The position numbers were made by a program, and so were the translations under genes. From a virus (taxonomy: Duplodnaviria > Caudoviricetes), in IMG/VR virus record IMGVR_UViG_3300021425_002207, positions 1 through 53,394 of that record: a stretch of 53,394 nt of DNA; one strand, written 5' to 3'. Numbering within the stretch: the stretch's first letter is position 1; each line of letters starts with the position of its first letter. Shown in pieces: positions 1-53,394 of the stretch. Under the pieces are notes generated by a model. The model was not told the origin of the DNA, did not search any database, and saw only the letters and a program-made list of their open reading frames with translations.

Positions 1-2
1 GA

Positions 3-3000
3 GGTGGAAAGCGTCGTAGTCGTAGTGTTCGGCGTGTTAGGAGCACTGCTCGTCGTGCCAAGTCAGCACAGTTGCTTTCACATAACGAAATTGTTGAGGT
101 TTCACCTTTACGCATTGCCGTTCGTGAATCTAGAGACTTCGGTGGTGTTTTAGTACAGCCTATTGCTGGCCGTCAATCCGCTGTTGACATGAAGGCGGCT
201 ATGTTCGCCATGTATACTGCGAAGGTTCCGGTTAATGGCGAGGTCAGCGAAAAACGTGTTGGCGTTTTTGGTAGTTCTAGCCGTGCAGGTCAGGCGGCTC
301 AGGCGGCTGGTACAATTATTCTTCCGGGTGACATTTCAGATATTCGCAGTCCTATCCGTTCGCAGATTTACGAGACTTTGACTCCGGGTGGCGGTCGTGG
401 GTTGCCGAGTGGCCGTCGTTTGATTCGTGGTGCTGGCCGTACTGGTAGGGGCGCACGCAACAAGTTCCGTTGTCCTCCGGGTTTCCAGAAGGGCGGCACT
501 TTTACGAACGCACAGTTCAGTACTTGTGGCGCACAGATTTTGGGTATTCCGGGTAAAGGTGTAGGTTCGCCTTCTTCTGGCGCTCAGCGTGCTTTGGCTG
601 CTTTGGCTAGGGATGCTTCGCTTGTGCGTGAGATTGGCGATCTTCGCAGCAACCGTAATCCTTATGATATTATTCGTGCGGCGCAGATTCCTGTAGCACC
701 TAAGAAGGGTAGCCCAACTCGCCGCCAGATTTCAATTAACACTGTTCTTGCCCGAGCCGACGAGCAAGACTTTTCAGTTCGTGCTGTCCGTAGGGATGGC
801 GTGATCCTTGAACCTGTTGTTTCATTGCAGGCTCTTGGTAAACTTGATGAGTTTGACGACTTGGCTGATGGTACACTGATTGATCGTTATGAGAGCGGTC
901 AAATTGGTAAGGATATTGTTCCTGCTTTCTCTACCGGTCTTCGTGATATCTATGTTGATATTCCTGAGTCTGGTGCTGTACGTGTGAGTAGAGTTGGTGG
1001 AGAGTTGTCTCCTACCGAGGTTGAAAGTTTGCGTCGTGTGTTCCCGACTTCTTTGCGGCGTGCCGCAGACTTGCCTGATCCTAGTGCTGCTATTCGTAAT
1101 TATGCGGATGGGACAGACGGTAGGTTGACTGTTGAGTTTGGTGAACTTAAAAACAACAAGTTTGAAGTTAGTGCTAGTAAGAACGAGTTGATTCGTGTTC
1201 AGACTGCTGGTGGCAAGTCGCTTACAGTTCCTCGCTGGGTGTACGAGACATTCTTGTCTCGGTCTGCTCCTCGTCGTGCAAAAGATGCGCCTGTTTACGA
1301 AATCATGTCAGAAGAGAAGGTGTCAAACCCTTTTTTCTTGTCCACCAAGACGATTACCTCTCTCACACATCGAACCGCTAACTATCACGAGTTGATTGAG
1401 GTTCGGGCTGCTATCTTTGCGGCTAACCGTGAAAACATTCAGGTAAAGCGGATTGGTGGTGGCGCACGTCGTGCTGGTGGCCGTTCTAGGGCTTTGTTTG
1501 ATCCGGGCTTGAACCGTTACAGGTGTCCTCCGGGAACTCGTTATGGTGGTCGCATTGCTGACCAGTTTGGACGTAATTGTGGCTATTCTCTTCCACGTAC
1601 TGTCGTGAATAGTCTTGTCGATTTGGGTATCCGTATTGAGGACGCTATGGAGAAGCGTCGTCAGCGTAGGCTGGAGCGGGGTTCTCGGCGTGAGCGTCTT
1701 GGCGCAGCAATCAAGGAAAAGTATGATAATGCTTTGAATGGTCTTGCTGATGTCATGGATAAACTTGCTAATGTTTTGGATAAGACTGAGGATAAGCGTC
1801 CGGGGAAGATTGGTCCTAGTATTGCTGAGCGTCGTAATGCTGCTCAGTTAACTGATGAAGATCGTGATTTGCTTAGTGGTGAGCCGTTGGCAGATGCGTT
1901 GGATAATTTGAAGAATGTGTTGGACGATCAGGATTTCCAGAATCCTGATATTCCTGAGATTCAGAAGGCATATAAGGCTGTTGAGAAGGCTGCTGGTTTG
2001 GAGGCTGGTCGTCTTACTGATAATCCTGCGAAGAATGAGAAAGATCGTAGTATTGGCCGTCGTATCCTTGATGCTATTGCTAACATCATGGATAGGTTGG
2101 CTGATTTTGTTGATCCTGATACTTCTCGCCGTGATCGGCGTGAGCGTCGTCCTGCTGCTTCTGCTGCACCCGCTCCTAAGACTCCTCAGGCTCCGAAGAA
2201 GTTCGATTCTCCACGTAAGCCCGAAAAACTGGACAACTTTGGTCAACTTTCTATTGGTGGTCGCCGCAAGAAGGTAGACGTTCCTGAACTTCGTGATTTG
2301 TCAGATGAGGATAAGAGTAAGTTAGATAATGCTGTTCAGTCAGAGTTTAACTTTTTGTCAGGATTCTGGGCAAGTCGTTTAAACAAGGGTATTAACGATT
2401 TCTCTGAAAAAGATATTCGTAAGTACTTAAAAGCAAACAAGAACAGCACAGATGCTCGTGTTGAGCGTCGTCGGTATAACGATTGGCTTGAACTTAACGA
2501 GTTGAAGCGTGCCCAAGATGACGGGTCGTTTGATGGAGATTACGAAGATTTCGTGGGTAGGCTTGCGCCGAACCGTCGTGATTCTATTGTAAGTTCGATC
2601 AAGCCTCCTGAAGACCCTCCGGGTGATGCTGGCGATGCGGCTGGTGCGGTAGATATAGAGACTCCTGCCGATGAGTTACCTTCTCCCGGCGTAGATTACT
2701 CTTCGCAGGGCTTCGCAAAAGCACGTGGCAGCGTCGATACGCTTGAATTTTTGAATGGTCTATCTGACGAGGACTTAGAAAACTATAAGCAGGCTCACAT
2801 TGCTGAAAATTCTGCCCAGCAGGCTGCGGGTGGTCCACCTAGCAAGGTAATTGAGGACCGGATTGCACAGATTGGTCTGGTTCAGGCTATTCGTGATAAG
2901 CAGCGAGGTGTTTCTAAGCAACCGCCGACCAACAAAGACTTGTCTACAGAGGGCTTCTTTGAAGAGCGTAATAAGTTTGGCAAGCCGGTTGACAATTTTA

Positions 3001-6000
3001 TAAAGTCTTTGACCGACGAAGAACTTGACGGATACATCGAATCTTTTGATAAGAAGAAGAACGATCCTTTTGAGCCTCCTCCATCTGCCTCAATGAAGAA
3101 AGCACGAGAGTTGCTTGGCGTGGAGCGTGAAGAACGTGACGCTAAGAATAAACAAGATGCTCTAGTTGATAACGCAGATTTAGAAATGGGTGACCCTGAT
3201 CCTGATGGGTTCCATCCTGCGAGCAAGGTTGAGGACGCTGTAAACAATCCTGACCTCAATGATACCACGAATGTACCAGACAGTATCATTGACGAGAGCG
3301 CTAGCAATGTCACGGGCGTAAAGTCTACGGCAAGTAATTACAAGTATGTAGAAAACATTTATGATGATGAGCCTTTTAATGCTGAGCAGATTGGAAAAGC
3401 CAATCCAGCAACTTTGTTTGATGATCCCGATTTCGATATCAACGATCCTAAGACTCGTGTTGGCGTCCTCGTAGTAGACCGGGAGACTGGTCGTGTGATG
3501 GTGCGTCACACTAAGGACAACTTTGACGGTTATGGTTGGACATTCAGCAAGGGCGGAATCGACAATGGTGAGACTGTACATGATGCGGCTATGCGGGAGT
3601 TGTTTGAAGAAACAGGTTTGTCGGCAGACGATGTTAATGTTGTTGGTGCCTTAAATGGGTCGTATGGTGGCGGGGGCGGTAGTAAGAACTATTTCTTCAT
3701 TGCTCAGGTCAGCAATGGTGCAGATAAGTTTAATATTGATGGAAACGACGAGACAGATGATCTTGTTTTTGCTGATCCTGCTGATGTGGCTAGTTTCATT
3801 GACAAAGACACCACAAATACTGTTGGTAAAGCACGTGATTTGAAGATTGCCCAAGATTTAGATTCGTGGATTACTAGTGGCGGTGTTACTGGGGAAAAGA
3901 ATGAGAAGTTCCAGACTTCTGTTATCAACAACTTAAATGAGAGTTCTAGCCCGACAAAATCTTCTGGGGGTATTCCTGAAGATACACTGACTCCAACGAA
4001 GCATAAAGCATCTCTTGTACCCAATAACGATATGGTGCAAAAGTCAAAGCAGACAGATTTACCTCTTAAAAAAGTTGCTGCAACTATTGATGAGAATGAT
4101 GGGGCTAAGCGAGAGGCTGCTGCACAACTGTTGGCAGACTCTGGCACTGTCGATGCTTTGAATGATCCAGAGTTCTTGTTAACCGACTTTGATGTCAACG
4201 ATGAAATGTTTGACGCTATTAGCGACGGGTCAGTTAGCCGTTACGTTGAGATTCCTACGGGTGATCAGGGCATCAATGGTCAGGTCGGGTTCCCGACCAA
4301 GATGTTCCGTGATGAAGAAACCGGAAATATTTACGTTCTGAAGAAGCCCGCCCGCAACGATAAAGAGCACTTGTCTGAATCTTCAGCAGCGATTGTGGCA
4401 CAAGACTTGGGACTTCCTGTTCCTGATGTGACATTTGCTGGCAACGACTACCTTGTTAGCGGTGATGCTGAAGGGCCTTATGGGCAGAAGGTTACCAAGT
4501 TTGGTGATACAACCAACCGCCCTATGATTATTCAGCATGTCGGTAACGTGTTAGACATGAACGAAGGTGGCGGGTCAACAATTAACCATAAGCAGATGGG
4601 TGCCATGCTTGCTCAGCAATATCTAATTGGTGAGCCAGATAACCACGGTTCTAACAGGGTCAACATGGTGGATGCTAACGGCAAGAAATCAGTCTTTGCC
4701 TTTGATGCTGGTAAAGCATTCATTCCCCACGACGAAAAGTTTGGTGAAGAATTCTTTGGTTCTAGGTTTGGTGAAAGCATCAAGAGTCTTCCGGCTGAAG
4801 ATCGTAAGGCCATTATTGCTGAAACACAGAAAGCACTGAGCGGATTCGATGTGGAGGCTTCTCAGAAACGAATCCGGGATCAGGTTGATGCTGGCAATTT
4901 AACTGAGGAAGAGGCTGGCCGCTTGTTAGAGATTTCTGACTTTGTTGCACAACGCCACGGGGCGTGGAAGACTGCACTGGGTAAGGATTTTGCTGATGAT
5001 GCTTTGACTGACGATGAGTTAGAGTCAGAACTGTCGCCGTCCATTAAGATGTTCACTCCGCCTGAATCATCTTCTAAGTTTGGTAAGATTGCTGACCCTA
5101 ATGGAAATCCAACCGATCCTGATACTTATGCTGAGGGTGTTGGCCCACTGGCTTCTAAACTTTCCATTTCAGCGAATGATGTGACCAACATTCAACAGTC
5201 CTCGTCGCAGGGTGTAGTTAAGGCAATGAATAGTCCTTCGCAGATAAACAGCAAGGATGATGGCGGATATAGCCCAATGCCGGTGGTGAATGAGTTTTCG
5301 TTGGACGGTCCTGCAATTCAGGGTCAGAAAGTTTCCTTTACTGCTGGACATTTTGTAAATGAGGGCGGCGTGAACGATGGAGAGACGAAGTTTGTTAAGA
5401 ATGCCGAGTTCTCTTTAAATCTTTCCCCTGAAGCACATCAGAATTTGATTGATCAGATTGACTCTAGTGATATCCCATCTTATAAAATTTCTGGCGCACA
5501 GGAAACAGTGTTTCATTTTTCTGGAACGAACTCACCTACTTTGAAGGTTGATTCGTCTATAGACGGTACGACTATTTCAAAGAGTAAGTTTGATGGTGCT
5601 GGAAGAACTACCCTTTCCTCTTCTTATGGTCCGGGGAGTGGTAATGAATTTATTCCTAGTGACGATGGCCTTGTACGGGTTGCGGATTTTGGTGATGTTA
5701 AGGTGATGGTTTACCCTGAAGTAGCCACTGGACAAGGTGGGGAGCATGGGCTAAACCGTCGTGTCCGTGTCTTTGTTGGCGGGGATACTAGGGAATCTCT
5801 AAAGGATGGCACTGCAACGCAGGCTAGCATTGAAAGCATTTTTGCTAAAATTGGCGTTGACGCTTCGCCTCCTACAGAAACACAAATCAGGGATCAGTTG
5901 GCTCGTGACTTCTTGCGACATGCCACAAAGATGGATGCAGGTAAGAATCCTTCACCGACTTATCATAGTGGATATGGTACAGACTACGATAGTCCTGAAA

Positions 6001-6959
6001 CAATTAGCACGGCGTTAAGTAATTTATCTGCTTTCGGTATTAAGCCTGAAGATATTTCTTATTCGCTGGCAGGAGGTAAGGCTCATGTTACTTTAACTCC
6101 TGAAGCATCAAAGCGGGCGGCAAAAGAATTAGGAAAGTTACGGGCAGAAAAATTAGGACAATCTGATAAGCACACTGGCAATGTTCCTAAAGTACCGTGG
6201 TTCTACTCTAACCAGAACATCAGTATTGGAGGCTCTGACGAGCGGCAAAAGTTGATTAGCCGACTGTTCATTGATGGATCACATACCGGTTCTCTGGATA
6301 GGGCTGAAAAGTCGCAAAGTGCTGCGGCGTTTACTAATAGACGAGGCATGTCTGGAGATACCGACGCTGCTACCGGTTCAGGTGAAGGTATGTATCTACG
6401 TATGGCAGACCACGCTACTAGCGGCGCTGATGGTTCTTCTGGTGTAATTTTATTTAGCGATGATATGGTCGGTAAATTAGATGCCCAGTGGGCCGACTTT
6501 GACGTGTGGGGTAACCCTCATAGTTCGACACCTAAGAAGTGGAGTTCTACTGGTGGTCCATGGCAACATTATGTTAATGGCAATCAAACAGCCTCTTCAT
6601 CAAATGAGGTGTACATTCCTCATCAGGTTCCGTGGGCTGAATCTATGGTTAACTTAGGTGATGTGTCGTCAACAAGTCTTGAATCGCTTGAGAGCGACAT
6701 CCGTGACAGCAATATTGATTTGAGCGTTTTGAATAGCAGAAACATTATTGTGAAGAGCGGGTCGGGATATCGTTTCGTGGTTTGGGAGCAAGGTCCGAAC
6801 GGTCCTGTCATGAAGTTAGGCCCAGTTGTTAAGCGGGCACAACTTCCGAGTGCAAAGATCACTGGAAAACTAGACACATTCAAGACCGCAGAAATTAACG
6901 TATCAGAAAATACTCCTGCTACACCTAGCACTAGTACCTTTGATCCGGGTATAATTTAA
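3..6959 (+). CDS. Giant head-module multidomain protein (5'-truncated): RCPPG motifs, Nudix hydrolase, HipA/PI3-PI4-kinase-like domain, possible C-terminal ADP-ribosyltransferase-like domain
   Basis: The frame is open from nt 3 (GGKRRSRSVRR...), so the TTG at 72 is probably not the true start. Nudix box GGIDNGETVHDAAMRELFEETGL at ~3552-3620. Kinase-like motifs YVLKK..E, LGLPVP, DNHGSN and FDAGKAF at ~4330-4721. Lies upstream of the capsid gene. Confidence 0.85.
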   Translation, partial: GGKRRSRSVRRVRSTARRAKSAQLLSHNEIVEVSPLRIAVRESRDFGGVLVQPIAGRQSAVDMKAAMFAMYTAKVPVNGEVSEKRVGVFGSSSRAGQAAQAAGTIILPGDISDIRSPIRSQIYETLTPGGGRGLPSGRRLIRGAGRTGRGARNKFRCPPGFQKGGTFTNAQFSTCGAQILGIPGKGVGSPSSGAQRALAALARDASLVREIGDLRSNRNPYDIIRAAQIPVAPKKGSPTRRQISINTVLARADEQDFSVRAVRRDGVILEPVVSLQALGKLDEFDDLADGTLIDRYESGQIGKDIVPAFSTGLRDIYVDIPESGAVRVSRVGGELSPTEVESLRRVFPTSLRRAADLPDPSAAIRNYADGTDGRLTVEFGELKNNKFEVSASKNELIRVQTAGGKSLTVPRWVYETFLSRSAPRRAKDAPVYEIMSEEKVSNPFFLSTKTITSLTHRTANYHELIEVRAAIFAANRENIQVKRIGGGARRAGGRSRALFDPGLNRYRCPPGTRYGGRIADQFGRNCGYSLPRTVVNSLVDLGIRIEDAMEKRRQRRLERGSRRERLGAAIKEKYDNALNGLADVMDKLANVLDKTEDKRPGKIGPSIAERRNAAQLTDEDRDLLSGEPLADALDNLKNVLDDQDFQNPDIPEIQKAYKAVEKAAGLEAGRLTDNPAKNEKDRSIGRRILDAIANIMDRLADFVDPDTSRRDRRERRPAASAAPAPKTPQAPKKFDSPRKPEKLDNFGQLSIGGRRKKVDVPELRDLSDEDKSKLDNAVQSEFNFLSGFWASRLNKGINDFSEKDIRKYLKANKNSTDARVERRRYNDWLELNELKRAQDDGSFDGDYEDFVGRLAPNRRDSIVSSIKPPEDPPGDAGDAAGAVDIETPADELPSPGVDYSSQGFAKARGSVDTLEFLNGLSDEDLENYKQAHIAENSAQQAAGGPPSKVIEDRIAQIGLVQAIRDKQRGVSKQPPTNKDLSTEGFFEERNKFGKPVDNFIKSLTDEELDGYIESFDKKKNDPFEPPPSASMKKARELLGVEREERDAKNKQDALVDNADLEMGDPDPDGFHPASKVEDAVNNPDLNDTTNVPDSIIDESASNVTGVKSTASNYKYVENIYDDEPFNAEQIGKANPATLFDDPDFDINDPKTRVGVLVVDRETGRVMVRHTKDNFDGYGWTFSKGGIDNGETVHDAAMRELFEETGLSADDVNVVGALNGSYGGGGGSKNYFFIAQVSNGADKFNIDGNDETDDLVFADPADVASFIDKDTTNTVGKARDLKIAQDLDSWITSGGVTGEKNEKFQTSVINNLNESSSPTKSSGGIPEDTLTPTKHKASLVPNNDMVQKSKQTDLPLKKVAATIDENDGAKREAAAQLLADSGTVDALNDPEFLLTDFDVNDEMFDAISDGSVSRYVEIPTGDQGINGQVGFPTKMFRDEETGNIYVLKKPARNDKEHLSESSAAIVAQDLGLPVPDVTFAGNDYLVSGDAEGPYGQKVTKFGDTTNRPMIIQHVGNVLDMNEGGGSTINHKQMGAMLAQQYLIGEPDNHGSNRVNMVDANGKKSVFAFDAGKAFIPHDEKFGEEFFGSRFGESIKSLPAEDRKAIIAETQKALSGFDVEASQKRIRDQVDAGNLTEEEAGRLLEISDFVAQRHGAWKTALGKDFADDALTDDELESELSPSIKMFTPPESSSKFGKIADPNGNPTDPDTYAEGVGPLASKLSISANDVTNIQQSSSQGVVKAMNSPSQINSKDDGGYSPMPVVNEFSLDGPAIQGQKVSFTAGHFVNEGGVNDGETKFVKNAEFSLNLSPEAHQNLIDQIDSSDIPSYKISGAQETVFHFSGTNSPTLKVDSSIDGTTISKSKFDGAGRTTLSSSYGPGSGNEFIPSDDGLVRVADFGDVKVMVYPEVATGQGGEHGLNRRVRVFVGGDTRESLKDGTATQASIESIFAKIGVDASPPTETQIRDQLARDFLRHATKMDAGKNPSPTYHSGYGTDYDSPETISTALSNLSAFGIKPEDISYSLAGGKAHVTLTPEASKRAAKELGKLRAEKLGQSDKHTGNVPKVPWFYSNQNISIGGSDERQKLISRLFIDGSHTGSLDRAEKSQSAAAFTNRRGMSGDTDAATGSGEGMYLRMADHATSGADGSSGVILFSDDMVGKLDAQWADFDVWGNPHSSTPKKWSSTGGPWQHYVNGNQTASSSNEVYIPHQVPWAESMVNLGDVSSTSLESLESDIRDSNIDLSVLNSRNIIVKSGSGYRFVVWEQGPNGPVMKLGPVVKRAQLPSAKITGKLDTFKTAEINVSENTPATPSTSTFDPGII

Positions 6960-6973
6960 AGAAGAAAGGCAGG

Positions 6974-7435
6974 GTGCAGATGTTAGATTTAGAAAAACTT
7001 CCGAAGTGGTTTACAGACGAAGGAGAAAACGAAGAAGGCTATTTACGGTTTGTGCCGTTCACTAAAGCGCATTTCTTCTTGTTGGACAAAAAGGTTAATC
7101 CTTTTGGAAATATTGAGTTTCCTGATGAAATTAAAGGACGTATCAAAGTTAAGGGAGACGATGCGATGGTCGTCAACGGGTTCACAGTTACCTCCACTTC
7201 TGATCCACGACGGCTTAGGGTTAAGACTAATACTAACGAAGAATACGATTTAAAGTTTTTAACAGACTCAATTACATTAGAGCCGGAGATTGACGGTGAT
7301 AGCATTAGTTTCACGGTCGAAGAAGACGGTGTGACGCCTGCGGGAGACCCTTTTACGAAACTAGTTATATCTGAATTGTCGCCAGATGAACTAAGCGCCG
7401 TTAAGTCTGCCTATCAGGGAGATGATTCAGAATGA
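6974..7435 (+). CDS. Hypothetical acidic protein (153 aa)
   Basis: ORF starts 14 nt after the giant gene; purine-rich RBS (GAAAGG); no recognisable motif. Confidence 0.7.
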   Translation: MQMLDLEKLPKWFTDEGENEEGYLRFVPFTKAHFFLLDKKVNPFGNIEFPDEIKGRIKVKGDDAMVVNGFTVTSTSDPRRLRVKTNTNEEYDLKFLTDSITLEPEIDGDSISFTVEEDGVTPAGDPFTKLVISELSPDELSAVKSAYQGDDSE

Positions 7436-7770
7436 TTTTTGCTTTTGATCTTCCGATTACTCCTGTAAGGGCGATGGCTCTTGAGCGGGCACGTCCTTCA
7501 GATAGACGAAAGTTGGGTTTCAGTCCGTTGGCGGCTGAGCGTGTTTGGGCTTGGGACCCAAAAAACGAAACATTGAAAGTATTTTTGAAGCCTGATTCTT
7601 TTGCTTCAAGAGACCATAAACAGTTTAGGGCAGACTTCGGAAAGCGTCCTCCCGCCGAGCAGTGGGAGATTGTTTCTCGTGGAGATGCAAGTCCTAAATA
7701 TATCCGCCAATTTGTTGATGATCCTGAGTTGTTCAAAGACTTGAAGTGGGTTAAGTTGACAGACAAGTAG
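7432..7770 (+). CDS. Hypothetical protein (112 aa)
   Basis: ATGA start/stop overlap with the previous gene, consistent with translational coupling. Confidence 0.7.
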   Translation: MIFAFDLPITPVRAMALERARPSDRRKLGFSPLAAERVWAWDPKNETLKVFLKPDSFASRDHKQFRADFGKRPPAEQWEIVSRGDASPKYIRQFVDDPELFKDLKWVKLTDK

Positions 7771-7785
7771 GAGTCGTGCTATAAT
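7756..7785 (+). promoter_or_regulatory. Sigma70-type promoter
   Basis: TTGACA (7756) - 18 nt - TATAAT (7780), with an extended -10 TG. Confidence 0.75.
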
Positions 7786-7813
7786 TGTATGATTCACACG
7801 AAAGGAGAAAAAC

Positions 7814-8167
7814 ATGTGGATGTACACAAAGCACGGCGCTTATTCGGTTGTCGAAGACTATTCTGGAAATGAGATGGTTGTTCGCACCCGTCATCGCCAG
7901 TACCTTGAAAATTTGATGGAGGCGGCAGAGGTTTCTCACGAAATCATTGTCACCCCGGAACGAGACTACGAGTTCCGCATTGTGATTAGCAAGGCGGAGT
8001 GGGAAGTTATCGGAAAGTATCTACTTTCTTCGATTACATACCCAGACTTTAAGAGTCATCTTCACCGGTCGGGATTCTTCGATGATTCCGTGAAGGAGAC
8101 TTACGCAATCTACACAGGCGCATATAATAGTTATGTGAAGAATTCTAATTCTATTTATGCTTACTAA
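7814..8167 (+). CDS. Conserved phage hypothetical protein
   Basis: RBS GAAAGGAG. The pattern MW..TK.G.YSVV...VR.R...L..L...DY.FR is recalled from other phage proteins of unknown function. Confidence 0.8.
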   Translation: MWMYTKHGAYSVVEDYSGNEMVVRTRHRQYLENLMEAAEVSHEIIVTPERDYEFRIVISKAEWEVIGKYLLSSITYPDFKSHLHRSGFFDDSVKETYAIYTGAYNSYVKNSNSIYAY

Positions 8168-8181
8168 CATGGAGTAATAAA

Positions 8182-9693
8182 ATGGCTAAGGACCCCTTAG
8201 TTGGGCAGACGGTACCAACAAAGAAACTAGCGGAAGAACTGTCACGCATTTTGGGCTGTTCTGGTTCGCACCGAGTTGGTGACGATGCTTGGGGTCCTTG
8301 CGAGTCTCCACGTGACTTGATGAAACTCATTGAGTTAGGTAACCCTGCTTTCCGTGAATGGAAGAAAACCCAGACACGGCGTAAAGCAATTGAAGACATG
8401 ATGTCCCTTAAGGCTGCTAAAACCAAGGGCGTTTTCAAGACTCGTGATGAAGCCGAAATGGCGGCTGTTCGCCTAGGTTGTACTGGTGCTCACCAAATCC
8501 GTCAGGGTGTTTGGGCACCATGTTCTACACCTGAAGAACATAATGCGGCTCACGGCAATGCTGGCGCTGGTCGTTCTCGTATTTTGAGGGCACAGCGACC
8601 GGCACGCCGTGTGGTCGTTGATCGTCGTGTTTGGGAGAATCTGCGTGAGCGTGGCCCTCGTGGTATTGAAACTTTGCCCGGAGGTGGGTTGGTTTCAGGT
8701 AAGGCTGCTGCTAGCGATTCGTTTAAACCTACTGCTGGTATGGTTGAAGAAGCCAAGAAGGGTTTGAAGTGGCGTCGTGAGACTGGCCGTGGTGGAACGA
8801 TGGTCGGCATTGCTCGTGCTCGTGATATTGCGAATGGTAAGAATCTTCCTTATCGCACGGTCAAGAGAGTAAAGGCGTATTTTGATCGTCATCAGAGTGA
8901 TTCAAAGGCTGAGGGCTATCGTCCCGGCGAGAAGGGTTTCCCATCTAATGGTCGGATCGCTTGGGCACTGTGGGGCGGCGATGCCGGATATACGTGGGCG
9001 AAAGATATTGTTGAGCGGGTAGAGGGCACTCAGAAGTCTTTTGAGACTATTGAAGAGAAGCGTTTCTACACCCGTGCCCGCCGTATGGATTATGCGAAGC
9101 GGGGTCTAGCCCTTCCTGATGGCTCGTACCCTATTCGTGATGTGGGCGATCTTCGGAATGCTATTCAGGCTTACGGACTTGGTAAAGATCGTGAAGCGGC
9201 TAAAAGGCATATAATGAAGCGTGCCCGTGCATTGGGACGAACTGACTTGATCCCTGATAATTGGAAGACTCGGGAGAAGGCGGCTAGACGATATGGTCCG
9301 AATGATCCGAAGACTCCTGCTAAGCCGTCTGAGCGTATTAGTGGTTCACGTCGGAATAAGCCGGGAACGGCTTCTGGTACTCGTGGTGGTATCAAATTGT
9401 CGGCGGCTGTTGAGGCATCTTTAAAGAATAAAGTAAAAGAGCACAATGAGAAGATGGACAAGCGCAACAAGGAAGAGCGTCGTGTCACTCTCGGAATGTT
9501 GAAAGCCGTATGGCGACGAGGGGCTGGGGCTTTCTCCGCTACTCACCGTCCGGGCATGGGACGCCAGCAATGGGCAATGGGCCGTGTCAACGCATTCTTA
9601 AGACTTGTGTCTAGCGGTAAACCGTCAAACCCTAAGTACACAACCGACAACGATTTGCTCCCTAAGAAGCATCCACGGTCCACTCGCAAGTAG
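8182..9693 (+). CDS. Basic multidomain head-associated protein (two GC.G.H..W.PC modules, AWALWGGDAG domain, DUF6582-like, DUF5824-like)
   Basis: Motifs GCSGSH..WGPC and GCTGAH..WAPC; RIAWALWGGDAG; ALPDGSYPI..DLRNAI; LKAVWRRGAGAF..QWAMGRVNAFL. Directly upstream of the capsid gene. Confidence 0.75.
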   Translation: MAKDPLVGQTVPTKKLAEELSRILGCSGSHRVGDDAWGPCESPRDLMKLIELGNPAFREWKKTQTRRKAIEDMMSLKAAKTKGVFKTRDEAEMAAVRLGCTGAHQIRQGVWAPCSTPEEHNAAHGNAGAGRSRILRAQRPARRVVVDRRVWENLRERGPRGIETLPGGGLVSGKAAASDSFKPTAGMVEEAKKGLKWRRETGRGGTMVGIARARDIANGKNLPYRTVKRVKAYFDRHQSDSKAEGYRPGEKGFPSNGRIAWALWGGDAGYTWAKDIVERVEGTQKSFETIEEKRFYTRARRMDYAKRGLALPDGSYPIRDVGDLRNAIQAYGLGKDREAAKRHIMKRARALGRTDLIPDNWKTREKAARRYGPNDPKTPAKPSERISGSRRNKPGTASGTRGGIKLSAAVEASLKNKVKEHNEKMDKRNKEERRVTLGMLKAVWRRGAGAFSATHRPGMGRQQWAMGRVNAFLRLVSSGKPSNPKYTTDNDLLPKKHPRSTRK

Positions 9694-9762
9694 ACTACTT
9701 GATCTAACTGAGTGATATACACTACACTAGTATTTAGTACCGCATAAACAGATTATTACAAA

Positions 9763-9801
9763 AGTTCCCGTGATTCTCTTTACGTTGGTGCTAGCATAAT
9801 A
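9763..9801 (+). promoter_or_regulatory. Putative late promoter upstream of the major capsid gene
   Basis: AGTTCCCGTGATT..TTGGTGCTAGCATAATA aligns without gaps to 18717-18755 upstream of the tail sheath gene. Confidence 0.6.
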
Positions 9802-9887
9802 AGTGACTGGTGCCGCCACCATATTTTTTTATGTTGGGTCGCCTGTCATCTAACAGTATGTGAAACTCAAACATTAAGGAGAACAAC

Positions 9888-11183
9888 ATGAGTTTTGATG
9901 AAGGTCGGCTCAACGAACTGAAGAGCGCTCTAGACTCAAAGATGTCAGAGCAGCAGCAGATCGCTGATTCGATGCAGTTTGAGGGTAGCACCCTCATCGC
10001 TGACGACGAGAAGAAGTCAGCATTCCAGAACAACATGACCCAGATTCGTGAAATCAAGGGTCTTATTGAGGACATGACCGCTCTTCGTGACGTGTCAGCA
10101 TGGTCATCAGAGGCTGAGTACAAGTCAGTCGCTGCTGAGGTTGCTGCGGGCGTTGAGGCTGAGGTTGCCGCTCACCGTCGTGGTTCGGTTGGCGAGCAGT
10201 TCCTTGCTTCAGAAGAGTTCAAGTCACTTCAGGGCGGTAAGGCTGGCGTTAACATGTCATCTCCTTTCCAAGCCAAGTCACTTCACACCAAGGACATCTA
10301 CTCAGGTCTGCCCACCGGCACCCCTGACGCCTTTGGTGCTGTTGAGCGTGATGGCATTGTCCCAATTGCACAGCGTCGTAGCCGTGTGCGTGACCTTTTC
10401 CCGGCACGTACCACCAACGCTGCTGTCATTGAGTACTTCCGTCAGAGCGGTTTCACGAACGCTGCGTCCGTTGTTCCTGAGTACTCCTCAAGCAACTTCG
10501 GTGCGAAGCCACAGTCGTCAATGACTTTCGTTGGCGAGCAGGCTCCTGTTCGTACCATCGCTCACTGGGAAGCCGCTCACCGGAACGTTCTCGCTGACGA
10601 GCCGCAGTTGCGTTCGATCATCGACAACGAACTCCTTTACGGTCTTCGTCTGACCGAGGACAACCAGATTCTCTCAGGTGCTGGCACCGGTGAGGACCTT
10701 ACTGGTATCCTTAACACTTCAGGCATTCAGACCTATGCATGGTCAGATGGTGCAACCGATCCGGTTGCTGACACTAAGGCTGACGCTCTTCGTCGTGCGG
10801 CTACGCTTGCGTACCTCGCCTACTACGAGCCGACCGGCATGATTGTCCACCCATCAGACTGGGAAGACATCGAACTCACCAAGAACGAGCAGGGCACGTA
10901 CCTTCTTGCCATGTCAGTTGCTGGTGGTGCCGAGTCACGTGTCTGGCGTATTCCTGTCATCGACACTCCTGCCATTGATGAGGGCACTGCTCTCGTTGGT
11001 GCTTTCGGTACCGGTGCTCAGTTGTACGACCGTGAGGCCGCTTCAATCCGTATTTCGGAACAGCACTCAGACTTCTTCGTCCGCAACGCCATCGTGGTGC
11101 TTGCTGAAGAGCGTCTGGCTCTCGCTGTGAAGCGTCCAGAGGCATTCGTCAAGGTTGACTTCGACGCTGCTCCTAGTGCCTGA
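9888..11183 (+). CDS. Major capsid protein, HK97 fold
   Basis: Coiled-coil N-terminal delta domain; TIAHW, L.D.PQLRSIIDNELLYGL...ED.QIL.G.G and F.RNAIVVLAEERLALAV.RPEAF motifs; RBS AAGGAG; strongly biased codon usage. Confidence 0.95.
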   Translation: MSFDEGRLNELKSALDSKMSEQQQIADSMQFEGSTLIADDEKKSAFQNNMTQIREIKGLIEDMTALRDVSAWSSEAEYKSVAAEVAAGVEAEVAAHRRGSVGEQFLASEEFKSLQGGKAGVNMSSPFQAKSLHTKDIYSGLPTGTPDAFGAVERDGIVPIAQRRSRVRDLFPARTTNAAVIEYFRQSGFTNAASVVPEYSSSNFGAKPQSSMTFVGEQAPVRTIAHWEAAHRNVLADEPQLRSIIDNELLYGLRLTEDNQILSGAGTGEDLTGILNTSGIQTYAWSDGATDPVADTKADALRRAATLAYLAYYEPTGMIVHPSDWEDIELTKNEQGTYLLAMSVAGGAESRVWRIPVIDTPAIDEGTALVGAFGTGAQLYDREAASIRISEQHSDFFVRNAIVVLAEERLALAVKRPEAFVKVDFDAAPSA

Positions 11184-11228
11184 TCCTAGAGATTAGATGA
11201 GTGGTCGCTGAAACCTAGCGACTAGTTC

Positions 11229-11260
11229 AAAGGCCCCCCGGCTTAGGCTGGGGGGCTTTT
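11229..11260 (+). terminator. Intrinsic terminator after the capsid gene
   Basis: GCCCCCCGGC-TTAG-GCTGGGGGGC hairpin followed by TTTT. Confidence 0.85.
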
Positions 11261-11273
11261 GCTATACTAGGGT

Positions 11274-12005
11274 ATGCCTATTTTTGATAACGACTCCAAC
11301 TTTCCAGTGCCTACGTGGACGAAGGATGACGTTGTTGTTTTAGAAGCGATTGATGATTACTATGCTGTAGGTATCGTCAGGTTCTTGGGGTTCTTAATTA
11401 GCAATGAAGGAATGGTTGCTGACTCCACGTTGGATTTGATTTTAGTTGTTCAGTCTATAGTCAATAATGCGGACGAAAAGTATTCGTTTGATGATGCGGA
11501 GAGAATTGTCACACTTTCCAGTGAGTTCTGTTTAGTGGATTGCGTGTACGAGAATCAGGTTCTTGCGATGATAGAGTTGCAGGATAACGCTGTTTTGTTT
11601 TTGGCTATTCAAGGTGAGGACCACTACGCTTTGGAAGCCGCCGTGTGCTTGGCCGAGGACGAGAAGTCTTTACTCCACGATGGTTTAGTTAGGCCGTCCC
11701 TTTCTTTGTTTGGGGACTGGGAAAACATTGGTGCTGTAGTGTTGGAATCTATGTTGACTCGCCGTCTACTATCTGATAGTATAGGCTCTCTTATGGATCA
11801 CACTTCTAACTCCGGTCTATGGATCACGTCTGAAGTTGAGTTCGTAGATGTTATACGCAAGTTGTGTGCTGTTGGTTTGTTGAGTGTTGACATTGTTGAC
11901 ACTGGTAGAGCAATGGTTGCTGTTCAGGAGAAGGCTGCTGGATTGTTTCTTTTGTTTTCCGGCAGGACTGAACTGGCCAAAGAGTTGGCTGACTTGTCGA
12001 TTTGA
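11274..12005 (+). CDS. Hypothetical acidic protein (243 aa), probably leaderless
   Basis: TGCTATACT extended -10 ends 5 nt before the ATG; no SD sequence. Confidence 0.75.
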   Translation: MPIFDNDSNFPVPTWTKDDVVVLEAIDDYYAVGIVRFLGFLISNEGMVADSTLDLILVVQSIVNNADEKYSFDDAERIVTLSSEFCLVDCVYENQVLAMIELQDNAVLFLAIQGEDHYALEAAVCLAEDEKSLLHDGLVRPSLSLFGDWENIGAVVLESMLTRRLLSDSIGSLMDHTSNSGLWITSEVEFVDVIRKLCAVGLLSVDIVDTGRAMVAVQEKAAGLFLLFSGRTELAKELADLSI

Positions 12006-12030
12006 CACGACTGTTACAGAGTGATATGAT
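12002..12030 (+). promoter_or_regulatory. Sigma70-type promoter upstream of the RNR gene
   Basis: TTGACA - 17 nt - TATGAT with a TG extension. Confidence 0.65.
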
Positions 12031-12139
12031 TTCTTCACGAAATTGTGCAAGTCTCATGATGACTTGACAGTTGCAGACTCGCCATAGGCGTTAGAATACT
12101 AAAACCATTTAAATCACACCCACAGAAAGAGAGACAAAC

Positions 12140-14095
12140 GTGGACCCTTTTTTCATTTCCGACGACTTCGCTGACCAGTATGCTGACAAGATGCCCCCTT
12201 GGGGTTTCAACGGCCTTGGGTACGTTACCTATAAGCGTACCTACGCTCGTCCTATTTTTGAGGAGGGCACTAACGTTGTCGCCCGAACTGAAGAGTGGCA
12301 CGAGACTATTCAACGTGTGGTGAATGGTGCTCAGAGTATCGGTGCGCAGTTGACGGAAGATGAGGCTCAGCGTCTCTATGACTATCTGTTCAACCTTAAG
12401 GGTTCAGTTGCTGGCCGGATGTTGTGGCAGTTGGGTACTGAGAACAATCAGCGCCTCGGCGGTGACAGCCTTGTTAACTGCTGGTTCGTTGACGTTCAGA
12501 AGCCAACTGACTTTTCTTGGGCTGTTGAGCGTTTGATGCTTGGCGGCGGCGTAGGTTTCTCTTGTGATAAGCCTGAGCGACTTGGTGTTGTCCGCTCTGC
12601 GTGGGTTTCACATCAGGATGCGAACGACTCTGACTTTATCGTTCCCGATACTCGTGAGGGTTGGGGTAATCTTATTCGCAAGGTGTTTGAGTGCTACCTT
12701 GGTGGCGACGACGACCCGCAGTATATGAGTTACGCCACGCATCTTATTCGTCCTGCCGGTGTCCCAATCAAGACCTTCGGTGGTACTGCTTCAGGTCCTG
12801 ACATTCTTATCTCTGGTGTGGAGAAGATTTGTGATGTTCTTGATGGTGCGGTTGGCCGCACGATGACTTCAGTTGAAGTTCTTGATTGCATGAACATTAT
12901 TGGCTCTATCGTTGTTGCCGGTAACGTTCGCCGCAGCGCTGAAATTGCTGTTGGCCGTATTGACGACGAGGATTACTTGATGGCTAAGCGTTGGGACTTG
13001 GGTGACATTCCTATTGAGCGTGCCATGTCGAACAACACTGTTTTTGTCTCTCCTGAGCAGATGAAGGACATGCCTGACCTGATCTGGGAAGGATACAAGG
13101 GCAATGGTGAGCCTTATGGTTTCTTTAACCTTGAGGCTTCTCGCCAGTTTGGGCGTATGGGTGAAGAGCGACCTGATCCGTCTATTGTCGGCGTTAACCC
13201 ATGTGCCGAAATCCCGCTGGCTAACCGTGAGTCTTGCAACTTGTCTGAGATTTTCTTGCCTATGATTGACTCTCCTGAAGAGTTGAAGGATGTTGCACGC
13301 CTACTATACAAGGTGCAGAAGGCGACTGCGGCTCTGTCGTACCTTGACCCTGCATCGGACAAGATCACTTCACAGAACATGCGTCTTGGTCTTGGTGTTA
13401 CTGGTGTTACTCAGGCTATGGACAAGATTGACTGGCTTGATGAGACCTATGTTTCGTTGCGTGCTTTGGATGCCGAGTGGTCAGCAGAGCGTGGATGGCC
13501 TGAGTCTGTTCGCCTTACCACGATTAAGCCTTCGGGTACTTTGAGCCTTCTTCCGGGTGTTACTCCCGGTGTTCACCCCGGCTTCAGTCAGTACTTTGTA
13601 AAGCGTATGCGTATGGCTTCGGGTGACGTTCTTGTCAACTACTGCCGGTCAAAGGGCTTCTATGTTGAGCCTCTTCGCAACTTTGATGGTTCAGAAGATC
13701 ACCGTACAGTTGTTGTTGAGTTCCCTTGTGCGTTCCCTGATGGTACGATTGAGGCTAAGGATATGACTGCTATTCAGCAGATGGACCTTGTTCGTCGTCT
13801 TCAGAAAGTGTGGGCGGATAACGCTATTTCTGTGACGGTCTACTACAAGAGCGAAGAGTTGGACGGTATTCGTGAGTACCTTGCTGAGCACTGGCATGAG
13901 ATGAAGTCTGTATCATTCCTCTTGCACAGCGAGCACGGATTCGATCAGGCTCCTATGGGTGAGTTGACAAAGGATGAGTACGAGCACGTGCTCAGCACTA
14001 CATCACCACTCGGTGAGAAGTTGACTGGCTCAACGATGATGTCAGACGATGAGTTTGACGCCGAATGCGCCACAGGTGCGTGTCCAATCCGATAA
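12140..14095 (+). CDS. nrdJ: Class II (adenosylcobalamin-dependent) ribonucleotide reductase, monomeric type
   Basis: GRMLWQLG, NCWF, GGGVGFS, VVAGNVRRSAEI, catalytic NPCAEI, TIKPSGT and a C-terminal Cys pair CATGACPIR; no beta-subunit gene nearby. Confidence 0.93.
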   Translation: MDPFFISDDFADQYADKMPPWGFNGLGYVTYKRTYARPIFEEGTNVVARTEEWHETIQRVVNGAQSIGAQLTEDEAQRLYDYLFNLKGSVAGRMLWQLGTENNQRLGGDSLVNCWFVDVQKPTDFSWAVERLMLGGGVGFSCDKPERLGVVRSAWVSHQDANDSDFIVPDTREGWGNLIRKVFECYLGGDDDPQYMSYATHLIRPAGVPIKTFGGTASGPDILISGVEKICDVLDGAVGRTMTSVEVLDCMNIIGSIVVAGNVRRSAEIAVGRIDDEDYLMAKRWDLGDIPIERAMSNNTVFVSPEQMKDMPDLIWEGYKGNGEPYGFFNLEASRQFGRMGEERPDPSIVGVNPCAEIPLANRESCNLSEIFLPMIDSPEELKDVARLLYKVQKATAALSYLDPASDKITSQNMRLGLGVTGVTQAMDKIDWLDETYVSLRALDAEWSAERGWPESVRLTTIKPSGTLSLLPGVTPGVHPGFSQYFVKRMRMASGDVLVNYCRSKGFYVEPLRNFDGSEDHRTVVVEFPCAFPDGTIEAKDMTAIQQMDLVRRLQKVWADNAISVTVYYKSEELDGIREYLAEHWHEMKSVSFLLHSEHGFDQAPMGELTKDEYEHVLSTTSPLGEKLTGSTMMSDDEFDAECATGACPIR

Positions 14096-14145
14096 TACTG
14101 AAAGTGCTACTTGCTTATTTATTTCGACGCAGGTAGTATATCTGT

Positions 14146-14658
14146 ATGATTGGAGTAACACAGCAATTTCCCCCGTTCGGCATGGTTGGTGTCGATAGTA
14201 ACAACGAATTTGTCGATATCACGCTTGATGACTTCGACGGCATGTGGAAGGTATTTTATTTCTACCCGAAAGATTTTACCTTTATTTGTCCTACAGAGAT
14301 TCAACAAATGGATCGTCTTGTAGATGATGATGTTGCAGTTGTTGGGTTCAGTGGAGACAACGAATATTGCAAGTTGAACTGGAAACAGTCCAACGATTTG
14401 ATTGGCGCTATTTCACACACTCTTGGTGCCGACACTGGCCTGTACTTAGTTCGGACATTAGGCATTGAGGACGACATCGAAGGCGTCGCTTTGCGTGCCA
14501 CGTACATTGTTGACGACTTTAACGTTATCCGGTCTGTCACTGTGAACGACTTAGACACTGGTCGGAATGTGGATGAGACTATCAGAACGTTGAATGCTTT
14601 ACGGGCAGGTGGGTTGACTGGTTGCTCGTGGAATCCGGGTGACTCATTTGTTGGATAG
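14146..14658 (+). CDS. ahpC: Peroxiredoxin (AhpC family)
   Basis: FYPKDFTFICPTE peroxidatic motif, GRNVDETIR and C-terminal CSWNPG. Leaderless after TTGCTT-17-TAGTAT. Confidence 0.92.
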   Translation: MIGVTQQFPPFGMVGVDSNNEFVDITLDDFDGMWKVFYFYPKDFTFICPTEIQQMDRLVDDDVAVVGFSGDNEYCKLNWKQSNDLIGAISHTLGADTGLYLVRTLGIEDDIEGVALRATYIVDDFNVIRSVTVNDLDTGRNVDETIRTLNALRAGGLTGCSWNPGDSFVG

Positions 14659-14714
14659 GACGATATTATAATTTCTAAAGTTGCAATCTGATGAAAGTTT
14701 GGGGTGTAAATTAA

Positions 14715-14794
14715 TACTTGTACCGGCAAGTAGGCTAACCCCGAAGGAGGAGATTGTGGATATCGGTTAAAGTGCCGGTAGCCGATAGGCAATC
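14715..14794 (+). ncRNA. Candidate structured RNA with two hairpins whose loops are complementary
   Basis: Stems TACTTG/CAAGTA, GATTGT/GCAATC and TATCGGTTA/TAGCCGATA. TACCGGCA (14721) is the reverse complement of TGCCGGTA (14773). Confidence 0.4.
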
Positions 14795-14803
14795 AAATTA
14801 TCT

Positions 14804-14845
14804 AGGCGGGGTCTGGTCGCTTGAACCGGACCCCGCTTTTTGTTT
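14804..14845 (+). terminator. Intrinsic terminator
   Basis: GCGGGGTCTGGT/ACCGGACCCCGC stem followed by TTTTTGTTT. Confidence 0.85.
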
Positions 14846-14856
14846 AGGATAATAGC

Positions 14857-15210
14857 ATGTCTAGTCTCGGGGAACTAAAGCAAAGTAAAGTCTTTATTGA
14901 TTTGTCGTATCTTGCCGACTTGATTGAGACCCGTGGTATTTCCACTACGACTCCATTGAACGATGATGGGGAAGTGTCACTTTCTTTTGCCCTTGCATCA
15001 CTTTGTGGTTATAAAGGTTATCCTGAAGTAGACGACTTTTTTTATTTTGTGGATAATGTTCCCGCTTTGTATCGCCCGCAGTTTATTCGCTGTTGGGAGG
15101 CGATTGAGTTAGAGGTTGAACAAGATATTGTTTCGTGGTCAGAAAAAGTAGGTACTGCTGAGACTGTTCGCAGGTTAAGGTCACTTTCAAAAGAAATTGA
15201 GTTATCTTAA
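14857..15210 (+). CDS. Hypothetical protein (117 aa), leaderless
   Basis: TTGAAC-18-TAGGAT ends 6 nt before the ATG. Confidence 0.7.
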   Translation: MSSLGELKQSKVFIDLSYLADLIETRGISTTTPLNDDGEVSLSFALASLCGYKGYPEVDDFFYFVDNVPALYRPQFIRCWEAIELEVEQDIVSWSEKVGTAETVRRLRSLSKEIELS

Positions 15211-15252
15211 CGTCCACTTGACACCAGCCTCGCTTTGTATTACGATAGACTC

Positions 15253-15636
15253 ATGAACCACCATGAGCGATGGAAGAAACATTATACTGCTTTGGTACAG
15301 TACCAGAATCGGTACGGTGATGCAATGCCACCCAGCGGTCACACTGAGTTCTTGCCAAGTGGAGAAGAAATCAACTTGGGTAACTGGGTTAGTTACATGA
15401 GAACACGGTATAAGCAGAATGCGTTGTCAGATGACCGTGTTAGATTGCTGGAGTCGCTGCCCACGTGGGAGTGGGGTCCTGTGCGGCCCGGACCAAAGTC
15501 AAAGAATGAAGTAACTGAACGTAACGACAGTATTGTTGAGAACCACAAGGCGGGTATGTCTTTGTCGGTAATTGCAAGGCGTTATGGTTTATCTAGACAG
15601 AGAGTACATCAAATCGTAAAGGAGAGTTATGTCTAG
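15253..15636 (+). CDS. Helicase-associated (HA) domain plus C-terminal HTH; putative DNA-binding regulator
   Basis: W...Y.AL.QY...YG...P...LGNWVSYMR..YK...LS.DRV.LLESL..WEW, then MSLSVIARRYGLSRQRVHQIV. Start revised to ATG 15253 because TTGACA-17-TACGAT covers the TTG at 15235. Confidence 0.8.
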   Translation: MNHHERWKKHYTALVQYQNRYGDAMPPSGHTEFLPSGEEINLGNWVSYMRTRYKQNALSDDRVRLLESLPTWEWGPVRPGPKSKNEVTERNDSIVENHKAGMSLSVIARRYGLSRQRVHQIVKESYV

Positions 15637-15940
15637 TCCACAGAATCCCCAAGATTGGGAAACTATTTTGAGTAAACTTACTGAGGAAAAAGAAAGCAAG
15701 CAGTCTGTTGTAGGATCATTTACGGGCGGTATTTTTGCGTTTGCTGCGTTCAACGCTTTGAGTGCGTTGGCTGTGATGCTGCTTAACTCTACAATTAATC
15801 GTGCTTGGGAAGACTTTGAGTTGTTGCGTCCGGGTATCGGCTACGCTGATGCTTTCTCGCTTACTGGTCTTATTTGGCTTCTTTACTTTTTGAAGGTGGG
15901 AGTTTCTATGGCTTTTGGGAGGTCTAATGTCGGTAATTAA
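15629..15940 (+). CDS. Small membrane protein (two hydrophobic segments)
   Basis: GIFAFAAFNALSALAVMLL and AFSLTGLIWLLYFLKVGV; RBS AAGGAG. Confidence 0.75.
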   Translation: MSSPQNPQDWETILSKLTEEKESKQSVVGSFTGGIFAFAAFNALSALAVMLLNSTINRAWEDFELLRPGIGYADAFSLTGLIWLLYFLKVGVSMAFGRSNVGN

Positions 15941-16418
15941 TTATGTGGCACCTGCCGGTACGTGGGATGCCTCTGCTAGACTTTATGTAGATAATATATT
16001 TCGCACCAGTGTTTCTGAAACTGTTGGCGACTGGAACTACGAGATTCGTCAGCACTTGGATGGCATGATCGACTCTTACTTTGGTGTGGAAGACACCTCT
16101 CCTGCCCCTCATGAATGGGAATTGCTGGGTAGGTTGTCGATTGAAGCCAGCGGGCTTTTGAATCCAGACGAAACTACAATCACATTGTGCAACAAGCAAC
16201 GGGATTACGGCCCTAATAACATCGCACGCTTTGGACAGTCTGGATTGCTTCTTCGCCTCCACGATAAGGTAGCCCGACTGGAGAACCTTATCTCAAATGG
16301 TAGAGAGGCACAAAATGAATCTTTGCACGACACATATCTGGATATTGTCGGTTATTCTGCGATTGGTATAATGTTGCTAGATGGGAGTTTCTTCTATCCC
16401 ATGGCATCTTTCGATTAA
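15927..16418 (+). CDS. DUF1599/Nmad1-like all-alpha nucleotide-modification-associated protein
   Basis: KQRDYG..N...G..G..LR.HDK.ARL.NL...ESL.DT..DIVGY motif; ATG 15927 follows GGGAGG. Confidence 0.8.
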   Translation: MSVINYVAPAGTWDASARLYVDNIFRTSVSETVGDWNYEIRQHLDGMIDSYFGVEDTSPAPHEWELLGRLSIEASGLLNPDETTITLCNKQRDYGPNNIARFGQSGLLLRLHDKVARLENLISNGREAQNESLHDTYLDIVGYSAIGIMLLDGSFFYPMASFD

Positions 16419-16487
16419 GGAGTGACCTGTAGATACTGTTAAGGTACGGTATCATATACATGGAGCAGATGTTATCTAGGAGGAATT

Positions 16488-16640
16488 ATGCCAGAACCAA
16501 TTGATGTTGATGACGTAGAACTTGATGATGAGGATGCATCTGCTAGGCGTCCGGGTCTTCTTACTCGTGCTCGGCGTGCCTTGGCAAGAGGTCTACGTCG
16601 GGGCGCTAATCGCTTACGTCGTGGACGCAACCGTTCGTAA
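16488..16640 (+). CDS. Unannotated 50-aa peptide with acidic N-half and Arg-rich C-half
   Basis: AGGAGGA RBS; translates as MPEPIDVDDVELDDEDASARRPGLLTRARRALARGLRRGANRLRRGRNRS. Confidence 0.75.
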   Translation: MPEPIDVDDVELDDEDASARRPGLLTRARRALARGLRRGANRLRRGRNRS

Positions 16641-16661
16641 TTTTACTTTTTTTGGGGTGAC

Positions 16662-17306
16662 GTGATGGCGCTCATTACAGTTTCAGATATAACCACATAC
16701 ATGGATATTAGCCTTACGAACGTGCAGGAAGATGCTGCACAGTTTGTCATTGATGGGCTGCAAGCAGAACTTGAAGCGTATTTGCGTCGTCCAGTTGAAC
16801 AGACTGAATTTACGGAAACTTATCGTGTACCAGATGTAGGCCGTGGCATTGTTAATCAGCAATATTACTACAACTATACCACCGATCCCTCCACGAGTCT
16901 TACCTCTCCGGGAATCATTTACACTCCTATGTATACGTTATATTTGGAGAACAGTCCTGTAGTTTCTGTTTCTTCCGTGAGCATTACTCCGGCTTCGGCA
17001 TCTGCCACTGCTACTGCTCAGGTAGCGGAACGTGATTACATCACTCGTGATTTTGGTATTGAACTTTTTAATGCTTATGCGAATGATCGAATTACTATTA
17101 CGTATACGGCTGGACTTGACGGTGCAAATATTAAGGCTTTCAAGATTTTGATGTTGCGTGCGGCTACTCGTGAGATGCAGAACATGCATGACGACGTGGT
17201 TGGTTTGAAAGACTTGGATACCCGTAACGTTGCTCCTTTGGATACTGGTTTTTCTGAGCGAGAGTTACAAAGCATTAAGAGGTATCGTAGAGTAAGGGTG
17301 GCCTGA
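16662..17306 (+). CDS. Head-tail adaptor/connector protein
   Basis: LITVSDI..YM, E.YLRRPV, L...PV.SV.SV and I.ITYTAG pattern; first gene of the neck module. Confidence 0.8.
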   Translation: MMALITVSDITTYMDISLTNVQEDAAQFVIDGLQAELEAYLRRPVEQTEFTETYRVPDVGRGIVNQQYYYNYTTDPSTSLTSPGIIYTPMYTLYLENSPVVSVSSVSITPASASATATAQVAERDYITRDFGIELFNAYANDRITITYTAGLDGANIKAFKILMLRAATREMQNMHDDVVGLKDLDTRNVAPLDTGFSERELQSIKRYRRVRVA

Positions 17307-17307
17307 T

Positions 17308-17814
17308 ATGGGTGTTCAGGTTAGAATTACAGACGTTGATTTAAGTAAAGTTCGCAGACGTTTTGCGGTAATGACTCGCCGCTCACAGAACTTTAAACCT
17401 GTTTTCCGTTGGGTGCTGCAAGAGTTGCAGAAGGCACACCGTGATAACTTCAGAACACAGGGTTCGTCTTCTGGTTTTCCTTGGCAACCGCTTGATCCAC
17501 AGTATGCCTCTTGGAAGTTGGAGAATTACGGGGCTAAAGGTATCCTTGCTAGAACTGGCGATTTGCAAAACAGTTTGACTATGAACAGTGGCCGGGGAGC
17601 AGTACGTGACATGGGGTTGCGGACTGCTGAGTTCGGTACCCGTATTCCTTATGCTAAGTTTCATCAGAGTGGTACATCCAACATGGCTCAGCGTAAGCCT
17701 GTATTTTATCCGCCTTTGATGGCGAACAGGACTGCTAGAGTGGTTGGCGAATATATTGTTCACGGTTCAGTTGGCGTTCGCTATTCGGATGCTATGAAAG
17801 GGTTTTTGATCTAA
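17308..17814 (+). CDS. Virion morphogenesis/tail completion protein (Mu gpG-like)
   Basis: NF..QG....W.PL, IL..TG.L..SL and EFGT..PYAKFHQ.GT..M.QR motifs. Confidence 0.85.
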   Translation: MGVQVRITDVDLSKVRRRFAVMTRRSQNFKPVFRWVLQELQKAHRDNFRTQGSSSGFPWQPLDPQYASWKLENYGAKGILARTGDLQNSLTMNSGRGAVRDMGLRTAEFGTRIPYAKFHQSGTSNMAQRKPVFYPPLMANRTARVVGEYIVHGSVGVRYSDAMKGFLI

Positions 17815-17815
17815 A

Positions 17816-18691
17816 ATGATGTCAGGACCTAGATTAGCAAAAAATTATGTTTCTAACTATCTCTCAAACGACTTACCTTCTAGGTTGGTAACGTACCGCA
17901 ACCATTGGGGATTGAGTCAGAGGCAGTTACCTGATCCTGTACGCTATTTGAGTTATGAGCCGTTTGCTTTAGACAGGTGGCCCACGATTATCACACTTGT
18001 GATCAACACCCGTTCTGTTACTCGTGACGGCTACGAATCTGATGCCGATCCGAACTATCGGGTTGCTTATGAGATGCGGACTTATGTGTGGGCACGTGCA
18101 AATGGTGCCGAGACTGTCACTGAGCAGCGAGACAATCTTACAACCGTTGTCCGAGAGGCGCTTATGGATGGCCCGTCTTTGTCGGCTCACGATTCCAGTG
18201 TGCCGTGTTACCCAAAGATTGATGAAGGAACAATCCGAGAAGAATTTTCTGATTTAACTTTGATTAAGGGTGAGCGGTTGCTTGCGGGAGCATACATTGC
18301 GTATGATCTTGCACTCAATGAGATTATTGATGTGGACGCTCTGGGCGTTATGCAGGACGGTCAGCCTACAGTCTCTAAGATTGCGATTACTCCAAATTCC
18401 CCAACTAACGTAATTGCGGTTAGCGGTAACTCCCAAGTTACTTTGACATGGGATACCTCAACTTGGAACGGGGGTGTCCATCCTATTACTGGGTATGCTA
18501 TTCAGCAGTCTACGGATGGGGGAACCACGTGGACTTCTACTATTTCTGATACAGGTTCAGTCGATCCGTTGTATATTGCTACGGGTCTAAATAATGGTAC
18601 GGCTTACAAATTTAGAGTTGCTGCTCTGAATAAGGCGGGATCAAGCGACTATTCGTCGGCTTCTGTTTCAGTGACACCTGCGGCTAGTTGA
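17816..18691 (+). CDS. Tail terminator/neck protein with C-terminal fibronectin type III domain
   Basis: Position before the sheath gene; FN3 signature P.SPTNV.A..GN.QV.LTW...GG..PITGY.IQ...TGL.NGT.YKFRVAA.N.AG. Confidence 0.75.
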   Translation: MMSGPRLAKNYVSNYLSNDLPSRLVTYRNHWGLSQRQLPDPVRYLSYEPFALDRWPTIITLVINTRSVTRDGYESDADPNYRVAYEMRTYVWARANGAETVTEQRDNLTTVVREALMDGPSLSAHDSSVPCYPKIDEGTIREEFSDLTLIKGERLLAGAYIAYDLALNEIIDVDALGVMQDGQPTVSKIAITPNSPTNVIAVSGNSQVTLTWDTSTWNGGVHPITGYAIQQSTDGGTTWTSTISDTGSVDPLYIATGLNNGTAYKFRVAALNKAGSSDYSSASVSVTPAAS

Positions 18692-18716
18692 TCGGGATAG
18701 ATTCAAGTAATAGTAT

Positions 18717-18755
18717 AGTTCCGGTGACTGCTAGACGTTTGGTGGTAATATAATA
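18717..18755 (+). promoter_or_regulatory. Putative late promoter upstream of the tail sheath gene
   Basis: AGTTCCGGTGACT..TTGGTGGTAATATAATA; gap-free match to 9763-9801. Confidence 0.6.
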
Positions 18756-18836
18756 GTTGATAGAGCAGACGCTTTGCGTTTTGCCCGCAGGGCAGACAAT
18801 ACTGGTATTGTAATCTAATGAATATGGAGGCTAAAC

Positions 18837-20327
18837 ATGCCGGGAGTTAATATTACAACCGCAGTGCGCACTGGTCCTGTGGGTACAGGCGACATTGTAT
18901 CAGGTCAGGTGTTTATGGTTGGTGAGACCGAGCGTGGTCCTTTGGACGAGCCTACGCTTCTTAGGTCTTTCAGCGATTTCACCACCTACTACGGAAACTA
19001 TAAATCAGGAACCCTTTACTCGCACGTAAAGACATTCTTTGATGAGGGCGGAAGCCGTTGTCAGGTAATGCGAGTTCTTGGTTCTAACAGTGCAGCAGGC
19101 GCAATTTCGCTTGTTGACTCTGCTGGTTCGGCTACGATGACCATCACCGCTAAGAACGCTGGTGCTTGGTCAGACAACCTTGATGTTGATGTTGTTGAGG
19201 CCGACAGTTCTGGTTTCCGAATTGAAATTTATCTAGACGACGCTCTCTTGCTTCGGACTCGTGACCTTACATCCACCACGGATGCAATCAACGTTCTGAA
19301 TGCTTCAGAGGTCAACCACCTTATTACGGCGGCTGATTCTGGTACGAGCAATGATCCTGATCCTACCGAGAATACCAAGACTGCCCTTAGTGGTGGCGAT
19401 GATGGTGATGCGATTGCGGCGGCAGACATTGTTTCCGCTATGGACAATGTTAGCATTAACCTTGGTCCGGGTGCGATTTGCGCTCCGGGTCAGACCGGTA
19501 CAACGATTTGGGAAGGTCTACGTGATCACGCTAAGGATAATAAGCGTATCGCCCTCCTTGGCTTTGGTTCCGGCGATAGTGCGGCTGCGGCAAAGACTTC
19601 GGCTGCGTCTTACTATGCTGATGCCAATGCTAAGAGTATGGCTTTCTACTGGCCGCATGTCAAGGTTCCTGCTCCGAACGTTTCAGAGTTGGCTACTGGC
19701 GAATCAACGATTCAGGGCGGCACAGTAACGATTTCTCCTGAGGCTTATGCTGCGGCGGCTCGTGCTCGTGCAGTTCAAGCGGCGGGTGGCCCATGGCGTG
19801 CAGGTGCTGGTCTTATTTCAGCGGCCAGTACCGTTACGGCTTTGGCTCAGGATGTCACTCCTGCAACCGGTGATGCGCTTGATGCGGCTCGCATTAACGC
19901 TTTGCGCAAGGTTGGTAACTCCATCCGTGTGTACGGTGCACGCTCAGCGTCTAACGATGAGGCCAACTGGCGTTACATTACTCAACAGGATACCATGAAC
20001 TATATTATTGATGGAGTGGAGAACCGCATGGAGCGCTTCGTCTTCTCAACCATTGACGGCAGAGGTGGACTGTTTGGTCGAATCAGAGGCTCAATTAAGG
20101 GCTTCCTTGATCCGATTCGTGTTGCTGGTGGCTTGTTTGAAGCCTACGACGATGACGGTGTTCTTATTGATCCCGGCTACAACGTTGTGGTTAACTCAAA
20201 CATTAACCCTGCAACCCAGTTGGCAACCGGTGTTGTCAAGGCTCAGGTCGGCGTGCGAGTTTCAGGCGTTGCTGATTTGATTGATATTGTTATCACCAAG
20301 AGCAACTTGTCGGCTCCCATTATCTAA
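18837..20327 (+). CDS. Contractile tail sheath protein
   Basis: MPGV.I, FMVGETERGP.DEPTL.RSFSDF..YYG, FF.EGG, RIN.LR...IRVYGARS, WRYI, FVFSTIDG. Confidence 0.95.
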   Translation: MPGVNITTAVRTGPVGTGDIVSGQVFMVGETERGPLDEPTLLRSFSDFTTYYGNYKSGTLYSHVKTFFDEGGSRCQVMRVLGSNSAAGAISLVDSAGSATMTITAKNAGAWSDNLDVDVVEADSSGFRIEIYLDDALLLRTRDLTSTTDAINVLNASEVNHLITAADSGTSNDPDPTENTKTALSGGDDGDAIAAADIVSAMDNVSINLGPGAICAPGQTGTTIWEGLRDHAKDNKRIALLGFGSGDSAAAAKTSAASYYADANAKSMAFYWPHVKVPAPNVSELATGESTIQGGTVTISPEAYAAAARARAVQAAGGPWRAGAGLISAASTVTALAQDVTPATGDALDAARINALRKVGNSIRVYGARSASNDEANWRYITQQDTMNYIIDGVENRMERFVFSTIDGRGGLFGRIRGSIKGFLDPIRVAGGLFEAYDDDGVLIDPGYNVVVNSNINPATQLATGVVKAQVGVRVSGVADLIDIVITKSNLSAPII

Positions 20328-20338
20328 GGAGAATATAA

Positions 20339-20788
20339 ATGGCTAAGGCAACTCAGAGACAGATTGTAGCAGAAATTGTAGCACGGAACGACGTGGGTCA
20401 TGGTACTGGCCCTAACTGGGACGACTACTTTGCTACCGTCAGCGGTGGTGAGATTAGTGCCGCAGTTGAGAAAGTATACGATGGTAACAGTACGTTCCCT
20501 GAGGTACTTTGTGCTCCTGCTGAAATTGGCGACATTACGATCAGTCGATTCTTCGATCCTGATAATGATATCCCCAAACTTGCACAAATCCGTCCGCTTG
20601 TTGGCATGACCTACTATGACCTTACTATCGTGACTCTCAACTGTGAGTTGCGTGAGGTTGGTTCAGAGCGTGTTTATCCGAAGGTGCTTCTCGTTGGCTT
20701 GACTGAGCCTGACGGTGACGCTTCATCGGGTGCTCCTGCTTCTTTCTCACTGACATTTGCGGTGAGTCAGGTCAGCCCTGCTGCGTGA
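20339..20788 (+). CDS. Tail tube protein
   Basis: 149 aa directly after the sheath; F..VSGGE, GDITISR.FD, and PDGDASS..A.FSLTF. Confidence 0.85.
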   Translation: MAKATQRQIVAEIVARNDVGHGTGPNWDDYFATVSGGEISAAVEKVYDGNSTFPEVLCAPAEIGDITISRFFDPDNDIPKLAQIRPLVGMTYYDLTIVTLNCELREVGSERVYPKVLLVGLTEPDGDASSGAPASFSLTFAVSQVSPAA

Positions 20789-20809
20789 TCTAAATAACTA
20801 AAACTTATA

Positions 20810-20842
20810 GGAAGGGCGCTACGTGGGTAGCGCCTTTTCTTA
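20810..20842 (+). terminator. Intrinsic terminator after the tube gene
   Basis: AAGGGCGCTAC-GTGG-GTAGCGCCTTTTCTT. Confidence 0.85.
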
Positions 20843-20917
20843 TTTATAGGGTACTGCTTGCAGTTCCCCTAATAATGTTATAATCTAAAAACATCCATTG
20901 TCTACATGAGGTAAATC

Positions 20918-21655
20918 ATGAGTATTCCAACAGTTAGTAGTCGGGTGAATGTTAAGGACCTTCATCCAAAGTTTAAGGCACGTCTAGAGGCTTTCTTTGC
21001 TGACCCACGTATTAAGGGCAACGTTTCCGTTGTGTCTGGGGTTCGTACCTATCAGCAGCAGAAGTACCTGTATGACGGTTACAAGAGCCGTAAGCCCGGA
21101 TTCAATCTGGCAGCGAACCCTGACCGTATCAATCGGGCGGGCTTCCAAGGCTCATACCATATGAGCCAGCCGAAGTTTGACGGCTACGGTTATGCGGTTG
21201 ACTTTCGCATCATCAAGAAGGGCGCTATCTCCACCACGCAAGTGAACCGAATTGCCGAAGAATACGGTATTCGCAAGACTGTGGCCTCAGAGTGGTGGCA
21301 TCATCAGCCGTGTCGTGTTAGCGGTTCTAAGATGGAGTGGTTCCCTGTTAAGGGCGATATCAAGGTTCCTAAGGCGTCTTCTGTTAAGTCTGAGCAGGCT
21401 GGTGCCCTTGAATTTATCGCTGCTTGTTTGAAGACGGTTGTTCGCAAGGGTGATAAGGGTCCGGTTGTTGAGTTCCTTCAGAAGATGCTTGATAAGAACG
21501 GTTACAAGTTGACTTCTCGTCCTCGCAAGAACTCTGGTGTTGACGGCGATTTTGGTCCGAAGACGTTGCGTGCTGTGAAGCAATTCCAGCGTGATGAGGG
21601 GCTTGCCGTTGATGGCGTTGTTGGTCCCAAGACGTGGAATGCTCTAATTGACTAA
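20918..21655 (+). CDS. M15-family Zn peptidoglycan peptidase with C-terminal PG-binding domain
   Basis: SGVRTYQQQ..LY, S.H......AVD and EWWH motifs; PG-binding GDKGPVVEFLQ..VDGDFGPKT..AVKQFQ..GL.VDGVVGPKTW. Confidence 0.88.
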   Translation: MSIPTVSSRVNVKDLHPKFKARLEAFFADPRIKGNVSVVSGVRTYQQQKYLYDGYKSRKPGFNLAANPDRINRAGFQGSYHMSQPKFDGYGYAVDFRIIKKGAISTTQVNRIAEEYGIRKTVASEWWHHQPCRVSGSKMEWFPVKGDIKVPKASSVKSEQAGALEFIAACLKTVVRKGDKGPVVEFLQKMLDKNGYKLTSRPRKNSGVDGDFGPKTLRAVKQFQRDEGLAVDGVVGPKTWNALID

Positions 21656-21706
21656 TTTTTTTCTGATTAGTTGACACCCCCCACAGAAATTACTATCATA
21701 CCTAGT

Positions 21707-22228
21707 ATGGATACTGATAACGAAATCATTGAAGTGGCCGGTGCAGACAATGCTGCTGCTCCGCCCGAAAAGAAGAAGTCAACGAAACTGACAGTGTTGG
21801 ATCAGTTAAAGGAAGAGATTTCTAAGGAAGTTACTCGTCCTGAGATTGAGATGCCTGTTCCTGAGCGTAAGGGTGTTACTGTTCGGTTCTCTCCGAATAT
21901 CACTAACGAGCAGTTGAAGGCGTGGCGGCGTAACTCCACGAACCGTAAGACTGACGAGTTGGATTCAATCAAGTTCTCCTGCTATGTTGTGGGTCAGACT
22001 GTCACTGGTATTTATTACAATGATGATCTGGTGCTTGATGACAATGGTAATATCGTTACGTTTGCATCTCCGATTATGATGGAGATGACTGGTACAGATC
22101 GTCCGCTCCCTGATGCTATTCGTGCGTTCTATGGGGTTGATCCGCATCTTGAGTCTGTCGCTTTGAAGATTCTTGATTACGCTGGCTACGGCGACGATGT
22201 GGACGCTGAGGACCCTACGAAGGGCTAG
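21707..22228 (+). CDS. Tail assembly chaperone (short form), leaderless
   Basis: Located between tube and tape measure. TTGACA (21671)-17-TATCAT ends 7 nt before ATG 21707, so the track's TTG start at 21671 is the -35 box. Confidence 0.75.
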   Translation: MDTDNEIIEVAGADNAAAPPEKKKSTKLTVLDQLKEEISKEVTRPEIEMPVPERKGVTVRFSPNITNEQLKAWRRNSTNRKTDELDSIKFSCYVVGQTVTGIYYNDDLVLDDNGNIVTFASPIMMEMTGTDRPLPDAIRAFYGVDPHLESVALKILDYAGYGDDVDAEDPTKG

Positions 22229-22419
22229 TAGAAGAACTAGCCCAAGATATTAGGATTCGTTCCGCAGCGAGACTTGCGGAGGCGTTTCATTGTGACCCCA
22301 TCCAATTGTTAAACGTTGATTATGATGAGTGGTTAATTAGATTGGCTGCTGCTAAAGCGTTGGCTCATGATCATGCTGAGCGAGATAGACAACGTAGAGG
22401 TGCACAAGGTGGCTACTGA
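22210..22419 (+). CDS. -1 frameshift extension of the tail assembly chaperone
   Basis: Start-less -1 frame open from 22210 to TGA 22417-22419 (LVEELAQDIRIRSAARLAEAFHCDPIQLL...EWLIRLAAAKAL...), overlapping the end of the chaperone gene. Confidence 0.7.
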   Translation, partial: GPYEGLVEELAQDIRIRSAARLAEAFHCDPIQLLNVDYDEWLIRLAAAKALAHDHAERDRQRRGAQGGY

Positions 22420-22470
22420 GAGCCGGGAATTTCTGTAGAATAACTCTATAGGGATTCCCGGTTTTCTTTG
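22418..22470 (+). terminator. Long hairpin (terminator or processing site) before the tape measure gene
   Basis: 22-bp stem with G-U pairs, GAGAGCCGGGAATTTCTGTAGA / TCTATAGGGATTCCCGGTTTTC, followed by a T-rich tail. Confidence 0.65.
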
Positions 22471-22484
22471 TTTTAGGGGCGAAT

Positions 22485-25400
22485 ATGGCTGTCGAAGAAA
22501 AAGTTGTAATTAAGGTTGAGGTTGATGCTGATATTAGCAATGACCTTGTTGGAATTGAACGTCGTCTTAAGTCTCTAGAAGACCGTTCTCGTGCGTTCAA
22601 CCGGCAGACCCGTGACATGGATCGAAGTGTTGATCGGGTTACTCGCCGGTTCGACAAGATGAGTCGTGCCCTTAAAGGCATTACGGGAATGTTCGGCAAG
22701 TTGATCACCACGCTGGGCAAGTTTAGTTTTATTGCTTTAGCAGGCCAGATCGGTTTGTTTACAGCAGGGCTTCTTGCTGCTAAGGCGGCGCTTGTTACTG
22801 GCCGTGCGGCTGTTTCAGCATATCAGGCATCTTTGCGTGGTTTATCGGTTGTTGCAGCCGGTGTTGCTACTGCATTATCTGTTGCTGCTGCGGCGATGCG
22901 TGAGTTCCAAGAGGCGCAACTTAGTCCGTTCCTTGGTGGTGGTCAGTCTGGCCGTTCTCGTGCCGCAACCTTAAACCGTAGTATTAGTGCTCGTATGACT
23001 GGTCTTTTGGGCAGCGAGGCCGCTACTGCAATCACTGGGTCATTTGCTCGGGCGGGTGTTCGTGGCAGTCAGGCGAACGCTTTGGCTCGCCAGTTGTTTA
23101 ATATTACTGGTGGTGACGCTAAGGCTGCTCAGTCTTTGGCGGCTGCTTTTGCTACGGGTGATTTCACTAAGGCTCGTACTGCTGTTCGTGGTGCGGCTGG
23201 TTTCCAGAAAGGTTCGCTCGGTGGAGTGACCACGATGGGTGGCTTGATGAGTACTGTCGCTGGTGGCGGTGCCACTACGGGTGCGTTCTCTGGTGTTGCT
23301 GAAACGATGGCGAACACTATGATCGGAACTCTTAAGACAGAGTTTGCCGGTCTTAAAGGTATTTTTGCGGATATTGGTGAGCCACTTCTAGGCCCATTCC
23401 GTGATGCTTTCTTGCAGATTTCTCGTATTCTGCGTGAAGACATTATTGCGATGACTGGTGTTCTTCAGAAGTTTGGTGCCGAGTCGTTTGCTCCCACGCT
23501 GGTTAATGTCGTTGATAAAGTTAGCGAATTTGTCCGTTCTAACGTTATTAACAACATGGGCCGTGTTGAAGAAATGGGCCAGTCGTTTGTTAACTTCTTC
23601 AAGGGTGTGCGTGATTTCTTCCAAGCGATTGGTGACTACTTGGGACGTTTAGAGCCTGCTGCTAATGTTGTTATTGACATGTTTAAGGCTATGGGTGAGG
23701 CGGCTGGTGGCCGTGGGTTGTTCCAGCAGTTTAATACTTTGATTACTGAGAATGCCGATGCGTTTGTTCAGTTTGGTACTTCGATTGGTAATGTTTTCGG
23801 GGCCTTGTTTGATCAGTTGGCTAACGGCCAGATGGGCTTCTTCAATAAGTTGCCGTTGTTGTCTGAGATTTTGGATACGATGGCGTCAGATGTTATTCCT
23901 GCTTTGTTTAATGTTTTTAATAAGTTTGCGCCTTTGATGGAACGTTTGCCCGGAGCGTTAGAAGGTTTGGCGACTGTTCTAGATATTTTGGCTCCGATTA
24001 TTGGTAGCCTTGTGGGTGCGATTAATACGCTGATTGGTATTATTAGTGGAATTGGAGGCATTTTCACGGCCCCCTTCGGCGGGGGTGGTTCTGGTATTGG
24101 AGAATTGGCGGGTATCGGAGCGCTTATATACGGTGGCCGCAAGATGGGCATGTTTGGCAAGGGTAAAGCAACTAGACAGGCTATGTCTGCCGCTTCCAAA
24201 GCGGGTGGAACGTTTGTGGCTGGTGCCAATACCGCCAAAGTCGCTTCAAAAGCCGGAATGCTGACCAAACTGGGGAATTTTGCTAAAACTCCAATGGGGA
24301 AGGTTGCAGGTAGAATAGCGGCTCCTCTAGGTATGTTGGACGTGGGTATGACTGCGTTTGATGCATACCAGACTGGTGAATTTACTGGCAGTTCAATGTT
24401 GTCTGGTGGTATGGCGGGTGCCACTATAGGTACTATGGTTGGGGGTCCGGTAGGCACAGTTGTTGGCTTTATTATTGGTACTGCTACGGCTGCCGTATTT
24501 GAAGGAGTAGCAGCATTTTTCGGTGGGCGTAGAAAGAAAGGCTACACTGATGACGTAGTAAAACAGTTAGAATCTTCAGCCCGTAATATGAATATTAGGG
24601 GAATGGGTTCTGAGACATTTGCTCAGCAACAAAATATTTTAGACTTATTCCTGAAAGCACGAAACGCAAGTATGGACGACGATGGGCGGTTCACCGAAGG
24701 CGACACCCGTGAGATGAATGAGTTCCTGTTGGCTATCGGTCAGGACCCGACAAAGGTTCACCGGGATGACATGATTAAGAAACTAGCGAACGGTACTTTT
24801 GCTCAGGATATGGAGCAGGGGCTTATCAATGCTTTAAATTTCATGGAAGAGCAGGTTAATAATATTGCTAAAGCATTAGGTATGGGTGCGGAAACAGTCA
24901 TGCAGTCTTTAGAAGTGTTGGGCATTGATCCCATGTCTGACTTTAATGACACGGCGGCGGCTGGTTTGATTGCTCTTTTGAATAGCCCTGTTATTGATCG
25001 TAGTCGTTTGGTTCTTCCTGATTTTAGTACTTCTCAGGCAGGTGTGGCTAACAGGTTTAATAGTGCGTCTGATATGTTGAATACCTTAATTGGTGAAACC
25101 AATGAGGGTATATTTGATGATGCTACTGTGTCGGATTTTGTGGATAGGTTTGCTGCTGCGGAAATTGCTGGAGGTATGTCCGCAGATGTTGCAGGTTTGA
25201 GTGGTCTGAAAGAGATTCGTGAAAAGGTTCGTTCTGGTGAACTTGATCCTAGTGTGCTGTCTAAGTTTGGTATTCGTGATCAGGAAATGTTTATCTTTAA
25301 CCAGTTGGAGCAGCAGTATGGTTTGGGTGAGGGCGGCGCTGAGCGCCTGTATCAGTCGTATAGCGACGGTGGTTTCAGTATTGAGCGTGTGAGCGGTGAA

Positions 25401-25883
25401 ATTCAGAAGATTTCTGATGATCGTGAGCGTTTGCGTTCGGGTCTGCTTGGTGGAGATATTGCCGCTTTTGCGCAAGTCGCTGGTCCAGACGGTACCAGTG
25501 CTTTTGAGTCCTTTATACAGCAGTCAGGGATGTTCCCCGGCGAAAGACATAGTGCGGCAAGGGGTAACTTCTCTAGAGCGATTCGGGAAGGTGACTTTGA
25601 TGCCGTTACAGCGCAACTAGATGAAGGTTATGAGGGAGGTGCGGCAGCAGCCACTATTGACTTCATGATTGAAAACGGCTTCTTGCAGGAAGCACAAATT
25701 GGTATTTTGGAGCAGATTCGTGAAAACACTGGTAATGCTGTGGCGTTCAACATTACCGGCGAGGTTGCTGAGAACAACTTGACGAGTGGTCAGGTTGTAT
25801 TCACTATTGAGTCAATTCCGGGTGAGTCTGCTGACAGCGGCGACAACTCCGGCGGTATTGTGCGTACTGGCCGTCAAAGTTAA
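22485..25883 (+). CDS. Tape measure protein
   Basis: 1132 aa, Ala/Gly-rich amphipathic helical repeats, glycine-zipper hydrophobic segments, canonical position after the chaperone. Confidence 0.9.
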   Translation: MAVEEKVVIKVEVDADISNDLVGIERRLKSLEDRSRAFNRQTRDMDRSVDRVTRRFDKMSRALKGITGMFGKLITTLGKFSFIALAGQIGLFTAGLLAAKAALVTGRAAVSAYQASLRGLSVVAAGVATALSVAAAAMREFQEAQLSPFLGGGQSGRSRAATLNRSISARMTGLLGSEAATAITGSFARAGVRGSQANALARQLFNITGGDAKAAQSLAAAFATGDFTKARTAVRGAAGFQKGSLGGVTTMGGLMSTVAGGGATTGAFSGVAETMANTMIGTLKTEFAGLKGIFADIGEPLLGPFRDAFLQISRILREDIIAMTGVLQKFGAESFAPTLVNVVDKVSEFVRSNVINNMGRVEEMGQSFVNFFKGVRDFFQAIGDYLGRLEPAANVVIDMFKAMGEAAGGRGLFQQFNTLITENADAFVQFGTSIGNVFGALFDQLANGQMGFFNKLPLLSEILDTMASDVIPALFNVFNKFAPLMERLPGALEGLATVLDILAPIIGSLVGAINTLIGIISGIGGIFTAPFGGGGSGIGELAGIGALIYGGRKMGMFGKGKATRQAMSAASKAGGTFVAGANTAKVASKAGMLTKLGNFAKTPMGKVAGRIAAPLGMLDVGMTAFDAYQTGEFTGSSMLSGGMAGATIGTMVGGPVGTVVGFIIGTATAAVFEGVAAFFGGRRKKGYTDDVVKQLESSARNMNIRGMGSETFAQQQNILDLFLKARNASMDDDGRFTEGDTREMNEFLLAIGQDPTKVHRDDMIKKLANGTFAQDMEQGLINALNFMEEQVNNIAKALGMGAETVMQSLEVLGIDPMSDFNDTAAAGLIALLNSPVIDRSRLVLPDFSTSQAGVANRFNSASDMLNTLIGETNEGIFDDATVSDFVDRFAAAEIAGGMSADVAGLSGLKEIREKVRSGELDPSVLSKFGIRDQEMFIFNQLEQQYGLGEGGAERLYQSYSDGGFSIERVSGEIQKISDDRERLRSGLLGGDIAAFAQVAGPDGTSAFESFIQQSGMFPGERHSAARGNFSRAIREGDFDAVTAQLDEGYEGGAAAATIDFMIENGFLQEAQIGILEQIRENTGNAVAFNITGEVAENNLTSGQVVFTIESIPGESADSGDNSGGIVRTGRQS

Positions 25884-25906
25884 TATCTGGTTAGGGAGAT
25901 GAGATA

Positions 25907-26680
25907 ATGCCCACTATCGTTAAATCGTTTACATCAACAAACGGCACAATTGTAAACCCTAATGGGTTCAGGTCTGCTGTTCCCCCACGGGCAAAGTTGA
26001 CTACGGTTCCGCTGGACGACAACATTCAGATTATTTTTCCTTTTGGTCCGCAAAATATCAAGCATGACAAGTTGGCTGGTAAGACCGTTGAGATTGCTCG
26101 TCCGGGCAAGAAACCTATTTTGTTTTTGGAGAATCCTAATCTTCGATCAGTTTCTTTTCAGGCTGTTCTTGCAGATAAAGATAGTGGCGGTGCTCGCCCT
26201 ATTACCGAACTTTTGGAACAGTTAGAAACCGTTGCGGCTAATGCTTACCCGTGCAACTTTACTTACGGTTTGACTTCTTTGGCTTACAACGTGGTCATTA
26301 CTCAGTTTAGTTATGATGTGTCGTATCGTAATAATGCTGGTGAGCCGTTGCGGGCGCAGGTTAGTCTTCAGTTGACTGAGACTCCTGTGTTTACTCAGGA
26401 AATTGTTGAGTTGAAGGCTGTCACTAAGGAGGCTGAACCTGCTAAGAACACCTACAATAAGGGCGGCGGCGATGACGACAATAATGACGAAGACGATAAT
26501 GAGTCAACGGCAACATCGAATAAAAACGATAACACCGTGTTTGTCCGTACTGACAACCCGTTGACATACTATGGCTCTGTTGCTGCTGTAGAACGTGCCG
26601 CTGAAGCACGGCGGGTTGCGACTGAGCAGCAAATTGAGAGAGACCTAATAATTTTAAGAAACCGTTACGGAGTTTCTTGA
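25907..26680 (+). CDS. Baseplate-proximal tube initiator (CIS tube/GpU-like)
   Basis: FPFGPQ.I, EIARPG.KP.L, LRSVSF and PLRAQVSLQL.E; follows the tape measure gene. Confidence 0.7.
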   Translation: MPTIVKSFTSTNGTIVNPNGFRSAVPPRAKLTTVPLDDNIQIIFPFGPQNIKHDKLAGKTVEIARPGKKPILFLENPNLRSVSFQAVLADKDSGGARPITELLEQLETVAANAYPCNFTYGLTSLAYNVVITQFSYDVSYRNNAGEPLRAQVSLQLTETPVFTQEIVELKAVTKEAEPAKNTYNKGGGDDDNNDEDDNESTATSNKNDNTVFVRTDNPLTYYGSVAAVERAAEARRVATEQQIERDLIILRNRYGVS

Positions 26681-26693
26681 GTGAGTTGATGCT

Positions 26694-28031
26694 ATGAGTT
26701 ATCTAGTAGAGTCTATCACTGTAGGTGAAGTTGGTGAAAAGAACGTTGAAATTCGTGATTCGGTCACTGACTTAACGTTTGCTTTGAGTGCTTCGTCTGT
26801 CAGCGAAATCAAAGTGACTGTTCACGACCCCGGCTTCAAGATGCACAACAGTAACTACTTTATGATTGGCCGTAGAGTGGTTTACGATAAAGTCGCATAC
26901 GAAATTTCTGCCGTGGAAGTTAAGCACGGTCGTCGTGACTCCTGCATGTTCACTGCACGTTTGGAAGCAACCCAGAAACTTCGTAGAGAAAAAGGACAGC
27001 AAAACTTCGGCGCTATTTCACCGACCACGTTTGCTTCAGGTGCAGCACAACGAGTTGGGCTAAAGTTCTTTGGGGAGAGTTCTCCGGTAGACGGCCAAAT
27101 TTTGAGAGAGTCAACCGACAACAAAGACGAGTCCACGATGGACGTTTTGCAGCGTTTGTGTCGTGACCTTGACTTTATGTGTTTTGAAGCGAAAGGTATC
27201 CTGTTTTTTGCTTCGCAAGATTTTATCATGGAGAATCAGGCTTCTCTAAATATCAACGTTCCATCGGAAGAAACCGATGCGTTCTTTGCTTCTTCTTTGA
27301 GTGCCCGCCGCACGACAGACGGAAGGTCTGCGGCTACTATGAATGCGCAACTTATCAAAAACGAGTCGTCTTTGTCGATTTATCCGGGGGCTGTTGTGGA
27401 AATAACAGGGTTGGATCATTTCACTACGTTCATGGTTGATAAAGTGAACTATAATGCGTCCCCGTCTGCTTTGGTCGCTATTTCTGGTTCTTCACCTGAA
27501 GAGGACGGCGAGGCCGCTTGCGCACTTCAGTCTTTCACGCAAGGTGCTAAGGGTGACTGTGTGAAGCGTATTCAGCAGGCTATCGGCACGACTGCTGACG
27601 GTATTTGGGGGCCGGTCACTCAGCGTTTCGTGTTGTCGTTCCAGAAAGCAAACAACCTGCCTGCCGATGGTGTGTGGAATGCCGATGACTGGGCTGAGAT
27701 TAAGACAGATGATTATGTCAGAGGCTCTTCAGGGTTCGTGGCTACGACCACCACGACGACTTCTACTATTAAGATTTCAGACATATTCTATGCGGACAAG
27801 GTTGTCAATGGTTCTAAGGGTTGGGAGTATGTTCGTGCGAATCAGAGACTGCCTTTGCCTTATCCATGGAACTACGGTAACTTTAAAACAGACGAATACG
27901 TTGGTGTTAACTATATGATGACTCAGTGGCTCAGGTACTTGAACAATCATATTCCTCCGAGGGAGTACGCTGAGGAAGCAGCAAAGGTTCGTAACGCCGG
28001 TGTAACGCCCGGAGCAGGACAGCCATGGTAG
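26694..28031 (+). CDS. Baseplate hub (late control D-like) with PG-binding domain
   Basis: ES..DVLQRL...L.F.CFE..G.LFFAS and PG..VEI.GL..F; PG-binding GAKGDCVKRIQ..TADGIWGPVT..FQ..N.LPADGV. Confidence 0.75.
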   Translation: MSYLVESITVGEVGEKNVEIRDSVTDLTFALSASSVSEIKVTVHDPGFKMHNSNYFMIGRRVVYDKVAYEISAVEVKHGRRDSCMFTARLEATQKLRREKGQQNFGAISPTTFASGAAQRVGLKFFGESSPVDGQILRESTDNKDESTMDVLQRLCRDLDFMCFEAKGILFFASQDFIMENQASLNINVPSEETDAFFASSLSARRTTDGRSAATMNAQLIKNESSLSIYPGAVVEITGLDHFTTFMVDKVNYNASPSALVAISGSSPEEDGEAACALQSFTQGAKGDCVKRIQQAIGTTADGIWGPVTQRFVLSFQKANNLPADGVWNADDWAEIKTDDYVRGSSGFVATTTTTTSTIKISDIFYADKVVNGSKGWEYVRANQRLPLPYPWNYGNFKTDEYVGVNYMMTQWLRYLNNHIPPREYAEEAAKVRNAGVTPGAGQPW

Positions 28032-28043
28032 ACGGAGGTAATC

Positions 28044-31000
28044 ATGTCTCGTAGAACAAGTAGAAACAATTCTTACACTAGTGGTATAAGCCCGTCTGGG
28101 TTCTATATTGCTGACGTGGTTGCTGTTGATGGCGGCTATGTTTCGGTGAAGGTCCCACGTTTAGGTTTGAACAACATTTACGAAAATGTTCCTTTTACCG
28201 GTTTTACTCCTTCTGTGGGTGACCGTATTTGGGTTTCTTTCGTAGAAGGCAAGGCTTCTCATCTGTTGGGCTTTGTTGGTGCTGGCGATACGGGAACCGA
28301 TATTACGGAGATTATTGCCGGTCTTGGTTTGAGCGGTGGCGGTAGCGGTGGTTCGATAACTGTTGATTTTGAGCCAAGTGAACTAACCACCGCCACTTTA
28401 GCATACGAAGATAAAGTAGTCATTAGTGATGCTAGCGACGGCGGAGAACCTAAACTCGTTCCTATCTCTGAAGTGATCACAACTGCTAATGGTGACGGTG
28501 GTGAACCTATCGGCCATGAAGATAAATCTGAGAGCGTTATCTCTTTTGATCATTCCACGAGAACTTTCACTATTGCTCCCGTAGGTGATAGTTATGTGGT
28601 TTGGTGTGCCGGTCAGAAGTTTGTTAAGACTGCTTCTGAGAGCGTAGTTATTGGTAGTTCTTCAGATTTGTACTATATTTCGTTTGACGCTGACGGCGTG
28701 TTGCAGGCTACTACGACATTTTACCAGTGGGATTCAGAAACCCCTACTGCCTACATTCATTACAACTCTGGCGAGCCTGCTAAGTACATGCTGTTTGATG
28801 AGCGGCACGGTATTGTTTTGGATTGGCAGACTCATGAGTATTTGCACCGGACCCGTGGAGCGGCGATTGCTAATGGCTTTGATGCGTCTAATTTTGATGT
28901 TTCTACACAGAATGGTAGCACTGACGATCAGGCGTATATTGATATTGCTGATGGCACGTTCTTTGATGAGGACTTGCAGGTAGACATTGTTCATTCTAAC
29001 ACTCCCACGGCGAATACTTGGGAGCAGGATTTGCAGGGGCCTGCTCAGATTCCTGTGTTTTATCAGAGTGGTACTACTGGGTGGACTTATGATGCTCCCA
29101 CTAACTTTCCTTTGAAGTATGGCGGCACTCCTAGTCCGACTTATAATTTGAATTCTGGTGGCACGTGGAGCACTCCTGAGATCACTTCAAACAATTACGG
29201 TATTAGTTGGATTGTGGCGACTAATCAGTTGAATTACCCTGTTATTGCGATTATGGGTCAAGACTTTTATACCAATTTGGGTGATGCTGAGGCGGTGACT
29301 TGGGATTCGATGAATCTTGACGATTTGCCTGTGGTTGAGTTGCGGGTGTTGTATAAGGTTGTTTATCGTGCTTCTGGGTCGAACACTCCGGGCGCTTATT
29401 TTGTTGAGGTTGATGATTATCGTAGGGCGTTGTCGTCTGCTACGAGCACTGCTGCGGCTGTGGTGGATCATGGTAATTTGACTGGTTTGGGTGATGATGA
29501 TCATACTCAGTATTTGTTGGTTGATGGTAGTCGTTCAGCGACTAACTTGTTTGTTAGTGATGCTAGCAGTTTCAATGTAGATGTTACTGACTCAACGTAT
29601 GTTCGTATTGGTAACACTAGTTCGTCTGCCGACGAGTTTGAGATGGTTTCTCTAGGTTCAATGGACTTTGTTATTGATTCCAACGATAACTCCACGGGTA
29701 AAACATTCCAGTGGGTGACAAACGGCGGTAAAGGTGCTGGCACTACTCTGATGACTTTGACTGATTTAGGTGTGTTGACTCTAGGTAGTGATCGTGTTCT
29801 TACCGTTGCTGATGAAGGTACAGGCAATGGTCTTGATGCTGACACTGTAGATGGAATTCAAGCATCTTCTTTCTTGCGGTCAGATGTTGCTGATACTGCA
29901 ACTGGACAGATTACTTTTACCGGAAATGTAGTAATTGATAATAGTACAGTCAATACTATTACTTTGTACACTGAAGCGCCGGGAGCAAAAATTGCGGATA
30001 CCTTCACTGACAACACTACGTACAAGTCGTACATTAGTTTTAGTGCTGGTTCAAACTCTAACGACCCCGGATATATCATGCATGAAACGTCGAACTTGAC
30101 TTCGCCAGATGAAAGAAATGAAGGCGTTCTACATATAGTCCCCTCAGATGATAACCAATACGGCGACTACGTTTCTATCCACGGAACAAATGATCCCGAC
30201 TCTGTAAGGATTCATACAAACGGTGCGTTTGAGGGTGTTGCATCTATTAACGGGCTAGGTATTCACAGCGGGCGCAACAACGAAGTCAACAAAATTGTTC
30301 GGACTGATGGTAGCGGCTACATCCAAGCAGGCTGGATTAACACCACCAGTGGCGGTCATTCAGGTACGGTTAATCGTATTTATGCTTCCAACGACGCTTA
30401 TATCCGTTACATGACACCTGCAAACTTCAGGGCGTCTGTTACAGACGGTGTGTATGCTGCTGCGTCGCACTCGCACTCCTACATCTCTACATCATCGACG
30501 CAGAGCAGTAATCTATATATCCGAAATTCCTCTCCAACGATCTATATGCGAGATACTGATCATCGGGCGGCAATGCTTCACCAAAATTCACACATCTTTT
30601 ACGTGTTGAGGGCGTCGGGCAACGATTCGACAACGTGGCAGACTACACAGGGCGAATGGCCTCTAGTTGTGAGAGTGGACAACAACGAAGTTGTGGCAGG
30701 CGGACAGGTAAGAGTACCTAACATGGATGGTACCGGCTCGTATAACACTGTGAGGTATAACACTTCTAATGGTCACCTTATGCAGTTCACCTCATTGGCC
30801 GAGTACAAGACTGATGTAGTAGAAATTAATGCCATTTTGGGTTCATTAAATGAGCGTTCGCTACTTCACGATTTGCGTCCCATTTTGTTCCATGAAGATC
30901 AAGAAACAGCGAACACACGAGGTGAGTACATTCCCGGTTTCATTGCTGAGGAAGTCCATGAGGTAGCCCCAGAGTTGACGTATTATGACAAAAACGGCGA

Positions 31001-31247
31001 ATTGATATCTTATTCTCCTGAAGCGTTGGTTCCTCATCTTGTTGCTGAGATTCAACGGCTGAATGGTATGGTTGAAGAACTGTATCAAAGCGCTCATCCT
31101 GACTGGACGCCTCCGCAACCTCGTCCGTTAGATCGTGGCGCTGCCGAGAAGGCTGTTTTTGATGCTGGTGCTGCTTATACGGTAGCGAATCCAGTGGTGA
31201 TTCCTCCACCAAATGTTCCTATTGAGCCAGAAGAACCCACAGAATAG
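28044..31247 (+). CDS. Baseplate spike (gp5/VgrG-like OB-fold N-terminus) fused to a fibre with a C-terminal S74 intramolecular chaperone
   Basis: N-terminal V.VKVPRL...PSVGDRIWVSFVEG; C-terminal TS...YK.DV..I, LRPILF, GFIAEEVHEVAPEL, LV.EIQ.L coiled coil. Confidence 0.75.
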   Translation: MSRRTSRNNSYTSGISPSGFYIADVVAVDGGYVSVKVPRLGLNNIYENVPFTGFTPSVGDRIWVSFVEGKASHLLGFVGAGDTGTDITEIIAGLGLSGGGSGGSITVDFEPSELTTATLAYEDKVVISDASDGGEPKLVPISEVITTANGDGGEPIGHEDKSESVISFDHSTRTFTIAPVGDSYVVWCAGQKFVKTASESVVIGSSSDLYYISFDADGVLQATTTFYQWDSETPTAYIHYNSGEPAKYMLFDERHGIVLDWQTHEYLHRTRGAAIANGFDASNFDVSTQNGSTDDQAYIDIADGTFFDEDLQVDIVHSNTPTANTWEQDLQGPAQIPVFYQSGTTGWTYDAPTNFPLKYGGTPSPTYNLNSGGTWSTPEITSNNYGISWIVATNQLNYPVIAIMGQDFYTNLGDAEAVTWDSMNLDDLPVVELRVLYKVVYRASGSNTPGAYFVEVDDYRRALSSATSTAAAVVDHGNLTGLGDDDHTQYLLVDGSRSATNLFVSDASSFNVDVTDSTYVRIGNTSSSADEFEMVSLGSMDFVIDSNDNSTGKTFQWVTNGGKGAGTTLMTLTDLGVLTLGSDRVLTVADEGTGNGLDADTVDGIQASSFLRSDVADTATGQITFTGNVVIDNSTVNTITLYTEAPGAKIADTFTDNTTYKSYISFSAGSNSNDPGYIMHETSNLTSPDERNEGVLHIVPSDDNQYGDYVSIHGTNDPDSVRIHTNGAFEGVASINGLGIHSGRNNEVNKIVRTDGSGYIQAGWINTTSGGHSGTVNRIYASNDAYIRYMTPANFRASVTDGVYAAASHSHSYISTSSTQSSNLYIRNSSPTIYMRDTDHRAAMLHQNSHIFYVLRASGNDSTTWQTTQGEWPLVVRVDNNEVVAGGQVRVPNMDGTGSYNTVRYNTSNGHLMQFTSLAEYKTDVVEINAILGSLNERSLLHDLRPILFHEDQETANTRGEYIPGFIAEEVHEVAPELTYYDKNGELISYSPEALVPHLVAEIQRLNGMVEELYQSAHPDWTPPQPRPLDRGAAEKAVFDAGAAYTVANPVVIPPPNVPIEPEEPTE

Positions 31248-31274
31248 TTTAGTTAAACTTTATATAATACGGGG

Positions 31275-31302
31275 TTGACATTTACCTCCATTCTGGTAGA
31301 AT
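31275..31302 (+). promoter_or_regulatory. Sigma70-type promoter
   Basis: TTGACA-16-TAGAAT with a TG extension. Confidence 0.6.
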
Positions 31303-31338
31303 AATAAGACATGTTTATAACTGATGAAGGAGGTAGAC

Positions 31339-32127
31339 ATGTCCTATCAAAATAGACCGTTACTAATTCTATTTATTTTTACGGCATCACTAGTTTCGCT
31401 GGGATTTGTGAAAGATTCAATTCAAGCAGTGGACGATTCAGATTCAGCCTACGAGGCAATCGAAGTTCAGACTGTCGTGCCGGTAACGTGGGAAGTTGAA
31501 CTTCCTGCCATTCTTGAAACAACCACAACTGTAGCACAAGAATCTGATCCTGCCCCTAACTACACGCCAGCCGCACATGTAGACTTTATGGCACTAGAGC
31601 CTGTGCTCACAGTTCTGTTAGACGAGTACATGTGGGGTAACGGGGGCAATGTAGAAGAACTACAAGAGTTCTTGGGCGTTACGGTAGACGGCGACTACGG
31701 GCCTCAAACCCGAACGGCTCATGTTAAGTTGCTAGAAGGTATGGGGTGGAGCACGGACAATGTTCCCAATGCGCCTTCCACGGGGTCGTCTATCACGTAT
31801 AACCCGAACGCTACTCCTCAGTGTACCGAGTGGTGGGATACGGCTAGGGCGGCTGGTTGGGCAGAAGATCGTCTGCCTAGGTTGGGTAGAATTATGTTTG
31901 CTGAGAGCCGCTGTACGCACGATGTGGTTTCTCCGACCAAGGATTACGGTTTGACTCAGATCAACTGGGCGGCTCACGGCAGTAGGCTTACAGATGCTGA
32001 TATCACTCGTGATATGTTATTGGACCCTTACATTAACTTGGTGCAGGCAAAGTGGATTGCGGACTACGCCGAGCAACACTACGGTTGCTGGAGTCAGCCG
32101 TGGTACATGTCTGGCGATTGGTGCTAA
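31339..32127 (+). CDS. Membrane-anchored or secreted lytic transglycosylase-like protein with PG-binding domain
   Basis: N-terminal hydrophobic helix LLILFIFTASLVSLGFV; LQEFLGVTVDGDYGPQT; IMFAESRC..DYGLTQIN..DP..N...W. ATG 31339 follows AAGGAGG. Confidence 0.8.
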   Translation: MSYQNRPLLILFIFTASLVSLGFVKDSIQAVDDSDSAYEAIEVQTVVPVTWEVELPAILETTTTVAQESDPAPNYTPAAHVDFMALEPVLTVLLDEYMWGNGGNVEELQEFLGVTVDGDYGPQTRTAHVKLLEGMGWSTDNVPNAPSTGSSITYNPNATPQCTEWWDTARAAGWAEDRLPRLGRIMFAESRCTHDVVSPTKDYGLTQINWAAHGSRLTDADITRDMLLDPYINLVQAKWIADYAEQHYGCWSQPWYMSGDWC

Positions 32128-32219
32128 ATACCTAATTTAACCAAGTTAACCATTTTGGCTAACTATTCTTACTAGAATATAAGTGATTACATAACTTCTA
32201 GTGAAAGGTATTCCCCGAC

Positions 32220-33182
32220 ATGGCAAAACGACCCTATACTGGCTGGGACCGGAACAGTTCTGGTAGGCGTGCAGGTACTGAAGCACTTATCAAACAAATT
32301 AATTTTTGGAGTGGTGGGGGCTTGTGGAATAATGGTTCTTGGTTGGTTAGGCCGATGAGAGGAAAAAGTAATCCAAGTGTTCACGGAACGGGCCGTGCTT
32401 TTGATGTTTCTTGGCGTGGCGGAAAATATGGTGGATACGGAAACTACGATGAAGCAAAAGTTTGGTATGACTTTTTCTGTGAGCACGCAGATGAACTAGA
32501 GATTGAAGCGGTTTTCGATTATTACCCTAGCCCTTACGGACGAGGCTACAAGTGTGATAGAGACGCTACAGTCGTGTATTCACGCAAAGCGTTCTCTGGT
32601 GTTCCCAAAGGGGATTGGTTGCACTTAGAAATTTCAAATAAATATGCCGATGATGCCGATTTCTATAATGAAAAGATGCCAGAGTTGATCGCAGGTATCA
32701 AGCCTGAGGCTCCGGCTAAGCCCGCTCCTGTGGAAGATGCTCCGGCTGTCGTAGATAACCCGACCGGTGAAGATTATCCCGGTCACCCGATTGACAAGGG
32801 CCATGAACATAAAGACGAAGTAAAGATGGTTCAGTCCAAGATTGGTGCCACAGTTGACGGCGATTTTGGACCTAAGACCGAAGCCGCAGTTAAGGCTTGG
32901 CAGAAAGCCAATGGCCTTACCGCAGACGGTGTAGTTGGCCCCGTGACTTGGAAAGCCATGTTTGGTGAAGAAAAGAAGACCACCCGTGAGTACCCCGGAA
33001 CTCCTCTCAAGGTCGGCTCCGAAGGTGACGACGTTAGAGCAGTGCAGGCTGTCGTAGACGCCCACGTTGATGGAGACTTCGGTCCAAAGACTGAAGCGTC
33101 TGTTAAAGAATGGCAGGAAGCCAATGGTCGGCTCGCTGATGGTATTGTTGGACCTAAAACATGGAAAGCGATGTTTGACTGA
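32220..33182 (+). CDS. Endolysin: M15-like Zn peptidase plus two PG-binding domains
   Basis: SVHGTGRAFD and WLHLE motifs; two VDGDFGPKTEA.VK.WQ.ANG..ADG.VGP.TWKAMF repeats. Confidence 0.85.
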   Translation: MAKRPYTGWDRNSSGRRAGTEALIKQINFWSGGGLWNNGSWLVRPMRGKSNPSVHGTGRAFDVSWRGGKYGGYGNYDEAKVWYDFFCEHADELEIEAVFDYYPSPYGRGYKCDRDATVVYSRKAFSGVPKGDWLHLEISNKYADDADFYNEKMPELIAGIKPEAPAKPAPVEDAPAVVDNPTGEDYPGHPIDKGHEHKDEVKMVQSKIGATVDGDFGPKTEAAVKAWQKANGLTADGVVGPVTWKAMFGEEKKTTREYPGTPLKVGSEGDDVRAVQAVVDAHVDGDFGPKTEASVKEWQEANGRLADGIVGPKTWKAMFD

Positions 33183-33397
33183 TGAAAGAAAAGATTATGT
33201 ACGTCCTCGCAGTCGGCGTGATGGCTTGTATTCTAGTGGCCATCATTGGTGACTATGTAGTGGCATCTTTTGAGACTTTTGAAACTGGTGAGCCGGTTGA
33301 TGTGTCGTCTGACGTAATGACTCTTGTGCAGACAGCACTTGGTGGCGTAATCGGTATCATTGGCGGTTACTTTGGTGCTAAAGGCTCAAAGGATTAA
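33182..33397 (+). CDS. Putative holin (two TM helices)
   Basis: 71 aa with two hydrophobic segments and a GGYFGAK tail; coupled to the endolysin stop codon. Confidence 0.65.
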   Translation: MKEKIMYVLAVGVMACILVAIIGDYVVASFETFETGEPVDVSSDVMTLVQTALGGVIGIIGGYFGAKGSKD

Positions 33398-33756
33398 TGC
33401 GGTTTTTCTACGAAGCCAGTATTGATAGAATCGTAGACGGCGATACAGTTGATCTTATCATTGATTTAGGTTTTGATGTCTCGTACAAAGCCCGTGTACG
33501 ACTTCACGGCGTCAACACTCCTGAAACCCGTACCCGAGACCTAGAGGAAAAGGCGTTAGGTCTTGCTGCTAAAGAGTACGTGTCTGATTGGCTTGCGGAA
33601 CACGACACAGTGTACGTTAGAACCATTAAAGATGGTAGCGGTAAGTATGGTAGGATTCTAGGCTACATTTACTCGGATGCACTTATGTCGCACTGCCTAA
33701 ATGACGACATTATTGATTCTGGTCATGGTGAGTCGTATTATGGCGGTAAGCGTTAG
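33397..33756 (+). CDS. Thermonuclease (SNase-like)
   Basis: RIVDGDTVD, RVRLHGVNTPE, GKYGRILGYI. Confidence 0.9.
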   Translation: MRFFYEASIDRIVDGDTVDLIIDLGFDVSYKARVRLHGVNTPETRTRDLEEKALGLAAKEYVSDWLAEHDTVYVRTIKDGSGKYGRILGYIYSDALMSHCLNDDIIDSGHGESYYGGKR

Positions 33757-33793
33757 GCTTGACACTCCTACGGAGTTAGACTAGAATACTGCT

Positions 33794-34309
33794 ATGGATA
33801 AAAAAGTTGTTCAACACGCTGTGTCCTCCGTGCCCATCCCTAAACGGGCAGACGCTACTAGACGTGCCGTTGAGTTACTTGTGGCAAAAGACGGAGTTTT
33901 CAGGACGAGCGAAAAGTGGGTGTACGCTAGTTTACGTGACCTGATTGATTCAGGACATATCAAGGTATCAGGAACCACCTTGTCTGTGGGCGCTGATTTT
34001 GAAAGCCACTTACTTAAGATGTCTGATATCGACGCAGCGTATACTCCTATTTTGCGTGATTATCGTCGTGCGATTTCAGAAAAGGTCAGCGAGTACAACG
34101 TATCTAGTGATGCGGTAATGGATAAGATTGCTGCCATGCCGAACACTGATGAGAAGATTATTTATTTGACCAGTGTTCTTGCTGATGCTTACGGCAAGTT
34201 AGAGAAGGCTTTGGAGAAGACAGCAAAGTTGGAAGCGACGTTACACGAACTGGACATTTCGTTGTCCGTTATGGAATCTATGACGTTCGATGAGAATACT
34301 GACGGCTAA
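33794..34309 (+). CDS. Hypothetical protein with C-terminal coiled coil, leaderless
   Basis: TTGACA-17-TAGAAT ends 6 nt before the ATG. Confidence 0.75.
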   Translation: MDKKVVQHAVSSVPIPKRADATRRAVELLVAKDGVFRTSEKWVYASLRDLIDSGHIKVSGTTLSVGADFESHLLKMSDIDAAYTPILRDYRRAISEKVSEYNVSSDAVMDKIAAMPNTDEKIIYLTSVLADAYGKLEKALEKTAKLEATLHELDISLSVMESMTFDENTDG

Positions 34310-34532
34310 TGCTCGGGTTTTGTTGGCGGTGTTAGAGCACCCTGATAAGAGTCAGCGAGAAATTGCGAAGATGCTTAATATGCATTATCAACATGTTTGG
34401 CGAGCACTGGACAGGCTTGTTAAAGAAAATATATTAGAAAAGCACAGAGAGAATAGGAGAACATACTTTGTTGCGGCGGAAGGCTTTTGGGAGATTGAAG
34501 ACATCAAGCGCCTAAAGGCTTGCGTTATTTAA
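34290..34532 (+). CDS. Winged-helix DNA-binding protein
   Basis: ARVLLAVLEHPDKSQREIAKMLNM....VWRALDRLVKENILEK.R..RRTYF. Confidence 0.8.
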   Translation: MRILTANARVLLAVLEHPDKSQREIAKMLNMHYQHVWRALDRLVKENILEKHRENRRTYFVAAEGFWEIEDIKRLKACVI

Positions 34533-34555
34533 CCGAGTGTGTTATACTTACAGAG

Positions 34556-35317
34556 ATGGCAAAGATACTTTATTACGATATAGAGACCGCACCGAACCTT
34601 AGTTTCGTGTGGGGACAATTTGAACAGAATGTGATTGAGCACGAGCGAGAATGGTACATGCTTTGTGTTTCCTACCGATGGGAACACGAGAATAAGACAC
34701 ATGTAACTTCGCTTGTTGACTTTCCTTCCGCATACAAGAAGGACCCAGAGAACGACTACCATGTAGTTAAGAAGTTGTGGGACTTGATTGATGAGGCAGA
34801 CGTAGTTATTGCTCACAACGGCGACAAGTTCGACATGCGAAAGGCTAACGCACGCTTCGTTGCCCACGACTTAGGACCGGCTTCGCCTGTAAAGCAGGTT
34901 GACACGCTTAAGGTTGCACGTCGGTACTTCATGTTTAACAGCAATAAGTTAGACCATTTGGGCGCACACTTAGGTCTTGGCCGCAAGGTTGACACAGGTG
35001 GCTTTGAAACATGGGCTGGCTGTATGCGTGGCGATATGAAGTTTTGGAAACTTATGACAAAGTACGCTAAGCAGGATGTTGACTTGCTACGAAAGGTCTA
35101 TATGAAGTTGCGTCCTTGGATGACAAACCATCCGAATCTCAATATTTTCGATGGCACAGATGGTTGCCCGACTTGTGGGTCTCGTAGGCTTCAGAAGCGT
35201 GGTACTCGTCGGACACAGGTGGCTATCTATCAACAGTATCAGTGCAACAATTGCAAGGCTTACTCAAGGGAGCGGTTGTCTAACTCTGATCACATCAAGC
35301 CCGAGATTGTACCCTGA
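34556..35317 (+). CDS. DEDD (DnaQ/RNase_H_2-like) 3'-5' exonuclease with C-terminal Zn ribbon
   Basis: YDIET, AHNGDKFD, DTLK, NKLD, YAKQDV; CPTCGS...CNNC. Start revised to the leaderless ATG 34556 after TTGCGT-17-TATACT. Confidence 0.88.
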   Translation: MAKILYYDIETAPNLSFVWGQFEQNVIEHEREWYMLCVSYRWEHENKTHVTSLVDFPSAYKKDPENDYHVVKKLWDLIDEADVVIAHNGDKFDMRKANARFVAHDLGPASPVKQVDTLKVARRYFMFNSNKLDHLGAHLGLGRKVDTGGFETWAGCMRGDMKFWKLMTKYAKQDVDLLRKVYMKLRPWMTNHPNLNIFDGTDGCPTCGSRRLQKRGTRRTQVAIYQQYQCNNCKAYSRERLSNSDHIKPEIVP

Positions 35318-35329
35318 TATAGTTTAACT

Positions 35330-35569
35330 ATGCTTACATCAGAATATCTCTACAGTCAGACTCCAGACAGGCTGTTTGTTCATCGTGACTCTGAAACGTG
35401 GTATGCGTTTTACGACAAGGCGTTGTCTGTGTTGACTAATGCTGAAGGAGAACTGCGTTCGTTTTCGTATGATACTAAATCTGAGTATCGTGACGTTCGT
35501 AGGCACATTGTAGAAGAGTATAATTTAATAGATACTAAGGTTTACAATTATAATGAAGATTATAGGTAA
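35330..35569 (+). CDS. Hypothetical protein (79 aa), leaderless
   Basis: TGATATAGT extended -10 ends 6 nt before the ATG. Confidence 0.6.
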   Translation: MLTSEYLYSQTPDRLFVHRDSETWYAFYDKALSVLTNAEGELRSFSYDTKSEYRDVRRHIVEEYNLIDTKVYNYNEDYR

Positions 35570-36578
35570 GGGTTACACCTTTGATGATGTTCTGCTGGTT
35601 CCTAAGTTTTCTGAAGTTAGGAGCCGTGCAGAAGTTGATCTTTCGCTAACTTTAGGTAAAGTTGAGATGCGCATACCTATTGTTGCTGCGAATATGGATA
35701 CAGTTTGCGGGCCTGAGATGGCAAGCGCTCTTGATTCTTTAGGCGGTTTCGGTGTCGTTCACAGGAACATGCCGGTTGTTGGCGATATAACTACTGGCAG
35801 GTTTGGATGTGTTGCAGGCAGGACTATCCGTTCAGCCGTTGCATTCGGCGTGAATGATGATTTAGACGCTGTTATCCAACAGGCAAACTCGTGGAGGACG
35901 AAGATTCTAGTGCTTGATATTGCCCACGGTCATAGTGCTCATGCCCTCAAGGCATTGCAGTATGTGATGTCTGAAATTGACCACGAGGCTACTTTCATTG
36001 GCGGCAATGTCGCTACTGCACAGGCGGTAGAAGATTTCGCCAAGATCGGTACAGATGTAGTTAAGATTGGCATTGGTCCCGGAAGTGTGTGTTCTACTCG
36101 TGTGGTTGCCGGTGTGGGCGTTCCTCAGTTGACTGCTATTGCGGAATGTTCTGCGGCGGCTGATGCTTTAGGTATCCAGACGATTGCTGACGGTGGGATT
36201 AAGACTCCGGGCGATGCTGCTAAGGCTCTTGCCGCTGGCGCTGATGCTGTTATGATTGGGGGCATGTTTGCTGGCACTAAGGAGTCTCCCGGAAAGACAG
36301 TTACGCTTGATGATGGATCAAAAGTTAAGGTGCATAGAGGGATGGCTTCTTCGGAAGCGGGTTCCGCCTACCCTGAGGGGGTTGAAGGCGTTGTTCCGGT
36401 GACAGGTCCGGTAAGCGATGTTGTTGAGTCGATTTTGCGTGGCATTCGGTCAGCGTGTAGTTATGTGGGGGCTAGTTCTTTGAAGGATTTTGCGAACAAG
36501 TCAGAATTTATCGAAATCTCGCCCTCCGGGTTGCGAGAGTCTGCCCCACATGATATAATGAACGCTAACTTATGGTAA
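35553..36578 (+). CDS. IMP dehydrogenase/GMP reductase family protein without CBS domains
   Basis: [64 protein letters not shown]. Confidence 0.9.
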
Positions 36579-38509
36579 ACGAAGATTCAATCACACTTTT
36601 TGACGACTGGCTACATCAGCAACAAGCAGACGGCGAGGGAAGTTTAGGCAAGGTTACCCTAGTACGTTCTGATGAGCAGTTTGCTGATTTCCGTGACTGG
36701 TTGTTTAGTAAATCACGTCCTATTGCTTACGACATTGAGGCCACAGGTCTTGATACGTATTCTCCTGAGTGGGAGATTAAGAGTATTCAGTGGGGCGATA
36801 TTAGCGAAGCGTTTGTGTTCATTTGGCGTGAGCCTTGGTTTCAGAAGTCTATTGACTTGGTTATGAAAGAAACTAAGCACCGTCTATTAGCACACAACGC
36901 CACATACGATGCGCTCGGCTTGGACCGGCACGGGCACGTAGATGCTCTTGCTCTTCTGGACAGAACTTTTGATACAAAGATTCTTGCCCATCTTGCTGAT
37001 CCCCGAAGCCGTGCCGAGGGTGGTGTAGGTCACGGCCTCAAGAACCTTGCATTTCACCACGTTGATAAATCTGCACCTGACTCTGATAGTGCGCTCAAAG
37101 ATTTGTTTAAGCAGAATAAATGGTCTGTTCAGCAGGGTTGGAAAAACATCCCTGCGGCCCATCCTACGCTGGTGCACTACGCTGGAATGGACGTTATTCT
37201 GACTGCTCGTCTTTTTCCTAAGTTACGTGATGAGATTAAACGTCAGACTATGGATCATCTGGTTAAGTACGAACACACTATTCTGAAACTCGTTGCGGCT
37301 ATGGAACGTCGTGGTATGCGGATTGATGTGAACTATGCTGAGCAACTTATTGAAAGCATGACTGCTGAGGAAAAAAAGAATATTGGTATTGTTAACTCTT
37401 TCGGTGTTTCTAATCATAACGCTACTAAAGATGTTGCTGAAGGATTACAGAAACTTGGTGTGACACTTATCGAAACGACGGCTTCTGGTGCCTTGAAGGT
37501 TGATAAGACAATTTTGTCTGCTATTGCTGCTGACGAGAATGCAGGAAATGCTGGTATGCTCGCTAGAGCGGTGATGGCGGCTAAGAACAATGCTAAGTGG
37601 CGAGACAGTTATGTTGTTGCGTCTCTGGAGTCTATGGACTCTAATGGTCGTGTTCATCCCAAGATTAACAGTTTGCAGGCCCGCACTGGCCGAATGTCTG
37701 TAAACAACCCTCCTTTGCAACAGTTACCTTCAGGTGGCGATGCTATACGTAGAATGTTTTTGGCGGAAGAAGGATGCCGAATGGCATCTATCGACTTCTC
37801 TGGTGTTGAGTTGCGTGTCCTTGCGGCTCTTTCTCAAGACCCCGTTATGTTGAAGGTTTTCCGTGAAGGTGCTGACCTGCACCAAACCACTGCCGACAAC
37901 ACAGGAGTTACCCGAAAAGTAGCCAAGACCGTAAACTTTGGTAAGGTGTACGGTGCTGGGCCTAAAACTTTGGCTAGACAATCTGGTTTGTCGATTGACG
38001 AAGCACAACAGGTGTGCGATCTTTTCGACTCTACATACAAAGGTGTGACCGAGTATTCTCACAAGTTAGCGTTTCCTGTGAAGAAGGGACATAGAAACTA
38101 TGTGATTACGCATACAGGACGCAAGTTACCTGTGGACTCAGAGCGACCGTATGCGGCTCTAAACTATTGCATTCAGTCCACGGCACGTGATATACTTGGC
38201 AAGGCCATGATAGATGTGGCGGAACAAGGACTGTGGGACTATGCGGTTCTACCAATTCATGACGAGATTCTATTCAGTTTCCCTGAGGGACAGGCTGAGG
38301 AGTTGTGCCGACATGCAGGGGTCGCTATGGAGACAGTCCTGAAAGAAGTACATATTTCAACTGAGCCTGACTTGGGTGGCGGCTCTTGGGGAACCCTATA
38401 TACAGACGGCGAGCATGACGTGATCGACCTTACGGACGATGATCGCCAAAAGTACGGGGATGAAAAACTCAAGAGACTGCTTTTCAGCGAGCAGGACTTC
38501 AGATTTTGA
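36572..38509 (+). CDS. polA: Family A DNA polymerase with 3'-5' exonuclease domain
   Basis: Exonuclease motifs YDIEATGL, HNATYD, YAGMDV; RTGRMS..NPPLQQLP; motif A DFSGVELR, motif B RKVAKTVNFGKVYG, motif C IHDEI. Confidence 0.95.
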   Translation: MVNEDSITLFDDWLHQQQADGEGSLGKVTLVRSDEQFADFRDWLFSKSRPIAYDIEATGLDTYSPEWEIKSIQWGDISEAFVFIWREPWFQKSIDLVMKETKHRLLAHNATYDALGLDRHGHVDALALLDRTFDTKILAHLADPRSRAEGGVGHGLKNLAFHHVDKSAPDSDSALKDLFKQNKWSVQQGWKNIPAAHPTLVHYAGMDVILTARLFPKLRDEIKRQTMDHLVKYEHTILKLVAAMERRGMRIDVNYAEQLIESMTAEEKKNIGIVNSFGVSNHNATKDVAEGLQKLGVTLIETTASGALKVDKTILSAIAADENAGNAGMLARAVMAAKNNAKWRDSYVVASLESMDSNGRVHPKINSLQARTGRMSVNNPPLQQLPSGGDAIRRMFLAEEGCRMASIDFSGVELRVLAALSQDPVMLKVFREGADLHQTTADNTGVTRKVAKTVNFGKVYGAGPKTLARQSGLSIDEAQQVCDLFDSTYKGVTEYSHKLAFPVKKGHRNYVITHTGRKLPVDSERPYAALNYCIQSTARDILGKAMIDVAEQGLWDYAVLPIHDEILFSFPEGQAEELCRHAGVAMETVLKEVHISTEPDLGGGSWGTLYTDGEHDVIDLTDDDRQKYGDEKLKRLLFSEQDFRF

Positions 38510-38530
38510 GCAAAGATTAGGAGCAAAAAG

Positions 38531-38749
38531 ATGAACTTATTTACAAAAGTTTGGAATTACTTGCAAGACTTGAATGTTTACAACGGGAAGAACCGTGGAG
38601 AGACGATTGATGAGGATGTTATGGCTATCAATCGGCGTCCAACGGAACGATCTTCAGTATATACCCCCAAAACGGGCGTATATGACTGGGAGAGGGAAGA
38701 AGCCAAGTTAAGGCATCCCTCAAACTACAAGAATAGGAGCAACAAATAA
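38531..38749 (+). CDS. Hypothetical protein (72 aa)
   Basis: AGGAG RBS; stop codon overlaps the start of the sigma gene. Confidence 0.65.
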   Translation: MNLFTKVWNYLQDLNVYNGKNRGETIDEDVMAINRRPTERSSVYTPKTGVYDWEREEAKLRHPSNYKNRSNK

Positions 38750-39675
38750 TGGCAGGATACGCTAGAAGTTCAAAGCATAAAATTCTTACCCGAGAAGAGG
38801 AAGTGGTTCTTGGTCGGGCGGTTGCGGCTGGTTTGGAAGCAGCGAAAGAACTTAACCACGCCCACATTGAGGGTATTCAGTTAGAGTTTTCTGAACGACG
38901 TAAACTCAATATTGCTGTAAGAGAAGGCAAGCGGGCGAAAGACACTTTCGTTGAGCACAACCTTCGTCTAGCAATGGACACGGCGGCACGATATGCCCGC
39001 TCTCAGTCTCGCATGGAGTACGAAGACTTGATTCAAGAAGCGACTATCGGACTTATGCGTGCGGTGGACAAGTTCGACCCCGAGCGGGGTTTCAAGTTTT
39101 CTACGTATGCTACTTGGTGGTGCCGTCAGGCTTGCCAGAGGGCTATCGCCAATTATGGTAGAGCGATCCGTCTACCCATGCATGTGGAGGCCGATGTTCG
39201 TAAACTTGCGGCTGTTGTGGAAGAGTTTGAGTTGGTCGCTGAAGAGTTTTCTCGTGAGTTCCTTGCTGATTTCTTAGACTGGGACATGGATAAATTAGAT
39301 GAAATTTGGTCTTATATGGAGAATACACGGCTAGAATCACTAGACAATCCTTTGGGTGAAGACAGTTCAGTTTCGCACGCAGACGTGCTAGTTGACCCCG
39401 ATCAGTCATCAGTGGAAGATGTTGGTATTGAAAATAGTTTTGCGGCTGACATTTTGAAGGCTCTTTCGGTGCTTCCTGAGCGGGAGTATCGGGTTTTGGT
39501 GATGCACCACGGTCTCGGTGAGCAGAAGTCTGCTATGACTTTGCAAGAGATTGGTGAGACTATGGGGTTGACTCGTGAGCGTGTTCGCCAGTTGGAGGCT
39601 AAGGCTATTGCTCGTCTTCGGCATCCTTCTTCTGGGGTTGCGTGGGCGTTCACTGAGGCTCCTGAAGATAACTAA
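38749..39675 (+). CDS. Phage-encoded sigma70-family factor (RpoD-like, no region 1.1)
   Basis: LTREEEV.L, NLRL, DLIQEATIGLMRAVDKFDPERGFKFSTYATWW, IRLPMH, SLD.P and TLQEIG..MGLTRERVRQLE. Confidence 0.95.
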   Translation: MAGYARSSKHKILTREEEVVLGRAVAAGLEAAKELNHAHIEGIQLEFSERRKLNIAVREGKRAKDTFVEHNLRLAMDTAARYARSQSRMEYEDLIQEATIGLMRAVDKFDPERGFKFSTYATWWCRQACQRAIANYGRAIRLPMHVEADVRKLAAVVEEFELVAEEFSREFLADFLDWDMDKLDEIWSYMENTRLESLDNPLGEDSSVSHADVLVDPDQSSVEDVGIENSFAADILKALSVLPEREYRVLVMHHGLGEQKSAMTLQEIGETMGLTRERVRQLEAKAIARLRHPSSGVAWAFTEAPEDN

Positions 39676-40148
39676 CACTTACCTTTGTTCTTGCCCCGGT
39701 AGGTATCAGTTTGAGCGTGGCAGTTTGGACACAGGATAGTTAGGTTTTCTAGCCGATTGTCCGTATTGACACCGTTGATGTGTTCTAACTCGGTAGGGAT
39801 TGGCTGTCCGTTCCATTCTGTCCGCTCACACTGATAACACTTCTGCTGAAACACTCCTTCATTAAAAAGACGCTTCTTCAGGCTATGGGAAGTCTTGTAT
39901 GTGGAGTTTTCGACTAATACTTCTTCCAGTGGCCGTTTCGGTGCCCATGTGTGGGTTTTACCTTTAAGGTGCCCTTGTCCTGTGAAGTGCCCAATATCAA
40001 TACCAAACGACTTGATATGGCTCTTGATGTTTTTGTAGTTACCGCCAGTAGGTTGCAGGTTGAGTTCTTTAAGTACACTACGGATAGACATGCTACATTC
40101 GCAAGCATCCCGTAACTGCTCTTCCGTCCAAGTTCTAATTTTTGCCAC
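39672..40148 (-). CDS. HNH endonuclease (free-standing, homing-type)
   Basis: CYQC..W, ELEHINGVNTDNRLENLTILCPNCHAQT; RBS AAGGAGAA on the minus strand; the only credible minus-strand gene. Confidence 0.92.
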   Translation of the reverse strand: MAKIRTWTEEQLRDACECSMSIRSVLKELNLQPTGGNYKNIKSHIKSFGIDIGHFTGQGHLKGKTHTWAPKRPLEEVLVENSTYKTSHSLKKRLFNEGVFQQKCYQCERTEWNGQPIPTELEHINGVNTDNRLENLTILCPNCHAQTDTYRGKNKGKC

Positions 40149-40157
40149 CGCTTCTCC

Positions 40158-40187
40158 TTGACTTTGTTTAGGGACCTATGTTATACT
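40158..40187 (+). promoter_or_regulatory. Promoter for the tRNA and denV-like gene
   Basis: TTGACT-18-TATACT with a TG extension. Confidence 0.65.
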
Positions 40188-40221
40188 CTAGCAAACGGCA
40201 AACACATTACCCGCAACTCTC

Positions 40222-40295
40222 GCCCCCGTATTCCAATTGGCAGAGAAAGTCGGCTTAAAACCGATACAGTGTGGGTTCAAGTCCCACCGGGGGTA
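40222..40295 (+). tRNA. tRNA-Leu(UAA), short variable arm, CCA not encoded
   Basis: Acceptor GCCCCCG/CGGGGGT, D-loop TGGCAGA, anticodon arm GTCGG-CTTAAAA-CCGAT, T-arm GTGGG-TTCAAGT-CCCAC, discriminator A. Confidence 0.92.
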
Positions 40296-40310
40296 CTAGA
40301 AAGGAGCATT

Positions 40311-40829
40311 ATGAATATTTTTGTAGTAGATGAAAGTCCGTCTGAAGCGGCTGAGGCACTGTGCGATAAGCATGTACCTAAGATGATTGTTGAGACCACG
40401 CAGATGCTTGTTAGCGCCCTTAGGCGGCACGGAGCGAGCGATGAGCAAGTTCCACTTACTAAGTCTGGGACGCCCCACAAGGGTGGCTACAAGAACCATC
40501 CTGCTACGGTTTGGGTAGGTGATAGCCGAAGTAACGCTGAATGGTTGCTTGAGCATGGCTTTGCTTTGTGTGATGAGTTTGAATTTCGTTTCAATAAAGA
40601 GCACGCTTGTCTACAGCAACTAGAGAAAATTAGTCTAGAACTTGATTTAATCCCAGCGGGGGAAATGACCGACGTGGCGTTGTGTGTTGGGGAAGAATTG
40701 CAGAATGGTCGAACTCATGCCCCTATTCAAGAAGCAGTTGACGTGTACAGGAATTTCTATAGAATAGATAAGGCTGATTTCGCTAAATGGGAAAAAGGTT
40801 CAAATGTTCCTGTTTGGTGGGTTCAGTAG
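40311..40829 (+). CDS. Pyrimidine-dimer DNA glycosylase/endonuclease V-like protein
   Basis: MNIF..D..P...A..LCDKHV.KM..E..QML, NHP.TVW, L..EF..RF.K.H and YR.FY..DK..FAKW; RBS GAAAGGAG before ATG 40311. Confidence 0.85.
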   Translation: MNIFVVDESPSEAAEALCDKHVPKMIVETTQMLVSALRRHGASDEQVPLTKSGTPHKGGYKNHPATVWVGDSRSNAEWLLEHGFALCDEFEFRFNKEHACLQQLEKISLELDLIPAGEMTDVALCVGEELQNGRTHAPIQEAVDVYRNFYRIDKADFAKWEKGSNVPVWWVQ

Positions 40830-40864
40830 TTGACACATATCTTTAAGAAAGGTAAACTATAATC

Positions 40865-41011
40865 ATGGCTGATATCAATGTTAATCCACAAGACGTAATC
40901 AATGATTTGCTCCGTCAGATCACTGATCTTACAGGACAGAATGCTGTTCTTCGTGCTGCTTTGAATGCGGCGCAAGCGGAGACCGCCGAGTCTGATGAAG
41001 AGGACTCCTGA
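40865..41011 (+). CDS. Unannotated 48-aa coiled-coil peptide, leaderless
   Basis: TTGACA (40830)-17-TAAACT ends 6 nt before the ATG; MADINVNPQDVINDLLRQITDLTGQNAVLRAALNAAQAETAESDEEDS. Confidence 0.7.
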   Translation: MADINVNPQDVINDLLRQITDLTGQNAVLRAALNAAQAETAESDEEDS

Positions 41012-41042
41012 TTCGATATAATATCGTAGAGGAGGTCAGACT

Positions 41043-41387
41043 ATGAGTGCTGGAGCATACGACATAACTTGTGAACAGGGCGCTACGTTTAGTAGAACTC
41101 TTACTGTTAAAGATAGTAACGGTGATGCCCGAGACTTAAGCGACTATACTGCTAGAATGCAAGTACGGAGAACTACTTCTTCCTCCACGACACTTGTAGA
41201 GTTGACTACCGAAAACGGTAAAATTTCTTTAAACTCTAATGGTGAAATTTCTTTGTCACTGTCTGCCACCGAAACAGCGGCCTTGACTGATGAAGGGGTG
41301 TACGACTTGGAGATTGAGGACTCTTCTGGTAACGTAGAACGTGTAGTAGAGGGATCATTCAATCTTGATTTAGAGGTGACTCGTTAA
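41043..41387 (+). CDS. Small beta-sandwich virion/fibre adaptor protein
   Basis: YDI..EQGATF..TL, ARMQVR, L.LSA.ET.AL, GVYDLE...G.V.R.VEG; GAGGAGG RBS; paralog of 50185-50526. Confidence 0.75.
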   Translation: MSAGAYDITCEQGATFSRTLTVKDSNGDARDLSDYTARMQVRRTTSSSTTLVELTTENGKISLNSNGEISLSLSATETAALTDEGVYDLEIEDSSGNVERVVEGSFNLDLEVTR

Positions 41388-41590
41388 TGTTTAACTACGA
41401 TGATGGTTTGCTGGCTGGCAAAATTTGGCAGAAGTACATTGCTGCCGTAGAAGAGAATGTCCGGCTAGAGGCTCAACTAGAAGTTGCGAAAGTAACAGTC
41501 GTCCGCTTGCAAGAAGTTCTTGATCTGAAAGAAGGTGCAAACGAAGACAATAATTACCTTCTGAATGACGATCTAGATTCTGATGATTAA
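41387..41590 (+). CDS. Hypothetical coiled-coil protein (67 aa)
   Basis: TAATG coupling with the upstream gene. Confidence 0.6.
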   Translation: MFNYDDGLLAGKIWQKYIAAVEENVRLEAQLEVAKVTVVRLQEVLDLKEGANEDNNYLLNDDLDSDD

Positions 41591-41912
41591 AGAACTACAG
41601 TGGAACGTTGACGGACATCGCCTCATCTTAACTGTAAACAAGAGCGAAGTCACTGTTATTCCAAATATTTGTCCCCACGGCAATACCCCTGACTCTCCTT
41701 GCTATCATGCAGGGATTGAGTCATGCTTGGTTAACTACTTTGTCCACAACTACGGGCTAGAGACAAACCATGGTACAGTTCGGGCTGATGAAAACATTGA
41801 GATAGCGTGGGCGATGTCAGGTAGCCCTTGGGATATTGATTTGGTTGAGTTCCACATGATGCCTGTGGAGGATGCTCGTTTTGCAGATTGGTTGGCTTCT
41901 GTCTCTGAGTAG
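41583..41912 (+). CDS. Hypothetical Cys/His-containing protein
   Basis: CPH...CYH...C cluster; overlaps the upstream stop. Confidence 0.65.
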   Translation: MIKELQWNVDGHRLILTVNKSEVTVIPNICPHGNTPDSPCYHAGIESCLVNYFVHNYGLETNHGTVRADENIEIAWAMSGSPWDIDLVEFHMMPVEDARFADWLASVSE

Positions 41913-41972
41913 TTGATAGGTCGCCCATATTTTCGGTAGAATGTATATGAGGACTTTTTTTCGGAGGCTACT

Positions 41973-42272
41973 GTGTCAGAATTTGTACTTTCATATCCAT
42001 TGAGTTTGGATTTCAACAGGTTTAGTACTGTTCGTCTAGATTCGGATACATACAAAGCACAACAGATCAAGGCGTTTCTTCGTACCGAGAAGAATGAACG
42101 ACCGCTTGTTCCTGACTTTGGTATGAACGAGCCGACTTTCAACACGTTTGACAGTGGTGAGTTTTTCGATGCATTCCTCAACTTTTATTCCAGCCAGACT
42201 TTAGAAATTTCTGAAGTAAAGGTGTTAGAAACTTCAGGCGTAGTGTCTGACGTACAGATTAGTTTTAAGTGA
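41973..42272 (+). CDS. Baseplate wedge protein (gp25/GpW-like)
   Basis: LRT..NERPLVPDFG motif; precedes the baseplate J gene. Confidence 0.8.
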   Translation: MSEFVLSYPLSLDFNRFSTVRLDSDTYKAQQIKAFLRTEKNERPLVPDFGMNEPTFNTFDSGEFFDAFLNFYSSQTLEISEVKVLETSGVVSDVQISFK

Positions 42273-42279
42273 GGGTATC

Positions 42280-43911
42280 GTGGCTAATTCACCCGATTTA
42301 AAAAAGTATGTTGATTTAACTGTTTACGACGAGGACCCCGTTCAGTTGATGAACGAAATTTTGGGTGCGGCTCGTGGCCTGTTGCCTAACTGGCGTCCTG
42401 AGGCTGGTCAGATCGAAACTGTTCTTTCAGAGGCGTTCGCTATTCGTTCTGCTAGTTTGGCTAACTCTATCAACCGTGTTCCTGCTGCGACTACTGAAGT
42501 TTTGTTGCAGTTGTTTGGATTGACCCGCAGTGACGGTACCAAGGCTACTGCTACTTTGACTATTACGTTTACGGATTCGGATTCGTTTGAGCGTACTCTT
42601 GATGCTGGAACAGAGTTCTTGTTTGTTGATGCCGTGACTGGTATTTCGTATTCGTTTGCTTTGGATTCTGCGTTTACTTTGAATGGTCCGCTTTCCGGCA
42701 CGGCGGCTGTTACTGCTGTCGATGTTGGTAGTGCCTACAATGTTGCGGCGTCCGGTAAAAATCTGACTTTGATTTCTGCTAATGCCACGTTCTTTGAATC
42801 GGCTGTGTTTAGTACTAACGCTTCTGGTGGTACGGATGCTGAGACGGACGATGAATATTTTGACCGTGGCGTGAATCTTTTAGCGAGTTATACTTCAGCG
42901 GCTACAACTGCGACGCAAATCAAGTACTATGTTGGGGCTAACAAATCTTACGCTAAGCGAGTTGAGGTTTTTAACCGGCGTAGGTATCGTGACCGTGACA
43001 CTACTGCGGATGATTACGGTACGCATGATGGGGCTGTTCTGGTTGCGATTGCTTCCACGGTGAGTAACCCTGCTTCGGCGGCTGCTGAAGTTGTTGTGAC
43101 TTCATCTAATCTTGCCGATTTGCATTCTTCTTTAGCAGATCGGACTCCTTCTGGTCTGATTGTTGACGTTATGTCTGCCGAGTTGGCAGAGATTGATGTG
43201 ACTGCTTCCGTTGTGAAGAAGAGTGGGTTCGCTGGCTCAGATGTGAACACTGCTATTCAGACGGCTTTGAAGGCGTACTTGAATGCAAACACTTGGAACT
43301 GGTCAACTAACACGGTCCGACGCAATGAAGTCATTGCTTTGATTGACAGTGTTGACGGAGTTGATTATGTTGCGTCTTTGACTATGGATGCATCAACTCT
43401 TGTGGGTAGTAACAACGTGGGGCATTATACTTCTGCGGGCGGTTCTAAGACTACTGTCAATTTGGACATTACTGGCGTTTCGCCTGATGATGCGTCTACT
43501 GTTCGTGGTTCTGGCGGCTCCGATTACGCTGCCGGGGAACTAAGTTTCTATTATGTAGACGCTGCTGAGTCCGTTCCGGTTATCTACGAGTTCACCAACA
43601 CTAGTGCGGTCACGATCAGTTCTGGGGCTGCAACTAACGTGGCTTTTGAGGCTGTCGCTAACGGTGTTAACTACAATGATACAAGCAACAGCGGTCAAGT
43701 TGATCCAACGGCCACCTACCCCGGAACCGGCACGCTTGCAACAACTTTGGGGAGCGCCACCAAGAATTCAGGTAGTTCTTTCACGGGAGGAAGCAACGAT
43801 TCCAACACCTTTACCGCCCTCAACGGAACAGGTGCCGTATCCGACGATATTGTTTTGCGGAATCTCGGTACTTTGGTGACTTACGGTACGTTGAATATTA
43901 CAGTGACTTAA
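42280..43911 (+). CDS. Baseplate J-like protein
   Basis: L.LFGL.R..GTKAT..LT, A...GSAYNV, ASGGTDAETDDEY..R and I.SVDGVDYV. Confidence 0.88.
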   Translation: MANSPDLKKYVDLTVYDEDPVQLMNEILGAARGLLPNWRPEAGQIETVLSEAFAIRSASLANSINRVPAATTEVLLQLFGLTRSDGTKATATLTITFTDSDSFERTLDAGTEFLFVDAVTGISYSFALDSAFTLNGPLSGTAAVTAVDVGSAYNVAASGKNLTLISANATFFESAVFSTNASGGTDAETDDEYFDRGVNLLASYTSAATTATQIKYYVGANKSYAKRVEVFNRRRYRDRDTTADDYGTHDGAVLVAIASTVSNPASAAAEVVVTSSNLADLHSSLADRTPSGLIVDVMSAELAEIDVTASVVKKSGFAGSDVNTAIQTALKAYLNANTWNWSTNTVRRNEVIALIDSVDGVDYVASLTMDASTLVGSNNVGHYTSAGGSKTTVNLDITGVSPDDASTVRGSGGSDYAAGELSFYYVDAAESVPVIYEFTNTSAVTISSGAATNVAFEAVANGVNYNDTSNSGQVDPTATYPGTGTLATTLGSATKNSGSSFTGGSNDSNTFTALNGTGAVSDDIVLRNLGTLVTYGTLNITVT

Positions 43912-43926
43912 GGCTTAGGTTGAGTT

Positions 43927-46900
43927 ATGTCGCACAAAAATTTTAACATTTTTTCTAACGAACAATCACTGTTTGGTTCTGGTAATACCTATGCAGGTTG
44001 GGAAGTTACTTCTTCAAATGGCCAGTTGTTCCGAATTAACGAAAAAGGCTTCTACCCTACCTACGTTCCCGGTGACCGACCGGGATATTCTTTTATCAAG
44101 AACACCCTTCTCGTATACTCTGCCGGGACCGACGACGTTGTAGTCAAGTCGCCGTGGATTTCCGCAAAGTCTGCGTATAGTTACATGGCTAGCATGTACA
44201 TGTCGGTAGAAGATACGTCGGCTACAGTGACATTGGATTTAGAAGTAAGTACAACTTCTTCAGGAACAGGCGACACGTACTCGTCTAATTCTTCGTTGCG
44301 TCAACCCACGACGGCGGACTTAGTGGATGGCGACAGTGTAATGATGTTTCAGTCGTTCAACACGTTGTCTAACACTTCGTTTGTGCGTATGGTTATCACG
44401 TTTGGGGGTCAGGGTTCCGATCCTTTGACGAGTCAGTCTGGCCTGTTTTTGTATGACCCTGTAATTTCGGAAGATAACATCACAGATTCTGCAACTTTTG
44501 CGAATGTTATGTATAACTTGCTGCCGTCGTTTATGCTTTTAGACGATCAGAACATTACAGATTTTTCGGAAACTCAGCCCAGTATTCTTCCGTTACCGCT
44601 GCTTCGCTTTGTTGAAGTTTTGACACGACCAGCATCAGAGATTGCTGATATAACTATCGACTTTGATTACATTCGCCCGACAGCCGGTACGGAGAGTAAA
44701 TCTAAGTTGACCGACCCTGATACTGCTGCGGCAGGTAGCCTTCTGTGGTTGGCAAACGTGACCGGCTCAACCTTGCTGACTGCTGCTTCTGGTTTCACCC
44801 CGTGGGCTGCGTTCGACGGGTACGACTGGGATGACTTCGACTTGATTGACGGTGTTGATGACGATTCGGTTGAGTGGATTGACCTTCAAAGTTTCTCGGA
44901 AGACTTTTTCGATACTGTTCAGGGTTATCGTGACCAGATCAGGACAGGGTTCTCTGGTTTGAATGCTGGACGGCGAGACGCTATTGTGAATTATCTGCGT
45001 ACTCAACTCCAGACGGATTCACCAACGACTGCTGTTCTGACTGTTATGACTAGCGACAAGGACAGCCCGTACAGGGTTGAGTTGCTGGTCGATCCTAACG
45101 TTGACCCTGATGCTTCTGGTACACAGTTGTCTGACGCTGTAAACAACAGCATGGTTGTTGGCGGTATCACAACAAAGGTGAGCCAAGTCACCGAGTCGGC
45201 ACAGGGCGGTTACGATTTCACAACTGCTGTCTACCCTGCAACTGAATCAGATGCTGGTTCTGGTGGCGTCACTTACTATGGTAAGAGTTTTATTTCCGAT
45301 GTTGAAGGATATGGGCGTAACATTCTTTTGAATGAAAACTCCGCTTCAGCAACGGTGCCTGAACTTGGCGGTGGCGTGGGCCATGCCCATTTCACTACAG
45401 GTTCACAATACTTCTACGGCGATCTAACGTCTTCAACCTACGGAAGCCTGCTTACTGCTTCTTCTAGTTCTTGTGATTTGGGTGCGTCTACTACAGGTTT
45501 TGATATTATTGCTGTAGTTTCTGATCTGAAGGCACCCACGGCTGCGGTTGATACTGCTGGGGATGGTGGCGCTACTCCAGCGGATTGGCTTTTCCGTGAG
45601 AAGCGTCTACTTGTTTCCGGGCATGATTCTGGTGGCTCCGATAACGACTGGGCAATTTATGTTGTTTCAGGACTGACTGCCGGGAGCGACAATGATGCAC
45701 GTTTGTTGTTCGTTGAAGGTTATAACGTTCAGAATTCGACGAACTATGCCTATTCTACTCCTATTGATTTTTCTGAACTAAATCATGGCGGCGAATTTGT
45801 GCTTAGAGTTTCCCGGTCTGCGCTAGACGGCGGCGATGCCACTGTTTCGTTCTATGCTCAGAGAAGCCTTTACGACGACTGGGCTACTAACGCTTTAGGC
45901 TCTGGCACGATCACGCCTGATACGGCGGCTGCTGGGGCCGATGCACAAGTTCAGGTTCTAGGTGAAATAACTGGTTCAGGTGGTGGAGATTGGGCTGATG
46001 CTGGTCCTGCCTCTTGTGCTGTGAGCCGAGTGATGGTTTTCTCTTCTCCCATTTCGTTTGGTGGAGATTCGGACACTTCGGCGTCTGCTCATGCCTACGT
46101 GGATGGTGGGGCAACATCAAACTTTGGATACTACACGTATTCCCCAACGGTCGATATTGACTTGAGCGGTGTTAGCGTCTACAGTGCTTCATTCAACTCT
46201 GTTATTGACGGCATCACGAACCTTACGACTACTGTTAATGAGGCAAGTTCAAACGATTTGGATATTTTGGCGATGCGGAGAATCGGCGGCACAACAAACT
46301 TTTGGTACTACGGTCATGCTGCTAGTGGTGGCGATACTTTAAGTATTGATGGGTTGACGGCTTCTACCAGTCACGATGTTAAAGTCACCGTGTACACTGT
46401 TGCGGATGGTACTGAAACTGAATATTCTCATGCAGTGAGTACAGACGGGTCCGGTGTTCTTACGATTGACGCCCAAGACACATATACTGGTTCTACAACT
46501 TATGCTGGCTCTTCGATTAAGCAAATTAGCGTGGAAGAGAGTGCTACCGAGGTGGCGAAGTTCTTACCTACCACGATTGCTGTGGGCGACACGACTGGTG
46601 CCGACTCAGTTGATTCAAATAACACGTGGACTCTGACTCGGACGTTCCCTGCTTCGTCTGTTGCTTACGCTCCTAGCCAGTTGGTCAACAAAGATTCAAT
46701 TCATGTTTTTGAAGGCTCGCCTAAGATTCACCGCCCCATCAAGTTTGAAACGCACATGCCGTTCTCTGTAGCCATGCAGATTAGAAGGTTCTGGGACTCC
46801 GGCACTTACGACATTTTTAAGTTGCACACATCGGACAGCGATGGTTTAACAATTTATTTTGAAGACGACTATCTGAAGGCAAGTTTTACCCAAGGTTCTG

Positions 46901-47184
46901 TAGTTGAGCGTGTTGAATGGCAAGAAACTAGTTATGGAAGTTGGCATTCTGTAGTTGTCCGTCGTGACCCTGAAGGAAACTTCAGTCTAGTTGTTGACGG
47001 GACAGAGCAAGACACTGCTGCTACTGGCAACACGAGCGCTTTTGCTAACGAGATTACGTTGGGAGTGATTGGTGAAGGTGCAGCCAGCGAGTTCAACCCA
47101 CGGTTCGGGCTTGCAGAGTTCGGTATGTTTGATAGATACCTGTCTGACGCCGAAATTACACTGTTGGATACTCAAATTTCGTAG
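43927..47184 (+). CDS. Large baseplate wedge/tail protein (gpI-like region) with carbohydrate-binding/LamG-like domains
   Basis: YNLLP.FM..DD, L.DPDTA....L.WLA.VTG; C-terminal WH.VVV.R....L.VDG...FDRYLSDAEI LamG-like pattern. Confidence 0.7.
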   Translation: MSHKNFNIFSNEQSLFGSGNTYAGWEVTSSNGQLFRINEKGFYPTYVPGDRPGYSFIKNTLLVYSAGTDDVVVKSPWISAKSAYSYMASMYMSVEDTSATVTLDLEVSTTSSGTGDTYSSNSSLRQPTTADLVDGDSVMMFQSFNTLSNTSFVRMVITFGGQGSDPLTSQSGLFLYDPVISEDNITDSATFANVMYNLLPSFMLLDDQNITDFSETQPSILPLPLLRFVEVLTRPASEIADITIDFDYIRPTAGTESKSKLTDPDTAAAGSLLWLANVTGSTLLTAASGFTPWAAFDGYDWDDFDLIDGVDDDSVEWIDLQSFSEDFFDTVQGYRDQIRTGFSGLNAGRRDAIVNYLRTQLQTDSPTTAVLTVMTSDKDSPYRVELLVDPNVDPDASGTQLSDAVNNSMVVGGITTKVSQVTESAQGGYDFTTAVYPATESDAGSGGVTYYGKSFISDVEGYGRNILLNENSASATVPELGGGVGHAHFTTGSQYFYGDLTSSTYGSLLTASSSSCDLGASTTGFDIIAVVSDLKAPTAAVDTAGDGGATPADWLFREKRLLVSGHDSGGSDNDWAIYVVSGLTAGSDNDARLLFVEGYNVQNSTNYAYSTPIDFSELNHGGEFVLRVSRSALDGGDATVSFYAQRSLYDDWATNALGSGTITPDTAAAGADAQVQVLGEITGSGGGDWADAGPASCAVSRVMVFSSPISFGGDSDTSASAHAYVDGGATSNFGYYTYSPTVDIDLSGVSVYSASFNSVIDGITNLTTTVNEASSNDLDILAMRRIGGTTNFWYYGHAASGGDTLSIDGLTASTSHDVKVTVYTVADGTETEYSHAVSTDGSGVLTIDAQDTYTGSTTYAGSSIKQISVEESATEVAKFLPTTIAVGDTTGADSVDSNNTWTLTRTFPASSVAYAPSQLVNKDSIHVFEGSPKIHRPIKFETHMPFSVAMQIRRFWDSGTYDIFKLHTSDSDGLTIYFEDDYLKASFTQGSVVERVEWQETSYGSWHSVVVRRDPEGNFSLVVDGTEQDTAATGNTSAFANEITLGVIGEGAASEFNPRFGLAEFGMFDRYLSDAEITLLDTQIS

Positions 47185-47211
47185 TACAATATACGGAGGA
47201 GGTGCGTTTTT

Positions 47212-48645
47212 ATGGCTCTTAATAAGACCGGACGATTTGAAATTTATGAATGGAGTGCGGCTACTGACCCCTTTACTCGTGACCAGATGACTGAATCACA
47301 TCAGGTCTTGAAGACCCGTGCGGCTGGTTTCGTTACAACTGAGGAGTCACAACCTGACACCGACTTGAACGGGTACTTCTACTACACCAGCACTGACAGC
47401 AGCGCCGGTATCCTCAAGTACTCTAACGGTGTTGACTGGTTTAACATCAACGAGTCTGGTACGGTAGTTTCTCTTGATGGTACTACGTCTGACGGTACTG
47501 GTACTACTTTTGCTCTTGCTAATCACAAGCACGCTTTGGATGACAGTATTGTTACGACAGCGAAGATTAATGATCTTGCTGTGACTACAGGCAAAATTGC
47601 TACTGGTGCTGTTACTGAAGGTAAGATTGGTTCTGGTGCGGTCACTAACGCTAAACTTGGTAGCGATTTGGATGCTTCTAAGTTAACTGCTGGCACGCTG
47701 CCTGCTGCTAGGATTGGTTCTGGTGCTATTACGAATATTAAACTTGGTTCAGATTTAGACGCATCTAAGTTGACTGCGGGCACGTTGCCCGCTGCTCGTA
47801 TTGGGGCTAATGATATCACTCTGGGTAAGATTGAGCAGGTCGCTGCGCACGGTATTCTTGCTCGTGTTGATAGCACTACTGGCGATTTGTCGGAGTTGAC
47901 TGCTTCTACGAATCAGGTGTTGGGCCGTGGGGCATCAGGCAATTTGACGTTTGCTCAGGTTTCGACTGACCAGATTGCGAACGACGCAGTTAGTTACGCT
48001 AAGATGCAGAACGCTAGCGGTTACAGTATTTTAGGTAAGGCTGGTACGGGGTCTGGTGCGCTTGCTGAAATTACAGCAGGGACAGATTCGGTTCTGCGTC
48101 GTGATGGTTCTGGCAATTTAGCGTTTGGTAAGATTGACGGTAATCATATTACCAATAACTCTATTACTGCGACTCAGATTAATACTAATGCTGTTGGTTC
48201 GTCCGAGTTGGCTAACGATGCTGTCGATACGGCTGCGATTCAAGACGATGCTGTTACTAGTGCCAAGATTGCTAATAATGCTGTTGCATTGAGTACGCAA
48301 ACCACAGGTAACTACGTTGCTACAATAACTGGCGGTACAAGTATTTCAGTTTCCGGGTCCGGCTCAGAAGGTGCAGGTGTTACTATCAATCACTCAGACA
48401 CCTCTACATTAGACGGCTTCTACGGCGGCAGCGATAACGGTGTTGTTATCGAAGACATTACTGTTGACGCCCGTGGCCATGTTACTGGTATAGGTACCCG
48501 TGACCTTGATGGACGCTTCCCTCCTAAGGGAAGTACGTACACAAACAGCACGGGTGGCGGCGGTTACTGGGTTACTTACGGCACAGGCAACCCCAATAAC
48601 GGCGACGGCGCTCCCAACGGCTCTATCTATCTCCAGTACTCGTAA
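47212..48645 (+). CDS. Tail fibre protein with repeats
   Basis: (A/S)VT..KI...A 10-residue repeats, a 29-aa tandem duplication and ITVDARGHVT. Confidence 0.8.
   Translation: MALNKTGRFEIYEWSAATDPFTRDQMTESHQVLKTRAAGFVTTEESQPDTDLNGYFYYTSTDSSAGILKYSNGVDWFNINESGTVVSLDGTTSDGTGTTFALANHKHALDDSIVTTAKINDLAVTTGKIATGAVTEGKIGSGAVTNAKLGSDLDASKLTAGTLPAARIGSGAITNIKLGSDLDASKLTAGTLPAARIGANDITLGKIEQVAAHGILARVDSTTGDLSELTASTNQVLGRGASGNLTFAQVSTDQIANDAVSYAKMQNASGYSILGKAGTGSGALAEITAGTDSVLRRDGSGNLAFGKIDGNHITNNSITATQINTNAVGSSELANDAVDTAAIQDDAVTSAKIANNAVALSTQTTGNYVATITGGTSISVSGSGSEGAGVTINHSDTSTLDGFYGGSDNGVVIEDITVDARGHVTGIGTRDLDGRFPPKGSTYTNSTGGGGYWVTYGTGNPNNGDGAPNGSIYLQYS
47626..47799 (+). repeat. 87-bp tandem duplication within the tail fibre gene
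   Basis: IGSGA(V/I)TN(A/I)KLGSDLDASKLTAGTLPAAR occurs twice, starting at 47626 and 47713. Confidence 0.85.
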
Positions 48646-48656
48646 GGGAGGTAAGG

Positions 48657-49502
48657 ATGCCTGCAAAAGTTAAGATTAGTGGTACTTACCGAACAGTTCC
48701 TAATGCTGACCTATTCCTTAAACAAAACAGCAACTATAGTAGCCCTGTTATTGGGGGCTACGTTAAAGTTGGAGGCGGTTACCGTCAGTTTCATCAAGGC
48801 TCTGATCCTGTAACCTACTACTTTGTTGCTAGTGCTTCAAAGGCCGGTCGTGGAACGTCTTGGAAAACTAGCGGTGGTCAGGGTGGCGCTGATTATCCGC
48901 AGATTAGCCGGTACATAACAGCGTACCCTTGGTATGGTCTAGTGAAGTTCACCAACGACACTTCTGGTGTGTCTTTGTCATCCAGAATGTCTGTTCGCCC
49001 AGTAGTAAAGTCAGCCTACTTTAATGTTCAGCGTTGGAATGATGGTGGCTTTGGTTCAGGTTACGGTAACTTGTATGTTGGGCGATACACTGGCTCTTAT
49101 ACGGCGACGAACCCCAATCCCGGCTACTGTAACTTTACTTATTATGCTAGTAAGAATTGGTCGGGTTCTGGTTCTTCGGCGGGGTCTGTGAATTATTCTG
49201 ATAACTTTTTGTATCGTGGTGAGTTTGTGGGCGGTGATCCCGGCAGTTTCCCCGGTGGTGTTGCAGCAGGCGGTATTGAACTTGGTAGCAACCGGCAAAA
49301 CCTTGTTGATCACGTTAAGAATGGCAACGCTTTATGTTTATCACATACTACAAACAATGGTTCTTCAACGGGCGGATTGGCTCATTACGGTTCTGCAACT
49401 TATGCTGAGCAGGCTAACTATTGGAACTTTTGGCCAGCAGGGTACACAGCGTTTGGCGTCAACATCGGCCCTACACTTATTGTCACTTTAGATTACGTTT
49501 AA
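48657..49502 (+). CDS. Gly/Tyr/Ser-rich fibre tip or receptor-binding protein
   Basis: N-terminal KVKISG.YR / YVKVGGGYR motifs typical of fibre-tip adhesins; follows the fibre gene. Confidence 0.6.
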   Translation: MPAKVKISGTYRTVPNADLFLKQNSNYSSPVIGGYVKVGGGYRQFHQGSDPVTYYFVASASKAGRGTSWKTSGGQGGADYPQISRYITAYPWYGLVKFTNDTSGVSLSSRMSVRPVVKSAYFNVQRWNDGGFGSGYGNLYVGRYTGSYTATNPNPGYCNFTYYASKNWSGSGSSAGSVNYSDNFLYRGEFVGGDPGSFPGGVAAGGIELGSNRQNLVDHVKNGNALCLSHTTNNGSSTGGLAHYGSATYAEQANYWNFWPAGYTAFGVNIGPTLIVTLDYV

Positions 49503-49537
49503 TACTCCGAAAGGAGCCACTATGAGAGGAGAACAGA

Positions 49538-49840
49538 ATGTGGATAGAATTCTTAAACATGACTGTGCCCGCTCTGGTGGGTTCAGGGGTGACATTGACG
49601 GCAATTGTTTTAACAAATCAGCGCAAAACCAAAAAGTTGAACATGGAGGTTGATGCTGCTCAAGATTTCGTGTGGCTGGATTTAGTGAAGCAAAGTCGGA
49701 TAGAATATGCGTTACAGAGAAAAGAAAACAACAGGTTACGTTACATAACTCATCATTTGCAGGAAGAAGTCACTGTGTTAGAGCAGAAGAATTCTGATTT
49801 GCAGCAGGAACTGATGCGGCTACGTACTTTAGAAGAATAG
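49538..49840 (+). CDS. Membrane-anchored coiled-coil protein
   Basis: N-terminal hydrophobic segment followed by heptad repeats. Confidence 0.7.
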   Translation: MWIEFLNMTVPALVGSGVTLTAIVLTNQRKTKKLNMEVDAAQDFVWLDLVKQSRIEYALQRKENNRLRYITHHLQEEVTVLEQKNSDLQQELMRLRTLEE

Positions 49841-49849
49841 GAGTCTGGA

Positions 49850-50188
49850 ATGTCAGAAGATTTTGTGCCTTGGAGTGAACGTGGTGATGACGACAATGTT
49901 GACGATCTGTTAGGGTTGTTGGCGGATGCTCTGGAGGACAGTCAATCTTCTGATGCCACGACCTTACACACTCAACCTGATGACATGGTTAACGAGTTGG
50001 TGTCTAACGTTTTTGCTGCTCGTGGCGAGACTGGTGTTTTGGGTCATTTTATTTTTGCTGGTGAAATTATTGGTGAGAATGGTGATCCGCATTTAATGGT
50101 TGTGACTTCTGATAATCTTCCTGATTGGGTTGCTCGTGGTATGATTATGGCTGCGGATGACTATATTGCTGGGGGTGTGATCGAATGA
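49850..50188 (+). CDS. Hypothetical acidic protein
   Basis: AGGAG RBS; operon position. Confidence 0.7.
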   Translation: MSEDFVPWSERGDDDNVDDLLGLLADALEDSQSSDATTLHTQPDDMVNELVSNVFAARGETGVLGHFIFAGEIIGENGDPHLMVVTSDNLPDWVARGMIMAADDYIAGGVIE

Positions 50189-50526
50189 CTGCGGGAAGTT
50201 TAGATATTATTTGCACGAAGGGTTCCAGTTTTTCCACGTCGCTTACTATAAAAAATCCTGATAACGAGTTAGCGTCTTTAACTTATTGGGGTTCCCGTAT
50301 GCAGGTACGGAGAACCGTGTCTGCTAATTCGCCACTAATTGAGTTAACAACTGAAAATGGTAGACTTCAACATGACACAGAAAATGCTAAAATAACTATG
50401 AGCCTTACAGCGGAAGAGACAAATGGTTTAGAACTCGGTGACCATGTGTATGATTTGGAGTTGTATTCCACAGGTTCTAAAAATGCTGTTTTGCGACTAG
50501 TTAAGGGTAATTTTATTGTGGAGTAG
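50185..50526 (+). CDS. Small beta-sandwich adaptor, paralog of 41043-41387
   Basis: Shared RMQVRRT.S....L.ELTTENG and VYDLE motifs. Confidence 0.75.
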   Translation: MTAGSLDIICTKGSSFSTSLTIKNPDNELASLTYWGSRMQVRRTVSANSPLIELTTENGRLQHDTENAKITMSLTAEETNGLELGDHVYDLELYSTGSKNAVLRLVKGNFIVE

Positions 50527-50528
50527 TT

Positions 50529-50978
50529 ATGGCAGATTACGTGGTAACAGTTGAAGACATTGTAAATGCTGTATCCATTTCAGAGACTACGGCTAATTCT
50601 GTAACTGTAGTTGCTTCGACTTTCGTTAATGATGCAGGTGCGTCTTCTAACCTGTTTTATGCTGCTTCTAGCCCTAGCGACAGTTTGGGCACTGAGGGCG
50701 ATTTCTATATCAATACGTCTTCGGGTGAGTTGTGGGGGCCTAAGGGTGAATCGTCGTGGGGTAGCGATCCTTTACCTTTAATTCCTAAAAGGTTTACGCA
50801 CAATCAGGCATCTGCGTCTAGTTCGTGGGACATTACCCATACTTTAGATGGTTTTCCCTCTGTAACTGTTGTCGATTCTGCCGGTACAGTCGTTGTTGGT
50901 ACGGTATCATATAATAGTACAAGTAGTGTGACTGTTTCGTTTGAATCAGCATTTGCGGGTAAAGCATACCTAACATGA
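50529..50978 (+). CDS. Fibre-associated protein
   Basis: P....G..GDFYINT....LWGPK and H.Q..ASS.W.I.H.L..FPSVTVVD..G...F.GKAYL. Confidence 0.7.
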   Translation: MADYVVTVEDIVNAVSISETTANSVTVVASTFVNDAGASSNLFYAASSPSDSLGTEGDFYINTSSGELWGPKGESSWGSDPLPLIPKRFTHNQASASSSWDITHTLDGFPSVTVVDSAGTVVVGTVSYNSTSSVTVSFESAFAGKAYLT

Positions 50979-50991
50979 GTTCGGAGAGGTA

Positions 50992-52599
50992 ATGGCTCAG
51001 AAATTCTTAACTAATCTTGACCTAAATAAGAATGAATTGCAGAATGCGAAGATTCAGAATCTTGGCACCGCTCCTTCATCTCCTGAAGACGGTCAAGTTT
51101 ACTTTGATACCGGTGATAATGCCCTTAAGGTTTACGACGGTACGTCATGGGTGAACCTTCAGGAAGGTGACATTTCTGGCGTTACTGCCGGTACTGGTCT
51201 TTCTGGTGGCGGTACTAGCGGTGCTGTTACTATTAACCTAGCGGACACTGCTGTTTCGGCAGGTTCGTATGGTTCTGCCACTGCTATCCCTACGTTCACT
51301 GTTGACGCTCAGGGTCGTTTGACGGCTGTCAGCACTGCTTCGATTTCTACCAACCTTTCCTTCACTGACGATAGTAGTACTTCCGCTAGCGTGGCCCTGA
51401 ATGGTGGCACGCTAAGCATTCTTGGCGGTACTGGCGTTGCTACCACGGCTAATGATTCTTCTGATTCGCTCACCGTGGCGATTGGTCAGGATGTTGGAAC
51501 CACAGCCGATGTAACATTTAACACTGTTACGGCCAACCTGACTGGGAATGTTACAGGCGATGTGTCTGGCAATGCAGGTACGGCAACTGCGTTAGAGACT
51601 GGTCGCACGATTGCTCTTTCTGGTGATGTTACTGCCACGGGCGTATCCTTCGACGGTACTGGCAATATTACGCTTACTACCGCAATGGCTAATGACAGTG
51701 TTGACCTTGGTACACACACGACAGGCGACTATGTTCAGAATTTGGTTGCTGGTACAGGTGTTTCTGTTTCTGTTACTTCTGGTGAAGGCCAGACACCTAC
51801 GGTTGCGATTGGTCAGGCCGTTGGTACGAGCGATAACGTAACCTTCAATGATGTTACAGTTTCTGGCAACCTTACTGTTAGCGGAACAACGACAACGATT
51901 GATACTGCTACGCTGTCTGTTGAAGACCCGCTGATTGTTCTTGCTAGCGGCAACGATAGTGCTGACGCTGTTGACATCGGTTTCTACGGCCTCTATGACA
52001 CTTCTGGTTCGCAAGACCTGTACGCTGGTCTTTTCCGTGACGCTTCAGACGGTAAGTTCCGACTGTTCGTAGATTCTCAGGTTGCTCCGACGACGACGGT
52101 CAACACTGGTGGGACTGGCTACACTGCGGCTACGCTAGTTGTAGGCACTCTTGAAGGCGCTGTTACCGGCGACTTGACAGGTAATGTTACGGGTAACGTA
52201 ACCGGCGACTTGACTGGTGACGTAACCGGCGACTTGACCGGTACTGTTCTCACTGCATCACAGACCAACATTACAGCGATTGGTACGATTGCTACTGGTG
52301 AATGGCAGGCAACCGATATTGCTGTTGCCCACGGTGGTACTGGCGCTTCGGATGCTGCCGGTGCAAAAACTAACCTTGGTTTCATGACCCGCCATGCGGC
52401 GACTATTGGAAATAACTCAGATACCGTTATTGCTGTCACACACAACCTTGGCACCGACGATGTTGTTGTGGAAGTTTATGATGCTTCCACGAAGGAAACC
52501 GTAATCTGTGATGTTGACCGCACAAGTACAAACGAGGTAACATTGACGTTCTCCTCAGCCCCAGCCACTAACGCTCTCCGGGTCGTTATCATTGGCTGA
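50992..52599 (+). CDS. Tail fibre protein
   Basis: VTAGTGLSGGG, AGSYGSAT.IP.FTVDAQGRLT, LTGNVTGD repeats, V.GNLTV.GTTTT and a C-terminal HNLGT.DV.V.VYD module. Confidence 0.82.
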   Translation: MAQKFLTNLDLNKNELQNAKIQNLGTAPSSPEDGQVYFDTGDNALKVYDGTSWVNLQEGDISGVTAGTGLSGGGTSGAVTINLADTAVSAGSYGSATAIPTFTVDAQGRLTAVSTASISTNLSFTDDSSTSASVALNGGTLSILGGTGVATTANDSSDSLTVAIGQDVGTTADVTFNTVTANLTGNVTGDVSGNAGTATALETGRTIALSGDVTATGVSFDGTGNITLTTAMANDSVDLGTHTTGDYVQNLVAGTGVSVSVTSGEGQTPTVAIGQAVGTSDNVTFNDVTVSGNLTVSGTTTTIDTATLSVEDPLIVLASGNDSADAVDIGFYGLYDTSGSQDLYAGLFRDASDGKFRLFVDSQVAPTTTVNTGGTGYTAATLVVGTLEGAVTGDLTGNVTGNVTGDLTGDVTGDLTGTVLTASQTNITAIGTIATGEWQATDIAVAHGGTGASDAAGAKTNLGFMTRHAATIGNNSDTVIAVTHNLGTDDVVVEVYDASTKETVICDVDRTSTNEVTLTFSSAPATNALRVVIIG

Positions 52600-52690
52600 T
52601 AAGATGTCACGGGAAAACAAACCGTGGCGCTACGGGTCCAGACGACAGTTGGGATCAGTAGTTACTCCGCCGTGCAGGCGATTACCCGAC

Positions 52691-52729
52691 AGGGGGTGGG
52701 GCTGGTTGTAGTTCCAGCCCCACCTCTTA
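52691..52729 (+). terminator. GC-rich hairpin, probable terminator
   Basis: GGGGTGGGGCTGG / CCAGCCCCACCTC stem with only a weak U-tract. Confidence 0.6.
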
Positions 52730-52795
52730 TGCTACAATAAGGGAAGTACTACTGTTGTGCTTGAGGGCACACTGTCTTAAGGATCGGTTGAGGCC

Positions 52796-53394
52796 GTGGC
52801 AAGAAAATTCAAAACTCCTATAACTATTGATGAGTTGGGGTCTGCTTCTTCGCAGGCTCTCGCCGCTAATGTGGATGGTGATTCACAGAATCGTATCAAT
52901 ATTGATGCGGGCGGTAAGATTACTTGGGGTTCTGGTTCTGCCACTGGTGACACGACGCTTTATAGGTCTGCTGCTGATACTCTGAAGACGGATGATGCTT
53001 TTACTGCCACGTCTTTGGCCGTTACTGGTCAGTTTACTTTTCCTACGTCGGATGGTTCTGCGGATCAGGTTATTACGACTAATGGTTCTGGTACGTTAAC
53101 TTGGTCTGATGTTTCTGCGAATGCTACGGTGTCTGATACGGCTCCGTCTTCTCCTGCTACTGGTCAGATTTGGTATGAGTCTGATACTGGTAGGACGTTT
53201 GTGTATTATGATTCGTTTTGGGTTGAGGTTGGTGCTTCGCCGCCTGCGTCTCCTTTTATTACGGATTTGGATGAGGATACGAAGATTCAGGTTGAGGAGT
53301 CTGCGGATGAAGATAAGATTCGTTTTGATACTGCCGGTTCGGAGCGGATGATTATTGATTCGTCTGGCAATGTCGGTATCGGCACAACGTCGCC
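52796..53394 (+). CDS. Tail fibre-like protein (3'-truncated; absent from the ORF track)
   Basis: GTG 52796 after GAGG; the frame is open to the window end: MARKFKTPI...FPTSDGSADQVITTNGSGTLTW..APSSPATGQIWYESDTG..ERMIIDSSGNVGIGTTS. Confidence 0.85.
   Translation, partial: MARKFKTPITIDELGSASSQALAANVDGDSQNRINIDAGGKITWGSGSATGDTTLYRSAADTLKTDDAFTATSLAVTGQFTFPTSDGSADQVITTNGSGTLTWSDVSANATVSDTAPSSPATGQIWYESDTGRTFVYYDSFWVEVGASPPASPFITDLDEDTKIQVEESADEDKIRFDTAGSERMIIDSSGNVGIGTTS

Follow-up and report, generated by a model that had tools for sequence, protein, structure and literature searches.

Large or enzymatic proteins that are packed in the phage capsid and ejected for early takeover include T4 Alt and the T4 internal proteins, the N4 virion RNA polymerase and the cargo of crAss-like phages. 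The known carriers are short targeting peptides, as in T4, where a short cleavable peptide targets proteins to the capsid, fusions to MuF or portal proteins, and a small number of dedicated giants (N4 and crAss-like phages). Polyvalent proteins of phages and conjugative elements (Iyer, Burroughs, Anand, de Souza and Aravind, 2017; PMC5512222, in which T4 Alt is also described) are single giant polypeptides with disparate domains that are encoded among virion genes and proposed to be injected along with the DNA; the paper also touches on kinase domains and on contexts linked to Nudix. The MuF polymorphic toxins of temperate phages (Jamet et al., 2017; PMC5576092) have a conserved head-associated N-terminus and a variable toxic or enzymatic C-terminus, are encoded in the packaging/head module and may be followed by small cognate genes. 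For Nudix and ART domains that are fused to MuF, portal or prohead protease proteins, packaging into the head has been proposed, especially in myoviruses, as has early action, in the case of the head Nudix domains against NAD/ADP-ribose-derived signals (Iyer et al., 2022; PMC9503650).

The giant protein described here is probably a polyvalent, polymorphic head-module protein of an uncultured contractile-tailed phage, with cargo that would be delivered from the capsid on an N-terminal carrier (the N module). No sequence or fold relation was found between the giant and T4 Alt, N4 virion RNA polymerase or crAss-like cargo, and the short cleavable targeting peptide of T4 contrasts with a putative conserved carrier module of ~850 aa. 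The giant carries at least two disparate domains in a virion-gene context (Nudix, kinase-like and C-terminal), as polyvalent proteins do. It differs from those in the main text of PMC5512222 in that its kinase is HipA_2/PI3-PI4-kinase-like, whereas theirs is of the Ser/Thr/Tyr type without the C-terminal subdomain, and in that its N module belongs to no Pfam or NCBIfam family. The MuF polymorphic toxins described in PMC5576092 share its general layout, but the giant has no MuF domain, its carrier is about four times longer, its cargo is multi-domain and its phage appears to be lytic-type with a contractile tail. The fusions described in PMC9503650 likewise have Nudix domains attached to or encoded with head proteins; these are mostly of the T4 NudE or NadM clades and sit on MuF, portal or prohead protease, whereas the Nudix domain of the giant lies mid-protein on a different carrier and has RppH as its nearest family. 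No description of the giant-protein family was found in the literature at the level of abstracts and main texts.

Extent and genomic context of the giant ORF

The window (the whole stretch of 53,394 nt that was analysed) is the entire IMG/VR record IMGVR_UViG_3300021425_002207, which is itself a fragment (linear, CheckV 60 %). The giant ORF and the two head-module genes that lie further downstream are as follows.

3..6959, + strand: giant ORF, 5'-truncated at the window start; 2318 of 2409 aa; stop codon 6957–6959
8182..9693, + strand: p503, basic (pI 10.6) head-module protein with two DUF3721 motifs and DUF5824; syntenic in all loci reaching it
9888..11183, + strand: major capsid protein (MCP), HK97 type (Phage_capsid E 4e-46); downstream anchor of the head module

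The frame of the giant is open from the first bases of the window and represents the 3' 96 % of the gene; a relative with 97 % identity has 2409 aa, so that 94 N-terminal residues are cut off by the window start, and a complete gene with its ATG can be read in the related contig L003 (9719–16948). Because the 2318-codon frame is kept at 61–97 % identity in 15 other proteins, it is not a chance ORF. The protein shows a split in charge, with a pI of 12.0 for aa 1–60 and of 8.2–11.5 for aa 61–870, and with all segments of aa 871–1960 at pI 4.3–4.7.

Only the downstream MCP of the head module is visible in the window itself. The gene order in related contigs is portal, MuF, prohead protease, acidic 647-aa protein, giant, small ORFs, p503 and MCP, and all 23 IMG/VR loci keep this order as far as each contig reaches. 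L003 adds TerL, the portal (PF04860), a 193-aa MuF protein (PF04233), the S78 prohead protease and, directly upstream of the giant, the acidic 647-aa protein, to the C-terminal part of which aa 290–367 of p503 are 49 % identical. An earlier reading, made from the sequence only, had claimed an ORF of >2300 aa with a basic N-terminal region and acidic linkers in a head module, and all of this agrees with the present data. The protein is not MuF-type: neither its 2318 aa in the window nor the first 900 residues of the full-length sequence gave a MuF match, and MuF is encoded by a separate gene (L003:5271–5852).

The closest cultured head modules are those of Gordonia and Brevibacterium myophages (MCP 47–48 %, portal 44–45 % identity), which carry separate cargo-like genes encoding an RNA ligase, a VIP2-like ART and a protein of 971–1040 aa, all of them without resemblance to the N module. 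The large head-module proteins of Cantare (gp11 and gp12) and Chidiebere (gp25–28) showed no blastp similarity to the giant at E ≤ 0.01 and no match to an HMM of the N module at E ≤ 10, and a tblastn search of 50,697 cultured phage records with the whole giant protein gave zero matches at E ≤ 1e-5. A scan of bacterial and archaeal genomes identified seven related loci in MAGs, most likely mis-binned phage contigs; as these carry the labels of five different phyla, no host can be named.

The N-terminal module and its relatives

The features of the N module and of the linker behind it are the following.

3..2330, + strand: N module, basic and conserved (full-length aa 95–870); 40–69 % identity to relatives with other cargo
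471..530, + strand: first C-P-P-G...C-G motif; no change in any of the 25 aligned rows at C, P, P, G or the distal C-G
1524..1583, + strand: second C-P-P-G...C-G motif; the two Cys, the two Gly and the second Pro unchanged in all 25 aligned rows, the first Pro nearly so (at least 90 %)
2613..3422, + strand: acidic linker region (aa 871–1140), poorly conserved; pI 4.3, net charge −28

Altogether, 48 relatives were found, 15 with the whole architecture and 33 with the N module only; the latter match aa ~10–700, some with a second block at aa ~745–890, and have total lengths of 1769–3905 aa. The N module comprises about 815–890 aa, ends at aa 812–889 in all 48 relatives, has more than 100 invariant columns in an alignment of 25 rows and is conserved far above the level of the cargo. 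The cargo halves of the 48 relatives fell into eight classes (15, 15, 5, 4, 4, 2, 2 and 1 members), and Pfam domains detected in 18 other-cargo members included Sigma70_r4 (four members), PolyA_pol, HTH_3 and PI3_PI4_kinase (three members each). As the kinase-like domain recurs in at least five of the eight classes, exchange of the cargo is not free, and some of the cargo may serve a semi-core function. Acidic linkers of low conservation connect the conserved basic N module with the exchangeable cargo half, which is the arrangement of constant N-terminus and swapped effectors that the earlier reading had put forward as a test.

No match to the N module was obtained in Pfam or NCBIfam, including any recognisable capsid-targeting, portal-binding or MuF domain, and the ESM Atlas gave no usable match. 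In the predicted model (pLDDT 61.7), an α/β domain (nt ~708–1310) and long helices (nt ~1488–2120) were confident, with low-confidence R/G-rich stretches between them. Foldseek with this model, in a search that was effective outside the α/β domain (full-length aa 330–530), gave no PDB hits at E ≤ 0.001, and the fold searches returned generic helical-bundle matches only, on aa 658–803. Among cultured phages, tblastn at E ≤ 0.1 detected three records (two phages), in which aa 34–85 only were matched. Full-length aa 47–89 align to aa 291–331 of a protein of Streptomyces phage Abt2graduatex2 (49 % identity, pairwise E 9e-10) that is annotated as 'capsid maturation protease and MuF-like fusion protein', and the shared 40-residue helical motif is positioned right behind its MuF domain (aa 115–241). 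This motif, with E 0.01–0.04 in the database search, is the sole link to MuF proteins; phrog_6439 matches the same stretch of the giant (E 1.8e-7).

The location of the gene between the prohead protease and acidic scaffold-like protein on one side and the capsid gene on the other, together with the recurrence of the first helical motif of the N module behind the MuF domain of a Streptomyces phage head protein, leads us to propose that the N module would be a carrier that loads the giant into the prohead, and that the giant would leave the capsid with the DNA. We infer packaging and ejection from these sequence relationships. A late cytoplasmic multi-enzyme that is not packaged would instead owe its place among the head genes to transcription timing and would act in the producing cell late in infection, for example on nucleotide pools, RNA ends or defence signals. 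This is rather unlikely, although a known packaging signal was not found in Pfam or NCBIfam, the structural block does contain a metabolic gene (a class II ribonucleotide reductase gene directly behind the capsid gene) and Nudix enzymes are common as stand-alone phage proteins (PMC9503650). In a soluble enzyme, a non-enzymatic, basic module of this length and invariance would be difficult to account for, the site between protease and scaffold-like protein and capsid gene is fixed wherever the 23 loci reach, a MuF fusion head protein has one motif in common with the giant, and delivered proteins are characterised by a constant front and an exchanged rear.

Nudix and kinase-like domains

Two enzymatic domains were recognised in the cargo half.

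3450..3788, + strand: Nudix hydrolase domain (aa 1150–1262), PF00293; Nudix box at nt 3552–3620
4143..5102, + strand: HipA_2/PI3-PI4-kinase-like domain (aa 1381–1700); catalytic-loop motif from nt 4632, F-D-A-G from nt 4701

The Nudix domain matched PF00293 with E 2.3e-15 and 57.2 bits (gathering cut-off 21.1). The consensus of the Nudix box is G-x5-E-x7-R-E-U-x-E-E-x-G-U, every position of which fits the 23-residue box at aa 1184–1206, and all 12 aligned relatives retain this box. The nearest named families were RppH (PDB E 1.1e-6; NCBIfam E 5.7e-11) and NudE, both with scores below the NCBIfam equivalog cut-offs (RppH, best 42.2 bits vs 241; NudE, 39.2 vs 169), so that the domain is not assignable to a substrate class. 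A match to phrog_15528 ('portal protein') had raised the possibility of a portal fusion, which was rejected as the match spans the Nudix region only (aa 1117–1222) and a normal 486-aa portal gene lies upstream.

The second domain is, by its sequence, HipA_2/PI3-PI4-kinase-like with intact catalytic motifs. The motifs that define such kinases are a catalytic Lys, a Glu, a D-x-H-x-x-N loop and a D-x-G metal-binding motif, and each of the 12 relatives compared has all four (Lys, Glu, D-N-H-x-x-N and F-D-A-G) intact. HipA_2 (PF20613) was the best Pfam hit on the excised domain (E 2.4e-5; 24.2 bits, below the Pfam cut-off of 27) and matched five of 11 family members at E ≤ 1, with PF00454 matching one of the 11 (E 0.002). 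The domain thus shares its motifs with the HipA and PI3/PI4-kinase-fold kinases but scores below the cut-offs of both families. A local HMM of the domain also found matches towards the C-terminus in 14 of the 33 relatives with other cargo, and reached the three of 18 relatives with PF00454 in their C-terminal domains. A PDB profile made from the kinase alignment was uninformative on the kinase, with long rows that extended it to 1383 positions; the best 60 of its 112 matches (E ≤ 10) were all to Nudix proteins. Both the full Nudix box and the HipA/PI3-4K-like catalytic set that had been claimed from the sequence were confirmed, the latter with a HipA_2 score below the cut-off.

In the cell, the Nudix domain would hydrolyse a nucleoside-diphosphate-X compound, the candidates suggested by RppH and NudE as nearest families being 5'-end RNA groups, ADP-ribose-type compounds and nucleotide signals, and the kinase would phosphorylate a host component. 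The strict retention of the Nudix box and kinase motifs in relatives down to 37–38 % identity points to selected enzymatic function. This argues against a mainly structural internal-head component (DNA-condensing, inner-body or ejection-conduit) in which the N module would be essential and the enzymes minor passengers, a possibility that we consider distinctly unlikely and that overlaps the carrier explanation rather than excluding it. What would suit such a component is the N module itself: it is very basic, with pI values that reach 12, and rich in R and G, its model combines long helices with extended low-confidence stretches, its conservation far exceeds that of the cargo, and in four loci it is split into two ORFs at about aa 448, as one would expect if it had a function of its own.

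The C-terminal region

The end of the giant consists of a further region with two putative subdomains.

5340..6956, + strand: C-terminal region (aa 1780–2318), fast-evolving, 539 aa, no family assigned
nt ~5379–5867, + strand: subdomain A, weak CYTH/TTM- or TBP-like fold matches
nt ~6105–6917, + strand: subdomain B, weak ART-fold matches

A fold was predicted for aa 1780–2318 with a mean pLDDT of 71.3 and a pTM of 0.59, in line with the third globular domain proposed earlier for this end of the protein. Foldseek searches with the model gave no hits at E ≤ 0.001 in the PDB or in BFVD (best BFVD match, an uncharacterised mimivirus protein, 3.6e-3), and the ESM Atlas returned uninformative, unnamed clusters with a best score of 0.85. 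No ART match was found in NCBIfam, and searches with the 15 alignment members brought up no ART family at E ≤ 10, with most weak hits being dropped by the HMMER filters. ART catalytic triads are of the H-Y-E or R-S-E type. The invariant columns of alignment A1 are F372, D388, G391, P407, N465, W482, G494, G509 and K515, among which no H/R...S/Y...E set could be placed, and the N-E-V-Y-I-P stretch of the query is not conserved. With no fold match at E ≤ 0.001 in the PDB or BFVD, the region is not filed here as ART or CYTH.

Small downstream ORFs and co-variation

Three small ORFs lie between the giant and p503.

6974..7435, + strand: s153, acidic (pI 4.4), changing in step with the C-terminal domain; translation may actually begin at the ATG at 6980
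7432..7770, + strand: s112, basic (pI 9.7); 4-nt overlap with the s153 stop; found beside the Nudix-kinase cargo type only
7814..8167, + strand: s117; distribution as s112; 84–99 % identity

The first two are tightly coupled, as had been noted from the sequence, and each is preceded by a Shine–Dalgarno-like sequence. The third, s117, was not part of the earlier note. In loci with other cargo (L012, L016 and L017), the slot after the giant is occupied by unrelated small ORFs.

Co-variation of both coupled ORFs with the effector domains had been suggested as a test, and it held for one of them. C-terminal identity correlated with the identity of the slot ORF (s153; Spearman 0.87) but not with that of s112 (rho 0.13), in each case for 15 pairs that derive from six related loci and are not independent. 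Two C-terminal/slot allele classes were present, one comprising the window, L003, L006 and L007 and the other L014 and L040. Between the window and L014, protein identity was 99 % in N1, 92 % in N2, 59 % in the Nudix domain, 66 % in the kinase and 27–34 % in the C-terminal region; s153 was undetectable by blast, and s112, s117, p503 and MCP were 82, 86, 98 and 95 % identical, respectively. Nucleotide identity was 91–98 % over nt 3–2100, 35–50 % over nt 5100–7500 and 88–98 % after nt 8100, a divergence trough centred on the C-terminal domain and s153. The C-terminal region and s153 diversify or get replaced as one unit, even among otherwise near-identical phages. The same correlation would also be possible from linkage of adjacent fast-evolving segments within one recombination patch, without physical interaction. 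A complex prediction for the C-terminal region and s153, the latter with an uncertain fold of its own, returned no answer (score 0.00, mark 0.32).

On the carrier explanation, the variable end domain would engage a fast-changing host target or defence, and s153 would be its dedicated partner, either an inhibitor that silences it in the producing cell or a folding/packaging helper; the inhibitor role proposed earlier for the small ORFs is thus a putative one. Tail-fibre tips and their chaperones also combine a hypervariable C-terminus with a co-varying small downstream gene. By analogy, and given where the trough is centred, the C-terminal domain might be displayed outside the capsid as a variable binder with s153 as its assembly chaperone, like a receptor-binding protein and its chaperone. 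We consider this very improbable, as two intracellular-type enzymes are on the same polypeptide, the fold searches found no Ig-like, lectin or fibre fold for the C-terminal model, and the gene is in the head module, away from the tail-fibre-like genes at 47212–53392.

Implications

A more specific joint reading is possible but doubtful. The ~850-aa N module would be a previously undescribed capsid-loading/ejection carrier and the polymorphic platform of a clade of uncultured aquatic contractile-tailed phages, with at least eight cargo types (e.g. Nudix-kinase, giants of 3500–3900 aa with sigma-region-4, HTH and nucleotidyltransferase domains, and PI3/PI4-kinase-like), and the last domain of the Nudix-kinase type would be a divergent ART-fold toxin that the co-evolving s153 keeps in check, the two being exchanged as a two-gene cassette among near-identical phages.

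A protein that enters together with the phage DNA is active ahead of any phage gene expression, which makes such proteins prime candidates for first-strike takeover and counter-defence. The proposed delivery fits what is already known of phage proteins that accompany the DNA, on a putative carrier that would be new. To the known carriers, the giant family would add one that is long and very conserved, together with a natural library of at least eight cargo sets. Near-identical phages that differ mainly in the end domain and the next gene are a natural experiment that could point to the host component in an arms race, and the Nudix and kinase-like pair on one delivered polypeptide would be a testable combination of signal destruction and host protein modification. 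The general picture of polyvalent proteins is unchanged, and would be extended to an uncultured aquatic phage group with specific domains to test.

Genomic context of the giant gene

Although the window is a complete IMG/VR record, it covers only part of a genome (53,394 b; linear; estimated by CheckV at 60 % completeness). Its products include a tail sheath, a tape measure, baseplate and tail-fibre-like proteins, and it therefore derives from a contractile-tailed phage; the capsid and portal are nearest to those of Gordonia and Brevibacterium myophages, at just 44–48 % identity. The features around the giant gene, with the upstream genes taken from the related IMG/VR locus L003, are as follows.

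Upstream, L003, in order: large terminase (minus strand); portal (PF04860); 193-aa MuF protein (PF04233); S78 prohead protease, 544 aa (5933–7567); very acidic 647-aa protein, pI 4.1 (7595–9538)
3–6959, plus strand: giant ORF, first feature of the window, an open frame from base 3 to the stop codon at 6957–6959 (2318 aa, P0001)
6974–7435, plus strand: s153, the ORF in the slot behind the giant
7432–7770, plus strand: s112, small ORF
7814–8167, plus strand: s117, small ORF
8182–9693, plus strand: p503, very basic 503-aa protein, pI 10.6
9888–11183: HK97-type capsid protein

This gene order was kept in all loci as far as the contigs extend, and the placement of the giant in a head module by the sequence-only reading was correct, the window itself holding only the downstream half. 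A 97 %-identical protein from a large protein collection has 2409 aa and its residue 95 pairs with residue 1 of the window product, whilst L003 carries the full-length gene including its ATG (9719–16948); 94 N-terminal residues are therefore missing from the window. The basic N-terminal region noted earlier is real (aa 1–60, pI 12.0), but the actual N-terminus of the protein lies further upstream.

Several other features of the head module were recorded. A class II (B12-dependent) ribonucleotide reductase (12140–14095) lies within the structural block, directly 3′ of the capsid gene and a 243-aa acidic ORF (11274–12005). A 33-residue DUF3721 motif occurs in the prohead protease, in the acidic 647-aa protein and, in two copies, in p503; in addition, aa 539–616 of the acidic protein and aa 290–367 of p503 share a 78-residue segment (49 % identity). 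The motif and the common segment may represent a shared assembly or targeting element. In the nearest cultured myophages, the interval between portal and protease is occupied by separate genes encoding an RNA ligase, a VIP2-like ART (Chidiebere) and a 971–1040-aa protein (L002, Gordonia phage Chidiebere, 739–5734; L027, Brevibacterium phage Cantare, 3214–8619). These showed no sequence similarity to the giant, but look like head-module cargo encoded in unfused form.

A conserved N-terminal module with exchangeable cargo

Relatives of the N-terminal 700 residues were encoded in 23 IMG/VR loci. Fifteen of the 48 protein relatives possessed the whole Nudix–kinase–C-terminal architecture (61–97 % identity, 2409–2453 aa), whereas the other 33 matched only the conserved N-terminal part, here termed the N module (40–69 % identity, total lengths 1769–3905 aa). 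An HMM of this module placed its end at aa 812–889 in all 48. When the cargo halves behind it were grouped by single linkage at ≥60 % reciprocal coverage, eight classes were obtained, with 15, 15, 5, 4, 4, 2, 2 and 1 members. The expectation that homologues would combine a conserved N-terminus with swapped effector domains was thereby borne out.

Pfam, which covers only part of the content of the other cargo, identified Sigma70 region 4 in four of the 18 other-cargo members scanned, and a PolyA_pol-type nucleotidyltransferase, HTH_3 and PI3_PI4_kinase in three each. One distant member of the Nudix–kinase class carried an additional 2H phosphoesterase. Relatives of 3500–3900 aa (P0043–P0048; L016 7541–18160 and L017 9560–20506) combine this N module with Sigma70 region 4, HTH and PolyA_pol-type nucleotidyltransferase domains, which hints at a transcription-directed type of cargo.

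The N module itself had no match in Pfam, NCBIfam or Atlas, and fold searches returned nothing beyond generic helical-bundle matches. Over 100 columns were invariant in an alignment of 25 family members. A C-P-P-G…(14 residues)…C-G motif occurs twice in it (window nt 471–530 and 1524–1583); all six named residues were invariant in the first copy and one Pro was nearly invariant (≥90 %) in the second. Together, the four cysteines of the two copies might bind a metal or be joined in disulfides. The AlphaFold2 model (mean pLDDT 61.7) was reliable only in, by full-length numbering, a small helical domain (aa 30–85), an α/β domain (aa 330–530) and long helices (aa 590–800), which are separated by R/G-rich stretches of low confidence. 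The one informative link came from full-length aa 47–89: at 49 % identity (pairwise E 9e-10) they aligned with aa 291–331 of a Streptomyces phage Abt2graduatex2 protein annotated as ‘capsid maturation protease and MuF-like fusion protein’, just behind its MuF domain (aa 115–241), and they also matched the unannotated phrog_6439. The N module was split near aa 448 in four loci (L025, L020, L021 and L022), as exemplified by L025, where a 568-aa ORF (9650–11356) is followed in another frame by an ORF of at least 3497 aa (11446–21939); the carrier’s first half can thus occur as a polypeptide of its own.

Nudix and kinase-like domains

The linkers of the giant (aa 871–1140, 1301–1400 and 1691–1790) were acidic and poorly conserved. 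Against the near-identical L003, local dips to 80–92 % nucleotide identity at window positions 2103–3000 and 3903–4200 coincided with acidic linker regions.

A Nudix domain (PF00293, aa 1150–1262) scored well over the Pfam cut-off, and its complete Nudix box was kept in 12 of 12 relatives, including P0051 and P0052 at 37–38 % identity. RppH and NudE were nearest by sequence, yet the scores were far under every equivalog cut-off, so that no substrate can be assigned. The best Pfam match of the kinase-like domain (aa 1381–1700) was HipA_2, which scored 24.2 bits (cut-off 27) and matched five of 11 family members. The Lys, Glu, catalytic-loop and metal-binding motifs were invariant in all 12 relatives. 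With the PI3_PI4_kinase label in three of the 18 scanned members added to these matches, the ‘HipA/PI3-4K-like catalytic set’ of the sequence-only reading is a fair description at the sequence level. A local HMM of the domain also picked up 14 of the 33 other-cargo relatives, in their C-terminal parts (E-values for a small local database). The pattern of swapped cargo is qualified by the kinase-like domain, which recurs in at least five of the eight cargo classes and so behaves more like a semi-core part than a freely swapped one.

The C-terminal region and its adjoining ORF

In an exhaustive HMMER search of aa 1120–2318 against 1.84 billion representatives, only six of the 150 matches listed extended to the C-terminal region (aa 1780–2318), and all six were the same protein family or its fragments. 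This was the fastest-evolving part of the giant (27–50 % column identity, compared with 70–94 % in the N module). Its model (pLDDT 71.3, pTM 0.59) contained two subdomains, A with weak CYTH/TTM- or TBP-like and B with weak ART-fold matches. The recurrence of such predicted matches across two programs is suggestive, but every value fell within the range that the tool itself regards as usual for chance arrangements. By sequence, no ART family was reported for the 15 alignment members at E ≤ 10, in a search whose filters drop most weak hits, and no conserved catalytic triad could be placed on the invariant columns; the ‘ART-like’ domain is for these reasons a lead rather than a finding, and the ART claim is unproven.

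Each of s153, s112 and s117 was preceded by a Shine–Dalgarno-like sequence, and s153 and s112 overlap by 4 nt. The 43-nt gap that separates s112 from s117 contains a TATAAT hexamer (7781–7786), 28 nt before the s117 start. No family match was found for any of the three ORFs, and their homologues adjoined only giants of the Nudix–kinase class; in the other-cargo loci L012, L016 and L017, unrelated ORFs of 53–67 and 183–208 aa occupied the same slot before p503.

Relative to the window, identities of 96, 62, 56, 31 and 27–34 % in the C-terminal region were accompanied by 84, 53 and 39 % in s153 and, in the last two cases, by no detectable s153 similarity, whereas s112 held at 77–96 % and s117 at 84–99 %. 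The Spearman coefficient between C-terminal and slot-ORF identity was 0.87, compared with 0.13 for s112 (15 pairs, not mutually independent, from six loci). L014 and L040 formed a second allele class (mutual identity 48 % in the C-terminal region and 39 % in the slot ORF), with at most 33 and 28 %, respectively, to the first. L014 was the clearest case of cassette divergence in an otherwise near-identical phage: its portal, MuF, protease, N1 segment of the N module, p503 and capsid were 95–100 % identical to the window or L003, whilst nucleotide identity to the window dropped to 35–50 % at nt 5100–7500 and rose again after nt 8100. Even against L003, the s153 region was a local low (80–88 %).

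The co-varying identities, allele classes and L014 trough indicate that s153 and the C-terminal domain are exchanged, or diversify, together as a unit. Of the two downstream ORFs proposed as cognate inhibitors, 6974–7435 is thus favoured by its coupling and 7432–7770 is not. Simple linkage inside one recombination patch would produce the same C-terminal/s153 pattern; complex prediction for the pair returned no answer.

Discussion

The giant is encoded in the head module and joins a conserved carrier-like N module to exchangeable enzymatic cargo; its Nudix and kinase motifs are intact, and its end domain forms a cassette with s153. From this we infer a delivery scheme that we regard, as a whole, as somewhat more probable than its failure. 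The N module would direct loading of the giant into the prohead, with possible help from the acidic and the basic head protein encoded nearby, which share the 78-residue segment and DUF3721 motifs (the latter also in the protease). Ejected along with the DNA, the giant would act as soon as infection begins: the Nudix domain would remove a nucleoside-diphosphate-linked compound, for which RNA 5′ ends, ADP-ribose-type compounds and nucleotide immune signals are candidates, the kinase would modify a host component and the variable end domain would meet a rapidly changing host factor. As a partner of the end domain, s153 might inhibit it in the producing cell or help in its folding or loading.

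The concept is established: PMC9503650 and PMC5512222 propose the same logic where Nudix, ART and other domains occur as fusions to MuF, portal or protease, and the delivery principle was to that extent already known. The giant fits the descriptive definition of polyvalent proteins. It would work like the MuF-type polymorphic toxins but is not a member of that family, because MuF is encoded by a gene of its own and the giant lacks the domain. A literature search confined to the articles themselves found no description of the giant family. What appears new is a long and strongly conserved carrier module that matches no family, its occurrence with at least eight cargo classes in uncultured aquatic phages, the combination of Nudix with a HipA_2/PI3-PI4-kinase-like domain, and the two-gene hypervariable cassette. 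The observation made in the sequence-only reading was confirmed, and its interpretation was supported in part: for the conserved front with swapped cargo, the head module and the coupling of s153, though not for that of s112. The giant family is well defined and directly testable.
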